In this document: one piece after another, positions 1 through 35,033 of the stretch
Position numbering within the stretch: position 1 is the first letter of the stretch
Layout of the letters: every line of letters starts with the position of its first letter
DNA from: Parcubacteria group bacterium GW2011_GWA2_37_10
GTDB lineage: Bacteria; Patescibacteriota; Minisyncoccia; Minisyncoccales; Staskawiczbacteraceae
Direction of reading: 5' to 3'
DNA: 35,033 nt
Assembly (NCBI GenBank): GCA_000992015.1
Contig: LBSQ01000004.1
Location: forward strand, 1 to 35,033
Made by a program: the position numbers and the translations under genes
Notes under the pieces: model-generated
Told to the model about the DNA's origin: nothing
The model's database searches: none
The model's input: the letters and a program-made list of their open reading frames with translations, nothing else

Positions 1-896
1 TTTCTTTGGGAATTACAATTGAGGATAGGTTAGTAAGCATAGCGAGGTTGGCAACGGAAAAATTTAGCGCGCAAACAGCCGATATTTCAAAATTACAAAT
101 GAGGGACGAGGATACAGGCGAAATTTATTGTGTTTTGATAAAAGCCGGAGAGTTGATAAAAACAAAGGGCGAGTGCGGCTCAACTGTTGTTTTAACAACA
201 GGGCAGTTGACACAAACAACTGAACAGACTCAGCAAGTCGTTAATCAAGCCCAACAGGTTGTCCAGCAGGCTCAACGGGCGGCAAATAATGCTTTAGAAA
301 CAACAGAAAATGCTAAACAGGCAGTTGATGAAAGAGTTCAAGAGGTAATACAACAAGCGGCCGAAACTGCCAATAAAACAGCCAAAGAAGCGGTTTCTAA
401 TGCAAAAGAAGAAATAAAACAGGAAATTAAGCAGGAGATTAAACAAGAACAGGCAGAAACTAATAATCAAGCGCCCGGAAACATAAACAGCAATACGGCA
501 AGCCCTGCGCTAGAAAATCTGCCCGAAGCCCAATCTGCGCCGGTTACGCAAATTGAGCCGCCACCGACCGAATCTAATACTAATACTCAGACCTTAACTC
601 CTAAATCCCAAGAAGAACAGCCGTCACCCGCTTCATCTGGAACTATGATAAGAAATGCGGCGGCAGGACTGGTAAAATCAATGTGGGAGTTTGCGAAATG
701 GATTTTTAGAGTACCTTTTAAAAAAGTGTCAGAATTATTGCCCGAGAGCGCCAAGGAATCAAGCGCCGCATTAATGCAAAAAACAGGTGATTTTGTTGAA
801 AAGGCGTTAAATACGGATTTTAAAACGATGTCATCAGGCATCAAATCAATCGCCGACGCGGTGTTTTATCCTGCGCAAAAAATATTTAGAAAATAA
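1..896 (+). CDS. hypothetical Gln/Lys/Glu-rich coiled-coil protein, C-terminal part (5' end outside the window)
   Basis: The frame is open to the window edge; the track start at 6 is only the first in-frame TTG. Low-complexity QQVV and EIKQEIKQEIKQ repeats, a Pro/Thr-rich linker, stop TAA at 894-896. No catalytic motif recognised. Confidence 0.6.
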   Translation, partial: SLGITIEDRLVSIARLATEKFSAQTADISKLQMRDEDTGEIYCVLIKAGELIKTKGECGSTVVLTTGQLTQTTEQTQQVVNQAQQVVQQAQRAANNALETTENAKQAVDERVQEVIQQAAETANKTAKEAVSNAKEEIKQEIKQEIKQEQAETNNQAPGNINSNTASPALENLPEAQSAPVTQIEPPPTESNTNTQTLTPKSQEEQPSPASSGTMIRNAAAGLVKSMWEFAKWIFRVPFKKVSELLPESAKESSAALMQKTGDFVEKALNTDFKTMSSGIKSIADAVFYPAQKIFRK

Positions 897-917
897 AATA
901 ATATTAACAAATTATTT

Positions 918-3068
918 ATGTTAAAAGAAACATCGCTTACAGTAAAAATTTGCGGCTGGATAACAAAATATAGTATTTACGTTTTAGTATTCCTGATGCC
1001 GATTTTGTTTTTGCCGTGGACATCAGAGGTTCTTGATTTTAACAAACAAGCACTGCTGATTTGCTTGGCTTTTATTTCATTTTTTAGCTGGATGTTAAAA
1101 GTTTTAATTTCCGGAGAGTTTAAAGTGAATATAAACAAAGTTCATATATTTTTAATAATTTTATTTCTGGCTTATTTGTTGTCAACCGTTTTTTCAATTG
1201 ACAGGTACGGCAGTTTCTGGGGCTGGCCGCGCGTTACTTCAGACAGTCTGTTGTCAGTAATTGGCCTGGTTATTTTTTATTTTGTAGCGAGCAATGTTTT
1301 TTCAAAGAAAGAGATTACAGCGTCGGTTTATATATTTTCGGTTTCAGCCTTAATTGCTGAGATATTCGGAGTTTTGCAGTTTTTTGGATTATTTATCGTT
1401 CCGCTGGGTTTTACTAAAAATGTTGCTTTCAACACAATAGGAAGCGCGGGAGGGTTGGGTATTTTTGCCGCAACATTGCTTCCATTGACAATTGTTTTAT
1501 TGATTAGCGCAAGAAAGTGGTCAAAACTGCTGTTTGCCGCAGAAATATTTTTTTCAGCGGCGATATTGTTATTAATTAATTTTTCCATGGTTTGGTGGAC
1601 AGTTGTTTTTGGAACCGCCCTGCTTATGATATGCGGGCTTTTCAAAAGAGACCTTTTTGACGGACGATGGATGGCTCTGCCGATGTTTTTTATGGCAGTA
1701 TCCCTGTTTTTTATAATTTTAAATCCCCAAATAAATTGGCTTCCGCAAAAAATAAATGAAGTTTCCTTGTCAAAGGATGCTAATTTTCAAATAGATATCC
1801 AAATCTTTAAGGAAAAGCCGGTTTTTGGATCGGGGCCCGGAACATTTTCCTACAATTTTTCAAAGTTTAAAAGTCCGGATTTTAGTAAGACAGCTCTGTG
1901 GGAAGCGGTTTTTAATAACGGAAATTCAAAAATTATGACAAGTCTGGCGACTGTCGGAGGATTTGGTATTTTGGCTTTCTTGGCATTGTCTGCCGCGATT
2001 ATTTTTTATGCCGGAAAATTTCTTTTTGTTAATAAAAACGATTCAGGCCAGGATATATTTTATTCTATTTTGGGTCTGGGGTTGTTTATTTCTTTAGTCA
2101 CAGAAATTGCATCATATTTTTTGCACAATTCAAACCTCTCTTTGGATTTCTTATTATTCTTTTTAATGGCGGTTTTGGTGGGTTTAATTTTCGGTGAAAG
2201 AAAAGAATATGATTTAAAGCCGTCTTCATTATTAACTCTGTTCGTTACCTTCACTTTTACGTTGGTTTTTATTTTCGGATTGGGACTTTTAATTTTAGGC
2301 GGTCAGAGATATGCCGCAGAAGTAAGCTACTATAATAGCTTGAATGCCCTGCAATCTGGCAGATTGGACGACGGAATCAAAAACCTAGAGAACGCCGCCT
2401 CTGCAAATTCAAACGTTGATTTGTATTTTAGGCAATTATCTCAGGTTTATCTTTTGAAGGCGCAAGATGTGTTATCAGATAAAAGCAAATCTCAAGGCGA
2501 CAAAACGAATACAATCCAGGTTTTAGTTTCAAATTCCATAAATGCGGCAAAAATAGCGACTGATTTAAATCCGAAAACCGCTGGTAATTGGCTGGTCAGA
2601 GGATATATTTACCAGAATTTAAATGGTTTGATAAGCGATTCTTCAACATGGGCGATAAATTCATATAATGAAGCTTTAAAATTAGATCCTAACAATCCTT
2701 ACTCTCTAACTCAGTTGGGAGTTATTTATTATCAGAATAAAGATTATCAAAACGCAAAAACAAATTTAGACCAAGCTCTAAATTTGAAGCCCGATTATTC
2801 CAACGGATTATATTTTTCCGGATTGGTATTTGATCAGCTTGGCCAAAAAGCCAAAGCTATCGAACAATTTACTGTATTATCTAAATTAAATCCCGCCAGC
2901 TCGATAGACATACAAAAAATTATTGATAATCTAACGGCCGGCAACGGCGCGTTAGACGGTTTAGTTCAGCAAACCCCGACGCCCGAAACTCCGGAAACGT
3001 TAGCGCCAAACCAAAACACAAATCCGCAGACAATACCCAAAACCGAAGCCCAGCCAATAAAAAAATAA
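918..3068 (+). CDS. polytopic membrane protein, O-antigen ligase (Wzy_C)-like core with C-terminal TPR repeats
   Basis: About 12 hydrophobic helices and a GSGPGTF loop typical of O-antigen ligase-like proteins. The C-terminal part has about 3-4 TPR-like units (ALKLDPNNPYSLTQLGVIYYQNKDYQNAKTNLDQALNLKPDY...). Confidence 0.65.
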   Translation: MLKETSLTVKICGWITKYSIYVLVFLMPILFLPWTSEVLDFNKQALLICLAFISFFSWMLKVLISGEFKVNINKVHIFLIILFLAYLLSTVFSIDRYGSFWGWPRVTSDSLLSVIGLVIFYFVASNVFSKKEITASVYIFSVSALIAEIFGVLQFFGLFIVPLGFTKNVAFNTIGSAGGLGIFAATLLPLTIVLLISARKWSKLLFAAEIFFSAAILLLINFSMVWWTVVFGTALLMICGLFKRDLFDGRWMALPMFFMAVSLFFIILNPQINWLPQKINEVSLSKDANFQIDIQIFKEKPVFGSGPGTFSYNFSKFKSPDFSKTALWEAVFNNGNSKIMTSLATVGGFGILAFLALSAAIIFYAGKFLFVNKNDSGQDIFYSILGLGLFISLVTEIASYFLHNSNLSLDFLLFFLMAVLVGLIFGERKEYDLKPSSLLTLFVTFTFTLVFIFGLGLLILGGQRYAAEVSYYNSLNALQSGRLDDGIKNLENAASANSNVDLYFRQLSQVYLLKAQDVLSDKSKSQGDKTNTIQVLVSNSINAAKIATDLNPKTAGNWLVRGYIYQNLNGLISDSSTWAINSYNEALKLDPNNPYSLTQLGVIYYQNKDYQNAKTNLDQALNLKPDYSNGLYFSGLVFDQLGQKAKAIEQFTVLSKLNPASSIDIQKIIDNLTAGNGALDGLVQQTPTPETPETLAPNQNTNPQTIPKTEAQPIKK

Positions 3069-3093
3069 ATTAATTTCCGCAACAATTTTAGGG

Positions 3094-5148
3094 TTGCAAA
3101 ATAAATTGGAAAAACAGTCTTTATTTTTAATTATTTTTCTTACGGTGTTTCTTGCTTTTTTTTCAGCTGAAGCAGTCTTGGCTGCTACGGGGACTATAAG
3201 CAGTTCTTACAAATATGCGTGGGGAAATTCCTCTGGCTGGATAAATTTTAAACCAACCAATGGAAATGTTTCCATTACCGATAATGCTCTGACCGGTTAT
3301 GTCTGGAGTGAAGTTTACGGTTGGATAAATTTGAATCCAGCAGGCAGCGGGATAAAAAATACCGCATCGGGCGTGCTTTCTGGATCTGCCTGGGGTCAAA
3401 ATACCGGCTGGATAAATTTTAGCGGAGTAACTATAAATTGTTCAGGAAGATTTGTCGGTACCGCTACAGGAGACGTTGTCGGCACAATTATTTTTGATTG
3501 CTCAAATTGCAATGTTACAACTGACTGGCGTCCAAGTTCTGGTTGCGGGGGAGGCGGGGGCCCGCCCCCGCCGCCTCCGCCGCCAGATTCGCACAATGAA
3601 TGCAATGCTCAAAAGCAGTGCGTTGCAGTAAGCGGGTCGGGAACCAGTCAATGCGCCAATGGCAATGATTGTAGCGCCCCAAAACATAACGAATGCAATG
3701 CCCAGAAACAGTGCGTTGCGATAGACGGAGAGGGCGATGAACAATGTCAAACAGATGTTGATTGCGCCCTTACGCACAGTGAGTGCAATAATAACGAGCA
3801 GTGTATATTTGTGTCGGGTTTCGGCTTAAACCAATGCGCAACAGACGTTGATTGCGGGCCCACTTACAATATTTGCAGTTCAATGCAGTGCGTTATTGCG
3901 CAGGGAATTGGCGCTGATCAATGCCAAAAAAATGAAGATTGTGTTTTTGAAATTTCGCCTGAATCTCCGCCAGTATTGCCCCTGGAAATTCCCCCAGTAA
4001 TACCGCCTGAAAATTCTCCGGTAATACCACCAACAACACCTCCTGCATTGCCACCCGGGAACACAGGAATAATAAATACATCTGTAAAAGCAATTGAAAA
4101 TATAACACAAACAGTAAATAAACAAATTCAGCAAACCATACAAGCCTCAGCAGAAACAGCAAAAGTTGTAACAAAAAATATTCAAAAAGCAATTGAAACC
4201 AAGCAGGGTTCTCTGATAACCAAAACAGTTTCAACCGTTGGAGCTGTAGCGGCAACTGCAGAAGTTGCAATAGCGATTGTTTTTTCTCCAATGGAAATAT
4301 TTTTGTTTATTTTTAGGTTGTCGGGCATTCTTTTGACTTCACTTGGTTTAAAAAGAAGAATCAAGCCTTGGGGAGTGGTTTATGATTCCGTCACAAAACA
4401 GCCGTTGGACCCAGCATATGTTGTTTTAAATGACCCCCAAGGAAAAGTTATTTCCTCTGCAATAACAGATATAGACGGCCGGTATGGTTTTTTAGAGCCT
4501 TCGGGAACTTACCAAATATCTGTCAATAAAACAAATTACGTCTTTCCGTCGCAAAAACTTGCCGGCAAAATAAACGACGAACTTTATAACGACCTTTATT
4601 TCGGAGAAAACATAGATATAGAACAAGGCGGGGAAACCATTACAAAAAATATTCCTATGGACCCTCTGAGGTTTGACTGGAATGAGTTTGCAAAGCGGGA
4701 CAAAAAATTAATGAATTTTTATTCGCGAGCGGATATAGCCCTAAGACGAATTTTTGATTTATTTTTTATAGTTGGGTTTGTGGTGGCTATTATAGCTTAC
4801 TTTGCCGCCCCTTACCCATACAACCTTATTATATTGACAGTTTATTTAATATTGCTTTTGTTAAGAACAATAGGCGTAAAGCCAAAAGCATACGGCAGAA
4901 TATTTAGCAGCGCTAACGGCAACCCTGTGTCCTTCGCTATTTTAAGAATAGTGATGCCTGATTCAAATGTGGAAGTCGCCCATAAAGTTGCAGATAAATA
5001 CGGAAGATATTATTGCTTGGTTCCAAAAGGAAAGTATTTTATAAAAATAGAAAAAAAGAACGATGACGGATCTTATTCTTTGGTTTATACTTCTTCCGTA
5101 ATTGACGCGTCTAAAAAAGGAATTATTAAAAACACTTTCCGGATATAA
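3094..5148 (+). CDS. large secreted/membrane-anchored surface protein (GWINF repeats, Cys-rich repeats, carboxypeptidase-regulatory-like domains)
   Basis: Signal-peptide-like N-terminus. Three SGWINF / YGWINL / TGWINF repeats, a G5P8 linker, four Cys-rich repeats of about 30 aa, a PPV/IPP spacer, TM helices and two beta-sandwich-like segments (DGRYGF..., KYGRYYCLVPKGKY). The start is TTG and uncertain. Confidence 0.6.
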   Translation: MQNKLEKQSLFLIIFLTVFLAFFSAEAVLAATGTISSSYKYAWGNSSGWINFKPTNGNVSITDNALTGYVWSEVYGWINLNPAGSGIKNTASGVLSGSAWGQNTGWINFSGVTINCSGRFVGTATGDVVGTIIFDCSNCNVTTDWRPSSGCGGGGGPPPPPPPPDSHNECNAQKQCVAVSGSGTSQCANGNDCSAPKHNECNAQKQCVAIDGEGDEQCQTDVDCALTHSECNNNEQCIFVSGFGLNQCATDVDCGPTYNICSSMQCVIAQGIGADQCQKNEDCVFEISPESPPVLPLEIPPVIPPENSPVIPPTTPPALPPGNTGIINTSVKAIENITQTVNKQIQQTIQASAETAKVVTKNIQKAIETKQGSLITKTVSTVGAVAATAEVAIAIVFSPMEIFLFIFRLSGILLTSLGLKRRIKPWGVVYDSVTKQPLDPAYVVLNDPQGKVISSAITDIDGRYGFLEPSGTYQISVNKTNYVFPSQKLAGKINDELYNDLYFGENIDIEQGGETITKNIPMDPLRFDWNEFAKRDKKLMNFYSRADIALRRIFDLFFIVGFVVAIIAYFAAPYPYNLIILTVYLILLLLRTIGVKPKAYGRIFSSANGNPVSFAILRIVMPDSNVEVAHKVADKYGRYYCLVPKGKYFIKIEKKNDDGSYSLVYTSSVIDASKKGIIKNTFRI
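3592..3942 (+). repeat. four tandem coding repeats (about 90 nt each) for a 4-Cys module, HNECNAQKQCVxxxGxGxxQCxxxxDC
   Basis: The first two units are near-identical at DNA level (cacaatgaatgcaatgctcaaaagcagtgcgttgc / cataacgaatgcaatgcccagaaacagtgcgttgc). Units 3 and 4 have diverged. Confidence 0.7.
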
Positions 5149-5164
5149 TTTGAAATTTAAAACA

Positions 5165-6502
5165 ATGTTTCGCGCTCTAAAAATTATTTACAATATCATA
5201 GCGGTGGTTCTCATCAACGTGTTTTTGATTTTTTTGACGGTTATAAACTTTTGGCTGTTTGCCAACGGCGAAGCAAAATTGATTTATATAATTATAGTTA
5301 TTTTTTCAATCGTCATATTTTTTACCGGCAGTTTTTTTATCATAAAAATAAACGGCCTCAAAAGAGAAAAAACAGCGCTGGTTAGGCTTTTGGAAAAAAA
5401 TGAGGAAAAATTAAAAATTTCGGAAATAGAAAAAAATATAATCTCTGAAGTTTTTTTTAATATCGGCGAAGGCATTTTAGTCATTGGTGGAAACGGGAAA
5501 ATTTTAATGATAAACCCGAAAGCTAAAAAGATTTTGGGTATAAAAGAGAAAGACATCAAAGGTTTGCCGGTCATAGATTTGGCGCGCCTGCCCGATATAC
5601 AGCCGATTGCGCCTTATTTATTATCTCAAAACATTGTTTTTAGGAAAGAGATAAAATTAAAATATTTTATTGCCGAGCTTTCCGTAATGCCGATATTTTT
5701 TGACTCAAGCCACGATGATTATAAAAAGGACGTTAATTTTCAACCAGAAAAAAATATGGGGAAATTGATAATTTTACGCGATATAACCCGCGAAAGTTCA
5801 TTGGAAAAAATAAAAAATGATTTTATCCTTTCAGCCGTTCACCAGTTAAAAACATCCGTAGCTTCGGTAAAGTGGTCGGTAAAAATGTTTTTGTCCGGAG
5901 ATTTCGGAAAAATTAGCAAAGAACAAAAAGATGTTGCCAAGAGGCTTTATGAAAGGAACGATGCGCTGATTTTTCTAATTGATAATTTATTGGATGCGGC
6001 GAAAATAGAAGACGGAGCATTTTTTTATAAAAAAACCTTAATTGACGTTCAGGATATTGTTGAATCTGCGATAATCTTTTTTCAGGATAAAATTAAAGGC
6101 AAGGAGATTAAAGTTAAATTTGAAAAGCCCTTGCAAAGATTGCCCAAAATAATAGTAGATAAGGAAAAAATAAGGTCCGTAATCCAGAATCTTTTTGACA
6201 ACGCTTTAAAATATACAAATGTCTGCGGGAGTATAAACGTTTTTTTGAAAAGTGACCAAAATAGCATAAAGTTTCAGATAAAAGATTCGGGCATAGGAAT
6301 TCCCATGGAACAACAGTCAAAAATTTTTAATAAATTTTTTAGAGCCGCCAATGCAAATAATATAGAAACTAACGGTTCTGGCCTCGGTCTGTTTATTGCA
6401 AAAAAAATTATTGAAGACCACGGCGGCAGTATTTGGTTTGAATCAGAAGAAAGCAAGGGAAGCGCCTTTTTCTTTACTTTGCCAATAGAAATGGTAGAAT
6501 GA
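5165..6502 (+). CDS. sensor histidine kinase (2 TM, PAS-like, HisKA, HATPase_c)
   Basis: H-box SAVHQLKTS, N-box DNALKYT, G-boxes DSGIGIP and GSGLGLFIAKKIIEDHGG. Start moved from track position 5102 to the first ATG (5165), because 5102 overlaps the upstream gene. Confidence 0.85.
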   Translation: MFRALKIIYNIIAVVLINVFLIFLTVINFWLFANGEAKLIYIIIVIFSIVIFFTGSFFIIKINGLKREKTALVRLLEKNEEKLKISEIEKNIISEVFFNIGEGILVIGGNGKILMINPKAKKILGIKEKDIKGLPVIDLARLPDIQPIAPYLLSQNIVFRKEIKLKYFIAELSVMPIFFDSSHDDYKKDVNFQPEKNMGKLIILRDITRESSLEKIKNDFILSAVHQLKTSVASVKWSVKMFLSGDFGKISKEQKDVAKRLYERNDALIFLIDNLLDAAKIEDGAFFYKKTLIDVQDIVESAIIFFQDKIKGKEIKVKFEKPLQRLPKIIVDKEKIRSVIQNLFDNALKYTNVCGSINVFLKSDQNSIKFQIKDSGIGIPMEQQSKIFNKFFRAANANNIETNGSGLGLFIAKKIIEDHGGSIWFESEESKGSAFFFTLPIEMVE

Positions 6503-6531
6503 TAAAATAGAATTATTATAATTTTAAAATT

Positions 6532-6900
6532 ATGCCAAAGAATGTTTTAATCATTGAAGACGACGAATTTTTAAGAGGTTTGATAAACAAAAAACTTACC
6601 GCAGAGGGCTTTAATATGATTTCTGCAATTGACGGGGAAGAAGGAATAAAAAAAGCCAAAGAAGAAAAACCGGATTTGATTTTGCTTGATTTGGTTCTGC
6701 CTAATGTTGACGGTTTTGAAGTTCTGTCAAAAATAAAAGAAGACCCAGTTTCCTCGTCAATTCCCGTGATTATTTTATCCAATCTTAGCCAGAAGGAGGA
6801 CATAGATAAAGGAGTAAAATTGGGAGCAGTTGACTATATTATCAAGGCGCAATTTACTCCGGAAGAAATTGTTGACAAAGTAAAAGCCATTCTGAAATAA
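6532..6900 (+). CDS. single-domain response regulator (CheY-like receiver)
   Basis: IIEDDEF acidic pocket, phospho-acceptor LLDLVLP, PVIILSN, conserved K in DYIIKAQ. No output domain. Confidence 0.9.
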   Translation: MPKNVLIIEDDEFLRGLINKKLTAEGFNMISAIDGEEGIKKAKEEKPDLILLDLVLPNVDGFEVLSKIKEDPVSSSIPVIILSNLSQKEDIDKGVKLGAVDYIIKAQFTPEEIVDKVKAILK

Positions 6901-6906
6901 ATAAAT

Positions 6907-6932
6907 AAAAAAACGCCGAAAGGCGTTTTTTT
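6907..6932. terminator. bidirectional rho-independent terminator
   Basis: aaaaaaACGCCgaaaGGCGTttttttt: GC stem flanked by an A-run and a T-run, between the receiver gene (+) and tRNA-Pro (-). Confidence 0.75.
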
Positions 6933-6936
6933 ATTG

Positions 6937-7007
6937 TCGGGGAAGGGAGAATCGAACTCCCACCATGCGCACCCCATGCGCATATCCTGCCGTTGGACCA
7001 TTCCCCG
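6937..7007 (-). tRNA. tRNA-Pro (anticodon GGG)
   Basis: The reverse complement folds as a cloverleaf: acceptor CGGGGAA/TTCCCCG, D stem GTCC/GGAT, anticodon stem TGCGC/GCGCA with loop AUGGGGU (U33, GGG, G37), T arm GGGAG-TTCGATT-CTCCC, discriminator A. CCA is not encoded. Confidence 0.85.
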
Positions 7008-7046
7008 TTTATTTTATATTACACCAAACCCCAAAAAAATAAACAC

Positions 7047-7075
7047 TTGTAATTATTTTGCGATGGGGCTATTAT
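7047..7075 (+). promoter_or_regulatory. candidate sigma70-type promoter of cassette A
   Basis: TTGTAA - 17 nt - TATTAT, about 40 nt upstream of the ATG at 7115. Confidence 0.4.
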
Positions 7076-7114
7076 CTACTTGGAAATCAGAACTTTGAAA
7101 AGGAGACGCGAAAT

Positions 7115-7330
7115 ATGGTGGCTTATGCAAGGCGGGGAAAACTGGGAGGACAAAAAGTACCAGACAATATTGAAGTTTGTTGGGATGCTGTTTTTCCGGC
7201 TGAGGCCAAAAGTTGGCTTGAGAACAACTACGGATTTAAAGTTCAAGTCGTTGACGGCGAAATAGTTGTGCCGCTATTATGTGAATCCGACTGCCAAGAT
7301 TTAGTCTCGCGATGGAATGAAAGAAACTAA
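7115..7330 (+). CDS. small hypothetical protein (71 aa), GC-rich cassette A
   Basis: AAGGAG at 7100-7105, 9 nt before the ATG. Noticeably higher GC than the flanks, and followed by a terminator. The track ORF 7058-7330 is trimmed to the SD-preceded ATG. Confidence 0.6.
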   Translation: MVAYARRGKLGGQKVPDNIEVCWDAVFPAEAKSWLENNYGFKVQVVDGEIVVPLLCESDCQDLVSRWNERN

Positions 7331-7363
7331 AGCGGCGTTTCAGCCGAAAAAACAGACACCTTA

Positions 7364-7390
7364 CCACTGATTTCGGTCAGTGGTTTTTTT
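7364..7390 (+). terminator. rho-independent terminator of cassette A
   Basis: CCACTGAtttcgGTCAGTGG followed by TTTTTTT. Confidence 0.75.
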
Positions 7391-7438
7391 CTGTCAGAAA
7401 ATAAGCTATCACAAAGAAAAATATAATTGTCAAATTTA

Positions 7439-7484
7439 AATCTCTGACCTTGTGGCTACGATCGTGAGTACAAGGTCAGAGATT
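7439..7484. terminator. 15-bp perfect inverted repeat (hairpin), possible second or bidirectional terminator
   Basis: AATCTCTGACCTTGT - 16 nt - ACAAGGTCAGAGATT, followed by TTATTT. Confidence 0.4.
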
Positions 7485-7511
7485 TTATTTACTTCTTTGT
7501 AGAAATTAAAA

Positions 7512-7541
7512 ACAGTACCGTGGACTGGTCCACGGTACTGT
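7512..7541 (-). terminator. rho-independent terminator of rpmB
   Basis: ACAGTACCGTGGAC tg GTCCACGGTACTGT. On the minus strand it is followed by TTTTAATTT, and it lies 22 nt past the rpmB stop. Confidence 0.7.
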
Positions 7542-7562
7542 GAAACTTTTATTAGTCGGTTT

Positions 7563-7766
7563 TTATACTTTGGATAAGCGTTTAATGCACTTGGCACAAG
7601 CGAGAACTCTTTTGCCTGAAGGCCTGCCTGCGCAGGCAGGCAAACGGACCCATTGCAAATTCGGGTATTTTCTTACTTTAGAAGTTGGGTTGTATTTTCC
7701 TCTTAATTTAACAAGGGTGACTCCCATTGCTGAATGTTTTTTGCAAATTGAACAAATTTTTTCCAT
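7563..7766 (-). CDS. rpmB: 50S ribosomal protein bL28
   Basis: CSICKK...PNLQWVRL...GKRVLACAKCIK matches the bL28 pattern. Contains an extra PACAGRPS segment encoded by a 20-nt palindrome. Confidence 0.85.
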   Translation of the reverse strand: MEKICSICKKHSAMGVTLVKLRGKYNPTSKVRKYPNLQWVRLPACAGRPSGKRVLACAKCIKRLSKV

Positions 7767-7876
7767 AGAGTATAAAATTGAAATTTAATAAATTTATGCT
7801 AACATTATATTTATTTTTTTGCAAGAATCTGTAATATGGTGTAATATAATAGAAGTTCATTCGTCATCAATTTAAC

Positions 7877-8521
7877 ATGTTTACTTTTGATATTATTTTA
7901 ATTTTCCAATTAATTATTCTAATTTTTTCTGTTATGATACATGAAATCGCGCATGGAAGCGTGGCTTATTCTTTGGGCGACCCGACAGCAAAAAACGAAG
8001 GAAGATTAACGTTAAATCCACTTAAACATATAGATGTTTTCGGTTCAATTATCTTGCCTCTTCTATTATTAGTCAGTTCTTTTGTATTGGGCGGCGGAGG
8101 CATAATTTTTGGTTGGGCAAAACCGGTGCCAATAAATCCTTACAATTTTAAAGATAGAAAATGGGGTTCGCTAAAGGTTGCGATTGCCGGTCCCGCAACT
8201 AATTTTGGCGTGGCGATATTTTTTGGGTTGATGATAAGATTTCTAAACTTGCCCGTTCAAACAAATTTTTTCCAATTTATCAGTATTATAGTAATTTATA
8301 ATTTTTCTCTTGGCATATTCAATTTACTTCCTATACCTCCGCTTGACGGGTCGCATATACTTTTCAGTATTTTACAGGTTCGTTCTCAAAAGGTAGTTAT
8401 GTTTTTCCAGCAATACGGCCTTCTGATACTGATATTTGTTCTTTTTTCCGGCGGTTTTTATTTTTTGAATAATATTATAGGTTGGTTTTTTTATTTAGTA
8501 ACAGGCGTAAATTTGTTTTAA
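7877..8521 (+). CDS. site-2 protease family (peptidase M50) membrane metalloprotease
   Basis: HEIAHG zinc motif in TM1, RLTLNPLKHID, a second motif NLLPIPPLDGSH, multiple TM helices. Confidence 0.85.
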   Translation: MFTFDIILIFQLIILIFSVMIHEIAHGSVAYSLGDPTAKNEGRLTLNPLKHIDVFGSIILPLLLLVSSFVLGGGGIIFGWAKPVPINPYNFKDRKWGSLKVAIAGPATNFGVAIFFGLMIRFLNLPVQTNFFQFISIIVIYNFSLGIFNLLPIPPLDGSHILFSILQVRSQKVVMFFQQYGLLILIFVLFSGGFYFLNNIIGWFFYLVTGVNLF

Positions 8522-8545
8522 GTCGGTTTTTACAGATGAAAAATG

Positions 8546-8574
8546 TTGACTTCGTTACTTTAATTTGCTAACAT
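8546..8574 (+). promoter_or_regulatory. candidate promoter of rpsL-rpsG
   Basis: TTGACT - 17 nt - TAACAT. The spacer ends in tgc, which gives an extended -10 (TGc). Confidence 0.5.
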
Positions 8575-8614
8575 AATCAGTATTAGGCGCCGAGCGCTTA
8601 TATTTTTTATTTTT

Positions 8615-9028
8615 ATGTGCCCAACAATACATCAGTTAATTAAGAAAAATAGAAAGAATATAAAAAAACGTAAAAAGACAGTTGCGTTGCAGTTTGGTTT
8701 CAACGTTTTAAAAAATAGGCCTTCATATTATTCCTCTCCGTTTAAAAGGGGAGTTTGCACAAAGGTTTTTACACAAACTCCCAAAAAACCAAACTCTGCT
8801 TTAAGAAAAGTTGCCCGTGTTAAATTATCAAATGGAATGGAGGTTACAGCTTATATCCCGGGAGTCGGTCACAATTTACAGGAACACTCGGTCGTATTGA
8901 TAAGGGGCGGAAGGGTTAAAGATTTGCCCGGGGTAAGGTATCATATTGTAAGGGGAGTTTTAGACACTGCCGGAGTTGAGGGCAGAAAACAGGAGAGAAG
9001 CAAATACGGAGCCAAAAAAGCTAAATAA
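8615..9028 (+). CDS. rpsL: 30S ribosomal protein uS12
   Basis: [40 protein letters not shown]. Confidence 0.95.
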
Positions 9029-9042
9029 TTTGAAAATTCACG

Positions 9043-9513
9043 ATGCGTAGAGCTTACAAAAAACATAAAATAGCGCCAGACCCCATTTATAGCGATGTGG
9101 TGGTTTCGCAATTTGTAAATAAAGTGATGAAGCGGGGCAAAAAAACAACTGCGCAAAAAATTGTTTACAGCGCTTTTAATATAATAAAACAAAAAACAAA
9201 CAAAGAGCCATTAGAAATTTTTAAACAGGCAATTGAAAATGCTTCGCCCATTTTGGAAGTGAAGCCAAAAAGAATTGGAGGAGCCACTTATCAGGTTCCA
9301 ATGGAAGTGAGGGGAGAAAGAAAATTGGCGTTGGCTGTCAAGTGGATTCTTGACGGAGCAAGAGCCAAAAAAGGAAAACCAATGGCTGAAAAGTTAGCGC
9401 AGGAATTAATTGACTGCGTGAATAATCAGGGAAACGCAATTAAAAAGAAAGCAGACACCCACAGAATGGCCGAAGCAAACAAGGCTTTTGCGCACTTTGC
9501 CCGCTCCCGATAA
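9043..9513 (+). CDS. rpsG: 30S ribosomal protein uS7
   Basis: [37 protein letters not shown], and its position after rpsL. Confidence 0.95.
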
Positions 9514-9519
9514 AAAAAG

Positions 9520-9543
9520 ACACGCGAAATCCTTTTCGCGTGT
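9520..9543. terminator. bidirectional terminator between rpsG (+) and cassette B (-)
   Basis: ACACGCGAAA tcct TTTCGCGTGT: perfect 10-bp stem. An A-run precedes it, which reads as a T-run on the minus strand; TTGCTGTTT follows it. Confidence 0.7.
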
Positions 9544-9571
9544 TTGCTGTTTGACGGCCGTTTAGCCGGAG

Positions 9572-9829
9572 TTAGCCGATGACATAAACTTCGGCGCCGC
9601 TCCATCCCTCTACGCTCCACTTTCTAGTATTTTTGTTATAGGTTACCTCGGGGGCGCCGGGTATGTGCAAAACGCAATAGCCAACATAGTTTCTCCGGCT
9701 GGCGATTTCGCCCTCAAAGCCCGTCAAGAGTGAGGCCAAAGGAGATAGTTCGGGTTTGATGCCGAGTCTTACAACCCTTATTTTCTGTCCGCCTTGCAGT
9801 AAGTCCGGCGAAAAAATTTGTTCAAACAT
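9572..9829 (-). CDS. small hypothetical protein (85 aa), GC-rich cassette B, antisense between rpsG and fusA
   Basis: AAGGAG (plus-strand ctcctt, 9837-9842) lies 7 nt before the ATG. A hand count of one 60-nt sample gave about 50% GC. Its own terminator is at 9520-9543. Confidence 0.65.
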   Translation of the reverse strand: MFEQIFSPDLLQGGQKIRVVRLGIKPELSPLASLLTGFEGEIASRRNYVGYCVLHIPGAPEVTYNKNTRKWSVEGWSGAEVYVIG

Positions 9830-9929
9830 AGCTGAACTCCTTGATTGGTGGTGAAAAGGACTAATAAAAATACATTACAAAATAAAATAAAAAAATCGCA
9901 ATGACGAAATAAATATAATTTGAAAATAT

Positions 9930-12038
9930 ATGTCTAGAGAACACGCTTTAGATACGTTAAGAAATATTGGAATTATCGCTCACATTGACGCAGGAAAAAC
10001 TACGTTCTCTGAACGGTTGCTTTTTTATACAGGAGTTTCGCATAAAATTGGAGAAGTGCACGAAGGAGATACAGTTATGGATTGGATGGTTCAGGAAAGA
10101 GAGAGGGGAATTACAATTACCTCGGCCGCCACAACAATGTACTGGAGAAATCATCAGATAAACCTGATTGATACTCCAGGCCACATTGATTTTACAGCAG
10201 AAGTGCAGAGGTCTTTGCGAGTTTTAGACGGCGCAGTTGTTGTTTTTGACGGAGTTGCCGGAGTAGAACCGCAATCTGAAACAGTATGGCGCCAGGCAGA
10301 CAAATATAATGTTCCGCGCATTTGCTTTATCAATAAATTAGACAGAATGGGGGCCAGTTTTGAAAAGAGTTTTCAGTCAATTTTGAATAAATTAACTCCG
10401 AATGCGGTGGCAGTAACCATTCCAATGGGATTGGAAGAAAAACTATCCGGAGTTGTAGATTTAATAAAAATGAAGGCGCTTTATTTTGAGGGAGAAAAGG
10501 GAATTGATGTTGTTGAAAAAGAAATTCCCGAAGAGTGGAAAGTTGAGGCCGAAATATGGCGCAGAAAAATAATTGAAAAAGTTGCCGGCGAAGATAATAC
10601 TTTGACGGAAAAGTTTTTAGAAGGAAAAGAAATTTCAGTTGAGGAAATAAAAAATGTTTTGAGAAAATCAGTTTTAAATTATAAATTGGTGCCGGTATTT
10701 TGCGGAAGCGCCTTGAAAAATAAGGGAGTGCAGACAATTTTAGACGCGGTTGTTGAATTACTGCCTTCGCCGCTGGACGTAGTTTCACAAAAAGGAACCG
10801 ACCCAAAAACCGGAGCTGTAATAGAAAAAAAAGCAGATGACAACGAACCGTTTTCAGCTTTGGTTTTTAAGGTAGCCACAGACCCCTATGTCGGAACTTT
10901 AACTTATTTTAGAGTTTATTCCGGAGCTTTGAATAAAGGTTCTTATGTTTTGAATGCAAATACAGGAGAACAAGAAAGAATTGCCAGAATTTTGAGAATG
11001 CACGCAGACGAAAGGCAGGAGTTAGATGTTATTTATGCGGGCGAAATTGGAGCAACTGTGGGATTAAAAGCAACAAGCACGGGCCACACATTGTGCGACA
11101 AAGACCATCAGGTTATTTTAGAAAAAATTGTATTTCCAGAACCGGTTATCGGAATTAGGGTTGAGCCAAAAACAAAAGCAGACCAGGAAAAACTCATTAT
11201 GTCTATTAGAAAGTTAACCGAAGAAGACCCAACTTTTAGAATTAAGGAAGATATTGAAACCGGCGAAACAATTATTTCCGGCATGGGAGAATTGCATTTG
11301 GATATTATTGCAGACAGATTAAAAAGAGAATTTAAAGTTGAGGCTAATTACGGCAAGCCGCAGGTGGCATATAGAGAAACAATTACAGCCGAAGCAAATG
11401 GAGAAGAAAAATATGTGAGGCAGTCTGGCGGAAAAGGACAATACGGACACGTATTATTAAAAATAAAACCAAAAGAAAGAGGAGCCGGTTTTGAATTTAT
11501 TGATGAAATTAAAGGGGGAGCCATTCCAAAAGAATTTATTAAACCGGTAGAAAAAGGAGTTATTGAAGCGTTAGATAAGGGAATTGTAGCCGGATATACA
11601 ATGGTTGATGTTGAGGTTACATTATATGACGGGAGCTATCACGATGTTGATTCGTCTGAATTCGCTTTTAAAATTGCAGGTTCAATGGCTCTTCAAAAAG
11701 CCGCCAGAGCCGCAAAACCGGTTATTTTAGAGCCGGTTATGAAAATTGAAATTGTAACTCCTGAAAATTTCTTCGGGCAGGTTATTTCTGATGTAAGTTC
11801 AAGAAGAGGAAAAATTGAAGAAACAAGCGAGAGGGTTGGAATGAAAGTTGTTGATGCCTTTGTGCCGTTGTCTGAAACATTCGGATACGCAACATCTTTG
11901 CGTTCGCTTACAGAAGGCAGAGCAAGCGAGCGTGGCAATCTAAGGTTTTTGTGCGTTAACTCTGGATTGCTTCGTCGTTTTACTCCTCGCAATGACAGTT
12001 ACGAGATAATTTTGCAAATAAAAAGCGCCTCGGTCTGA
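9930..12038 (+). CDS. fusA: translation elongation factor G with an aberrant, repeat-derived C-terminus
   Basis: [18 protein letters not shown] and all five domains are recognisable up to ...[11 protein letters not shown]. The last 36 codons ([24 protein letters not shown]...) are read from a P-element copy and a cassette terminator. Confidence 0.85.
11925..11998 (+). repeat. P-element copy P0 (mainly the right half), fused to the fusA 3' end
   Basis: ...GGCAATCT...AACTCTGGATTGCTTCGTCGTTTTACTCCTCGCAATGACAG is close to the right arm of P1 (17155-17220). Confidence 0.7.
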
Positions 12039-12139
12039 AATTTCTGTTTCAGCCCTCGGCGCGCGAGAGTTGCGAGAACTCTTTACAGCCGGCTTTGCGA
12101 AGCCCCTATTGAAGTCTTGCGCAATATTTTTTGCGGGTC

Positions 12140-12427
12140 TCAGTGTCGTTTTAATTTGCGACTCTCTTCGATGAGATCAATAAGGATATCGGCAAGATCG
12201 ACGAACCTTTGCGGCTCGGAAACTTTTTCCGGCGGCTCGGGAATTTCCCGCTTCATGACGGCTTCGTAGATTTTCCGTGGCTCAACCTTGCCGGGTGATG
12301 TTTCGACCAAAGTTTCCGTCTGTTACCAGCCAGTGCTTTCCCAGCCGAACTTGCCGCGCCCGTTCATCGCCATCACTAACGACTTGAGGCAGCCTCTGGA
12401 AACCTCATCGTATTTCCACCTCTTCAT
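12140..12427 (-). pseudogene. GC-rich cassette C: 95-codon frame interrupted by one in-frame TAA
   Basis: AAGGAG (12435-12440 on the plus strand) lies 7 nt before the ATG (12425-12427). Reads MKRWKYDEV...STGW, then TAA (12323-12325), then QTETLVE...ESRKLKRH and a stop at 12140-12142. Confidence 0.5.
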
Positions 12428-12487
12428 TGTAACGCTCCTTAAAATAGGGGTTGAGATGTCAAAAAGCGAACTTTGACCCGATTTTTA

Positions 12488-12516
12488 ATTATGCACCCGA
12501 TATGGGTATTTGTCAA
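12488..12516 (-). promoter_or_regulatory. candidate promoter of cassette C
   Basis: On the minus strand, TTGACA (12511-12516) - 17 nt - CATAAT (12488-12493). Confidence 0.45.
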
Positions 12517-12520
12517 TCGT

Positions 12521-12548
12521 TTGACAAGCGTTTGTGAAATGATAAAAT
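12521..12548 (+). promoter_or_regulatory. candidate promoter of the Zn-ribbon ORF; likely gives a leaderless mRNA
   Basis: TTGACA - 16 nt - TAAAAT. The ATG at 12555 starts 6 nt after the -10 box. Confidence 0.5.
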
Positions 12549-12554
12549 TATAGT

Positions 12555-12731
12555 ATGAATGTATCAAAATGCGATTTATGCAAAAAAGAAATTAAAGGAC
12601 AGCCATTAACTGTCGGTCGTGGATTTTTTCATGACGTAAAAGAAATATGCGACGACTGCGGTAAACCAGTTTTAGAGTTTTTAAGAAAAAATAAATTTAT
12701 TAAAGAAGAAAAAAATAATAAAAAAAATTAA
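12555..12731 (+). CDS. small zinc-ribbon protein (58 aa), CxxC...CxxC
   Basis: Not in the track because it is under 60 aa. MNVSKCDLCKKEIKG...ICDDCGKPVLEFL, Lys-rich tail, native low-GC composition, promoter directly upstream. Confidence 0.5.
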   Translation: MNVSKCDLCKKEIKGQPLTVGRGFFHDVKEICDDCGKPVLEFLRKNKFIKEEKNNKKN

Positions 12732-12735
12732 AAAT

Positions 12736-12996
12736 ATGCTTGATGAGCAGGATATAAGCAAAATAAAAAAACTTCTTGAGCCTCTCGCGACAAAACAAGA
12801 TTTGGAGCAAGAAAGAGATTTTCTGGCTAGAATGATGAAAAACAGTTTTGATGTAACGCCAACCAGAAACGAAATGGCAGAGGGTTTTAATATGATGCGA
12901 AATGAGTTTAAGTCTGTGAACGAAAAATTAGACAAAAAGTTGGAGGGCGTAGACAAAAGAGTGTCACATATTGAAGAATCTTTGGTTATAAAATAA
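12736..12996 (+). CDS. small coiled-coil protein (86 aa), function unknown
   Basis: ATG lies 4 nt after the previous stop. Heptad-like, charged sequence with native composition. Confidence 0.5.
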   Translation: MLDEQDISKIKKLLEPLATKQDLEQERDFLARMMKNSFDVTPTRNEMAEGFNMMRNEFKSVNEKLDKKLEGVDKRVSHIEESLVIK

Positions 12997-13046
12997 ATGT
13001 TTTTTTACAAAAACGATTAACTTCGCCTTTTTTTATTAATTGGGAG

Positions 13047-13075
13047 TTGACTTATTTTAAATAATATAATAGAAT
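13047..13075 (+). promoter_or_regulatory. candidate promoter of tuf-rpsJ
   Basis: TTGACT - 17 nt - TAGAAT. Confidence 0.55.
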
Positions 13076-13110
13076 ACAATAACATTATTATAAATTAAAC
13101 GAAGCAGGGC

Positions 13111-13161
13111 ATATCCTTCGCCTGCGGGCTCAGGATGATTTACTCGCTTCGCTCATAAATC
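13111..13161 (+). repeat. R1 leader element, copy 1 (tuf)
   Basis: ATCCT-TCG-CCTGCGGG-CTC-AGGAT hairpin, mini-ORF ATG ATT TAC TCG CTT CGC TCA TAA (13135-13158), then ATC and the tuf ATG at 13162. Confidence 0.8.
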
Positions 13162-14358
13162 ATGGCAACAGAAAAATTTGAGAGGTCTAAACCTCACGTA
13201 AACATTGGTACCATTGGCCACGTAGACCATGGAAAAACCACATTGTCAGCCGCAATTATGAAGGTTTCAAAATTGCGCGGTTTTAAGTCTTCAGACAAAA
13301 ACGTTGACCAAATTGACGCTTCGCCTGAAGAAAAGGCAAGAGGGGTGACAATTTCTATTACACATTTGGAATGCGAGACTCCAAAAAGGCACTATGCTCT
13401 AATTGACTGCCCCGGACACGCTGACTACATTAAAAATATGATTACGGGAGCCGCTCAAATGGACGGCGGAATTTTGTTAGTTTCAGCTCCAGACGGACCT
13501 ATGCCGCAAACCAAAGAGCACATTTTGTTAGCCCGCCAAGTTGGCTTGCCGAGCTTGGTTGTGTTTATGAACAAGTGCGACATGGTTGATGACCCTGAAA
13601 TTTTGGACTTAGTTGAATCTGAGGTAAGAGAACTTTTAAAGAAAAATAAATATCCTGGAGATGAAACTCCTATTATAAGAGGTTCTGCCCTGAAAGCTTT
13701 AGAAGCCACATCGGTTGATGATCCGGCCGTAAAACCTATTATTGAATTAATGGATGCTGTTGATAATTTTGTTAAGGAGCCCGTAAGAGAACTAGATAAA
13801 CCGTTTGCAATGGCAATTGAAGACGTGTTTTCAATTGAAGGAAGGGGAACAGTTGCAACAGGAAGAATTGAAAGAGGAGTTATAAAACCAAACGAAGAGG
13901 TTGAAATAATCGGTATAAAGCCAACACAAAAAACAGTTGTTGTTTCGGTTGAAATGTTCCAGAAATCGCTTGATGAAGGAAGAGCCGGCGACAATGTCGG
14001 AATTTTGTTAAGGGGTTTGAAAAAAGAGGATATTGAAAGAGGCCAAGTAATCTGCAAGCCCGGAAGCATTACTCCTCACACTGAATTTGAAGGAGAAGTT
14101 TATGTTTTATCTAAAGAGGAAGGCGGAAGGCACACCCCATTTTTTACAGGATACAAACCTCAGCTTTATATCCGAACATCAGACATAACAGGTGACGTAA
14201 CTTTGCCAGAAGGAACAGAAATGGTAATGCCAGGAGATACAGCTAATTTGAAAGTTAAATTGATTGCGCCGATCGCTCTGGAGGAAAAAGGAAATTTTGC
14301 TATTAGAGAAGGAGGCAAAACAGTGGGAGCAGGAGTGGTAACTAAAATAACCAAGTAG
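13162..14358 (+). CDS. tuf: translation elongation factor Tu
   Basis: [28 protein letters not shown]; full-length EF-Tu. Confidence 0.97.
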
Positions 14359-14360
14359 AA

Positions 14361-14783
14361 ATGCCCGTTAAAAACCCAGCCGTAAAAAAGATAAGGGAGC
14401 GGAGCGAACACTTACCCCGAGCAACAGCGAAGGGAAAAAAAGATGAAGACGTAAAGGTAGAAAAAGAAGCCCCGGAAACGAGGCAGAAGCTTAGGATAAA
14501 ACTTAAAGCATATGACCACAAAATAATTGACAATTCAGCCCGCCAGATAATAGATATCGCAAATCGTTACGGGGCTGAGGTTGTGGGGCCGGTTCCCTTG
14601 CCAACTGAGATATTAAAATTTACGGTGAACAGGTCAACCTTTGTGCATAAAGACGCGAGGGAGCAGTTTGAAATGAGAGTCCACAAAAGAATTATTGATA
14701 TTATCAGTCCTAATGCAGATATAATAGAAGCCCTGCGCGACTTGAATTTGCCTTCAGGTGTTGACATTACGATAAAAATTTAA
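14361..14783 (+). CDS. rpsJ: 30S ribosomal protein uS10 with an N-terminal extension of about 38 aa
   Basis: The core [16 protein letters not shown]...PLPT...[20 protein letters not shown] is canonical. There is no internal Met, so the start at 14361 (2 nt after the tuf stop) is retained. Confidence 0.9.
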
Positions 14784-14806
14784 AAGTTTAGAAAAGTCCG
14801 AAAGTC

Positions 14807-14834
14807 TTGACAACAGGTTTGGATCTGCTATACT
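14807..14834 (+). promoter_or_regulatory. candidate promoter downstream of rpsJ
   Basis: TTGACA - 16 nt - TATACT with an extended -10 (TGc). Drives the tRNA-like gene and/or a short transcript ending at GTCCttcacgGGGCTTTTTT (about 14903-14923). Confidence 0.45.
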
Positions 14835-14954
14835 TAAATAAAGGCAGAGTAATCTATATAAACTATGGGTTATACTGTTGCTTGTCAGACAAAAGAGTCC
14901 TTCACGGGGCTTTTTTGTTTTTATATTTTTGATATAATAAATTTGTGGATCTGA

Positions 14955-15028
14955 GGGCCCGTAGTTTCATATAGTTAAAACTTTGCCTTTGACAAGCAAC
15001 GTAGCGGGTGCAACTCCCGCCGGGTCCA
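14955..15028 (+). tRNA. atypical tRNA-like gene; isotype ambiguous
   Basis: Acceptor GGGCCCG/CGGGTCC, D stem GTTT/AAAC, T arm GCGGG-TGCAACT-CCCGC, discriminator A. The anticodon stem TTGC(C)/(A)GCAA closes on a C.A mismatch, with loop UUUGACA. The 7-nt parse gives anticodon UGA with C37. A 9-nt loop parse puts GAC between U33 and A37. Confidence 0.5.
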
Positions 15029-15035
15029 CCCCAAA

Positions 15036-15064
15036 AAATCTGTCATTTTCTGACGGATTTTTTG
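15036..15064 (+). terminator. rho-independent terminator after the tRNA-like gene
   Basis: AAATCTGTCA ttttc TGACGGATTT, followed by further T residues. Confidence 0.7.
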
Positions 15065-15078
15065 TTTTCACCGCCTAG

Positions 15079-15107
15079 TTGGATTATTCTATTATTTTTG
15101 GTAGAAT
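15079..15107 (+). promoter_or_regulatory. candidate promoter of the 44-aa ORF
   Basis: TTGGAT - 17 nt - TAGAAT with an extended -10 (TGg). Confidence 0.5.
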
Positions 15108-15125
15108 AATATAAAGTAAAAAATT

Positions 15126-15260
15126 ATGTCAGAAGAATTAAAAAATTATTGTGAAGTTATTTTGACGGATTCAGAAAAATCAAAAGCCGAGCTGAAAAAA
15201 ATTTTAACAGAACACAAATTATCAATTCCCATTTTGCTGAAGTCAGAGTGGGAGAGGTAA
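15126..15260 (+). CDS. small hypothetical protein (44 aa)
   Basis: Not in the track. MSEELKNYCEVILTDSEKSKAELKKILTEHKLSIPILLKSEWER; native composition and a promoter upstream. Coding status uncertain. Confidence 0.35.
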   Translation: MSEELKNYCEVILTDSEKSKAELKKILTEHKLSIPILLKSEWER

Positions 15261-15280
15261 CCAGCAAGGCACTTGGACTG

Positions 15281-15309
15281 TTGACACGGAAACTAAAATA
15301 GACTATACT
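15281..15309 (+). promoter_or_regulatory. candidate promoter of rplC
   Basis: TTGACA - 17 nt - TATACT. Confidence 0.55.
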
Positions 15310-15441
15310 ATAAAATATACAATAAAGTTAGTTATTTACGCGATTGTTAACTTCCCAGCCTAAAGCTAAAGCATTATGGCGGGTAACAACATTGCTCCGA
15401 AGAATCGGGCAAGCGCCCGATTTTTCATTAGCAAAACAAAC

Positions 15442-16059
15442 ATGAAATTTATATTAGGTCAAAAAATAGGAATGTCCCAGTTGTTTGATAAAGACGGTAA
15501 AATGATACCGGTTACTTTGGTTTCGGCCGGGCCTTGCTATGTTCTGCAGAAAAAAACAAAAGAACCCTTCGACGCGGCTCATGGCAAGAAAGACGGATAT
15601 GACGCAGTTCAGATTGGATTTGAGAAAATTACAAAAATGAATAAGCTCAGAAAAAGCTGGAAAGCGAGACCGTATAAATATGTTAAGGAATTTAGAGCGC
15701 ATAATTCGGAAACAAAAGTGGGCGATGAAATTAATGTATCTGCTTTTTCTGAAGGTGAAAAAGTAAAGGTTTCGGGAATGTCAAAGGGAAAAGGTTTTCA
15801 AGGCGGAGTCAAAAAACACGGATTTTCAGGAAGAAATGCCACTCACGGAGTAAAACACGAACACAGAACAATTGGTTCAACAGGATGTCGTTTTCCCCAG
15901 CACGTAATGAAGGGAAGAAAAATGCCCGGACGCATGGGATATGAAAGAATATCGGTTAAAAATTTAAAAATAATGAAAGTTGATAAGGAGAATAATTTAT
16001 TAGTATTAAAAGGGGCGGTTCCAGGGCACAAAGGAACATTGCTTGAGATCCGAGTTTAA
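15442..16059 (+). CDS. rplC: 50S ribosomal protein uL3
   Basis: MKFILGQKIGMSQLFDKDGKMIPVT is the canonical uL3 N-terminus, so the track start at 15376 is rejected. GKGFQGGVKKHGF motif. Contains an in-frame GC-rich insert (PFDAAHGK). Confidence 0.93.
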   Translation: MKFILGQKIGMSQLFDKDGKMIPVTLVSAGPCYVLQKKTKEPFDAAHGKKDGYDAVQIGFEKITKMNKLRKSWKARPYKYVKEFRAHNSETKVGDEINVSAFSEGEKVKVSGMSKGKGFQGGVKKHGFSGRNATHGVKHEHRTIGSTGCRFPQHVMKGRKMPGRMGYERISVKNLKIMKVDKENNLLVLKGAVPGHKGTLLEIRV

Positions 16060-16075
16060 TATTTTACAAAAAAAG

Positions 16076-16121
16076 AGCGCCTCGGCTGGAACTCGATAAA
16101 TCAAATTTCAGCCAAGGCGCT
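16076..16121 (-). terminator. terminator hairpin of cassette D
   Basis: AGCGCCTCGGCTG - 20 nt - CAGCCAAGGCGCT (13 bp, 1 mismatch). On the minus strand it is followed by CTTTTTTTGT, and it lies 10 nt past the cassette D stop. Confidence 0.65.
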
Positions 16122-16131
16122 TAACTGACGG

Positions 16132-16395
16132 TCACACGTTTGTGAATGGCACGGACCGCCCTTCATGGGGTCTTTCGCCTGCGAAAGTCTGGGATTCCCT
16201 CCTCGTCGATGTCGGCAGAGACGCGGGGTCTGGTTTTTCGAGAATGACCTCGATGGTGTCACTCTTGATGCCGGCAATTGCGAAGCCCTGATCTTGCTCA
16301 GTCTTGAGCCTCTCTAAGGATTCGATACTGAAGCAATCCATAAAGTGCTCCGTAAAGCAATGCTTGATTCGTAGCTGGATTGTTTTCCACGACAT
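16132..16395 (-). CDS. small hypothetical protein (87 aa), GC-rich cassette D, antisense between rplC and rplD
   Basis: CAGGAG (16402-16407 on the plus strand) lies 6 nt before the internal ATG (16393-16395). The longer track start (16476) would run through its own promoter. Confidence 0.65.
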   Translation of the reverse strand: MSWKTIQLRIKHCFTEHFMDCFSIESLERLKTEQDQGFAIAGIKSDTIEVILEKPDPASLPTSTRRESQTFAGERPHEGRSVPFTNV

Positions 16396-16447
16396 AGTGA
16401 ACTCCTGTAGAAATGCAGGGTAATGCAGAGTGAAGACCAATAATAAA

Positions 16448-16476
16448 AGTATAATAGAATATAAAAGAAAAGTCAA
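16448..16476 (-). promoter_or_regulatory. candidate promoter of cassette D
   Basis: On the minus strand, TTGACT (16471-16476) - 17 nt - TATACT (16448-16453). It overlaps a plus-strand TATAAT/TAGAAT (16450-16460) that could serve rplD. Confidence 0.55.
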
Positions 16477-16494
16477 CCATATTAAAAGATTAAA

Positions 16495-17124
16495 ATGAAA
16501 GTCGATTTATATAATCAAAATGGGGAGGTTTCAGGAAGCACAGTATTGCCAAAGGAAATTTTTGAGGTAAAACTCAACGTTGATTTGGTGCATCAGATTG
16601 TTGTTTCTCAAATGGCAAACAAAAGGCAGATTTCAGCTCATACTAAAAACAGAGGAGAGGTTTCTGGCGGCGGGAAAAAACCATGGAGGCAAAAGGGAAC
16701 AGGACGGGCAAGGCACGGGTCAATTCGTTCTCCATTATGGAGAGGCGGCGGAATAACCTTTGGTCCCAGAAAAGACAAGGTTTATGAAAGGGAAATTCCC
16801 AAAAAAATGAGAAGAAAAGCATTATTTATGGTCCTGAGCCAGAAGGCGAAGGAAAAAAATTTAATTGTTTTGGACAAATTAGAAATGGCGGTTCCCGCAA
16901 CAAAAGAGATGGCAAAATCATTATCTAAACTTCCATGCAAGAGTCAAAGTTTGTTGATTGCTTTACCAAAGTATGATAAAAACGCATTTTTGTCAGCAAG
17001 GAATATCAAAAAAACAGGAATTTTTGAAGCAAGAAATTTGAATATTTTAGATTTAATGACATATAAATATTTATTATTGCCCAAGGAAGCAATTAAAGTT
17101 ATAAAAGAAACATTCTTAAAATAA
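16495..17124 (+). CDS. rplD: 50S ribosomal protein uL4
   Basis: GGGKKPWRQKGTGRARHGSIRSPLWRGGGITFGP. Confidence 0.95.
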   Translation: MKVDLYNQNGEVSGSTVLPKEIFEVKLNVDLVHQIVVSQMANKRQISAHTKNRGEVSGGGKKPWRQKGTGRARHGSIRSPLWRGGGITFGPRKDKVYEREIPKKMRRKALFMVLSQKAKEKNLIVLDKLEMAVPATKEMAKSLSKLPCKSQSLLIALPKYDKNAFLSARNIKKTGIFEARNLNILDLMTYKYLLLPKEAIKVIKETFLK

Positions 17125-17130
17125 ACACTT

Positions 17131-17220
17131 CGTCATTGCGAGGAGCCCGCAGGCGACGCGGCAATCTGGAAACTCTGGAATTGCTTCGTCAGTCGCTAAA
17201 GCTCCTTCCTCGCAATGACA
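17131..17220. repeat. P element copy P1: about 90-nt imperfect palindrome
   Basis: CGTCATTGCGAGGAGC...GCGACGCGGCAATCT / ...ATTGCTTCGTC...CCTCGCAATGACAG. The outer 12-bp arms GTCATTGCGAGG/CCTCGCAATGAC are perfect. Confidence 0.8.
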
Positions 17221-17229
17221 GATACGACT

Positions 17230-17691
17230 ATGGCGCTATTTGATTTTTTAAAAAGAAAAAAGGCAGCGGAGAAAGCAAAAAATCTCTATTCTGAATCTTC
17301 TATTCAGACGGGGCGTCGCGCCGAAGGCGCGAATATGCCGGTTAAAAAAACCGAAAATATTTTAATTAAAAAAGAAAAAAAGATTGAAAAACCGGTTGAA
17401 AAAAAATCAGTAAAAGGATTTTCTTATGATATAGTAAAAGAGCCGCATATTTCAGAAAAAGCGACAATTTTAGCCGAAGGTAATCAATATGTATTTAAAA
17501 TTAATGCCGACTCAAACAAAACAGAAATAAAAAAATCGATTGAAGGTGTTTATGGAGTAAATGTTTTATCAGTAAACATAATAAAAATTCCGAATAAAAA
17601 AAGAAAAATTGGAAAAATACAAGGATTTAAAAGCGGCCATACAAAAGCAGTAGTTAAAATTACTAAAGGCCAAAAAATAGAAATTCTATAA
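17230..17691 (+). CDS. rplW: 50S ribosomal protein uL23 with a Lys-rich N-terminal extension
   Basis: Core YDIVKEPHISEKAT...IKKSIEGVYGVNVLSVN. The start is ambiguous: 17215 (ATG inside the P1 terminus), 17230 (MALFDF...) or 17335 (MPVKK...). Confidence 0.85.
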   Translation: MALFDFLKRKKAAEKAKNLYSESSIQTGRRAEGANMPVKKTENILIKKEKKIEKPVEKKSVKGFSYDIVKEPHISEKATILAEGNQYVFKINADSNKTEIKKSIEGVYGVNVLSVNIIKIPNKKRKIGKIQGFKSGHTKAVVKITKGQKIEIL

Positions 17692-17789
17692 TGCGATGCC
17701 AATATACGAATGACATACTAATAATACGAATAAACGAAAAACGATAACGTATTAGTATAATTAGTATGAATTAGTATATTAGAATCGCA
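17692..17789. repeat. AT-rich long imperfect hairpin filling the rplW-rplB spacer
   Basis: TGCGAT...AATATAC...ATACTAAT...AATACG / CGTATT...ATTAGTAT (x3)...GTATATT...ATCGCA. Confidence 0.6.
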
Positions 17790-17794
17790 CTAAA

Positions 17795-18625
17795 ATGAAA
17801 ATATACAAACCTACAACACCATCAAGAAGGGGAATGACAGGGATAGATTTTTCCCAGTTGACAAAAAAGAAGGCAGAGAAAGGGCTTTTAAAATACATAA
17901 AAAGAAATGCGGGGAGAGGAAGCTCCGGAAGAATTACAGTAAGGCACAAAGGAGGCGGAGTAAAAAGACTTTACAGAATTATTGAATTTTCACAGACAAA
18001 ACAGAATTTACCGGCAGAAGTTATTGCTTTAGAATATGATCCTAATAGAACAGCATTTATTGCCTTGATAGAATATTCTGATAAAAAAAAGCAATATATT
18101 ATAGCTCCGCAAGGATTAAAGGTTGGAGATGCGGTTAATTTTTCCGGCAATGAAAATACTTTATTAACTCCGGGGAACAGAACGAAATTAAAAAATATAC
18201 CCGTTGGAACAATGGTTTATAATGTTGAATTGGATCCGGGAAAGGGTGGAAAAATTGTGAGGTCAGCTGGCAGTTCGGCGCAAGTATTAGCCCGTAATGG
18301 GGATTATGTAAACCTGAAGATGCCGTCAACAGAAATTAGAAAATTTTTAGGCGATTGTTTTGCTTCAATAGGAATGGTTTCAAATCCGGAAAATAGATTT
18401 TATACGTTTGGAAAAGCCGGAAAATCTCGCCTAAAAGGCAGAAGACCGCACGTAAGAGGCTCGGCAATGAATCCCGTTGACCATCCGCATGGAGGAGGCG
18501 AGGGCAGACAGCCAATCGGTTTAAAACATCCGAAAACTCCTTGGGGCAAGCCAGCTTTGGGGGTTAAAACAAGAAACAGAAAAAAGTGGTCAAATAAATT
18601 GATTATTCAAAGAAGGAAGAAATAA
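17795..18625 (+). CDS. rplB: 50S ribosomal protein uL2
   Basis: GRITVRHKGGG, VRGSAMNPVDHPHGGGEG. Confidence 0.97.
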   Translation: MKIYKPTTPSRRGMTGIDFSQLTKKKAEKGLLKYIKRNAGRGSSGRITVRHKGGGVKRLYRIIEFSQTKQNLPAEVIALEYDPNRTAFIALIEYSDKKKQYIIAPQGLKVGDAVNFSGNENTLLTPGNRTKLKNIPVGTMVYNVELDPGKGGKIVRSAGSSAQVLARNGDYVNLKMPSTEIRKFLGDCFASIGMVSNPENRFYTFGKAGKSRLKGRRPHVRGSAMNPVDHPHGGGEGRQPIGLKHPKTPWGKPALGVKTRNRKKWSNKLIIQRRKK

Positions 18626-18630
18626 AATTT

Positions 18631-18706
18631 CGTTATTGCGAGGAGCGTAGCGACGAAGCAATCTAAACAATGCGTGAGATTGCTTCGTTACCGCTCGCAA
18701 TGACGG
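18631..18706. repeat. P element copy P2: about 76-nt imperfect palindrome
   Basis: CGTTATTGCGAGGAGCGTAGCGACGAAGCAATCT - 12 nt - AGATTGCTTCGTTACCGCTCGCAATGACGG. Confidence 0.8.
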
Positions 18707-18721
18707 TTATACACTTATACA

Positions 18722-19060
18722 ATGAGCAGAAGTTTAAAAAAGGGTCCGTATATTGACCAAAATTTGTTGGAAAAAGTGCTGAAGCTGAGAAGGGATGAGA
18801 AGGTTATTATAAAAACCTGGGCAAGGTATTCCACAATTTCCCCGGAAATGGTGGGACATACCTTTGGAGTCCATAACGGGAAAGAATTTGTGCCGGTTTA
18901 CGTTTCAGAAGATATGGTCGGCCACAAGCTGGGAGAGTTTTCCCCAACAACAAAGTTTGTAAGGCATGGAGGAAAAATGCAGAGAGAAATAGAAGCCGGA
19001 GTTGAGCAAAAAGAGGCTGTCAAAACTGAAGCCGCGGTAAAATCCGGACCTAAAAAATAG
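18722..19060 (+). CDS. rpsS: 30S ribosomal protein uS19 (C-terminal extension)
   Basis: [35 protein letters not shown]. Confidence 0.95.
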
Positions 19061-19098
19061 ACATATCGCTACGTTAAAAACATATCGCTACGCTAATT
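19061..19098 (+). repeat. R2 motif, two tandem copies (ACATATCGCTACGTTAAAA / ACATATCGCTACGCTAATT)
   Basis: Direct tandem repeat immediately after the rpsS stop and before rplV. A third copy lies at 21805-21822. Confidence 0.7.
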
Positions 19099-19106
19099 TG
19101 CTAATT

Positions 19107-19451
19107 ATGGAAATTAAAGTAGAATTAAACAATTTAAGAACGGCGCCAAGAAAAGTAAGGCAGGTTGCAGACTTGGTCAGAGGCAAAAAGGCTTTGCAGG
19201 CGCAGACAATTCTTTCGTTCACAGTGAATAGATCCGCAGGAAATGTGTTGAAGCTTTTGAACTCGGCTGTTGCCTCTGCGAAACACGACTTTAAGCTGGA
19301 CGAATCAAATTTATATGTTTCCAGTATTTTTGTAAATGAAGGCCCGAAACTGAAAAGGTGGCACCCTATGTCCAGAGGAAGGGCGTATCCCATACAAAAG
19401 AAAACATCGCACATAACATTGGTGTTGAGCGAATTAATTCCGAAAATTTAG
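19107..19451 (+). CDS. rplV: 50S ribosomal protein uL22
   Basis: MEIKVELNNLRTAPRKVRQVADLVRGK. The track start at 19098 adds 3 atypical residues. Confidence 0.93.
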   Translation: MEIKVELNNLRTAPRKVRQVADLVRGKKALQAQTILSFTVNRSAGNVLKLLNSAVASAKHDFKLDESNLYVSSIFVNEGPKLKRWHPMSRGRAYPIQKKTSHITLVLSELIPKI

Positions 19452-19469
19452 AATTATAAATTTAACAAC

Positions 19470-20138
19470 ATGTCACATAAGGTTCACCCAAAAGCATTCA
19501 GAATAAAAGGAACAGAAGATTGGAATGTCCGCGGTTTTTATGGTAAAAAAATGTCTCAATACCTTGAAGAAGATTTTTTGATAAAAGATTTTTTGAAAGA
19601 AAAATTACGCGAGGCTTCAGTAGCCAACATTGAAATAGAACATTCAGCCAATAAATTAAATATCATTATTGAAACTGCGCGCCCCGGCTTAATAATCGGG
19701 AGGGGTGGAGAGGGCGTTGAAGTTTTAAAAAAAGTATTAGAAAAAAAGATACAGGAAAACAGGAGAAGAAACCGCTTGACCGTTGTACAAAAAAGAGAAA
19801 TAAAAATAGAGATAAGGGAAATAAAAAATCCGTGGATTTCAGCTTCATTGGTGGCTCAAATGGCTGCCCAGCAAATTGAAAAACGTATACCCTTCAGGCA
19901 GGTTTTAAAGAAAACAATAGAAAGAGTTATGTCTAACAGAGAGGTAAAAGGCATAAGAGCAGAGGTGTCAGGTCGATTAAACGGCATTGAAATTGCCAGA
20001 AAAGAATGGCTTCGACAAGGGCGGCTGCCAAGGAATACGATCAGGGCTGATATTGATTATGCGCAGACCGAAGCGCATTGCACATACGGAGCGATAGGAG
20101 TAAAAATTTGGATATATAAAGGAGAAAAATTCGAGTAA
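19470..20138 (+). CDS. rpsC: 30S ribosomal protein uS3
   Basis: HKVHPKAFRI, KH domain RPGLIIGRGGEG, GRLNGIEIAR. Confidence 0.96.
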   Translation: MSHKVHPKAFRIKGTEDWNVRGFYGKKMSQYLEEDFLIKDFLKEKLREASVANIEIEHSANKLNIIIETARPGLIIGRGGEGVEVLKKVLEKKIQENRRRNRLTVVQKREIKIEIREIKNPWISASLVAQMAAQQIEKRIPFRQVLKKTIERVMSNREVKGIRAEVSGRLNGIEIARKEWLRQGRLPRNTIRADIDYAQTEAHCTYGAIGVKIWIYKGEKFE

Positions 20139-20197
20139 AAACATCAACGTAAATTCGCTATCATCAATGTAATCAAAAAAGATATTTTAACACATAT

Positions 20198-20614
20198 ATG
20201 GGAATATTAATGCCGAAAAAAGTAAAACACAGGAAGTGGCACAGAGGAGTGTCCAAGGGAATTGAAACAAGAGCTACAGAGCTTAACTTTGGAAGTTTTG
20301 GTTTGAAGTCCTTGGGAACAAAATGGATTACAGCAAGGCAGTTAGAGGCTTCAAGACGTCATATAATAAGATACCTGAAAAAAGGCGGAAAGCTTTGGAT
20401 AAGGGTTTTTCCTGATAAACCGGTAACTTTTAAAGGATCTGAAGTGGGAATGGGCGGCGGAAAAGGAGGAGTTGACCATTATGTTTATCCAATAAAGCCC
20501 GGCCGTATTATTTTTGAGTTGGACGGCATAAAGGAGGAAATTGCAAAAGAGGCCCTTGAAGGAGCTGCCAATAAACTGCCTATTAAAACTAAATTTATTA
20601 AAAGAGAAGAATAA
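20198..20614 (+). CDS. rplP: 50S ribosomal protein uL16
   Basis: MPKKVKHRKWHRG...ITARQLEASRR...WIRVFPDKPVT. The start could be 20198 or 20210. Confidence 0.94.
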   Translation: MGILMPKKVKHRKWHRGVSKGIETRATELNFGSFGLKSLGTKWITARQLEASRRHIIRYLKKGGKLWIRVFPDKPVTFKGSEVGMGGGKGGVDHYVYPIKPGRIIFELDGIKEEIAKEALEGAANKLPIKTKFIKREE

Positions 20615-20617
20615 AAA

Positions 20618-20803
20618 ATGAAGACAGCAGAGCTTAGAAAAAAAGATAAAAAAGAATTGGAAAAAATAGTTTTGGATTTGAGAAAAAAGCTGAGCGATAT
20701 CAGGTTTAAATTTTCCTCCAATAAGTTGAAAAATGTTAAAGAGATAAATAATACAAAAAAAGACATAGCCAGAATATTAACTATATTAAAAGAAAATGTC
20801 TAA
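20618..20803 (+). CDS. rpmC: 50S ribosomal protein uL29
   Basis: [21 protein letters not shown]...R, its size, and its position. Confidence 0.9.
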
Positions 20804-21032
20804 GAAAATATTAACAGGCAAAGTGGTTTCCGATAAAATGCAAAAAACTGTTGTTGTGCAGGTTGAAAGGGTAAAAGAGCATCCGAAATATAAGAGAAGA
20901 TATAAAATCCACAAAAAATATAAAGCCCACGATGAGAAAGGTGAATTTCATATCGGAGATACGGTTGTCATTGAAGAGACAAACCCGATTTCAAAAGATA
21001 AAAAATGGAGAGTGATAAATAAAGTAAAATAG
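20796..21032 (+). CDS. rpsQ: 30S ribosomal protein uS17
   Basis: [26 protein letters not shown]...KKYKAHDE; 8-nt overlap with rpmC. Confidence 0.94.
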
Positions 21033-21033
21033 C

Positions 21034-21402
21034 ATGATTCAATTACGTTCAATGTTAAAAGTCGCAGATAATACTGGAGCAAAAATTATCCAATGTATTA
21101 ATGTGCCCGGAGGAACACGCAGGAGATATGCTCAGCTGGGCGATATTATTGTTGCAGTTGTAAAAAAAGCAGAACCAAGAAAATTGGTAAAAAAACACGA
21201 AAAAGTAAAGGCAGTAATTATCAGGCAAAGAAAGGAATATAAAAGGAGTGACGGTTCTTATATTCGTTTTGACGATAACGCAGCAGTGATATTAGGCGAC
21301 GGAAAGGCTCCGAAAGGGAGCAGAATTTTAGGGCCTGCGGCAAAAGAATTAAAAGACAAGGGCTTTGATAAAATTGCCATGATGGCAAGCGAATTATTAT
21401 AA
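21034..21402 (+). CDS. rplN: 50S ribosomal protein uL14
   Basis: [17 protein letters not shown]...IRFDDNAAV. Confidence 0.97.
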
Positions 21403-21404
21403 AA

Positions 21405-21458
21405 GGAATATCCCTCGCCTGCGGGCTCGGGATGATTTTTTCACTTCGTTCACAAATC
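21405..21458 (+). repeat. R1 leader element, copy 2 (rplX)
   Basis: ATCCC-TCG-CCTGCGGG-CTC-GGGAT hairpin. The mini-ORF ATG (21432) ATT TTT TCA CTT CGT TCA has CAA instead of TAA, so it reads through into rplX. Confidence 0.8.
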
Positions 21459-21803
21459 ATGAAAATTAAAAAAGGCGATAACGTTTTGATAATATCAGGC
21501 AAAGATAAGGGCAGGACCGGCAAGGTGTCAAGGGCTTTTCCTAAAGAAGGGGGTATTTTAGTAGAAGGAATTAATTTAAAAAAGAAGCACGTAAGACCGA
21601 AAAAGGAAGGAGGAAAAGGGCAGGTCGTTGACATTCCGGCAGCGATAGAAGTTTCAAATGTTAAAATAATTTGCCCGAAATGCGGAAAGGCAGTGAGAGT
21701 TGGATATAAAATTGACCCTTCGGCAGGCTTCGGCGCGGCTCAGGGCAAGCGCTCAGGGCAAGCGAAAAAGAGAATTTGTAGAAAATGTAAGCAAGAAGTA
21801 TAA
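21459..21803 (+). CDS. rplX: 50S ribosomal protein uL24 (in-frame GC-rich insert near the C-terminus)
   Basis: MKIKKGDNVLIISGKDKGRTGKV is the canonical uL24 N-terminus. The track start at 21432 would add MIFSLRSQI from the R1 mini-ORF. Confidence 0.9.
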   Translation: MKIKKGDNVLIISGKDKGRTGKVSRAFPKEGGILVEGINLKKKHVRPKKEGGKGQVVDIPAAIEVSNVKIICPKCGKAVRVGYKIDPSAGFGAAQGKRSGQAKKRICRKCKQEV

Positions 21804-21804
21804 T

Positions 21805-21822
21805 ATATCGCTACGTTAAAAA
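21805..21822 (+). repeat. R2 motif, copy 3 (ATATCGCTACGTTAAAAA), abutting the rplE ATG
   Basis: Identical 18-mer to 19063-19080. Confidence 0.7.
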
Positions 21823-22386
21823 ATGGAAAAATTAAAGGAAAAGTATAAAAAAGAGGTAATTCCCGCCATGATGAAAAAGTTTGGATATAAAAATCCGATG
21901 GCTGTTCCGCGCATAAAGAAAATTATGTTGAATAGTTCCTTTGGCAAGGAGGTTGCAAGCAAAACCGCAGGAGAGCGGGAAAAAATACAAAACTTAATTA
22001 TGCAGGATTTATCTCTAATAGCCGGGCAAAGAACAAAATTAGTGAAATCAAAAAAATCCATCGCGGGATTTAAATTAAGGGAAGGTCTGGAAATTGCCGC
22101 AACGGTTACTTTGAGAAAGAGCAGAATGTGGGATTTTTTGGAAAGGCTGATTTTTCTGTCTCTGCCAAGATCCAGGGATTTTAAGGGGCTTGACCCAAAA
22201 ATAATAGATAAAGGGGGAAATTTAAACATCGGATTCAGAGAGCACATTTCCTTTCCGGAAATTTTTACTGAAAAAGAGAAAACTATTTTCGGTCTGCAAA
22301 TAACAGTGGTCACAAATGCGAAAAACAAAGAAGAAGGATTAGAGATGTATAAATTAATGGGATTCCCAATGAGGGAAGCAAAATAA
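21823..22386 (+). CDS. rplE: 50S ribosomal protein uL5
   Basis: LKEKYKKEVIPAMMKKFGYKNPMAVPRIKKI...SIAGFKLREG...NIGFREH. Confidence 0.96.
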   Translation: MEKLKEKYKKEVIPAMMKKFGYKNPMAVPRIKKIMLNSSFGKEVASKTAGEREKIQNLIMQDLSLIAGQRTKLVKSKKSIAGFKLREGLEIAATVTLRKSRMWDFLERLIFLSLPRSRDFKGLDPKIIDKGGNLNIGFREHISFPEIFTEKEKTIFGLQITVVTNAKNKEEGLEMYKLMGFPMREAK

Positions 22387-22392
22387 AAAAGA

Positions 22393-22453
22393 ACACTTCC
22401 GCTTCGGTAAAAACCTCAGTGTAAGTGTGATTTACTCGCTTCGCTCATAAATC
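22393..22453 (+). repeat. R1 leader element, copy 3 (rpsN)
   Basis: ACACT...AGTGT outer stem (alternative CACTT...AAGTG), inner CCGcttCGG. Mini-ORF GTG ATT TAC TCG CTT CGC TCA TAA (22427-22450), then ATC and the ATG at 22454. Confidence 0.75.
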
Positions 22454-22639
22454 ATGGCAAAAAAATCACAGGAAATAAAAGCAAAAAAGAAGCCTAAATA
22501 TCCATCGAGAAAAATTCGGCGCTGTTTTAAATGCGGAAGGCGGCATGGTTTTATGAGAGCATTCGGACTATGCAGAATATGCTTTAGGGAATTAGCAAAT
22601 AAAGGCGAAATTCCCGGCGTTAAAAAATCTTCTTGGTAA
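22454..22639 (+). CDS. rpsN: 30S ribosomal protein uS14, zinc-binding short form
   Basis: 61 aa with CFKCGRRHG...CRICFRE. Confidence 0.95.
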
Positions 22640-22662
22640 CCCTTCAATAAATTCAGGGTAAT
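22636..22662 (+). repeat. R1 hairpin-1-only fragment before rpsH
   Basis: GGTAACCCTTCaataaatTCAGGGTAAT, compared with copy 4 GGTAACCCTTCgtcccgccttatgggacTCAGGGTGAT. ACCCT/AGGGT is retained; the mini-ORF is absent. Confidence 0.55.
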
Positions 22663-22672
22663 AACAAAAACT

Positions 22673-23062
22673 ATGATAGACCCAATAACAGACATGTTAA
22701 ATCAAATAAGGAATGCCCAGGCTGTACAGAAGCCAGAAGTTTCTATTCCTTTTTCAAACCTGAAATATGAGGTTGCAAAAGTTTTAGTTCAAGAGGGGCT
22801 AATAAGCGAAGTAAAAAAGGCTGCCAAAGGAAAGAACAAAATAATGAAAATTGTTTTGAAATATGATAATGGAATTTCTGCGATTTCCGGTTTAAGGAGA
22901 ATATCAAAACCAGGTCAGAGAATTTATGGAAAATGGTCAGAAATAAAAAGAGTTCGCGGAGGATATGGAATATCGGTAGTTTCAACCCCAAAAGGATTAA
23001 TGACGAACAAAGAAGCGCGGAAACAAAAATTGGGGGGAGAAGTTTTATTAGAAATTTGGTAA
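22673..23062 (+). CDS. rpsH: 30S ribosomal protein uS8
   Basis: DPITDMLNQIRNA, GGEVLLEIW. Confidence 0.96.
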   Translation: MIDPITDMLNQIRNAQAVQKPEVSIPFSNLKYEVAKVLVQEGLISEVKKAAKGKNKIMKIVLKYDNGISAISGLRRISKPGQRIYGKWSEIKRVRGGYGISVVSTPKGLMTNKEARKQKLGGEVLLEIW

Positions 23063-23070
23063 TAAAAATT

Positions 23071-23601
23071 ATGTCAAGAATAGGAAAAAAACCAATTGAA
23101 ATACCAGAGGGAGTCACCGCAACATTAGCCGGCGAGGTTTTGAATGTTACGGGCCCCAAAGGAGAATTAAAAAGGGAAATTAACCGCAATGTAAGAATTG
23201 AAATTAAAGACGGAAAGATTTTGGTTTTATCTGAAAAAGGAAATTTATGGGGATTGTATAGGGCTTTAGTTTCAAATATGGTTGAGGGGGTAAGCAAAGG
23301 ATTTGAAAAAAAGCTGGAGATCGAAGGAGTCGGTTTTAAGGCAATGGCGGACGTTGAGGGTTTGACATTAAATGTCGGTTTTACAAATCCGGTTAAAATA
23401 AAAAAACCGGAAGGCATTGATTTTTTGGTGGAAAAAAATGTCATTACGGTTTCCGGAATAAATAAAGAGCTGGTGGGGCATGTTGCCTCGCTGGTGAGAA
23501 AGGCTAAAAAAGCTGAACCTTATAAAGGAAAGGGAATAAAATATCAAGGCGAAAAAATTAGAAGAAAAGAAGGTAAAAAAGTTGTAGCGGCAAAAAAATA
23601 A
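23071..23601 (+). CDS. rplF: 50S ribosomal protein uL6
   Basis: [15 protein letters not shown] is the canonical N-terminus, so the track start at 22933 (inside rpsH) is rejected. Confidence 0.95.
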
Positions 23602-23602
23602 C

Positions 23603-23950
23603 ATGATAACAAAAAAAGAAAAAAGACAAAGAAGGCATAAAAAAATCAGATCAAAAATAAGCGGCACTTTAAAAATGCCGCGGCTTTGTGTTTTCAGATC
23701 GCTTAATCACATTTATGCGCAATTACTTGATGACGGCAAAGCAAAAGTTTTATTATCAGCCTCCGACAGAGAAATAAAGGACGCAAAACTCACAAAATCT
23801 GCCGTTGCAAATGAAGTGGGAAAATTAATTGCAAAAAAATGCGCCGAAAAGAAAATTGAAAAAGTTGTTTTTGATAGGGGCGGGATTGTCTATCACGGCA
23901 GAATAAAAGCGCTGGCCGACGGAGCAAGAGAAGGCGGACTCATATTCTAA
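23603..23950 (+). CDS. rplR: 50S ribosomal protein uL18
   Basis: [12 protein letters not shown]...[16 protein letters not shown]...[22 protein letters not shown]. Confidence 0.95.
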
Positions 23951-24157
23951 TTTCAAATTTACAATTTACAATTAGAACCACTTCGCTCCGCTCGTTGTAA
24001 TTCTGCGGAATTAAGTGAAATCAATTTTAAATGTTTAAATAACTAAATTTGAAAACACAGCGTGTTTTAATCATTTCAAATTAGATAAATTCGAATTGAA
24101 TTCAAATTTAAAATTATCCCTACGGGGAGCAAGCAATCAAATTAAAAATTAAATATT

Positions 24158-24781
24158 ATGGCAGAAGACAAAGTGGTCGTAGACCAAATAAAAAAATCAA
24201 ATGATGGTTTTGTGCCTATTCCTACCGGCGAGCCAACAGCTCCTCGTGTTGGTTTTGGTCATGGGCAAGGGCAGAGAGGCGGGGGATTCGGGCAAAATAG
24301 AAAACCCGGCTTTGGACGCGCAGGCCTTGGCAGAGGGGCGCCAAAAGACGAGTTTGAGTCAAAGCTTTTAGACTTAGCCCGAGTTACAAGAGTTACAGGA
24401 GGCGGAAAGAGGATGAGTTTTAGGGCAGTTGTGGTTGCCGGAGATAAAAAAGGAAAAATTGGTATCGGCATAGACAAAGGAAAAGATGTTTCTCAGGCGA
24501 TTGAGAAAGCCACCCGCAAAGCGAAAAAGAATTTAGTAAGTGTTATTATTACAGAAGGAACTATTCCTTATCAGGTTGAAGCAAAGGCGGGACCTGCGCA
24601 AATTTTACTGAAACCTCAGAAAAAGGGAAGAGGTTTAGTTGCAGGCGGAGCTGTGAGGACTATTTGCGAATTGGCCGGCATAAAAAATATTTCTTCAAAA
24701 ATTCTTTCCGGTTCTAAAAACAAACTTAACAATGCAATGGCGACAATGGAAGCATTGAAGAAATTAAAAGCAAAGAGTTAG
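24158..24781 (+). CDS. rpsE: 30S ribosomal protein uS5 with a Gly/Arg-rich N-terminal extension
   Basis: RVTRVTGGGKRMSFRAVVVAGD, GIGIDKGKDV, LKPQKKGRGLVAGG. Confidence 0.95.
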   Translation: MAEDKVVVDQIKKSNDGFVPIPTGEPTAPRVGFGHGQGQRGGGFGQNRKPGFGRAGLGRGAPKDEFESKLLDLARVTRVTGGGKRMSFRAVVVAGDKKGKIGIGIDKGKDVSQAIEKATRKAKKNLVSVIITEGTIPYQVEAKAGPAQILLKPQKKGRGLVAGGAVRTICELAGIKNISSKILSGSKNKLNNAMATMEALKKLKAKS

Positions 24782-24840
24782 GTAACCCTTCGTCCCGCCT
24801 TATGGGACTCAGGGTGATTTATTCACTTCGTTCATAAATC
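24782..24840 (+). repeat. R1 leader element, copy 4 (rplO)
   Basis: ACCCT-TCG-TCCCgccttatGGGA-CTC-AGGGT. Mini-ORF GTG ATT TAT TCA CTT CGT TCA TAA (24814-24837), then ATC and the ATG at 24841. Confidence 0.8.
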
Positions 24841-25272
24841 ATGCAAATACACGAACTAAAACCAAAGCATAAAAACAGGGATAAAAAGCGGGTCGGCAGA
24901 GGAGGAAAAAAGGGTACTTATTCCGGAAAAGGAAATAAAGGCCAAAGTTCAAGAGCCGGCAGAAAAATGGTGCCCATAATCAGGGAATTGATAAAAAGGT
25001 ATCCAAAATTAAGAGGATACAGAAGATTTGTTCTGAAAGATTTTTCAGTTGTAGTAAGCCTTGACGTCCTAGAAAAAAATTCAAAAAACGGCGAAATAAT
25101 CAATCCTGAAAATTTGATTAAAAATGGAATTGTCCGTATGATAAAAGGAAAGGTTCCAAAAATTAAGATATTGGGTTCCGGAAAACTTACAAAACCGCTT
25201 ACTGTTGAAAATTGTAAAGTTTCAAAGTCGGCGAAAGACGCAATTGAAAAAGCCGGCGGTATTATAAAGTAA
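24841..25272 (+). CDS. rplO: 50S ribosomal protein uL15
   Basis: LKPKHKNRDKKRVGRGGKKGTYSGKGNKGQ. It follows rpsE directly, so there is no rpmD. Confidence 0.94.
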   Translation: MQIHELKPKHKNRDKKRVGRGGKKGTYSGKGNKGQSSRAGRKMVPIIRELIKRYPKLRGYRRFVLKDFSVVVSLDVLEKNSKNGEIINPENLIKNGIVRMIKGKVPKIKILGSGKLTKPLTVENCKVSKSAKDAIEKAGGIIK

Positions 25273-25297
25273 TTTTAATTTTTATTAAAAAACTAAA

Positions 25298-25672
25298 ATG
25301 GAAATTACTGATAAAATTAAAAATATAATTGATGAAATCGTCAGGCAATACAGGCCAGAAAAAATCATACTTTTTGGTTCTTTTGTATGGGGAAATCCAA
25401 ACAAAGATAGCGATATTGATTTATTTATAATAAAACAGAGTCAGAAAAGTAGAATTGAGCGCCAAAGAGAATTGAGGTTAAAACTTTTTGGCTCTGACTT
25501 CCCCGCAATGGATATTTTGGTTTACACCCCAGAGGAAGTTGAAAAAAGCATCAATGAATATAAAAATCTTTTTATAGAAGATATTTTGCGCCATGGAAAG
25601 GTTCTTTATTCTAAACCAGGAAGCCTATTTAATGTAGCGCTTCCTAAAAGGCGATTAAATATTTTGCATTAA
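25298..25672 (+). CDS. nucleotidyltransferase-domain protein (MNT-type, putative antitoxin)
   Basis: LFGSFVWGNPNKDSDIDL is the GSxxxGx(n)DxD motif of the Pol-beta NTase fold. Small size and pairing with a HEPN gene. Confidence 0.8.
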   Translation: MEITDKIKNIIDEIVRQYRPEKIILFGSFVWGNPNKDSDIDLFIIKQSQKSRIERQRELRLKLFGSDFPAMDILVYTPEEVEKSINEYKNLFIEDILRHGKVLYSKPGSLFNVALPKRRLNILH

Positions 25673-25678
25673 ATTATT

Positions 25679-26062
25679 ATGCTAACAGATTATGTAAAAA
25701 GCTGGTTTCAGCGGGCAGATGAAGATTTAGCGCTTATTGAAGTTATCTTAAAGGAGGAATCTTTTTCTCCTAACCCAGTTTGTTTTCATGCTCAGCAGGC
25801 GGCAGAAAAATATCTGAAAGGATTTCTAGCTTATCACGATTTGCACACGAGAAAAATTCACGATTTGGAAGCGCTTGTTGAGGACTGCGTAAAAATTGAT
25901 AAATCTTTTGGGGCGCTAAAAGATAGCGCAGGATTTTTAGATCAGTTTTATATTGGATCGCGCTACCCAGATGATTATATAGAATTTTCCCGAAATGACG
26001 CAAAAAAAGCATACGAAGCGGCAATTAAAATCAAAAATTTTATTTTAGGAAAAATTAAATAA
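25679..26062 (+). CDS. HEPN-domain protein (putative toxin partner of the MNT gene)
   Basis: All-helical, 127 aa, with AEKYLKGFL...HDLEAL...GSRYPDD features typical of HEPN (PF05168-like). Starts 6 nt after the MNT stop. Confidence 0.75.
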   Translation: MLTDYVKSWFQRADEDLALIEVILKEESFSPNPVCFHAQQAAEKYLKGFLAYHDLHTRKIHDLEALVEDCVKIDKSFGALKDSAGFLDQFYIGSRYPDDYIEFSRNDAKKAYEAAIKIKNFILGKIK

Positions 26063-26182
26063 AGATTATCAAAAAAGTAAATCATTTATTTTGGGGTTAT
26101 AGTTCAGAAATGCCAAATTATAAAATTTATAATCAAATTCTTTCCACTTTTAAATTTATAAAATAAAAATTAAAAATAGCAA

Positions 26183-26237
26183 GGCATACCCTTCGCCTGC
26201 GGGACTCAGTGTGATTTTCTCGCTTTGCTCGTAAATC
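26183..26237 (+). repeat. R1 leader element, copy 5 (secY)
   Basis: ACCCT-TCG-CCTGCGGGA-CTC-AGTGT. Mini-ORF GTG ATT TTC TCG CTT TGC TCG TAA (26211-26234), then ATC and the ATG at 26238. Confidence 0.8.
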
Positions 26238-27515
26238 ATGTGGTACGATAAAATATTATTTTTATTTAAAAGCAAAGACCTTAGAAAAAAATTTCTTATT
26301 GTAATTTTTCTTTTTGTTGTTTTTAGGATAGCTGCCAATATACCTATTCCGGGAATTGGACTGGAAAACTTAAGGAAGTTTTTTGCCGAAAATCAGGTTT
26401 TCGGTTTGTTAAATATATTTTCAGGCGGAGCTCTGAGTAATTTTTCCATTGTTTTGTTGGCGCTTGGGCCATATATTACAGCTACGATTATTTTGCAATT
26501 GCTGACAATGATTTTTCCTGCGCTGGAAAGAATATACAAAGAAGAGGGCGAAGCCGGCAGGCAAAAATTTAATCAATACTCAAGGCTTTTAACCATTCCG
26601 CTAGCCGTTTTTGAAGGTTACGGAATGATAACTTTATTCCAACGCCAAGGAATAATTTCATCTCTTCCAATATCTGTTTTGATAAGTTCAATTCTAACAA
26701 TTACCGCGGGCGCAATGTTTATGATGTGGATCGGTGAAATTATTACAGAGCAGGGAATGGGAAACGGAATTTCACTTCTGATCTTTGCAGGAATAGTTGC
26801 AACACTGCCGATTAATATTTTTCAAACATTTGTCGCATGGGATCCGTCAAAAATTCCCTCGTATTTTTTATTTTTTGTATTATCCTTGGTTATTATAGCC
26901 GGTGTAGTTTTAATTACTGAAGCCAGAAGAAATATTCCGGTTTCTTATGCAAAAAGGGTAAGGGGAAATAAAATGTACGGCGGCGTTTCTACATATCTGC
27001 CTTTAAATGTTAATCCGGCCGGAGTTATTCCAATTATTTTTGCTCTCTCTATACTTTTGTTTCCGGGAATGATAGCAAGTTTTTTGGGCGGAACCCCCGG
27101 ATTTGTTGGAACAGTTGCAACTGCCGCCGGAGCTTTTTTCAACAACATTTGGGTGCACGGAATATTATATTTTTTGCTGGTTATTTTATTCACCTATTTT
27201 TATACCGCGGTCACTTTTGACCCAAAAACAATTGCTGAAAATTTGCAAAAAATGGGCGGTTTTATCCCGGGCGTAAGGCCAGGAAATTCAACGGCCGTTT
27301 TTCTAAAGCATATACTAAACAGAGTTTTGTTTACCGGGGCCATATTTTTGGGACTAATTGCTGTTCTGCCGTCAATTATTGCCGGAGCGACAGGCGTAAC
27401 CGGTTTTACATTCTTAATCGGAGGAACATCTCTTTTAATCGTGGTTTCAGTTGTTTTAGACACAATGCGCCAAATTAACGCGCAATTGCAAATGCGCGAA
27501 TACGACACTTTCTAA
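26238..27515 (+). CDS. secY: preprotein translocase subunit SecY
   Basis: 10 TM helices, LGPYITATIILQLL, GEIITEQGMGNGISLLIFAGI. Confidence 0.96.
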   Translation: MWYDKILFLFKSKDLRKKFLIVIFLFVVFRIAANIPIPGIGLENLRKFFAENQVFGLLNIFSGGALSNFSIVLLALGPYITATIILQLLTMIFPALERIYKEEGEAGRQKFNQYSRLLTIPLAVFEGYGMITLFQRQGIISSLPISVLISSILTITAGAMFMMWIGEIITEQGMGNGISLLIFAGIVATLPINIFQTFVAWDPSKIPSYFLFFVLSLVIIAGVVLITEARRNIPVSYAKRVRGNKMYGGVSTYLPLNVNPAGVIPIIFALSILLFPGMIASFLGGTPGFVGTVATAAGAFFNNIWVHGILYFLLVILFTYFYTAVTFDPKTIAENLQKMGGFIPGVRPGNSTAVFLKHILNRVLFTGAIFLGLIAVLPSIIAGATGVTGFTFLIGGTSLLIVVSVVLDTMRQINAQLQMREYDTF

Positions 27516-28214
27516 ATGCAAAAACAAGTCATCATTATATTTGGGCCTCCAGGAGCTGGAAAGGGAACCCAATCTGAACTTCTTTCAAATAAATTGGGAT
27601 TGTTTCTTTTTGAAACAAGTAAAATTTTAGAAAGGCAGTTTAGAGAAGCAGAAAATCCTAAAGAAAGATTTATTGAAATTGATGGTAAAAAATTTGACGT
27701 TTTAGAAGAAAAAAAGCTCTGGGAACAGGGAACATTAACTAGCCCCCCATGGGTGACTTATTTGGTAATAAACGAAGTAAAAAATCTTTTTAATGAAGGT
27801 AAAAATTTAGTTTTAGCCGGCTCGCCAAGAACCATCTACGAGGTTGAAAGAGTAATGCCTGTTTTAGAAAATCTTTACGGAAAAGAAAATATAAAAATAA
27901 TTTTACTTGAAATAAAACCGGAAGAAACAATTTTCAGAAATTCCCGCAGAAAAATTTGCGAGCTGATGCGCCATTCTATTTTATCTAATAGCGAAACAGA
28001 AAATTTAACCGTATGCCCATTAGACGGGTCAAAATTGGTAAAAAGAAAAAACTTAGACGATTCGGAAACGATTAAGATTAGAATCAAAGAGTACGCTAAG
28101 AGAACACATCCCATGGTTGAATATTTTAAAAAAAATAATTTTGAGGTAAAAAAAATTAATGGCGAACAGTCAGTTGCAGATGTGCACGAAGATATTTTAG
28201 TTGCAATTAAATGA
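27516..28214 (+). CDS. adk: adenylate kinase (long form with a Cys-containing lid)
   Basis: P-loop GPPGAGKGTQ and a lid with C...C (CELMRH...VCPLDGSKLVKR). Its position after secY supports the call. Confidence 0.85.
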   Translation: MQKQVIIIFGPPGAGKGTQSELLSNKLGLFLFETSKILERQFREAENPKERFIEIDGKKFDVLEEKKLWEQGTLTSPPWVTYLVINEVKNLFNEGKNLVLAGSPRTIYEVERVMPVLENLYGKENIKIILLEIKPEETIFRNSRRKICELMRHSILSNSETENLTVCPLDGSKLVKRKNLDDSETIKIRIKEYAKRTHPMVEYFKKNNFEVKKINGEQSVADVHEDILVAIK

Positions 28215-28957
28215 TAAAGATAAAATCGGAAGAGGAAATCAGAATAATGAGAGATGCCGGAAAAATTTTAGCAACAACCCTGAGGGGAATTGAAAAACAG
28301 GTAAAGCCGGGAATTACTACCTTGGAATTAGACAGAGCCGCAGAGGCTCTTATTTTGTCTTTGGGAGCTAAACCAGGTTTTAAGGGCCACGAAGGATTTC
28401 CTTATTCTTTGTGCGCCTCGGTGAACGAAAATGTTGTTCATGGTTATCCGTCAAATTATATTCTAAAAGAAGGCGATATAATTGGTTTGGATTTGGGAGT
28501 TATATATAAAGGATATTATTCAGATATGGCTATAACCGTTCCTGTTGGCAAAATTTCTTTTGAGGCAAAAAGGCTAATCAATGTTGCAAAAAAATCTTTA
28601 AGGCTTGGAATTAAAAAAGTAAAACCGGGAAACACAATCGGCGACATAGGGAATACAATTCAAAGACTTGTTGAGAGTCAGGGTTTTAATGTTGTCCGGA
28701 TCTTGTGCGGACATGGCATAGGAAAAGAACTGCATGAAGAACCAAAAGTTCCTAACTTTGGCAAAAGGCATGCGGGTGAAACCTTAAAAGAAGGCATGGT
28801 AATTTGCATAGAACCAATGATAACAGCCGGGGATTATAACCTAAAAAAATCAGCAGACGGTTTCGGCTTTGCCACAAAAGACGGCTCGTTATCAGCCCAT
28901 TTTGAACACACAATTGCCGTAACAAAAAACGGCGCAAAAATATTGACTGAATTATAG
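28211..28957 (+). CDS. map: type I methionine aminopeptidase
   Basis: VVHGYP, DLGVIYKGYYSDMA, GHGIGKELHEEP, IEPMI, EHT. ATGA overlap with adk. Confidence 0.95.
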   Translation: MIKIKSEEEIRIMRDAGKILATTLRGIEKQVKPGITTLELDRAAEALILSLGAKPGFKGHEGFPYSLCASVNENVVHGYPSNYILKEGDIIGLDLGVIYKGYYSDMAITVPVGKISFEAKRLINVAKKSLRLGIKKVKPGNTIGDIGNTIQRLVESQGFNVVRILCGHGIGKELHEEPKVPNFGKRHAGETLKEGMVICIEPMITAGDYNLKKSADGFGFATKDGSLSAHFEHTIAVTKNGAKILTEL

Positions 28958-29050
28958 AAAAGTAGTAGTCTAAAACCAGCATACGAAACTGTTTTCCAGA
29001 GTTGGATTCTTCCTTCTCGGCAGTTTCACAAAATAGAAACAGAGGCGTTT

Positions 29051-29365
29051 ATGTTGCTCGTCAGTATGCTTCTTGTCTGCTTCGCCATAGTTTTAGTGGT
29101 GTCATTAGTCCAAAACCTCACTGTGGCTCGAAAAGAAATTGAGCTATGGAAGGAAATCGCACGCATCGCCGGTGTAAAACAGTTCCACGAGCTGGCCGAT
29201 GGTGAATATCAGATGGGTGTGTTTTTTGGAAAAGTTGGCCAGTGCATGATTTATAGAATTTACGAGGTGGCCAGGCTAGGCGTGGACGACGAAGCAGTTG
29301 TTGTTTTCCCGGCAGGCGAATATATAGAATCGGAATTTACCGTTAAAAACGGCAAAATATCGTAG
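29051..29365 (+). CDS. small membrane-anchored hypothetical protein (104 aa), GC-rich cassette E
   Basis: AGAGG lies 5 nt before the ATG. N-terminal TM helix MLLVSMLLVCFAIVLVVSLV. Higher GC than the flanks; terminator downstream. Confidence 0.55.
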   Translation: MLLVSMLLVCFAIVLVVSLVQNLTVARKEIELWKEIARIAGVKQFHELADGEYQMGVFFGKVGQCMIYRIYEVARLGVDDEAVVVFPAGEYIESEFTVKNGKIS

Positions 29366-29455
29366 ACTCTTGGCTAATCTCTCGCAAAAACAAAACAACG
29401 GTTGTTCAAAGCATAAAAGCTGTTTTTGAAGGCAATGCCCCTCTATTTTTATAGA

Positions 29456-29488
29456 CCCTGTTTGGATTCGTTTGAACAGGGCTTTTTT
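29456..29488 (+). terminator. rho-independent terminator of cassette E
   Basis: CCCTGTTTggattcgtttGAACAGGG, then C and TTTTTT. Confidence 0.7.
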
Positions 29489-29518
29489 ATTGATTTTTTT
29501 ATTTCAGTTTTGTTTATT

Positions 29519-29552
29519 GGTAGCGTTTTTGTCGATCGACAAATTTACTACC
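29519..29552. repeat. 34-bp palindrome, upstream copy (imperfect), overlapping the promoter of the PaaX-like gene
   Basis: GGTAGCGTTTTTGTCGA|TCGACAAATTTACTACC. The left half is identical to the copy at 30167-30183. Confidence 0.8.
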
Positions 29553-29572
29553 AGTATGATTTGCAGTATAAT
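29544..29572 (+). promoter_or_regulatory. candidate promoter of the PaaX-like gene
   Basis: TTTACT (inside the palindrome's right arm) - 17 nt - TATAAT. Confidence 0.45.
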
Positions 29573-29615
29573 TAAATAATAAAGATAAATAAAAAAATTA
29601 TAAAGAATTAAGATA

Positions 29616-30158
29616 ATGAAAAACTCTGTAATTGAGGAAATTTTATTGCATTTATACGATTCTATTGATTATGGTTTTAGTTATAGAGCAAAGAAAGGGC
29701 TTTGGATTTCGGAATATTTTGACCATTGGAAAAATGAAGTTAGTTCAAACAAAATAAAAGATGGAATCAGGGATTTAAATAAACAAAAATTTATAAAGAA
29801 AAAAGAAAATTATAACGGTACGGTGCTCGTTTCCCTTACAGAAAAAGGGATGCTGAGGGCGCTAAATATTATTTTTAGAAGGCTTGAAAACAGGAAAGAA
29901 AAATGGGATGGAAAATGGAGAATATTTGCTTTTGATATTCCGGAAGAATGCAGGAAGGGAAGGAACGCATTAAGGTACAGATTCAAGTCGGGTGGATTTT
30001 ACGAGCTCCAGAAAAGCTTGTTTGTTTACCCATACGATTGCCAAAAAGAAGTAGCGGCGCTGGTCAAGATGTTCAAATTGGAAAAATATGTTAGATTTGT
30101 TTTGGCGGACTTTATTGATAATGAAGAGCGTTTGAAAAATAGATATAAATTGAATTGA
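29616..30158 (+). CDS. PaaX-like regulator: N-terminal winged-helix-like part plus a C-terminal Cas2/VapD-fold domain
   Basis: WDGKWRIFAFDIPEECRKGRNALRYRFKSGGFYELQKSLFVYPYD matches the PaaX_C / Cas2-like ferredoxin-fold signature as recalled from memory. No cas1 or CRISPR array nearby. Confidence 0.55.
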   Translation: MKNSVIEEILLHLYDSIDYGFSYRAKKGLWISEYFDHWKNEVSSNKIKDGIRDLNKQKFIKKKENYNGTVLVSLTEKGMLRALNIIFRRLENRKEKWDGKWRIFAFDIPEECRKGRNALRYRFKSGGFYELQKSLFVYPYDCQKEVAALVKMFKLEKYVRFVLADFIDNEERLKNRYKLN

Positions 30159-30165
30159 TAATTGG

Positions 30166-30201
30166 CGGTAGCGTTTTTGTCGATCGACAAAAACGCTACC
30201 G
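30166..30201. repeat. 36-nt perfect palindrome, downstream copy (may also act as a terminator hairpin)
   Basis: CGGTAGCGTTTTTGTCGA|TCGACAAAAACGCTACCG, starting 8 nt after the PaaX-like stop. A T-rich tract follows about 12 nt later. Confidence 0.85.
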
Positions 30202-30318
30202 GTGTCTCAAATATTTTTTTTATTGTCTTTTATTATTTTTTTATTATCTCTATTTGTTATTATTTTTTGTTGTGATAATATTATAAAATAATGATATTTA
30301 ATTAAATACGTTTTAATT

Positions 30319-31068
30319 ATGAAGAATTTAATTGCGGCGAATTGGAAATTAAATCCAATCTCGCAAAAATCAGCAGAAGAAATTTTTTCCGCCCTATGCG
30401 GACCAGCCTCGGGTTGGGAGGAAACAGAAGTAGTTATTTGTCCCCCTTTTTTGTATCTGCCAATTTTTAAAAAAATATCTTTTAAAAATTTGGCGCTTGG
30501 CGCGCAAAATTGTTTTTGGGAGGAAAAAGGGGCGTTTACCGGAGAAATTTCTCCGGCAATGATAAAAGATTTGGGCGTTGAATATGTAATTATCGGACAC
30601 TCAGAACGTAGAAAATATTTTGGTGAAACCGATGAAATAATAAACAAAAAAATAATAAAGGCATTGTCTGCGGGACTTAAAATTATTTTTTGCGTTGGTG
30701 AAACAGCGGAAGAAAAAGAGTCAGGGAAAAGGGACGAGATTTTGCAAAGACAATTACAACAAGGGTTAAAAGACATTGTTGATATTGACAATATAAATGT
30801 CGCCTACGAGCCGGTTTGGGCGATTAGTAATGGCGATCCATATAAAACGAAAGAGTTACCGACCGTAGAAAAAATTAAAGAAATATCTGATTATATAAGA
30901 AAATTTGTTAAACAAAACACCAGAATACTTTACGGAGGTAGCGCCAACGTTGAAAATGCGCGAGGTTATTTAAAAGACGCTGGCATGCAAGGACTTTTAG
31001 TCGGCGGAGCTTCGCTGGATGCCGAAGAATTTGTAAAAATAGTAGAAAGTGATAGAATTGCAATATGA
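30319..31068 (+). CDS. tpiA: triosephosphate isomerase
   Basis: AANWKLN, IIGHSERR, AYEPVWAI, GGASL. Confidence 0.93.
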   Translation: MKNLIAANWKLNPISQKSAEEIFSALCGPASGWEETEVVICPPFLYLPIFKKISFKNLALGAQNCFWEEKGAFTGEISPAMIKDLGVEYVIIGHSERRKYFGETDEIINKKIIKALSAGLKIIFCVGETAEEKESGKRDEILQRQLQQGLKDIVDIDNINVAYEPVWAISNGDPYKTKELPTVEKIKEISDYIRKFVKQNTRILYGGSANVENARGYLKDAGMQGLLVGGASLDAEEFVKIVESDRIAI

Positions 31069-31595
31069 ACGACGAGATAGTAAATAGCGGACATTTTTTC
31101 AGCCCAAGCAAGGGGAATTTAAGTTTTGACCAAGTTATCAAAGAAATTAAGAGCTATATTCAGGAGCAACCTGATTTTTTTTATGATATTGTGGTGGGGT
31201 GCGATTCACCGTCTTCAGATAAACCATTTTTTCCAATTGCAATTGTGGTTTTGCGCACGGGAGCGGGCGGCAGATTTTTTCTAAAAAAAATGCAATATCC
31301 GGATAATTTTTTAAAAAGATTTGCCAACATAAATTGGAAAAATAGAATTTTGCAGGAAGTTTATTTGTCTTGCGAACTTGCCTTGTCTCTGCGTGAAACT
31401 TTAGAAAAAGAATTTGGACAAGCCACCTTAACCTTTAACTATCAATTTCAATATATTCACGCCGATGTGGGGGAGATTGGCAAAACAAAAGAAATGGTAA
31501 AAGAGGTGGTGGGCTTAATAAGAAGCAATGGTTTTGAAGCGCGCATAAAACCCCAGTCATTCGCCGCAACAGTAGTTGCAGACAGATATACATAA
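31065..31595 (+). CDS. YkuK-like RNase H-fold protein (DUF458 family)
   Basis: FFSPSKGNLSFDQVIKEIKSYI...YDIVVGCDS...HADVGE resembles the YkuK/DUF458 pattern as recalled from memory. ATGA overlap with tpiA. Confidence 0.6.
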   Translation: MNDEIVNSGHFFSPSKGNLSFDQVIKEIKSYIQEQPDFFYDIVVGCDSPSSDKPFFPIAIVVLRTGAGGRFFLKKMQYPDNFLKRFANINWKNRILQEVYLSCELALSLRETLEKEFGQATLTFNYQFQYIHADVGEIGKTKEMVKEVVGLIRSNGFEARIKPQSFAATVVADRYT

Positions 31596-31715
31596 CAAAT
31601 TTTTGCGCAACACCGGGTGTTACGCAATCTTGACTTTAGAAAAATAAAGTGCATGATAGAAACTAGTATCTCTCCCTTAACCTTTTTTGACCTTTGACAA
31701 AAAGGAGAAAACGTT

Positions 31716-32078
31716 ATGCCAGTGAGAACTATCATGATTTTTGGTTCACAAGAGGTTATGGCCCCTCTCGTCGAGCCGGGTGAGTTTTATCGTGGCAAAA
31801 GGGTGAACATCGAGGTAATCAAGGTGGCGACGGACCAAGACACCCCTTTGATTGTCCGCGAGGCTTTGGTGGGTCTCGTGATTTCTACCATCTTTGACTA
31901 TAAGCAAATGGGCAAAAAACTGGGAACTCCAGTTGGCTCCCGTTTGTCGTATGTCAAAGAGGTGGTTGAGACCCTTAAAGTCGCTGGAAAAACCGAGGTA
32001 GCTCAAGTCCTAGAGGCCATGAACAGCGGAGAGCTCGCCCTGTATAATTTCAACGAAGACGAGTTCGTTATATCTTGA
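31716..32078 (+). CDS. small hypothetical protein (120 aa), GC-rich cassette F; possible C-terminal LuxR/GerE-like HTH
   Basis: AAGGAG (31702-31707) lies 8 nt before the ATG. KQMGKKLGTPVGSRLSYVKEVVETLKVAGKTEVAQVLEAMNSG loosely fits the GerE-type HTH pattern (judged by eye only). Confidence 0.6.
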   Translation: MPVRTIMIFGSQEVMAPLVEPGEFYRGKRVNIEVIKVATDQDTPLIVREALVGLVISTIFDYKQMGKKLGTPVGSRLSYVKEVVETLKVAGKTEVAQVLEAMNSGELALYNFNEDEFVIS

Positions 32079-32145
32079 ACAGGACGAGTAGCGGCACTAT
32101 TTTCGGGGTGGCTAGGTTGGGTGTTATCACCCAATAATCAAATAC

Positions 32146-32182
32146 GACCCGCGCCTTTATAGGTGGGCGGGTCTCTTTTTTT
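32146..32182 (+). terminator. rho-independent terminator of cassette F
   Basis: GACCCGCgcctttataggtggGCGGGTC, then TC and TTTTTTT. Confidence 0.75.
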
Positions 32183-32199
32183 ACACAAAATACAGCAGT

Positions 32200-32227
32200 T
32201 TGAATAAATTTATTTTTATAGTATAAT
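32200..32227 (+). promoter_or_regulatory. candidate promoter of alaS; likely gives a leaderless mRNA
   Basis: TTGAAT - 16 nt - TATAAT. The ATG at 32234 starts 6 nt after the -10 box. Confidence 0.55.
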
Positions 32228-32233
32228 AATCTA

Positions 32234-34147
32234 ATGAAGTCGTCAGAACTGAGGACAAAGTATTTAAATTTTTTTGAAAAAAGGGGACACAAAATAATTC
32301 CCAGCGCTTCTTTGGTTCCGGAAAATGATTCTTCAACTTTATTTATTAGTTCTGGAATGCAGCCGTTGGTGCCGTATTTGTTGGGCGAGAAACATTCTCA
32401 AGGAAATAGGTTGGCTAATTCGCAAAAATCTTTGAGGACAGAAGATATTGATGAGGTGGGAGATAATCTTCACACAACATTTTTTGAGATGCTGGGGAAT
32501 TGGTCTTTGGGAGATTATTTCAAGGAAGAACAATTAAATTGGGTTTATGAATTTTTGATAGAAGAACTGAAGTTAGACGCGAAAAAATTGTATTGCACTG
32601 TTTTCAGAGGCGACGAAGAAATAGGAGTTCCAAAAGATGAAGAATCGGTGAATATTTTAAAGAAAATTTTTCAAAAGTATAAAATTGAAGCAAAGGATGT
32701 TGATTTTTCGGAAAAAAATGGAATGCAAAACGGAGAAATTTTTTATTATCCAGCCAATAAATGTTGGTGGTCAAGATCTGGCGCGCCAGAAAAGATGCCG
32801 TTAGGTGAGATTGGCGGATCTGATAGTGAAATTTTTTATGATTTGGGAGCAAAATTAAAAAGACATGAAAATTCTGAATTTAGAAATTTACCCTGTCACG
32901 TTAACTGCGATTGCGGAAGATTTGTTGAAATAGGAAATAGCGTTTTTATTGAATACAAAAAAACCGAAAAAGGTTTTGAGAAATTAAAACAGTGCAACGT
33001 TGACTTTGGTGGCGGACTAGAGAGAATGGTAATGGTTTCTGAAGGAAAAAATAACGTTTATGAGACAGATTTATTTTTACCAATTATACAAAAAATTGAG
33101 GAATTATCCGGCAAGAAATATCAAGGCTACAAAAAAGAATTTAGAATTATTGCAGACCATATCAAAGCCTCAACGTTTCTCTTGGCCTCTGGAATTGAGC
33201 CGTCTAATTTAGGCAGAGGATATATTTTGAGAAGATTGATCAGGAGAGCCATAAGATATGGAAAACAATTGGGAGTCGAAGAAAATTTTATTGTAAAAAT
33301 TTACCCTTCGGTTTTGGAAGTTTATGACGGTTTTTACTCTGAGATAGAGAGTAGCCGCGATTTTATTGTGCGACAATTTGAGATTGAGGAAGAAAAATTT
33401 GAAAAGACTTTGCAAACAGGACTTAGTGAGTTGCAAAAAATGTTTGACGGGATTAGGGCTCTGGATTTGATTACAAAAGATGTGATAACCGGTAAAGAAT
33501 TTTTTGATTTATTCCAGACGTATGGTTTTCCGGTGGAAATGAGTTTTGAAGAAATCGAGAGTATGGCGACGAAGGTAAACTATAATTTAGAAATAGATAA
33601 AGAAAAAATCGAGATAGAATTTGAAGAGGAATTTAAAAAACATCAGGAGTTGTCGCGGACAGCCAGCGCGGGAATGTTTAAAGGGGGATTGGCGGATAAT
33701 TCAGAACAAACTACAAAACTACATACAGCCGCGCACTTGATGTTGACCGGATTAAGGAAGGTTTTAGGGGACAATGTTGCGCAGAAAGGAAGCAATATAA
33801 CCTCTGAAAGACTGAGGTTTGATTTTTCGCACAAAGAGAAAATGACCAGTGGACAAATAGGGGATGTGGAAAATTTTGTAAATGGTATAATTAAAAAAGA
33901 CCTGCAGGTTTGGTTTAAGGAAATGTCTTTAAACGAAGCAAAAAAGATAAATGCTATGGGAGTTTTTGAGTCAAAATATGGCGAAAAAGTAAAAGTTTAT
34001 TTTGTGGGCAAAGGGGATGAAAACGTGAGCAGGGAAATTTGCGGAGGCCCTCATGTGGAAAGAACAGGAATTTTGGGGCATTTTAAAATTACTAAAGAAG
34101 AGAGTTCCTCGTCTGGAGTACGTAGAATAAAAGCTATACTTGAGTGA
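32234..34147 (+). CDS. alaS: alanine-tRNA ligase, short form (catalytic, tRNA-recognition and editing domains; no C-Ala domain)
   Basis: RTKYLNFFEKRGHKIIPSASLVP, FEMLGNWSLGDYFK, editing-site HTAAHLM and CGGPHV. 637 aa, against roughly 870 for full-length enzymes. Confidence 0.9.
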   Translation: MKSSELRTKYLNFFEKRGHKIIPSASLVPENDSSTLFISSGMQPLVPYLLGEKHSQGNRLANSQKSLRTEDIDEVGDNLHTTFFEMLGNWSLGDYFKEEQLNWVYEFLIEELKLDAKKLYCTVFRGDEEIGVPKDEESVNILKKIFQKYKIEAKDVDFSEKNGMQNGEIFYYPANKCWWSRSGAPEKMPLGEIGGSDSEIFYDLGAKLKRHENSEFRNLPCHVNCDCGRFVEIGNSVFIEYKKTEKGFEKLKQCNVDFGGGLERMVMVSEGKNNVYETDLFLPIIQKIEELSGKKYQGYKKEFRIIADHIKASTFLLASGIEPSNLGRGYILRRLIRRAIRYGKQLGVEENFIVKIYPSVLEVYDGFYSEIESSRDFIVRQFEIEEEKFEKTLQTGLSELQKMFDGIRALDLITKDVITGKEFFDLFQTYGFPVEMSFEEIESMATKVNYNLEIDKEKIEIEFEEEFKKHQELSRTASAGMFKGGLADNSEQTTKLHTAAHLMLTGLRKVLGDNVAQKGSNITSERLRFDFSHKEKMTSGQIGDVENFVNGIIKKDLQVWFKEMSLNEAKKINAMGVFESKYGEKVKVYFVGKGDENVSREICGGPHVERTGILGHFKITKEESSSSGVRRIKAILE

Positions 34148-34153
34148 AGCAAT

Positions 34154-34235
34154 GTTATCCTTCACTTTCAGGCAATGAACAATTTTTCTCAGCCTGAAGT
34201 TCAGGATGATTTTATTCGCTATGTTTATAAAATCA
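34154..34235 (+). repeat. R1 leader element, copy 6 (degenerate, with an internal insertion)
   Basis: ATCCTTCactttCAGG ... CTCAGCCTGAAGTTCAGGATGATTTTATTCGCTATGTTTATAAAATCA, followed by ATGGCA. Compare the consensus ...CTCAGGATGATTTACTCGCTTCGCTCATAAATC ATGGCA. Confidence 0.55.
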
Positions 34236-35033
34236 ATGGCAAAAAAAATATACGACATTAAGCCGCCCAAAATAGCTAAAAAAACAGAGGACGATATAAA
34301 GCCCTTTATTGATGGCGATAAAAAAAACCATATTAAAAAAGAACCTTTGAAAAAAGGCAGTAAAGATAACCGTCGGAGAAAAGAAAAGAAATTTCCGCTT
34401 GGAAAATTTTTGGCCGGGACGGGAATTTTGGTTGTTGTAATAGCCGTATATTTATTTTTTAAATTGCCCAGGGCAGATATACAAATTTGGCCGAAGACGG
34501 ATGTTTTGAGTTTTAAGGAGACAATAACTGCGGACAAAACAATTGATTCAAACGATTTAACCAACAAAGTTATTCTAGCTCTGTATTTGGAAGAAGAGAA
34601 AGATGGTTCACAAGATTTTCCTGCTACAGGGTCGGCTTCAAATGAAGGTAAAGCAACGGGCACAATAAAAATTTATAATAAATTTGATCCGCCTTCGTCA
34701 ATTACATTGAAGACAGGCACTCACTTTTTATCTGATTCCGGTAAATATTTTGTGACATTGCAAAAAATTGTAGTGCCGGCAGGGAAAAAACAAGGAGCAA
34801 AAATTACTCCAGGCCTAATAACCGTAAAAGTAGAAGCCGCAGAATCCGGGCCAGGTTATAATATAAAATCGGCCAAGTTTTCTGTGCCAAAATTATCGGG
34901 TACGCCATACTATTATAGTATTTATGCAGAATCGACAGAGGCAATGGCCGGCGGATATACAGGCAAGGTGAAAAAAATAACTGACGACGATATTCAGGGG
35001 GCAAAAGATGTTTTAACCAGAAAAATATTAGAT
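34236..35033 (+). CDS. membrane-anchored protein, N-terminal 266 aa (3' end outside the window); resembles the CPR family often annotated as baseplate J/gp47-like
   Basis: Missing from the track because it has no stop in the window. MAKKIYDIKPPK..., a basic stretch, TM helix GILVVVIAVYLFF, then ...SQDFPATGSASNEGKATGTIKIYNKF... The frame is open to 35033. Confidence 0.65.
   Translation, partial: MAKKIYDIKPPKIAKKTEDDIKPFIDGDKKNHIKKEPLKKGSKDNRRRKEKKFPLGKFLAGTGILVVVIAVYLFFKLPRADIQIWPKTDVLSFKETITADKTIDSNDLTNKVILALYLEEEKDGSQDFPATGSASNEGKATGTIKIYNKFDPPSSITLKTGTHFLSDSGKYFVTLQKIVVPAGKKQGAKITPGLITVKVEAAESGPGYNIKSAKFSVPKLSGTPYYYSIYAESTEAMAGGYTGKVKKITDDDIQGAKDVLTRKILD

Follow-up and report, generated by a model that had tools for sequence, protein, structure and literature searches.

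The palindromic elements of Rickettsia (RPEs) are among the closest described counterparts of the locus considered here; their insertions add residues to the host proteins, remove none of the host codons, and are fixed in the lineage. Further counterparts are intergenic palindromes such as REP/BIME, Correia/NEMIS, and other MITE-like sequences. As regards the affected protein, EF-G variants without domain V reportedly show a severe loss of translocation and turnover (Savelsbergh et al. 2000, J Mol Biol), and in EF-G structures the last strand of that domain would be an edge strand of its ferredoxin-like sheet. Local assembly errors constitute a counterpart of a different kind: MAGs commonly contain them, IDBA-UD assemblies prominently so, and they put wrong protein sequences into databases; 13 were found in one 1.13-Mb CPR genome, and the defining criterion of such an error is that not one read supports the consensus (Chen et al. 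2020, Genome Res, PMC7111523).

The window, that is, the whole stretch of 35,033 nucleotides analyzed here, is an entire contig (C4) of the 716-kb, 40-contig genome (G000) of Parcubacteria group bacterium GW2011_GWA2_37_10. By the order of open reading frames (ORFs) and synteny, its str operon retains the arrangement rpsL-rpsG-fusA-tuf with a single EF-G gene; tuf, the next gene of the operon (13162–14358, plus strand), is placed by the ORF list and by synteny with two relatives (L010 and L011). The fusA ORF occupies 9930–12038 on the plus strand and, in the ORF list of the window, translates into 702 amino acids that are canonical up to residue 666 (...TEGRAS) and are then followed by 36 unrelated codons. 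All five Pfam families of the EF-G architecture score above their cut-offs on this protein: GTP_EFTU, EF-G_D2, EFG_III, and EFG_IV are matched in full, and EFG_C is matched only over positions 2–70 of its 89-position profile, at residues 599–666. The canonical part (codons 1–666; 9930–11926, plus strand) comprises the G domain, domains II–IV, and domain V as far as ...TEGRAS, as delimited by Pfam and by identity with four independent loci (L016, L026, L027, and L028), and the aberrant 36-codon tail with its TGA stop (11927–12038, plus strand) is, by translation, read from non-coding DNA.

Going by how its closest EF-G homologues are named, the genome falls within Staskawiczbacteria, a group of the Candidate Phyla Radiation. 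Identity to the EF-G proteins of Staskawiczbacteria amounts to 82–97%, and in the protein of the window domain V is incomplete, without its terminal strand and C-terminal helix, (F/Y)xMEFxxYExVP.... This canonical tail of 25 amino acids is carried by 187 of the 197 relatives and fragments with the motif LTEGRA[ST], among which the window protein is the sole full-length one with an unrelated 36-residue tail; in close relatives, EF-G totals 691–692 amino acids and ends in ...GRAS-FTMEFNKYEQVPGNIAQEIIEGKRK. Translation, Pfam matches, and alignment thereby confirm what the initial annotation had claimed, namely that the C-terminus of a canonical EF-G has been swapped for repeat-derived sequence.

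At the nucleotide level, the difference is a deletion. When aligned to two metagenome contigs that are 98.5% (L008) and 94% (L009) identical to it, the window is without 110 bp between ...GGCAGAGCA[AG] and [AG]CGAGCGTGGCAATC..., and this loss takes the last 25 fusA codons with their TAA stop, 13 bp of spacer, and, from the left arm of a P-element (a palindromic repeat described below), the outer 19 nt. The blastn comparison yields two HSPs with an overlap of 2 nt on the window side, between which 108 nt of the locus stay unaligned; the junction (11925–11926, plus strand) accordingly carries a microhomology of 2 bp, AG only, and the 110 bp are absent relative to every other assembly. By comparison with L008, L009, and L016, the remnant of the P-element (11925–11996) comprises the inner left arm (11925–11940), the loop (11941–11964), and the right arm (11965–11996), the outer left arm GTCATTGCGAGCGAGCCGC being deleted. 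Because the stop codon is lost, the frame reads through this remnant and 42 nt of flanking sequence (11997–12038) as far as a chance TGA, which creates the tail of 36 residues. The initial annotation had derived the tail from a P-element right arm and the terminator of a neighboring cassette C, which is nearly right, except that the inner left arm and the loop are also included. The missing C-terminal segment had been said to be absent from the vicinity, and this holds: the 25-residue EF-G end occurs in none of the six frames of 11880–13200.

The P-element is already present downstream of the intact fusA in other assemblies, where it folds into a long DNA hairpin of -22 kcal/mol (z -4.25); what is left of it in the window folds at -10.8 kcal/mol (z -0.29), no different from shuffled sequence. 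An intron, an intein, or a split gene can be set aside, because the flanks are collinear with those of intact relatives and a simple deletion is the sole difference.

The new fusA stop is supplied by the 3' flank of cassette C, a GC-rich ORF of 95 codons on the minus strand (12140–12427) that is recognized by translation, contains an in-frame TAA at 12323–12325, and has no Pfam match. This TAA is polymorphic, occurring in the window and seven other contigs and being replaced by CAA, with an intact 95-aa ORF, in two (L019 and L020); in the window, cassette C moreover carries a private K-to-E change close to its C-terminus. The independent MEGAHIT contigs L008 and L009 both end at the same point within cassette C (window ~12205), which suggests strain variation or a graph branch.

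Independent contigs for comparison were fetched by exact-sequence look-up of two small ORFs downstream of fusA (12555–12728 and 12736–12993). Four of them, a Rifle scaffold (L016, ERZ28564302) and MEGAHIT contigs from three other ENA assemblies (L026, L027, and L028), are identical to the window at 2031 of 2031 nt over 9896–11926 and at 99.5–99.9% downstream of the junction, and all four contain the extra 110 bp. Their EF-G is of 691 amino acids, shares 666 of 666 residues with the window protein, and ends in FTMEFNKYEQVPGNIAQEIIEGKRK. The intact fusA end is also found in L017, L018, L021, L008, L009, and L015, and in total ten other, independent assemblies have the intact 691-aa gene, with a complete P-element after it. 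In contrast to these same-population assemblies, the altered end is private to one: the 702-aa protein occurs on one contig only among ~15 billion proteins, a search of a 5.8-billion-cluster collection with the last 110 residues returned no other protein or fragment with the aberrant tail, and the junction is absent from JGI metagenome contigs, as queried with an exact 36-mer and a degenerate 25-mer. Sister lineages were also checked for the tail as a conserved, lineage-specific C-terminus; none shares it, and this explanation is rejected since no relative carries the tail.

The deletion at the end of fusA is accompanied by further private deletions. A second one, of 106 bp and likewise with 2 bp of microhomology, lies at 9895/9896, where L016, L026, L027, and L028 show a P-element in full, 24 nt ahead of the fusA ATG; these four loci have 106 nt extra and the window none. 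It takes the complete P-element and 13 nt of upstream flank, sparing the last 10 nt of the element, TCGCAATGAC, as a remnant at 9896–9905 (the feature as a whole spans 9895–9905). Over 3 kb around the two joins, L016 and the window differ by zero base substitutions. With these losses of 106 and 110 bp, the 2-kb fusA segment has a faulty join at either end, both of them at a multi-copy repeat and much alike in size. Site-specific excision of the P-element was considered and rejected, since the two deletions flanking fusA break at unrelated points relative to the element and thus reveal no shared site of cleavage.

A third private deletion, of 52 nt, affects the 3' end of an AbiEii-family toxin gene on another contig (C27:4247–4251), so that the product has 207 amino acids in G000 versus 226 in five independent contigs in which the gene is intact (L041–L045). 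Between 13,298 and 35,033, the window shows zero indels and 6–9 SNPs relative to the best contigs. The tally over the ~43 kb compared is three private deletions of at least 50 nt versus ~20 SNPs, with zero private insertions; the part of the window covered by independent contigs begins after 1–8770, and an exact look-up of the 466-aa protein encoded at 5102–6499 returned no match.

The P-element, a family not known to have a name in the literature, is an imperfect palindrome of ~70–130 nt with the conserved termini GTCATTGCGAG...CTCGCAATGAC. The 716-kb genome has ~18 complete copies and several single arms; most copies lie immediately next to a gene, on either side, and their presence differs from strain to strain. 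As a multi-copy, intergenic, strain-variable palindrome, it resembles REP/BIME, Correia/NEMIS, and the other MITE-like palindromes mentioned at the outset. Single P-arms are also read in frame, for instance in UvrB (C27:6329), as peptides such as SSLRGA..KQS or LLRRxAPRND, and further in-frame arms occur at C21:9601, C22:19308, C10:2716, C18:2295, and C1:18980, in genes that were named by eye and are apparently LeuRS, UvrA, and others. The UvrB arm is found in six independent contigs and is therefore real, which refutes, for UvrB, the proposal that all orphan P-arms are deletion artefacts; it seems to stand in for a native stretch about as long as itself, with no net addition. In having a short, multi-copy palindromic element translated within an essential protein, with other copies truly in frame as in UvrB, the locus is similar to RPEs. 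An RPE is inserted in frame without loss of host codons; here, 25 conserved codons have gone together with the stop, and the change is seen on a single contig and in none of the other assemblies.

Genuine gains and losses of small palindromes can be recognized in the same window. The P-element between rplD and rplW (17125–17229) is missing from a JGI contig (L034/L037), which has the clean empty site TAA-G-ATG (L034 1327–1329). Similarly, a 104-nt AT-rich palindrome, GCGATGCC...GAATCGC, lies between rplW and rplB (17694–17793) and is absent from L036 (1199–1202), where the rplW stop overlaps the rplB start as TAATG; this palindrome is a second kind of small mobile palindrome. Since the empty sites of L034/L037 and L036 are accompanied by nearby SNPs, they are natural insertion polymorphisms. 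Recurrent deletion artefacts of ~104 nt in the other assemblies are excluded by the same observation, as L034, L037, and L036 have clean empty sites with SNPs nearby. The fusA lesion differs from these natural polymorphisms in that conserved codons are removed, a broken element is left behind, and the background is otherwise identical.

On the strength of these sequence comparisons, the aberrant fusA end is probably a local assembly or scaffold-join error, and we infer that the bases were lost in silico rather than in a cell. The presence of the intact gene in ten assemblies, four of them base-identical, makes an assembly error the most likely source; moreover, fusA is single-copy and the lesion takes away the final strand and helix of domain V, so that on biological grounds a genotype carrying it is unlikely to be dominant, and the impaired translocation and turnover reported for EF-G without domain V likewise make such dominance implausible. 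Of the three explanations offered in the initial annotation, repeat-mediated misassembly is thus the best supported, but not in the form of two collapsed repeat copies: one of the breakpoints falls within unique coding sequence, the junction shares AG alone, and the 110-bp loss runs from unique fusA into the left arm. The 2-bp microhomology also rules out a plain de Bruijn k-mer collapse, so that scaffolding, gap-closing, polishing, or chimeric or real deletion-bearing molecules are needed. The same junction lends some support to the main rival, an unlikely one, in which the deletion is real but private: in a clone or subpopulation of the sequenced sample, the hairpin-forming P-element would have triggered illegitimate recombination or replication slippage that cost 110 bp, and this version of the gene would have entered the assembly. 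Its EF-G would probably be defective, and the allele would be rare, transient, or from dead cells rather than the working gene of the lineage. If the assembler was purely of the de Bruijn type, the junction must exist in some molecule; furthermore, one end of the deletion is inside a strong hairpin element, palindromic elements of ~100 nt are gained and lost between strains, and the 52-nt AbiEii deletion is a lesion of the type that occurs in toxin genes. There is also counter-evidence to an assembly error: the 52-nt deletion could be a genuine inactivating mutation, the presence or absence of ~100-nt elements between strains makes the region biologically dynamic, and the assembler crossed the other two P-elements of the window correctly (17132–17219 and 18632–18704). 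However, a real deletion has to contend with the intact allele in ten other assemblies, four of which are identical in the gene, and with losses of 106 and 110 bp on either side of one gene within 3 kb free of SNPs relative to L016, which would require two independent rare events, one of them striking a single-copy essential gene; a microhomology of 2 bp is, moreover, weak for slippage.

The remaining two explanations take the altered protein or its gene at face value. It is highly improbable that a viable strain has the replacement as a genuine, fixed, and tolerated change, with 36 repeat-derived residues in place of the final strand and helix of domain V, a segment such as NLRFLCV serving as a substitute edge strand. 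The occurrence of P-element arms in frame inside UvrB and, apparently, LeuRS, UvrA, and others, the reality of the UvrB arm in all six independent assemblies, and the expected position of the lost strand at the edge of the ferredoxin-like sheet speak for it, and, if true, it would take to an extreme the tolerance of this genome for repeat-derived peptides inside other essential proteins. Nevertheless, the tail is on one contig only, relatives keep the canonical tail almost invariantly, and 25 conserved codons are lost, unlike the pure insertions of the other in-frame cases. In AlphaFold2 models, the segment lost from the intact EF-G forms a strand (666–676) and a helix (679–686) of domain V, and the pLDDT of that domain falls from 72–83 in the intact protein to 48–65 in the aberrant one, with a tail at ~30; both models are poor overall (mean pLDDT ~57) because of the shallow alignment. 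The compromised integrity of domain V is shared with the EF-G variants that lack the domain, although only the last strand and helix are replaced here. Since same-population contigs have an intact fusA, the tolerated C-terminal replacement suggested in the initial annotation is unlikely. Its remaining suggestion, a disrupted fusA with a second copy elsewhere, fares worse: it is barely credible that this fusA is a pseudogene whose role is filled by another EF-G gene or by a C-terminal piece encoded on its own. At ~94% completeness, a copy could sit in the absent part of the genome. Against this, no second fusA is present in the 94%-complete genome, the EF-G C-terminal segment appears nowhere in the 40 contigs by tblastn and motif scan, so that there is no stray 3' fragment, and the 78 missing coding bases have no blastn match there. 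The only matches beyond fusA are partial, at 26–41% identity, in four open frames, namely tuf (C4:13201–13587) and three of 548–641 amino acids, and same-population contigs carry one intact fusA at this very locus.

An assembly error also fits the setting of the gene: the 2-kb fusA segment sits between two copies of a multi-copy repeat and strain-variable flanks, and linking it to its neighbors would have cost ~106 bp on one side and ~110 bp on the other. Up to 36 nt of a P-element arm can be identical to another copy in the genome, and co-occurring strains (L015, L017, and L018) have different sequences on either side of fusA. The presence of N-runs indicates that the genome was scaffolded, and the C27 deletion points to a further error in the same assembly. 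The P-element itself is only a bystander of the fusA lesion.

As judged from assembled sequences, the locus resembles the local assembly errors of MAGs in that a short consensus stretch departs from the true population sequence at a repeat and strain-variable site, in that several sites are affected in one small CPR genome, and in that an incorrect protein is now public, the 702-aa sequence being in NCBI nr (PMC7111523). It departs from them in being a clean deletion of ~110 bp with 2 bp of microhomology, neither scrambled nor N-filled.

Irregularities of other kinds were observed in the contigs used for comparison. One scaffold (L015; ERZ28563622 scaffold_20261) is, over 1–1864, a chimera of a dnaE fragment from another organism and the last 498 bp of fusA; the dnaE fragment is ~70% identical to the dnaE of G000, and the fusA part is 99.4% identical to the window with an intact C-terminus. 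Downstream of fusA, L015 has different sequence, with a simple terminator-like hairpin where the P-element would be. A MEGAHIT contig (L017, 1–218) repeats the 5' end of fusA (window 10132–9913) upstream of the gene, inverted and at 87% identity; this is either an assembly fold-back or a strain rearrangement. In a Rifle scaffold (L039, 6773–6999), 227 foreign nt ending in N10 are inserted within the triose-phosphate isomerase gene, at a site corresponding to window 30795/30796; here, scaffolding went wrong locally in a further assembly of this population. The chimera in L015 and the insert in L039 show that scaffolds from this population do contain local errors, in keeping with such an error at fusA.

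The 110-bp deletion is private to this contig, a second and a third private deletion exist in the same genome, and the same population holds the intact allele. The aberrant C-terminus is most likely neither a property of the EF-G of this organism nor a new kind of EF-G, and it has little biological weight because the EF-G of the organism is canonical. The genome that represents this species nevertheless carries a wrong EF-G, already in NCBI nr, and at least two more short private deletions; odd gene ends near repeats should therefore be checked against other assemblies before they are interpreted. The same cross-assembly check marks other repeat oddities of the organism as genuine: the in-frame arm of UvrB is present in every assembly compared, and two palindromic elements of ~100 nt in the spacers of the ribosomal operon vary in presence between strains.

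Follow-up and report, generated by a model that had tools for sequence, protein, structure and literature searches.

A 35,033-nt stretch of DNA from Parcubacteria group bacterium GW2011_GWA2_37_10 (hereafter, the window) contains six copies of a repeat, R1, that spans ~55-70 nt, folds into two hairpins and ends at, or one base short of, the start codon of the following gene. R1 is a real, structured and undescribed family, characterized here by its structure, its placement, the set of genes that it precedes, its turnover between related genomes and the absence of Shine-Dalgarno (SD) and anti-SD signals. As for its function, we infer, with a probability of roughly 40%, that R1 is a copy-and-paste, SD-independent leader cassette, with the mRNA strand as the presumed active form and any contact with the ribosome or other factors equally presumptive.

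R1 copies in the window

Copies 1 to 5 lie where the first-pass annotation had placed them, ahead of genes that Pfam identifies as EF-Tu, L24, S14, L15 and SecY, and each ends in ...AAATC followed by ATG, with 0 nt in between. Copy 1 (13097-13161, plus strand; 60 bits with the covariance model) precedes tuf (ATG at 13162) and consists of a 5' extension (13097-13112, AAACGAAGCAGGGCAT), hairpin 1 (13113-13136; ATCCT, TC, GCCTGCGGGC, TC, AGGAT) and hairpin 2 (13136-13162; TGATTTAC, TC, GC-TTC-GC, TC, ATAAATCA). A promoter-like site, TTGACT-17-TAGAAT, which is a consensus match only, is located upstream on the same strand (13047-13075); if it were used, R1 would make up almost the entire tuf 5' UTR. 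Copy 2 (21405-21458, plus strand) occupies the spacer between the rplN stop codon (21400-21402) and the rplX ATG (21459), with hairpin 1 (ATCCC/GGGAT) at 21410-21433 and hairpin 2 at 21433-21459. Copy 3 (22393-22453, plus strand) lies between rplE and rpsN (ATG at 22454); its hairpin 1 (22393-22422; ACACT/AGTGT, inner part CGCTTCGGTAAAAACC) is separated from hairpin 2 (22428-22454) by an additional AAGTG (22423-22427). Copy 4 (24782-24840, plus strand) starts 0 nt after the rpsE stop codon TAG (24779-24781) and precedes rplO (ATG at 24841), with hairpin 1 (ACCCT/AGGGT, inner part GTCCCGCCTTATGGGAC) at 24785-24815 and hairpin 2 at 24815-24841. Copy 5 (26181-26237, plus strand), the 5' end of which is AAGGCATA, precedes secY (ATG at 26238) and comprises hairpin 1 at 26188-26212 (ACCCT/AGTGT, with one mismatch) and hairpin 2 at 26212-26238.

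The sixth, degenerate copy (34157-34235, plus strand), missed by the first-pass annotation, was detected with the covariance model at 18.7 bits (E = 0.008) and has a fold z of -4.1. Its 3' end is one base short of the ATG (...AAAATCA|ATG), which, at 34236, opens an ORF running past the window end. Hairpin 1 of this copy (34157-34207; ATCCT/AGGAT) has a long inner stem, ACTTTCAGGC/GCCTGAAGT, and hairpin 2 reads GATGATTTTAT-TCGCTATGTT-TATAAAATCA.

R1 is the biggest direct-repeat family of the window (D1), and all six copies are on the plus strand. A degenerate 29-nt pattern matched copies 1-5 only, again all on the plus strand, with 0 matches expected from 100 shuffles. The 5' end often reaches 8-16 nt further, as AAGGCATA or, ahead of tuf, as ACGAAGCAGGGCATA. 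Operon-internal copies begin 0-5 nt past the upstream stop codon; where the free upstream spacer is long (165 nt for tuf and 175 nt for secY), R1 nevertheless adjoins the ATG and not the upstream stop codon. The leaders ATATCGCTACGTTAAAAA of rplV and rplE, considered as possible half copies of R1, were not seen by the covariance model even with its filters off. Other palindromic repeat families are present in the same window operon.

Structure, covariation and the putative mini-ORF

Both hairpins are built alike (stem, UC, mini-hairpin, UC, stem), and covariation backs both. In hairpin 1, an outer stem of 5 bp and a UC/UC internal loop enclose a GC-rich inner hairpin that varies freely and was found in 59 distinct versions of 8-38 nt. 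In hairpin 2, the loop UC-RC-UUY-GY-UC is conserved and closed by an A-U-rich stem of 7-9 bp; the same loop is carried on stems as different as GAATTT/AAATTC, TTATTT/AAATAA and TCTTGT/ACAAGA. The hairpin 1 outer stems, including the single mismatch at secY, are as first described, and compensatory changes occur in both hairpins: the outer stem of hairpin 1 has CG in 32 and UA in 33 cases at position 2, and UA in 57 and CG in 10 at position 5, whereas in hairpin 2 the inner pairs are AU 56, GC 47 and GU 2, and CG 102 and UA 3, with UA 51 and CG 22 at the stem top. Of the cells, 93.8% were paired, compared to 87.8% after shuffling, and none of the 500 shuffles reached the observed value.

This covariation bears directly on an earlier proposal, namely, that R1 contains a translated 7-codon mini-ORF, M-I-Y/F-S-L-R/C-S, coupled to the main gene by termination and re-initiation, or else a distant SD, AGGRTGAT, brought close by hairpin 2. 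In the five window copies, an ATG or GTG does precede the main ATG in frame, at a distance of 27 nt, with TAA-ATC-ATG in four of them, and the AUCAU retained by the 16S tails GGAUCAUUUUUUU and GGAUCAUAUUUUUU is a potential pairing partner of RUGAU. Nevertheless, the mini-ORF is an artefact, and the comparative data largely refute both the coupling and the distant SD, which we now consider highly improbable. The supposedly synonymous third positions coincide exactly with two covarying pairs, c8-c20 and c11-c17; in about half of the copies, the main ATG lies 2 nt further and hence out of frame; and the stop codon is missing in the GAAAATC subfamily (c21 = A) and in the rplX copy, where CAA occupies the site of the TAA of the other window copies, so that the 'mini-ORF' continues in frame into rplX. 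In the L039 secY ortholog, the mini-ORF is lost, with only a shortened hairpin, GTGATTTGC-TTC-GCAAATCAT, in its place. The SD-like motif, for its part, is located 24-27 nt upstream of the start, three 16S sequences lack a CCUCC tail, and no covariation links the purine that precedes UGAU to its presumed partner. Furthermore, the motif lies within the hairpin stems, so that pairing in cis and binding in trans would exclude each other.

Covariation supports the hairpin 2 that the first-pass annotation had proposed, but the burial of both start codons that was attributed to it is not supported: on the mRNA strand the hairpin is weak (mean -2.8 kcal/mol) and hence need not block initiation, and the extra pair reaching the AU of AUG shows no covariation. 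An extra pair joining the purine in front of TGATTT to the T/C that follows AAATCA was likewise dismissed, given that the counts in the +2 copies (A-C 14, A-T 12, G-C 10, G-T 12) show no correlation. For the tuf and secY copies, the 5' extension (CGAAGC / AGCAAGGC) is predicted to form a pseudoknot with the loop of hairpin 2; this was rejected because copies with the ACUUCGU loop lack such a pairing partner.

Which strand is under constraint is less straightforward. On the antisense strand, where UC/UC is replaced by tandem sheared G.A pairs that flank a GCGAAGC-type mini-hairpin, hairpin 2 has roughly twice the stability, and its non-Watson-Crick cells, read on the mRNA strand, comprise 31 C.A vs 2 G.U, with 0 U.G against ~11 expected. 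Taken together, its wobble pattern and antisense stability suggest that at least part of the constraint acts on DNA or on the strand opposite to the mRNA. The opposite signature is seen in the outer stem of hairpin 1 (10 G.U vs 0 A.C on the mRNA strand), and the inner stems of hairpin 1 have 6 wobbles in the sense and 16 in the antisense direction; wobble pairs are thus contradictory as a test of the strand of action. In addition, a triloop closed by only 2 bp has negligible thermodynamic stability in mRNA if nothing binds it, which counts against a leader function.

No terminator-like site on the plus strand overlaps any window copy of R1, hairpin 1 being followed by GAUUUA, and, on reading the sequence, no -10-like hexamer that could serve as a promoter for leaderless transcripts was found within R1 at a workable distance from the ATG. 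Elsewhere in the window, at least one gene, that at 32234, carries a -10 box separated from its ATG by 6 nt (AGTATAAT-AATCTA-ATG).

Spread, placement and turnover among genomes

In public genomes and metagenomes, we detected ~145 copies of R1 in Patescibacteria (Paceibacteria/Staskawiczbacteria-like); the hosts are tiny groundwater bacteria without the usual ribosome-binding signal. An ATG-led ORF begins at most 4 nt after ...AAATC in 121 of the ~145 copies. Offsets of 0, 1, 2 or 4 nt occur; in the full nhmmer table, 62 copies have an offset of 0 nt and 55 one of +2 nt, always in gene orientation, in agreement with the original description of a structured family whose 3' end is tied to start codons. 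The downstream genes encode SecY, L15, L7/L12, EF-Tu, L33, L18, S18, S11, L6, L17, L23, S14, S8, L21, L5, RpoC and tRNA synthetases, along with NusG, DnaK and a pilin-like protein, identified by their N-terminal sequences. These genes are highly expressed. R1 precedes more than 25 gene families, including SecY, RpoC, DnaK and kinases, and translation genes are more than 10-fold enriched. One copy (L013) adjoins the 5' end of a 16S rRNA gene; the 3' arm of its hairpin is probably part of the mature 16S, the Rfam model beginning inside this arm, and the other two 16S genes examined have no such hairpin.

The claim that R1 does not belong to a described family stands. At the gathering threshold, Rfam recognized a single tRNA (6937-7007) in the whole window, the tuf copy searched against Rfam 15 at E<=10 gave only chance-level matches (13-17 bits vs cut-offs of 100-150), and we found no description of R1 in the searchable literature.

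The proximity of R1 to start codons could, in principle, reflect RNA processing. R1 would then be a processing or stability 'punctuation' element, with an endonuclease recognizing the two stacked hairpins and cutting at the 3' foot of hairpin 2, which would provide the downstream gene with a leaderless or 2-nt-leader mRNA, while the hairpins protect the 3' end of the upstream fragment. Consistent with this scheme, the foot lies 0-2 nt from the AUG in more than 80% of the copies, hosts without SD/anti-SD may rely on leaderless-type initiation, the -10 box at 32234 lies 6 nt from its ATG, the L013 copy adjoins a 16S 5' end, and the operon-internal copies begin next to a stop codon. However, the offset varies, so that no single cleavage register would give a 5'-AUG; R1 is not tRNA-like; the L013 arm probably belongs to the mature 16S and has no counterpart at the other two 16S genes; and the tuf and rplJ copies are located ~15-110 nt from a promoter-like site, hence within predicted primary 5' UTRs. 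Accounting for the family in this way appears improbable to us. Organellar tRNA punctuation and t-elements resemble R1 as structured RNAs at the 5' boundary of coding regions in polycistronic, SD-free transcripts, but R1 is not tRNA-like, and its processing is hypothetical.

R1 is gained, lost and swapped among related genomes. Presence and absence are clean indels at the same gene starts: at the rplF-rplR junction, for example, the window reads TAA-C-ATG and L083 reads TAA-[53 nt]-C-ATG. Close relatives lacking R1 at the same genes have spacers of 1-20 nt, which implies that R1 is dispensable at most sites and argues against a leader function. Nonetheless, R1 is present at tuf in all five lineages and at secY in 10 of 13, although the hairpin 1 type varies between orthologs, and the 26-nt R1 cores of tuf orthologs that are 78-88% identical in coding DNA differ by 0-1 nt. 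Hairpin 1 types are exchanged both between sites and between genomes, and tandem and decaying partial copies are found upstream of full copies (L005, L018, L043 and L054). The 'mobile leader cassette' listed among the initial suggestions fits these differences between relatives.

Such turnover would also be expected of a selfish or neutral REP/MITE-like DNA repeat that is tolerated only at start codons, the main alternative, which we rate as somewhat less probable than the leader cassette. Here, the hairpins would be single-stranded DNA substrates of a mobilizing enzyme, such as a Y1/HUH transposase, on the gene-antisense strand; in compact genomes, insertions would survive only in the spacers that separate a stop codon from the ATG that follows, in the single tolerated orientation, the one giving a weak mRNA hairpin, and an insertion touching the ATG would be harmless because these bacteria need no SD. 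The clean indels, the swapped hairpin 1 types, the tandem and decaying copies, the wobble pattern and stability of antisense hairpin 2 and the further palindromic repeat families in the window operon all favor this explanation. So does the occurrence of the same hairpin module in other phyla, where it is scattered away from gene starts in Planctomycetes, Bacteroidota, Clostridia and an archaeal bin, and lies 16 nt inside the left end of a Vallitaleaceae IS200-family element with a Y1_Tnp gene, with the same loop and architecture on the transposase strand (GATTTTT-GA-AC-GAA-GT-GA-GGAAATC). For the Flavobacteriia copies, an early guess that they adjoin a TPP riboswitch was discarded, as Rfam found none and the copies are near tRNA genes.

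Other observations count against this alternative. A tblastn search of 172 loci (genome fragments) with two Y1 transposases found none beside any Patescibacteria copy. The single IS200-like TnpA of L148, an R1-bearing contig, has unrelated end hairpins (CTACGG...CCGTAG), and the hairpins that the two ends of the Vallitaleaceae element have in common are of the form CCAC...GTGG and not the R1 module, so that the R1-like hairpin, present at the left end only, is at most a candidate transposase site. R1 thus differs from an IS200/IS605-derived non-autonomous element (PATE), the hairpins of which equal both end hairpins of an autonomous element of its lineage. A PATE inserts 3' of a fixed target of 4-5 nt that is not duplicated; at R1, no target-site duplication was seen, the only common flank is CAT, the start codon itself, and comparing filled with empty sites leaves an ambiguity of 1-2 nt. 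Selfish spread also leaves unexplained the enrichment for translation genes, the occupancy of tuf and secY across lineages only 70-80% identical, the near-identical cores beside diverged coding DNA and the hugging of the ATG despite 165-175 nt of free spacer, and it runs counter to the mRNA-strand wobble signature in the hairpin 1 outer stem.

Initiation without SD signals and relation to known elements

Native genes of the window lack an SD, as the first-pass annotation had pointed out: an SD-core 4-mer occurs at -20..-4 in two of 37 genes, compared to 6.7 +/- 2.4 at random positions. The 16S tails on three R1-bearing contigs (GGAAUGAUUCAAAU, GGAUCAUUUUUUU and GGAUCAUAUUUUUU) contain no CCUCC, and published work reports that part of Parcubacteria has lost the anti-SD (PMC9297842; PMC10783764). 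Substitutes for the SD were sought and rejected. ATTTGAA, which precedes rpsG and fusA and complements the L013 16S tail, is not enriched near starts (13 occurrences on the plus and 12 on the minus strand, two of them near starts). Pairing of the hairpin 2 loop with GCGAAGC, a 7-nt sequence that three 16S genes conserve in their h26 region, was rejected because a 7-mer match in 1.5 kb has a ~1-in-10 chance, the ACUUCGU variant pairs worse, and loop covariation favors pairing within the loop. Autoregulatory leaders of ribosomal proteins are specific to one operon and mimic the rRNA site of the regulating protein; R1, in contrast, precedes more than 25 gene families, and its loop motif is absent from three 16S sequences.

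Against this background, R1 would be a module, cotranscribed with its downstream gene as a 5' leader or intercistronic cassette, that supplies a self-contained, SD-independent translation-initiation region in anti-SD-less Paceibacteria-type Patescibacteria. Hairpin 1 would fold stably and keep upstream RNA, including the 3' end of the cistron before it, away from the start region; it might additionally protect the transcript. Hairpin 2, being marginally stable on mRNA, is proposed to breathe and thereby expose ~26 nt of pyrimidine-rich sequence, at the end of which stands a native-like AAAUC-AUG context. Its conserved loop, borne on a stem that varies freely, would be a likely recognition site for a trans-acting partner, with the 30S subunit, protein S1 or a regulator co-controlling the translation-apparatus genes as candidates. 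New copies would arise by copy-and-paste, either through transposition-like insertion or through recombination between copies, and would persist where they serve highly expressed genes. The ATG-locked placement, the gene set, the covariation, the tuf and secY occupancy and the SD-less context speak for such a leader, and the hairpin module outside gene starts in other phyla, including the IS200-family left end, speaks against it. That R1 is, more specifically, a replacement for the SD, that is, a portable ribosome-recruiting (IRES-like) element or a regulon-wide translational operator, seems unlikely, albeit not negligible.

Several known elements share features with R1. REP/BIME/REPINs, Correia/NEMIS of Neisseria and BOX/RUP of pneumococci are likewise short, structured repeats that occur in many intergenic copies and are transcribed as parts of operons; they are modular and polymorphic between relatives, and can affect mRNA stability or expression. 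As in REP, R1 consists of repeated intergenic imperfect palindromes (six copies in 35 kb and ~145 across Patescibacteria loci), but the GTAG at the REP hairpin foot is absent on both strands, the R1 feet being CTCAGGR/TGATTT and AAATC(AY)ATG. REPs go with a cognate Y1 (RAYT) gene flanked by the repeats; in the genome fragments searched, no RAYT or other transposase was seen next to R1 in Patescibacteria. R1 further differs from REP-type repeats in its single orientation, its 3' end 0-2 nt from the start codon and its association with translation-apparatus genes; we know of no REP/Correia/BOX-type family that sits precisely at start codons.

The conserved loop on a variable stem by a start site is reminiscent of the MS2/Qbeta replicase operator and of iron-responsive elements, a design that is typical of protein-binding switches and can place many mRNAs under one factor. 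In R1, however, the stem stops at the AUG, there is no internal SD, and a second, obligatory hairpin lies upstream; the loop/stem pattern can therefore be called operator-like only by analogy, with a hypothetical cognate protein. The SD-less rpsA leader of E. coli and the Kozak-like A-rich leaders of Bacteroidota are cases of efficient SD-free initiation through leader architecture or context, and the R1 end, A-rich with C at -1, resembles the native spacers of the genomes that carry it. Those leaders are gene-specific, whereas R1 is a repeated cassette, and the Bacteroidota 16S keeps the anti-SD, whereas the 16S of R1-bearing contigs does not.

On the practical side, R1 gives rise to spurious N-terminal extensions in gene calling (here, rplX was called from 21432) and is useful as a marker for gene-start annotation in these genomes. 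If R1 is only a selfish repeat, it is a family whose survivable niche is a single position before the start codon, a niche that would exist because the host needs no SD. If instead it replaces the SD or serves as an operator, ribosomal proteins, EF-Tu, RNA polymerase, SecY and chaperones would share one control, comparable to that exerted through the eukaryotic 5'TOP motif. In a large branch of the Patescibacteria (Parcubacteria/Paceibacteria), the 16S rRNA has lost its anti-SD tail; R1 marks the start codons of the most highly expressed genes and thus makes start-site choice in these bacteria testable.

R1 copies and their two hairpins

The five copies of R1, a cassette of about 55-70 nt in which hairpin 1 lies upstream and hairpin 2 at the start codon, hold at the positions given in the first-pass annotation: each ends in ...AAATC followed at once by ATG, and the downstream genes encode EF-Tu, L24, S14, L15 and SecY (Pfam). 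A 29-nt degenerate pattern matched these five sites only, all on the forward strand (0 expected from shuffles), and the copies form the top direct-repeat family of the window. A covariance model added a sixth, degenerate copy at 34197-34240, across the ATG at 34236. Run without filters, the model gave no further copies on either strand of the window.

The two hairpins share an architecture. Hairpin 1 has a 5-bp outer stem closing on an inner hairpin that UC flanks on both sides; in hairpin 2, a stem of 7-9 bp leads through a UC/UC internal loop to a 2-bp helix capped by a UUY triloop. The helices adjoin without a linker, and the AUG emerges where they meet. The compensatory changes noticed earlier in the hairpin 1 outer stem are borne out across copies (position 2, CG 32 / UA 33; position 5, UA 57 / CG 10; four pair types at position 3), and the inner hairpin varies freely (59 distinct versions, 8-38 nt). 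The proposed pairing of hairpin 2 is likewise compensatory: among 113 model-aligned copies, its inner pairs (AU 56 / GC 47 / GU 2 and CG 102 / UA 3) and stem top (UA 51 / CG 22 / AU 3) vary as pairs, and 93.8% of cells are paired versus 87.8% after shuffling, the observed value being reached in 0 of 500 shuffles. The invariance of the mid-stem in this set is due in part to the search pattern, which fixed it; copies found by synteny carry the same loop on other stems (GAATTT/AAATTC, TTATTT/AAATAA and TCTTGT/ACAAGA), and in one secY ortholog hairpin 2 is shortened to GTGATTTGC-TTC-GCAAATCAT.

Evidence on the strand of action conflicts between the mRNA strand and the antisense strand or DNA. On the antisense strand, the UC/UC loop of hairpin 2 turns into tandem G.A pairs enclosing a mini-hairpin of the GCGAAGC type, and the hairpin has roughly double its mRNA-strand stability (-5.7 versus -2.8 kcal/mol); this stability and the excess of C.A over G.U among the non-Watson-Crick cells on the mRNA strand (31 versus 2) favour the antisense strand or DNA. 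The outer stem of hairpin 1, with 10 G.U and 0 A.C on the mRNA strand, favours mRNA, whereas its inner stems give a mixed signal (6 wobble pairs sense, 16 antisense); these wobble counts are only indicative because the copies are not independent.

Two translational readings of R1 proposed in the first-pass annotation, an in-frame 7-codon mini-ORF and a Shine-Dalgarno (SD) sequence held at a distance, are essentially excluded. The supposedly synonymous third positions of the mini-ORF are alignment columns c8, c11, c17 and c20, that is, the two covarying pairs c8-c20 and c11-c17 of hairpin 2, which happen to be spaced in multiples of three, and the upstream R of the RTG start shows no covariation with the partner proposed for it. 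Contrary to the first-pass annotation, the rplX copy has CAA in place of the TAA stop, so that an ORF finder starts rplX at 21432. Elsewhere, the mini-ORF is out of frame with the main ATG wherever that ATG lies 2 nt after AAATC, the GAAAATC subfamily, like the rplX copy, has no stop codon, and the shortened copy lacks the mini-ORF entirely. The reported scarcity of SD sequences in other genes of the window is confirmed: an SD-core 4-mer occurs at -20..-4 in only 2 of 37, versus 6.7 +/- 2.4 at random positions. As to the SD-like motif in R1, the 16S rRNA genes of three element-bearing contigs (L013, ~2377; L128, ~1850; L118, ~10835) have no CCUCC anti-SD. Their tails past helix 45 are GGAAUGAUUCAAAU, GGAUCAUUUUUUUAAAAAU and GGAUCAUAUUUUUUAAAAAUG, two of the three ending in GGAUCAU and a U-run. 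The missing CCUCC agrees with published reports that some of the Parcubacteria no longer have an anti-SD (PMC9297842; PMC10783764). The L118 16S gene is split by insertions and spread over ~5.8 kb.

Other features of the window

A further family of palindromic repeats (GTCATTGCGAGGAGC...GACGAAGCAATC / GATTGCTTCGTC...CCTCGCAATGAC) occupies 17131-17217, 18632-18700 and 11965-11996. The terminal CGCAATGAC of the rplW copy provides the rplW ATG at 17215, the rpsS copy ends 22 nt 5' of the ATG, and one arm lies within the fusA 3' end. A short leader motif, ATATCGCTACG(T/C)TAA, forms a tandem pair before rplV (19061-19097), stands singly directly before the rplE ATG (21804-21822) and also precedes rplF in a relative (L083). 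Its core, TCGCTACG, resembles variant R1 loops; the R1 model did not detect these leaders.

Within the S10 operon, rplC is flanked by long non-coding gaps at 14784-15375 (592 nt) and 16060-16494 (435 nt). In the first, a strong promoter-like site at 14807-14834 (TTGACA-16-TATACT with TG) is followed by a terminator-like hairpin at 14887-14920, which together could specify a small transcript, and a second promoter-like site lies at 15281-15309. The rpsJ (S10) ORF at 14361-14783 encodes 140 aa, with the Pfam domain beginning only at residue 45; either the protein is extended at its N-terminus or its start was called too far upstream. The spc ribosomal-protein operon is interrupted between rplO and secY by a nucleotidyltransferase (Polbeta/NTP_transf_2) and HEPN gene pair (25298-26062) that resembles an MNT-HEPN toxin-antitoxin module. 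A 34-nt palindrome-containing sequence, GGTAGCGTTTTTGTCGATCGACAAA..., present at 29519-29552 and 30167-30200, flanks a 180-aa ORF (29616-30158).

Distribution of R1 and R1-like hairpins

A search with the hairpin 2 core TGATTTNNTCNCTTNGNTCNNAAATC, in which no ATG was demanded, yielded 49 stretches from one genome per species and more than 119 from metagenomes. About two-thirds are from Patescibacteria, with bins labelled Staskawiczbacteria, Sungiibacteriota, Paceibacteria, 'Patescibacteria group' and a few Saccharibacteria. The window shares 67-83% coding-DNA identity with many of these loci and is 99.4-99.6% identical to two metagenome contigs, which places its lineage in Paceibacteria, near Ca. 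Staskawiczbacteria. In the Patescibacteria loci, an ATG opening a real ORF comes after 121 of ~145 profile hits; the remainder are mostly at contig ends or are partial or tandem copies 5' of a full copy. In the full nhmmer table, the ATG follows AAATC directly in 62 cases and after 2 nt in 55 (AAATCAC|ATG or AAATCAT|ATG); offsets of 1 or 4 nt are rare. Among 108 distinct downstream proteins, Pfam identified ribosomal proteins L15, L7/L12, L33, L18, S18, S11, L6, L17, L23, S14, S8, L21 and L5, as well as SecY, EF-Tu, RpoC and several tRNA synthetases; NusG, DnaK and a pilin-like protein were named from N-terminal sequences, and a few are kinases or unknowns. The set leans strongly towards translation-apparatus genes with high expression.

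Beyond Patescibacteria, the core module, its variable positions still complementary, is present in Planctomycetes, Bacteroidota (near tRNA genes), Clostridia and one bin each of Omnitrophota and Thermoplasmata, in all five away from start codons. In Vallitaleaceae, an IS200-family element with a Y1 transposase gene (left end TTTTTTTGTACGCTTTAGCGT..., right end ...CCACTAGCTAAGCTAGTGGTCCTGATT), at which many metagenome contigs end, contains an R1-like hairpin 16 nt in from the left end (L010, 6245-6270; L094, 9390-9415; also L024 and L040). Because the hairpins common to both ends look like CCAC...GTGG, we do not assign the R1-like module as a transposase site. Only one Patescibacteria contig with R1 (L148) bears an IS200-like gene, and the end hairpins there are unrelated to R1.

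In L013, a Patescibacteria genome of 53% GC, the 16S rRNA gene is directly preceded by an R1-type hairpin 2 (3849-3884, reverse strand), whose 3' arm (TTAAATCA) overlaps the Rfam SSU model at position 1; neither L118 nor L128 has such a hairpin at its 16S gene. A lone hairpin 2 core, with no hairpin 1 and off a start codon, was seen in L050 (IMG/VR contig, 3887-3912) and L108, the host contig being classed as viral.

Turnover and possible role of R1

R1 is present or absent at the same gene starts among related genomes (for example, rplB, rpsQ, rplN, rplX, rpsH, rplF, rplR, rplO and secY). Where it is absent, the spacer measures 1-20 nt; where it is present, R1 spans the entire gap from stop codon to ATG, a placement compatible with an RNA processing or 'punctuation' element, which we consider improbable. 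Some sites are filled in many lineages, with an occupancy of 5 of 5 lineages at tuf, 10 of 13 plus one vestige at secY, and 6 of 11 at rplO. Upstream of secY in L140, the sequence AAGGC-GATTT-GTAAATC-ATG is a vestige from which hairpin 1 and the loop of hairpin 2 have apparently gone, with both arms and the ATG junction kept.

The hairpin 1 type varies between genomes at one gene, the same type is found at different genes, and tandem, decaying copies exist, indicating that the family has been copied and replaced over time. The main rival explanation, a REP-like selfish hairpin repeat that survives only just before a start codon, would accommodate this turnover but seems somewhat less likely to us than the reading favoured below, as R1 stays at the start codon even when free spacer lies upstream. 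R1 is also under constraint: the tuf orthologs are 78-88% identical in coding DNA, and their 26-nt R1 cores differ by 0-1 nt. R1 has no match in Rfam, and no description was found in the searchable literature.

The fixed orientation and the start-codon lock, together with the set of downstream genes, the retention at tuf and secY, and a host without SD and anti-SD, lead us to favour, tentatively and with a probability of about 0.4, a transcribed leader cassette that would serve as an initiation region without need of an SD. Hairpin 1 would act as an insulator, and hairpin 2 would be a weak, pyrimidine-rich structure carrying a conserved, putative recognition loop. The AUG would then be presented in a native-like AAAUC-AUG context, on a cassette that may spread among the genes of these bacteria by copy-and-paste.

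Follow-up and report, generated by a model that had tools for sequence, protein, structure and literature searches.

Six small genes, each preceded by a Shine-Dalgarno (SD) site and ended by its own terminator, occupy spacers of the str-S10-spc ribosomal-protein cluster and of nearby genes in a CPR bacterium whose own genes show no such site; we regard them as probably moron-like autonomous accessory minigenes. The window, by which we mean the whole 35,033-nt stretch of DNA analyzed, is contig US35_C0004 of Parcubacteria bacterium GW2011_GWA2_37_10, a metagenome-assembled genome of a Staskawiczbacteria-like CPR organism, an ultra-small groundwater bacterium. The flanking genes are rpsL, rpsG, fusA, tuf, rpsJ, rplC, and rplD through secY, adk, map, tpiA, and alaS, and no phage genes occur among the genes of the window. 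An initial annotation had located six cassettes (A–F) in this DNA; our coordinates and ORFs agree with it, as does the antisense placement of B, C, and D between rpsG/fusA, fusA/tuf, and rplC/rplD, respectively. C and D are absent from the public GenBank annotation, a warning that such genes are missed in the public record.

Composition and Organization of the Cassettes

The GC content of the cassettes is 0.44 in A, 0.49 in B, 0.51 in C, 0.515 in D, 0.45 in E, and 0.485 in F, compared with 0.376 for the whole window. The initial annotation had all six visibly richer in GC than their flanks: Ranked among same-length windows, B, C, D, and F bear this out (97th–98.6th percentile), whereas the elevation is modest for A and E (88th and 93rd percentile). 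The contrast is sharper against other spacers than against the window as a whole, with GC of 0.38–0.49 in cassette-bearing spacers and 0.22–0.32 in all other spacers longer than 150 nt. Third-position GC (GC3) is 0.50–0.56 in B, D, E, and F and 0.21–0.46 in host genes; the extended A ORF reaches only 0.38.

As had been proposed, the six proteins are unrelated to one another; no sequence is common to their flanks either, and the six genes represent six unrelated families. None of the proteins has a significant match in Pfam, PHROGs, NCBIfam, or PADLOC (E ≤ 0.1 for PADLOC), nor does any match a ribosomal-protein model of Pfam or NCBIfam. Rfam returned no match for any cassette at the gathering threshold or at E ≤ 1, and on that result known noncoding RNAs were rejected. 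An exhaustive HMMER search with a concatenated A–F query was productive, and protein homologues exist for A, C, D, E, and F. Judged by these homologues and by junctions that recur elsewhere, the six ORFs are real genes and not assembly artefacts.

A repeat search found neither terminal inverted repeats nor target-site duplications flanking any cassette and no repeat common to the six spacers, and the window holds no integrase or recombinase. A mobile-element backbone common to the cassettes was rejected, as there are no common ends or repeats. Other spacers hold a separate, true MITE-like family.

Each cassette ends at a strong unidirectional terminator; the stem-loop previously described for all six was recovered, in each case followed by a U-run, with fold z-scores from −2.6 to −7.0. 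The sigma-70-like promoters described for A, C, and D were likewise found (9/12, 11/12, and 10/12 matching positions), and F has a further promoter-like site, TTGACT-16-CATGAT (9/12); no recognizable sigma-70-like promoter precedes B or E. Small ORFs with canonical SDs also lie in the rpsG-fusA, fusA-tuf, and rplC-rplD spacers of relatives, many of their spacer ORFs having TTGACA-type promoters and GC-clamped terminators. All SD-led spacer ORFs inspected in relatives are antisense.

Translation Signals of Cassettes and Host Genes

The reported split in start-site signals was reproduced in full: SDs precede all six cassettes and none of 39 host genes. Predicted anti-SD duplex energies are −5.8 to −8.9 kcal/mol for the cassettes, compared with a mean of −0.66 and a minimum of −4.0 kcal/mol for the host genes. 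Five of the six cassettes and 0/39 host genes have an SD core of 5 nt or longer, which random ATGs show at a rate of 5.2%; the core of E is only GAGG (4 nt). The SD lies 6–9 nt before the cassette ATG, and this spacing is conserved. When intergenic ORFs of 25 aa or longer were scanned blindly for an SD core of 5 nt or more, exactly A, B, C, D, and F came back, and nothing matched outside the six cassettes; the only extras were short ORFs nested in cassette regions, one of them inside E.

Host leaders are instead rich in A (69% at −3 and 66% at −6) and poor in G (4–9% over −7 to −1). Of 427 conserved-gene starts in 28 related species, 13 have an SD core of 5 nt or more, fewer than the 5.2% expected by chance. 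C-type orthologues and an E-like gene (locus L106) retain the AAGGAG core while the bases around it differ, a pattern of sequence conservation indicating selection on the SD. Neither the window nor any of the fetched loci of relatives contains a 16S gene, and about half of Parcubacteria 16S sequences are reported without the CCTCCT anti-SD motif (PMC9297842). Because the host 16S 3′ end lies outside the window and in view of that report, SD-dependent translation is here something we infer.

Individual Cassettes and Their Relatives

Cassette A, on the forward strand, comprises a promoter-like site TTGTAA-17-TATTAT (7047–7075; 9/12), an SD AAGGAG (7100–7105) 9 nt before the ATG, an ORF of 71 aa with the motif WDAVFPxEAKxW (7115–7330), and an intrinsic terminator (7363–7391; z −4.3). 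It is invariant across 10 strain loci, and its junction is empty in L034. A homologue that matches over the full length (40% identity; E 9e-15 in pairwise comparison) lies in a phage-like contig, L107, which carries a portal gene and in which 16 of 29 genes have an SD core of 4 nt or more. The only distant relatives of A thus include a phage gene; GenBank phages and IMG/VR gave no match.

Cassette B, on the reverse strand, is a species-restricted ORFan of 85 aa (9572–9829) with an SD AAGGAG (9837–9842) and a terminator that abuts the rpsG stop codon (9510–9543; z −3.6). Strains carry three alleles, one with an in-frame two-codon indel, and the frame is open in all three. The allele in L001 differs by 14 nt and 10 aa, compared with 0 nt in the flanking rpsG and M50 genes. 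The rpsG-fusA spacer measures 416 nt here vs. 7 nt in L023.

Cassette C (reverse strand; ORF 12140–12427) is broken, as noted earlier: An in-frame TAA at 12323–12325 corresponds to CAA in other strains, in which C is intact (94 aa). Upstream lie an SD TAAGGAG (12435–12441) and a promoter-like site TTGACA-17-CATAAT (12488–12516; 11/12). The terminator, a GCGCC...GGCGC stem with a U-run (12020–12062), overlaps the fusA 3′ end and is 99% conserved between strains; dN/dS of C between strains is approximately 1.5. In L027, L035, and L040, the fusA-tuf spacer holds an antisense C-like gene with the pattern KKWE...GWE...KREIPE. C is possibly DUF4177-like (PF13783), with which it has in common the N-terminal pattern KKWEY...G...GWEL. 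The Pfam model scores 20.2 bits (E 7e-4) for the C-type orthologue in L027 and 17.0 bits (E 7e-3) for that in L040, with a cut-off of 25, and does not match the window's C or its 79% relative (P0029).

Cassette D, also on the reverse strand, encodes 87 aa with a conserved core at about residues 19–58 (16132–16395). The ORF is preceded by a promoter-like site TTGACT-17-TATACT (16448–16476; 10/12) and an SD CAGGAG (16402–16407) 6 nt before the ATG, and it is followed by a 13+7-bp hairpin with U7 (16068–16121; −31.9 kcal/mol, z −7.0) that sits 9 nt past the rplC stop codon. Its one relative is an antisense gene that follows rplC in L017. Compared with that homologue, the C-terminal third of D is frameshifted; it is also predicted to be disordered, and the predicted structure of D (pLDDT 63) is too poor for a fold search. 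D is 55% identical to the L017 protein where L3 is 75% identical by codon alignment (72% by BLASTP), with many synonymous changes, dN of 0.34, and saturated dS. The D terminator is 94% identical at the nucleotide level in L017; a recent transfer between the two genomes was rejected as its explanation, the adjoining D ORF being more diverged than L3.

The rplC-rplD spacer measures 435 nt in the window, 1–23 nt in 21 of 27 Staskawiczbacteria-like species representatives, and 40–459 nt in the other six. Judged on a single-gene L3 neighbor-joining tree, D is patchy: Each D-bearing genome (the window and L017) has closer relatives with rplC-rplD spacers of 4–10 nt.

Cassette E, on the forward strand, has a weak SD AGAGG (29041–29045; 4-nt core), an ORF of 104 aa with an N-terminal transmembrane helix and a conserved domain ELPDGEY...FTVKNGKI (29051–29365), and a terminator (29456–29491; z −3.5). 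Its family comprises nine clusters. An E-like gene directly follows map in L106, with E 45% and map 85% identical; synonymous sites of E are saturated, and the raised GC and the SD are still present.

Cassette F, likewise on the forward strand, joins the promoter-like site noted above (31630–31657) to an SD AAGGAG (31702–31707), an ORF of 120 aa (31716–32078), and a terminator (32146–32182; z −3.3). F belongs to a family of about 80 clusters, and word-indexed protein searches with F alone and with the F alignment gave few further members. The predicted F model is confident (pLDDT 94) and has no known fold match at E ≤ 0.001 in a PDB profile search or with Foldseek against PDB and BFVD; GenBank phages and plasmids hold no match. 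F homologues have native GC and no SD in SD-less genomes (L101, L108) and carry an SD in SD-using genomes (L019, L020, L102). Because F relatives adopt the GC and SD habit of their own host, the mismatch seen here is not a property of the family.

Origin and Residence Time

In both composition and translation signals, the cassettes are unlike the host. Checked for synteny in the fetched loci of relatives, which do not include the E and F sites, the A, B, and D junctions are empty in most related species. Comparison across species indicates that at least three cassettes (the C, D, and E types) did not enter this genome recently. Genes of these three types recur at the same spacers, with dS saturated for D and E and with GC and SD kept, so their composition is being maintained or renewed; by the same comparison, it is not simply that of un-ameliorated recent transfer. 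These genes diverge 2–5 times faster than their neighbors while the SD and raised GC stay. Synteny of C, D, and E across species also fits old vertical residence, which would leave their persisting high GC3 in need of a separate explanation.

The repeated foreign acquisition proposed in the initial annotation thus fares unevenly. Host-unlike composition, SD usage, and patchy junctions speak for it, as does the mismatch between F and this host, since relatives of F elsewhere match theirs; recent arrival is not borne out for C, D, and E. As to the suggested foreign and perhaps phage source, the 40% homologue of A in a phage-like contig points that way, but scans of A and F returned no donor.

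Discussion

We favor, as the probable account of this locus, moron-like autonomous accessory minigenes in the spacers of the str-S10-spc cluster and nearby genes of a CPR host. Each cassette would have its own transcription and would be translated through SD/anti-SD pairing; the host ribosome would then still have a usable anti-SD, on which core genes do not rely. Within operons, antisense may be the only tolerated orientation, given the polar effect that a terminator in the sense direction would have on the ribosomal-protein genes beyond it. Recombination through the highly conserved flanking genes could account for entry, persistence, and exchange or replacement of cassettes, and the source pool may be SD-using, higher in GC, and partly phage-associated. 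Strain-level amino-acid hypervariation of B and C, together with the decay of C and D, suggests dispensable, conflict-type roles such as phage/host interaction rather than housekeeping.

The phage moron, a single accessory gene of lambdoid and Mu-like phages (PMC4378225), offers the closest template in several respects. A, C, D, and F are single ORFs between their own promoter and a factor-independent terminator; the likeness is partial for B and E, which have the terminator and no recognizable promoter. Insertion between genes that are adjacent in related genomes (the A, B, and D junctions), nucleotide composition unlike the neighbors (weakly so for A and E), the lack of an evident recombinase target or other insertion signature, and an often accessory function complete the resemblance. 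The cassettes differ from morons in that their replicon is a CPR chromosome, within a ribosomal-protein superoperon, and not a phage or prophage, and in that three are long-term residents of their sites across species. They also differ from their host in initiation mode (SD vs. A-rich leader), a feature outside the moron concept.

The strongest competing explanation, to which we give clearly less credence, is that these are native, vertically inherited small genes, ancestral and lost many times, with GC and SD reflecting functional constraint, for example structured GC-rich mRNAs in need of an SD. It would account for C-, D-, and E-type genes at the same junctions elsewhere with saturated dS, for the conserved SD cores and D terminator (94% at the nucleotide level), and for the failure to find a mobility signature. 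The patchy distribution is harder to reconcile with it: With the nearest relatives of both D-bearing genomes having spacers of only 4–10 nt, repeated precise deletions would be needed. Nor does common ancestry sit easily with the species restriction of B, with the presence of a phage gene among the only distant relatives of A, or with B and C alleles that diverge in otherwise identical strain backgrounds. F relatives, moreover, take on host composition and SD habit, so that the mismatch of F is not a trait of its family.

Toxin–antitoxin or defense components of known kinds are improbable. The small size, fast evolution, and variability among strains of the cassettes are typical of conflict genes, and an MNT/HEPN pair lies nearby in the same superoperon; yet PADLOC, Pfam, NCBIfam, and PHROGs match none of the six, every cassette is a single gene without a partner, and no structure in PDB or BFVD matches F. 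Very improbable is the view that the cassettes are noncoding structured RNAs or regulatory elements of ribosomal-protein operons in which the ORFs are incidental. The terminator or 3′ UTR is indeed better conserved than the ORF in C (99%, between strains) and D (94%, between species), C is a pseudogene here, the D tail is frameshifted, and both are unannotated in the GenBank record. Against this stand the empty Rfam result, the protein homologues of A, C, D, E, and F with their conserved motifs and synonymous substitutions, the confident F model, and the conserved 6- to 9-nt SD-to-ATG spacing. Chimeric assembly or contaminant fragments joined to a CPR contig, which a composition unlike the flanks and a metagenome-assembled source might suggest, can be set aside, since more than 10 independent ENA and JGI assemblies contain the same junctions, those of A, B, C, and D having been assembled independently in at least 16 loci at 97–100% identity, and since other species have D- and E-type genes at these junctions.

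The closest precedent for the translational contrast comes from Bacteroidia, in which translation is SD-blind and a rare SD-led gene, rpsU (bS21), is autoregulated in Flavobacterium johnsoniae (PMC7797042, PMC9976891, PMC13000453, PMC13000457). In both cases, SDs are absent from genes at large (genome-wide there; 0/39 window genes and 13/427 starts in relatives here), core genes have upstream adenines (peaks at −3 and −6 here), and a very small set of strong-SD genes stands out. Here, however, SDs lead six accessory ORFs that are unrelated to one another, GC-rich, and fast-evolving, none of them rpsU. In the Bacteroidia system, the anti-SD is kept in 16S and sequestered by bS21, bS18, and bS6; many Parcubacteria are reportedly without the motif (PMC9297842).

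Integron cassettes offer a further parallel: They too are small accessory genes of a single ORF each, diverse in composition, that gather at defined sites. Cassettes A–F differ from them in having no attC-like common repeat and no integrase in the window, in being dispersed over six sites, and in carrying their own promoter (at least four) and terminator (all). They differ from MITEs and insertion sequences in having neither terminal inverted repeats nor a target-site duplication.

A bolder extension, which we put forward only tentatively and think rather doubtful, is two-tiered translation: Core genes would use A-rich, SD-less leaders, while phage-derived or phage-mimicking minigenes would use SDs, with ribosomal genes serving as homology arms. 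If so, the cassettes would exploit an otherwise idle anti-SD for privileged access to ribosomes or, alternatively, would be gated by ribosome heterogeneity, for example through bS21-free ribosomes. The supplying phages may then keep strong SDs too, and conserved ribosomal-protein genes would be the homology arms that move units between species. Should the 16S rRNA turn out to have no anti-SD, conserved SDs before conserved ORFs would pose a paradox of even greater interest.

CPR/Patescibacteria account for a large part of bacterial diversity, and their gene flow and translation initiation are poorly understood. In this organism, self-contained, fast-evolving minigenes recur within the most conserved gene cluster of a tiny genome, and their start-site signal is unlike that of the host's own genes. 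The locus thereby offers a testable handle on whether SD-less Parcubacteria have a working anti-SD and on how foreign DNA enters streamlined genomes, with homologous recombination via conserved flanks as a candidate route. It also offers small proteins that may take part in phage/host interaction in episymbionts.

Layout and Composition of the Cassettes

Exact-sequence look-ups showed that close relatives of the window contig, US35_C0004 (KKQ234xx), are named Candidatus Staskawiczbacteria. Its forward strand encodes, first, a response regulator, an M50 peptidase, rpsL, rpsG, fusA, tuf, rpsJ, rplC, rplD, and the rest of the S10/spc cluster, and then secY, adk, map, a PaaX-like gene, tpiA, an RNaseH-like gene, and alaS. 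An RNA gene search of the window found tRNA-Pro (6937–7007, −), tRNA-Ser (14955–15030, +), and no other RNA gene.

The six small ORFs proposed in the initial annotation were all recovered in place: cassettes A (7115–7330, +), B (9572–9829, −), C (12140–12427, −), D (16132–16395, −), E (29051–29365, +), and F (31716–32078, +). They are also as unrelated as it had supposed; comparison of all six with each other gave no DNA or protein similarity. Their GC is raised, as expected (0.44–0.515 vs. 0.376 for the window overall), more weakly in A and E: among same-length windows, B, C, D, and F rank at the 97th–98.6th percentile, A at the 88th, and E at the 93rd. Cassette-bearing spacers have a GC of 0.38–0.49, against 0.22–0.32 in all other spacers longer than 150 nt, and GC3 is 0.50–0.56 in B, D, E, and F and 0.21–0.46 in host genes.

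Chimeric assembly is not the cause: the A and B junctions are the same in ten independent ENA and JGI assemblies (97–100% identity), the C junction recurs in six further assemblies, and the D junction in strain L011; this recurrence rules out an artefact.

Expression Signals

The sharpest contrast between cassettes and host genes lies in their Shine–Dalgarno (SD) sites. Anti-SD duplex energies are −5.8 to −8.9 kcal/mol for the six cassettes, whereas the 39 host genes average −0.66 with a minimum of −4.0. SD cores of 5 nt or longer, expected at 5.2% of random ATGs, precede five of the six cassettes (E has GAGG) and 0/39 host genes, upholding the contrast first drawn by eye. A blind intergenic scan for ORFs with such cores returned A, B, C, D, and F; its remaining output was confined to short ORFs nested inside cassette regions (one within E).

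Host initiation appears to follow other cues. Over the upstream 25 nt of 427 conserved-gene starts from related species (loci L021–L048), leaders are A-rich and G-poor, as are those of the window's host genes. Adenine occupies −3 in 69% and −6 in 66% of these starts, and SD cores precede 3%, fewer than expected by chance. This SD-blind, upstream-adenine initiation resembles that of Bacteroidia, and the −3/−6 peaks form a Kozak-like pattern reminiscent of that class (PMC13000457), in which one gene, rpsU, keeps a strong SD, used for autoregulation (PMC7797042, PMC9976891, PMC13000453, PMC13000457). Tsurumaki et al. (PMC9297842) report the CCTCCT anti-SD motif in just 48% of Parcubacteria 16S genes. 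The AAGGAG core before C-type and E-type orthologues is retained while adjacent bases differ, which suggests that the clade does use its SDs.

Every cassette ends in a hairpin with a U-run (6/6; fold z-scores −2.6 to −7.0), that of D reaching −31.9 kcal/mol. Sigma-70-like promoters precede A, C, and D, and the initial annotation had reported these along with the six terminators; F adds a fourth. None was recognized upstream of B or E.

Coding Evidence and Strain-Level Variation

We searched the concatenated cassette proteins exhaustively with HMMER against 1.8 billion cluster representatives. Excluding each protein's own near-identical cluster, this found about 80 representatives for F, 8 for E, 3 for A, 2 for C (one an intact 94-aa allele), 1 for D (P0030, the 69-aa call of D itself, was also recovered), and 1 for B, at 94% identity. 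By alignment F is a genuine family (motif PL.VREALVGL..TIFT); its predicted model has a pLDDT of 94 and no structural match in PDB or BFVD. A aligns end to end with P0122, its homologue on a phage-like contig (40% identity; pairwise E 9e-15). Over residues 19–58, D and its counterpart in the relative L017 show many synonymous differences (dN 0.34, dS saturated). The B frame is open in three alleles, one carrying an in-frame two-codon indel. Rfam gave no family for any cassette, even at E ≤ 1.

Two cassettes are damaged. The TAA at 12323–12325 in C is CAA in other strains, and the last 29 codons of D are out of frame relative to L017, nucleotides common to the two (GCCGACATCGACGA) giving different translations in each; the resulting D C-terminal tail is predicted to be disordered.

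A and D do not vary among near-clonal strains. In strain L001, the B allele differs by 14 nt and 10 aa, with 0 nt differences in rpsG and the M50 gene. Between strains 21% of C residues differ (dN/dS about 1.5), against 99% identity in the 3′ UTR and terminator of C and 100% in the flanking fusA. This variation in B and C points either to diversifying selection or to recombination importing divergent alleles. Separately, 20 of 23 window–L011 differences over 2.2 kb fall within a 90-nt stretch of rplC (15867–15957), which looks like a short recombination tract.

Occupation of the Same Spacers in Relatives

We collected the rplC region from 80 GTDB species, 28 of them Staskawiczbacteria-like (L3 54–80% identical by tblastn). 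No homologue of A, B, D, E, or F was detected within 10 kb of rplC in the Staskawiczbacteria-like species. The rplC–rplD spacer, 435 nt in the window, is 1–23 nt in 21 of 27 measurable relatives and 40–459 nt in the other six; the rpsG–fusA spacer spans 7–830 nt and the fusA–tuf spacer about 150 nt to 2.1 kb. L034 has nothing at the A site: its tRNA-Pro adjoins a conserved small reverse-strand gene.

In other species, small antisense ORFs led by canonical SDs repeatedly fill the cassette spacers; many of them have a TTGACA-type promoter and a GCGCC...GGCGC-U-run terminator. These SD-led ORFs encode a zinc ribbon (L022), membrane peptides (L039 and L043, rplC–rplD spacer), a stand-alone RNAP-alpha-CTD-like protein of 131 aa (L041 6524–6919, −, fusA–tuf spacer; Pfam E 5e-11), and C-type proteins (KKWE...GWE...KREIPE; sub-threshold DUF4177) in the fusA–tuf spacer of L027, L035, and L040. 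In L027 that spacer holds two different small SD-led ORFs, 1161–1478 (−) and 2144–2356 (−), with similar terminators and an identical roughly 70-nt promoter/leader module before each, which suggests modular reuse of expression signals.

Two loci outside the GTDB set carry cassette relatives in place. L017 has a D-like gene antisense directly after rplC: L3 is 72% identical to that of the window by BLASTP (75% over the codon alignment), D 55% over its conserved core, and the D terminator 94% in nucleotides; GC is 0.52 in the D-like gene vs. 0.39 in L3. L106 has an E-like gene directly after map, with the SD GAAGGAG; map is 85% and E 45% identical, and GC is 0.45 for the E-like gene vs. 0.36. 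D is therefore patchily distributed: in an L3 tree built from that gene alone, both the window and L017 have nearer relatives whose spacers are 4–10 nt.

Other Elements in the Window

A two-hairpin element of roughly 57–69 nt (...CCTTCGCCTGCGGGCTCAGG..GATTTACTCGCTTCGCTCATAAATC) occurs in five copies (13108–13164, 21405–21461, 22400–22456, 24787–24843, and 26184–26240) that end exactly at the ATG of tuf, rplX, rpsN, rplO, and secY, respectively. One copy folds at z −2.4; strains L003, L004, and L010 have an additional roughly 67-nt copy in the rpsL–rpsG gap. Rfam has no match for it; a mobile leader, a processing site, and a translation element are all possible identities.

Two spacers, rplD–rplW (17132–17219) and rplB–rpsS (18632–18704), hold a palindromic, MITE-like element bounded by terminal inverted repeats GTCATTGCGAGG/CCTCGCAATGAC, with partial copies at 11985–11996 and 9894–9905 (7 matches vs. 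1.4 expected). In strains L002, L005, L007, and L009 a further copy of roughly 106 nt sits precisely at 9895/9896. At its fusA 3′ end (about 11930–12038) the window differs from strains L011 and L012 and holds a half copy, which gives its fusA another C terminus.

An MNT-type nucleotidyltransferase and HEPN pair (25298–25672 and 25679–26062; Pfam E 1e-12 and 9e-25) lies in sense between rplO and secY. In contrast to the six cassettes it is AT-rich (GC 0.32–0.36) and lacks an SD; insertions in the superoperon are thus not all GC-rich and SD-led. A self-complementary sequence of 34 nt (GGTAGCGTTTTTGTCGATCGACAAAAACGCTACC) occurs twice (29519–29552 and 30167–30200), on either side of an ORF with a PaaX/Cas2-like domain (29616–30158), which may be a further inserted unit. 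A conserved 67-aa ORF (7563–7766, −; MEKICSICKK...PNLQWVRL...), with its own terminator (7512–7541), resembles ribosomal protein L28 by eye, with no Pfam match at E ≤ 0.001; L022 and L034 retain it, and it is frequently overlooked or placed on the wrong strand by gene callers.

Origin of the Cassettes

The initial annotation read the cassettes as repeated acquisitions of foreign minigenes. Their foreign style, their variable presence (the empty A site, the predominantly short rplC–rplD spacers), and a partial phage link through P0122 favor that reading, which is supported in part: several cassettes are old residents of their sites, as D in L017, E in L106, and the C-type genes of the fusA–tuf spacer indicate. 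The small genes on the P0122 contig (46.6 kb; GC 0.425) point the same way and mostly lack annotation; the contig also encodes a Phage_portal protein and a sigma factor, and 16 of 29 genes have SD cores of at least 4 nt. F-family members elsewhere, without an SD in L101 (GC 0.32) and L108 (GC 0.45) and with one in L019, L020, and L102 (GC 0.43–0.56), look native to their own genomes in GC and SD use; on both counts, then, the F of the window does not fit its genome. Neither a donor of the cassettes nor a mobility signature at them was found.

The best explanation is that the cassettes are moron-like autonomous accessory minigenes, a moron being a single accessory phage gene with its own promoter and terminator (PMC4378225). 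Each cassette has an SD and a unidirectional terminator, and four have a recognizable promoter of their own. All cassettes inside operons here (B, C, and D) and all inspected SD-led spacer ORFs of relatives are antisense, which may reflect selection against terminator polarity. No DNA in the genome is more conserved than the flanking ribosomal genes, which makes them plausible homology arms through which cassettes could be gained, exchanged, or replaced, an idea consistent with patchy distribution, strain-level allele replacement, and persisting non-host composition. Fast evolution, strain variability, and pseudogenization suggest dispensable, conflict-related functions. The cassettes represent a variant form of an established type of element whose host and location are unusual, and the genuinely interesting question they raise is the use of SD sites in an SD-less lineage.

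Follow-up and report, generated by a model that had tools for sequence, protein, structure and literature searches.

A short GC-rich repeat related to operon leader hairpins is inserted in frame in ribosomal protein genes of a Staskawiczbacteria-like bacterium

The Rickettsia palindromic elements (RPEs), reportedly described by Ogata et al. in Science in 2000, are 100-150 bp long and distinctly palindromic, share the AT-rich composition of their host, and have been found only in Rickettsia and related bacteria; we know of no transposase associated with them. The GC clusters of yeast mitochondria are palindromes of 30-50 bp with characteristic flanks and occur only in fungal mitochondria. REP, BIME, and REPIN sequences of 20-40 nt, which are presumably moved by RAYT single-strand DNA transposases (IS200/IS605-like Y1), are almost exclusively extragenic; REPs form good palindromes with a GTAG-like head, are species-specific, and have a RAYT gene alongside. 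Bypass elements, such as the 'byps' of Magnusiomyces mitochondria and that of T4 gene 60, interrupt the frame or carry stop codons and must be skipped, and MITEs are longer than 50 nt, end in terminal inverted repeats, and duplicate their target site.

The window analyzed here, the whole stretch of 35,033 nucleotides, holds an S10/spc ribosomal operon, and its host is a Candidatus Staskawiczbacteria-like bacterium (37% GC) of the candidate phyla radiation (CPR). We use the name F1 for a GC-rich short interspersed repeat with coding copies in uL3, uL24, and uS10. The F1 core is CC-CTTCG-N4-6-GCTCAGGGCAA-G, which comes to 24 nt with a 5-nt spacer; copies are 23-25 nt long, or up to 48 nt if nested. 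The conserved stem of the core (CCCTTCG...GCTCAGGGCAAG) is only the 4-bp CCCT/AGGG. We consider it somewhat probable that F1 is a dispersed, frame-neutral mini-repeat, a selfish or neutral passenger that yields translated surface loops, and not a selected ribosome module. No description of F1 was found in the literature searched (CPR repeats, MITEs, and the motif and peptide strings). The features of the window are listed in Table 1.

Table 1. Positions of the R1 leaders, the inserts, and other GC-rich elements in the window
Feature	Positions	Strand	Location or encoded peptide	Remarks
R1 leader, tuf	13111-13164	+	upstream	repeat family D1; covariance model 80.9 bits; fold
R1 leader, uL24	21408-21461	+	upstream	covariance model 77.7 bits
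R1 leader, uS14	22397-22456	+	upstream	59.2 bits; hairpin 1 inner stem differs (GGT/ACC)
R1 leader, uL15	24783-24843	+	upstream	71.9 bits; fold z = -2.55
R1 leader, secY	26186-26240	+	upstream	covariance model 70.9 bits
Sixth, weaker R1-type leader	34155-34238	+		expanded hairpin 1; 30.2 bits, E = 0.0015
uL3 insert	15565-15588	+	encodes PFDAAHGK	24 nt, CCCTTCGACGCGGCTCATGGCAAG
uL24 insert	21716-21763	+	encodes PSAGFGAAQGKRSGQA	48 nt
Candidate nested or duplicated 24-nt unit in uL24 insert	21728-21751	+		CTTCGGCGCGGCTCAGGGCAAGCG
uS10 antisense R1-like composite	14391-14434	-	N-terminal extension	
uL23 hairpin	17310-17334	+	N-terminal extension, encodes GRRAEGA	
Palindrome in bL28-like ORF	7613-7651	-	encodes LPACAGRPSG	perfect, GC-rich, GCCTGCCTGC / GCAGGCAGGC
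GC-rich TIM insert	30388-30422	+		SALCGPASGWEE, another family again

All six R1 copies are sense-oriented and stand immediately upstream of start codons, the sixth ending in the ATG at 34236. Hairpin 1 of R1 comprises an outer stem, a TC/TC internal loop, and a variable inner stem, as in tuf (ATCCT-TC-GCC-TGCG-GGC-TC-AGGAT) and uL15 (ACCCT-TC-GTCCCG...TGGGAC-TC-AGGGT), and the inner stem shows compensating pair changes among copies (GCC/GGC, GTCCCG/TGGGAC, GGT/ACC). In tuf, hairpin 2 reads TGATTTA...TAAATCA and continues into the ATG. A CCTTCG...GCTCAGG core enclosing the variable inner stem is common to R1 hairpin 1, uL3, uL24, and uS10, so that the kinship with hairpin 1 proposed from the sequence alone holds in core and architecture; the uL3 and uL24 copies contain hairpin-1-like sequence only. 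The same reading had a repeat colonizing the leaders. R1 is indeed repeated in leaders; however, other genera conserve it too, in the orthologous leaders of tuf, uS14, and secY, and it is therefore not simply a colonizing repeat. Searched at the gathering threshold, Rfam returned a tRNA as the sole match, and at E <= 1 over positions 13000-26400 the single match was tmRNA-like and partial, on a gene resembling a tRNA; R1 and F1 match no known RNA family.

The uL3 insert (residues 42-49, numbered from the ATG at 15442; 67% GC) accounts for exactly 8 residues that B. subtilis uL3 does not have. It is missing in all 68 genome relatives and in 101 of 120 database homologues. The insert lies between the codons GAA and AAA, and comparison with the empty site of L081 (AAAGAG/AAAGAA) reveals neither target duplication nor deletion. 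The same element, with CAG replacing CAT, is carried by uL3 of L087. In a low-confidence AlphaFold2 model, the insert belongs to a loop that follows strand 32-38 and precedes strand 55-59.

The uL24 insert (residues 87-102, numbered from the ATG at 21459) is located at the tip of the C-terminal CxxC...CxxC zinc-ribbon beta-hairpin, where all 72 genome relatives read YKIE-GDKK-xRIC without an insert. Its GC content is 73%, against 37% for the remaining gene. Positions 21715-21750 read ACCCTTCGGCAGGCTTCGGCGCGGCTCAGGGCAAGC, and the 13-mer GCTCAGGGCAAGC stands in tandem at 21738-21750 and 21751-21763; the sequences quoted by the sequence-only reading for uL24, uL3, uS10, and uL23 were all correct in letters and position. 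In an AlphaFold2 model the insert forms part of the loop that connects strands 81-84 and 104-107, and pLDDT is < 50 at residues 89-100. Of the suggested surface loops, loop position is thus what the models of uL3 and uL24 support. Orthologue alignment, a check fixed in advance, showed for both proteins that the residues are not ancestral: the insert DNA arrived after the genes had diverged from their orthologues. The two inserts are specific to the lineage, rich in GC, similar to each other, and read in one frame, which bears out the claim of a short hairpin-1-related repeat inside coding sequence with frames unbroken.

Among database homologues of uL24, the site is empty in P0003, holds a short form in P0002 (PSAGSGQG, against 16 residues in the window), and holds the long form in P0001, and PS[AT]GSGQ-type peptides recur at this site in many species. 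When the short form of L081, CCCTTCGGCGG^GCTCAGGGCAAGG, is aligned to the window uL24, one single 24-nt gap results. The uL24 insert thus reads as an older short element, which other species also have at this site, with a nested 24-nt unit, which would share the reading frame of the uL3 insert; the placement of this unit is ambiguous, as the internal repeats can also be read as 11-nt and 13-nt duplications. These internal duplications (the 13-mer twice, CTTCGGC twice) also lend themselves to a local origin, in which slippage or duplication and GC-biased repair act at fragile A-rich loops and the resemblance among inserts is coincidental. These loops are also hotspots for indels, where numerous inserts of unrelated sequence occur, as such an origin would have it. 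However, the uL3 empty site offers no local template, exact 21-24-mers are common to unrelated contigs, and the best ungapped match between the uL3 insert and the uL24 stretch is 20/24, a value equaled by none of 200,000 composition-preserving shuffles. A local origin was already disfavored, and we regard it as very unlikely.

Within the species, the presence of the uL24 insert varies. L084 and L085 have EGDKKV in its place and share 99.5% identity with the window over 12.3 kb, nearly all of the difference being the uL24 patch, outside which they are about 99.9% identical. The difference is a replacement of 16 nt by 55 nt and no clean insertion, and it could stem from recombination with another lineage over a very short tract. 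The uL24 site has therefore undergone gain, loss, or exchange on the timescale of a single species. Short GC-rich repeats can misassemble locally, and two deletions of about 106-108 nt, located at another repeat family, distinguish the window from a contig of the same species, so assembly or sequencing artefacts were weighed as well. Against this, the uL3 and uL24 inserts are identical across independent assemblies from several projects (L086, L090-L094, L103), are in frame, and are conserved with divergence in other species; the probability of an artefact is close to nil.

The third coding copy is antisense. Its core CCCTTCGCTGTTGCTCGGGG is the reverse complement of positions 14415-14434 of uS10 and is followed by the 3' extension GTAAGTGTTCGCTCCGCTCCCTTAT; the antisense reading of the composite encodes a 15-letter peptide. 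The copy matches CCTTCG-N5-GCTCRKGG, and the composite aligns over the whole of R1 and with an intergenic copy at positions 1320-1385 of L011, as expected from the relation to R1 first claimed for it. The alignment spans a hairpin-2-like TTCGCTCCGCTC, and the R1 covariance model score falls short of E <= 1. In L081, uS10 is 12 residues shorter, and the uS10 and uL23 segments are lineage-specific portions of variable N-terminal extensions. Taken with uL3 and uL24, the inserts sit at loop tips or in terminal extensions and stay in frame. The term hairpin module fits only some of them: the uS10 segment (z = -2.7 on the sense mRNA strand), the uL23 hairpin (-17.4 kcal/mol, z = -2.1), and some R1 hairpins fold better than shuffles, whereas the uL3 (z = +0.44) and uL24 (z = +0.35) inserts do not.

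Two further elements had been counted as relatives of the R1 core, and both fail the core test. In uL23, positions 17316-17332 form a perfect 7-bp hairpin, TCGCGCC-GAA-GGCGCGA, in a segment of 74% GC (27% in the remaining gene), and only an 11-nt half-site, CCTTCGGCGCG in reverse complement, is common to it and the uL24 unit. The hairpin probably represents a GC-rich family different from F1. The palindrome in the bL28-like ORF (67 aa, 7563-7766, minus strand) has 69% GC against 33% and belongs to a GC-rich repeat family distinct from F1; Pfam and PDB searches gave no confirmation of the bL28 identity of this ORF. Related PAGRQ-type inserts are present in uS10 and uL2 of L021. The insert in triosephosphate isomerase (TIM, identified by Pfam TIM) occupies the site where L081 has the element CCCTTCGACTTCGCTCATGGCAAG. 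A loose-motif match in uL4 (16833-16852, minus strand) was rejected as an insert; it is conserved coding sequence (LSQKAKE) common to relatives.

Motif enrichment, also a check set beforehand, was tested against chance in the window. CCTTCG-N4-26-CTCAGG occurs 4 times against 0.02 expected and CCTTCG-N3-8-GCTCRKGG 2 times against 0.00 expected, whereas the 12-mer GCTCAGGGCAAG alone, with up to 2 mismatches, occurs 4 times against 1.46 expected, which is not significant. The enrichment is thus confined to the two-part motif. The inserts have 60-74% GC against 27-40% for the rest of each gene, and in a survey of 81 genomes, covering 29 conserved genes, a GC content of at least 60% was reached by 22% of lineage-specific inserts, compared with 5% of matched control segments (Mann-Whitney p = 3e-7). 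A 10-mer count across loci was discarded as a repeat census because it is confounded by gene homology.

The window itself holds only three coding F1 copies. Elsewhere, more than 120 metagenome contigs of 30-73% GC carry one exact 21-mer F1 variant, with sharp ends (the preceding two bases are CC in 96%, the next base is G in 93%); because the contigs were selected for an exact match, conservation is overestimated in this sample. The family consensus, with a free 4-6 nt spacer, is found in 60 viral contigs, and F1 is also present in triosephosphate isomerase and intergenic DNA. Judging from the flanking peptides, further host genes look like RecR, TsaD, RecG, TatD, and a HemK-like methyltransferase. 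With copies in housekeeping-type genes, TIM, and viral contigs, F1 is tied neither to highly expressed genes, as had been supposed, nor to this genome. Within single genomes, uL2 and uL24 of L081 share an identical CCCTTCGGCGGGCTCAGGGCAAG, with a third copy in TIM; L033 carries CCCTTCGACGCGGCTCAGGGCAAG in another gene, and L011 has four F1 copies. Two of the L011 copies have a GCAA spacer, which, like the identity of the L081 uL2 and uL24 copies, is a sample too small for a test.

No transposase was seen within the 35-kb window, and F1 begins with CCCTTCG and finishes with GGGCAAG, which do not form an inverted repeat. A MITE-like family of about 100 nt (GTCATTGCGAGG...CCTCGCAATGAC) is also present in the window. 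BLAST against isolate plasmids and phages gave weak matches only (E about 0.2-0.8). Most of these are due to chance; the exception is a plasmid of Gloeothece PCC 7822, which carries a cyanobacterial variant in repeated form. One metagenome copy, in L097, is flanked on both sides by AAGCAAA, and other copies are not. Because the analysis turned up no mobilizing enzyme and neither terminal inverted repeats nor a duplicated target site, the word mobile is used here from the distribution alone.

In low-GC contexts, 41 of 45 F1 copies lie within ORFs of at least 100 aa, and 39 of these 41 are sense-oriented, or 24 of 26 after clustering into sites on flanks only (p = 3e-4). This sense bias could reflect an RNA-level role. 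One such role would make F1 and R1 hairpin 1 a sense-strand mRNA motif, for example, a binding or processing site or a stabilizer in long operon transcripts, with the peptide as a tolerated by-product. The six sense-oriented leaders directly upstream of starts, their conservation at orthologous positions in other genera, the compensating inner-stem pairs, and the 19 core bases kept across very different hosts all speak for it. Nevertheless, the uL3 and uL24 inserts fold like shuffles, the uS10 copy is antisense, presence and absence alternate among near-identical strains without compensating change, and the sites are protein loops of unrelated genes with no regular operon spacing. On balance, we find an mRNA motif rather unlikely.

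The 19 core bases are near-identical across contigs of 30-73% GC, which is hard to square with neutrally drifting junk and hints at constraint, either a function or a recognition requirement. F1 may, tentatively, be a mobile micro-element of about 24 nt found across bacterial phyla, which would be the smallest known self-propagating unit, with strand-preferring insertion into chromosomes and phage genomes. Its spread would then depend on a conserved putative insertion activity templated by single-stranded DNA or RNA. We hold this reading to be less probable than its negation, although a serious one; if true, F1 would still be supplying the proteins of uncultured bacteria, those of the ribosome included, with new surface loops on a large scale.

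The 24-nt F1 unit contains no stop codon in any sense frame; therefore, unbroken frames alone are no sign of selection. Every copy examined is stop-free and in frame, with its host ORF intact. The inserts might instead remain untranslated, being bypassed or cut from the mRNA like yeast mitochondrial bypass elements or short archaeal introns. They do resemble the bypass elements of Magnusiomyces as GC-rich structured inserts in AT-rich coding sequence, and rRNA-gene introns are known in this bacterial group (PMC9297842). Still, no copy has a stop codon or a broken frame, the uL3 flanks lack matching take-off and landing codons, and insert peptides at the uL24 site are conserved across species. 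Furthermore, in the 23-nt-core copies (uL24 and uL2 of L081) precise removal would shift the frame, and only read-through preserves it. Removal of the inserts from the message is thus extremely improbable.

F1 copies occur in all three sense frames and in both orientations; therefore, protein-level convergence is disfavored. This weighs on the proposal that the inserts are adaptive protein expansion segments offsetting missing proteins or rRNA helices, with the DNA likeness arising from peptide and codon choice. Exposed loops and extensions are the insert sites, the PS[AT]GSGQ-type peptides return at the uL24 site in many species, and unusual ribosomal protein lengths are reported for this group, in a study of length differences that does not describe F1-type repeats (PMC9297842). 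Yet one DNA unit gives unrelated peptides in three frames and antisense, lies in non-ribosomal genes and intergenic DNA as well, uses GC-rich codons in a 37% GC genome, and is dispensable in uL24 within a species. Adaptive expansion therefore appears quite unlikely.

If F1 is the frame-neutral passenger that we favor, a putative activity would use the copies already present as a source and place the unit at further A-rich sites, leaving the target unduplicated. With a length that is a multiple of three and no sense stop, a sense insertion would never interrupt the host ORF. The unit would be translated as a small flexible loop, rich in Gly, Ala, Ser, Gln, and Pro, on the protein surface, where it would be tolerated and later drift, duplicate internally, or be replaced. 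Sister lineages have different GC-rich elements at the same sites (at the uL3 site, as in L088, at the TIM site, and at about position 97 of uL2), and such loops could simply tolerate anything.

If the passenger reading is correct, some of the loop and extension diversity of CPR proteins stems from the spread of a repeat at the DNA level and not from protein selection, and the affected set includes ribosomal proteins that serve as phylogenetic markers. The consequences would concern the trimming of marker-gene alignments, the reading of 'low-complexity' metaproteomic peptides, and strain-variation calls. The 19 bases conserved across hosts and phage contigs, the sharp ends, the lack of target duplication, and the sense bias point to an insertion or maintenance mechanism, which is now testable by co-occurrence analysis and population genomics.

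Compared with the known systems, F1 is like MITEs a non-autonomous short repeat with presence/absence polymorphism; however, it has neither terminal inverted repeats nor target-site duplication (GAA directly precedes and AAA directly follows the uL3 insert). Bypass elements are likewise short GC-rich structured inserts in AT-rich coding sequence and apparently mobile, whereas all F1 copies examined are stop-free and read through in frame, and uL3 has no matching flanking codons. F1 shares with REPs a very short length, interspersion in bacterial genomes, strand bias, and the absence of target-site duplication. It differs in lying mostly within ORFs (41/45 in low-GC contigs) instead of extragenically, in having no GTAG-headed imperfect palindrome, and in keeping the same core across hosts.

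The yeast mitochondrial GC clusters are, like F1, short and GC-rich in an AT-rich genome, strain-polymorphic, and translated in frame in a ribosomal protein gene, var1; nevertheless, their sequences are unrelated to F1, which inserts without target duplication. With RPEs, F1 has in common dispersed copies between genes and in frame within genes, essential ones included, translation in loops at protein surfaces, and a presence that varies among close relatives. In contrast to RPEs, F1 is 23-25 nt long, GC-rich in an AT-rich host, weakly folding instead of palindromic, and strongly sense-biased, and it occurs in contigs of 30% to 73% GC and in viral contigs, with a Staskawiczbacteria-like host that does not belong to the Rickettsiales. 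Set beside these systems, F1 looks like an undescribed source of protein loops.

The inserts in the ribosomal protein genes of the window arrived late, have a foreign composition, and are related to each other as DNA sequences. They preserve the frame, lie in loops or tails, vary within a species, and belong to a very widely dispersed family, the short GC-rich repeat F1 (core CC-CTTCG-(4-6 nt)-...-G). The four sequences quoted in the sequence-only reading (uL24, uL3, uS10, and uL23) have the coordinates and encoded peptides ascribed to them. GC content reaches 60-74% in the inserts versus 27-40% in the remainder of each gene, and 20/24 positions are identical between the uL3 insert and the uL24 stretch, a level reached by none of 200,000 composition-preserving shuffles. 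The motif CCTTCG-N4-26-CTCAGG occurred 4 times in the window (0.02 expected from shuffles) and CCTTCG-N3-8-GCTCRKGG twice (0.00 expected), whereas the 4 matches to GCTCAGGGCAAG with up to 2 mismatches were not significant against 1.46 expected. One motif match, in uL4, was rejected as an insert; it is conserved coding sequence. The uL3 and uL24 inserts fold no better than shuffles (z = +0.44 and +0.35). Better folding than in shuffles was found for the segments in uS10 (z = -2.7) and uL23 (z = -2.1) and for some R1 copies, the lowest at z = -2.55, R1 being the two-hairpin leader repeat of the window.

The window is AT-rich (~37% GC), with a positive GC skew along its whole length, and its plus strand carries str/S10/spc-type ribosomal operons in the order uS12, uS7, fusA, tuf, uS10, uL3, uL4, uL23, uL2 ... 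uL24, uL5 ... uL15, secY, adk, map. For comparison, a uS3 protein scan with one genome per species yielded 80 loci, the nearest from Candidatus Staskawiczbacteria and other Patescibacteria (uS3 identity 68-89%). The same species was recovered in independent metagenome assemblies (L084-L086, L090-L094) that are 99.5-100% identical. A nucleotidyltransferase/HEPN gene pair lies between uL15 and secY; Pfam assigned it (NTP_transf_2 and HEPN) on L084, a contig of the same species, and L081, a locus of another species, lacks the pair.

Aligned with Bacillus subtilis uL3, the protein of the window shows a single gap of exactly 8 residues, LQKKTKE[PFDAAHGK]KDGY, and none of 68 genome relatives has this lineage-specific insert. 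Of 120 database homologues, 101 show the spacing of an empty site, an 8-residue insert is present in three (PFDAAHGK, PFDAAQGK, and PFSAIGSK), and a few have other inserts at the same point. Codon GAA precedes the insert DNA and AAA follows it; relative to the empty site in L081, flanking bases are neither duplicated nor lost. L087 holds the consensus form CCCTTCGACGCGGCTCAGGGCAAA here, and L088, with the most similar uL3 (86% identity), holds a different element, a 33-nt GC-rich hairpin, at the identical nucleotide position. Separately, CGGGCAAGCGCCCG and the TTTTT after it resemble a terminator hairpin; they lie a short way upstream of the likely uL3 start, inside a longer ORF. This stretch is kept in front of uL3 by many relatives (L004, L009, L021, L029, L081, and L088) and may be an S10-leader-like attenuator. 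The spacers on either side of uL3 are unusually long, and both contain GC-rich patches. The uL3-uL4 spacer, nearly absent in L081 and L088, has no Rfam match and nothing similar in the other loci.

The uL24 insertion was likewise confirmed, as 72 relatives lack it in the alignment; they read CPKCGK..RVGYKIE-GDKK-xRICKKC versus YKID-PSAGFGAAQGKRSGQA-KKRICRKC in the window, and all four cysteines are invariant. In an AlphaFold2 model, the insert falls in the loop that joins strands 81-84 and 104-107, and pLDDT is < 50 at residues 89-100. Database homologues include an empty form (P0003, EGDKKVRIC), a short form (P0002, PSAGSGQG), and the long form of the window (P0001), and many other Staskawiczbacteria-like uL24 proteins have PS[AT]GSGQ[AV] at the site. 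Judged from the sequence, the 24 extra nt of the window relative to L081 can be read as a nested second unit or, equally, as internal duplications of 11 nt and 13 nt. The duplications would jointly keep the frame; the nested unit has the frame of the uL3 insert and nearly its sequence. Outside this site, L084 and L085 differ from the window by ~13 substitutions in 12.3 kb; thus, the insert is polymorphic inside a ~99.9% identical population. The difference is a replacement (16 nt versus 55 nt), which may reflect gain, loss, or a very short recombination tract. About 20 nt upstream, three transitions fall within 7 nt; the window encodes KAVRVG, and same-species L086 (with the insert) and L084 (without it) encode KAARVG, although these sequences differ elsewhere by roughly one substitution per kb.

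Across the clade, we aligned 29 conserved genes from the window and the 80 loci and collected 164 lineage-specific inserts of at least 4 residues. At least 60% GC was found in 22% of them versus 5% of control segments of matched length taken from these genes (Mann-Whitney p = 3e-7). At uL2 position ~97, L017 carries CCGTCGACAAGCTCAGGGCAA (PSTSSGQ), related forms occur in L005, L011, and L081, and L021 has a different element (LGMPAGR). The uL4 of L013 has an SFDFAQDK insert, L081 has an identical CCCTTCGGCGGGCTCAGGGCAAG in uL2 and uL24, and the triosephosphate isomerase (TIM) gene of L081 contains CCCTTCGACTTCGCTCATGGCAAG where that of the window has a different GC-rich insert. Further relatives have other GC-rich hairpins in EF-G, in a gene downstream of adk, in uL23, and in the ORF at window position 22673. 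A loose regular expression gave 36 matches in 1.34 Mb versus ~9 in shuffles keeping local composition. Different GC-rich elements recur at identical sites (the uL3 site, uL2 position ~97, TIM, and the uL24 tip), which may reflect structural tolerance, targeting, or element replacing element. In the window, a 59-nt, very GC-rich near-palindrome (GGAGGCGGGGGCCCGCCCCCGCCGCCTCC) inside an ORF looks like another in-frame hairpin insert.

Beyond the clade, the exact variant CTTCGRCGCGGCTCAKGGCAA was present in at least 120 metagenome contigs with GC from 30% to 73%. In 45 distinct low-GC contexts among the matches listed, the preceding two bases were CC in 96% and the following base was G in 93%, which defines a 24-nt unit with sharp ends. 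Forty-one of the 45 copies lie within ORFs of at least 100 aa, 39 of these 41 in sense orientation (p = 3e-7 versus the 3:2 ratio that open frames would give). Copies are read in all three sense frames: LRRGSGQ 24 times, PF[GD]AAQGK 13 times (one being PFDAAHGK), and PSTRLRA twice. Clustering on flanking protein sequence left ~30 sites, with 24 of 26 in ORFs of at least 100 aa in sense (p = 3e-4). From flanking peptides, we take the host genes to be RecR-, TsaD-, RecG-, and TatD-like, a HemK-like methyltransferase, and a phosphoribosyltransferase. The family consensus also occurred in 60 viral contigs, one with at least 4 copies, where ACAA and ACAG are the commonest spacers, and a cultured case, a plasmid of Gloeothece PCC 7822, carries the variant CACTTCGACAAGCTCAGTGCAAGC at eight places. 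The motif translations are, we believe, familiar in hypothetical proteins of metagenome bins; no description of an F1-type repeat was found in the literature searched.

Because the common unit is 24 nt without sense-strand stops, frame preservation is built in and is not itself evidence of selection. The inserts would be translated, since copies with a 23-nt core are embedded such that only read-through keeps the frame, and they would have been copied from other copies without target duplication. A purely neutral passenger does not explain the strong sense bias together with 19 core bases conserved across hosts. The same two observations keep alive an RNA-level function of F1 and an insertion mechanism specific to one strand, such as replication-coupled transposition of single-strand DNA.

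The uS10 and uL23 segments are lineage-specific stretches in variable, lysine-rich N-terminal extensions. R1 is a composite leader whose hairpin 1, with an outer stem (A/C)CCT / AGG(G/A)T, a TC/TC internal loop, and a variable inner stem distinguished among copies by compensating pairs, shares a common core with the coding inserts; hairpin 2 (TGATTT...AAATCA) runs into ATG. Repeat finding gave five copies in the window and a covariance model six. The proposal that all the modules resemble the R1 core holds for uS10, whose antisense segment aligns along the whole of R1 and also matches an intergenic copy in L011 with a shared 3' extension (GGGTAAGTGTTC..CGCTCCCTTAT). It is not borne out for uL23, whose hairpin has only CCTTCGGCGCG in common with the family, and falls for the bL28-like ORF, whose palindrome belongs to a different family. 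Other genera (L004, L008, L011, and L023) have R1-type leaders, each ending in ...AAATCATG, before tuf, uS14, secY, and uL2; with conservation upstream of tuf, uS14, and secY there, R1 is in part a conserved leader. Most genes of the window have no Shine-Dalgarno-like sequence upstream. In the R1 leaders, the start codon adjoins the 3' arm of hairpin 2, which would bring the AGGA in the 3' arm of hairpin 1 close to the ATG, and R1 may be a start-site-presenting leader. The uS14/uS8 junction has the CCCT..AGGG outer stem of F1 and R1 hairpin 1 with an AT-rich interior. A distinct composite leader repeat, GGCAATCAAATTTTTT-hairpin-AAAAAATTTATTGCCTCGCTT, is found in L081 ahead of uL16, uL24, and uL15, at some positions coinciding with R1 operon positions of the window.

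Other repeat-like or RNA-like features were observed. A second repeat family, MITE-like and ~100 nt long, has termini that are inverted (GTCATTGCGAGG...CCTCGCAATGAC). Relative to same-species L090, 106 nt upstream of fusA are missing from the window, with only TCGCAATGAC left, and so are 108 nt at the fusA 3' end, where approximately the last 24 codons (FTMEFNKYEQVPGNIAQEIIEGKRK) are gone and the ORF is fused to a repeat copy; the cause is either true deletion or collapse during assembly. Within the S10 operon, the uS10-uL3 spacer contains a tRNA-like gene. ARAGORN called it tRNA-Ser(tga), 76 nt, without a long variable arm, Rfam gave a sub-threshold partial tmRNA match alone (E = 2.4e-6), and L032 has an 80% identical copy. 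Downstream of fusA, a ~440-nt GC-rich, ORF-poor region without an Rfam match may represent a non-coding RNA that is not annotated; L010, L011, L018, and L081 show weak conservation of parts of the fusA-tuf spacer. A stretch of the uL18-uS5 spacer shares 90% identity with the tuf-uS10 spacer of L081, which belongs to another species and is not at an orthologous position; from this match, the stretch looks like another transposed intergenic module.

Positions and forms of features in the window and in related loci
Feature	Window position	Sequence form, or position in other loci
uL24 site, window		L081 frame plus 24 extra nt (CTTCGGCGCGGCTCAGGGCAAGCG) in the middle
uL24 site, L081 (~78% DNA identity to the window)		TTGA-CCCTTCGGCGGGCTCAGGGCAAGG-CAAAAAG-AGAATT
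uL24 site, L084 and L085 (same species)		TTGA-AGGTGACAAAAAAGTC-AGAATT
Transitions upstream of uL24 insert	21692, 21694, 21698	
uL4 motif match	16833-16852(-)	
R1 leaders	13111-13164, 21408-21461, 22397-22456, 24783-24843, 26186-26240, 34155-34238	
L081 leader repeats		L081 about 8600-8680, 9920-10000, 13350-13429
uS14/uS8 junction	22639-22661	ACCCTTCAATAAATTCAGGGTAA
MITE-like family	17130-17215, 18632-18700, 11925-11996, 9896-9905	L090 4297-4402, 6434-6541
Near-palindrome (ORF 3094-5148)	3536-3594	
bL28-like ORF	7563-7766(-)	
GC-rich, ORF-poor region	12040-12480	
uS10-uL3 spacer (~660 nt)	14784-15441	
tRNA-like gene	14955-15030(+)	
Hairpin upstream of uL3 (likely start 15442; longer ORF from 15376)	15406-15425	
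uL3-uL4 spacer (435 nt)	16060-16494	
Part of uL18-uS5 spacer	24016-24115	
Nucleotidyltransferase/HEPN pair	25298-26062	

Among known systems, F1 is without the defining features of REP/RAYT elements (extragenic, with a GTAG head), of MITEs (inverted termini and target duplication), and of bypass elements (frame disruption). Rickettsia palindromic elements and the GC clusters of yeast mitochondrial var1 are both polymorphic repeats that lie in frame within essential or ribosomal genes and are translated. Although F1 is a member of neither, differing from both in size, sequence, weak palindromy, host range, and strand bias, its behaviour is closest to that of these two.
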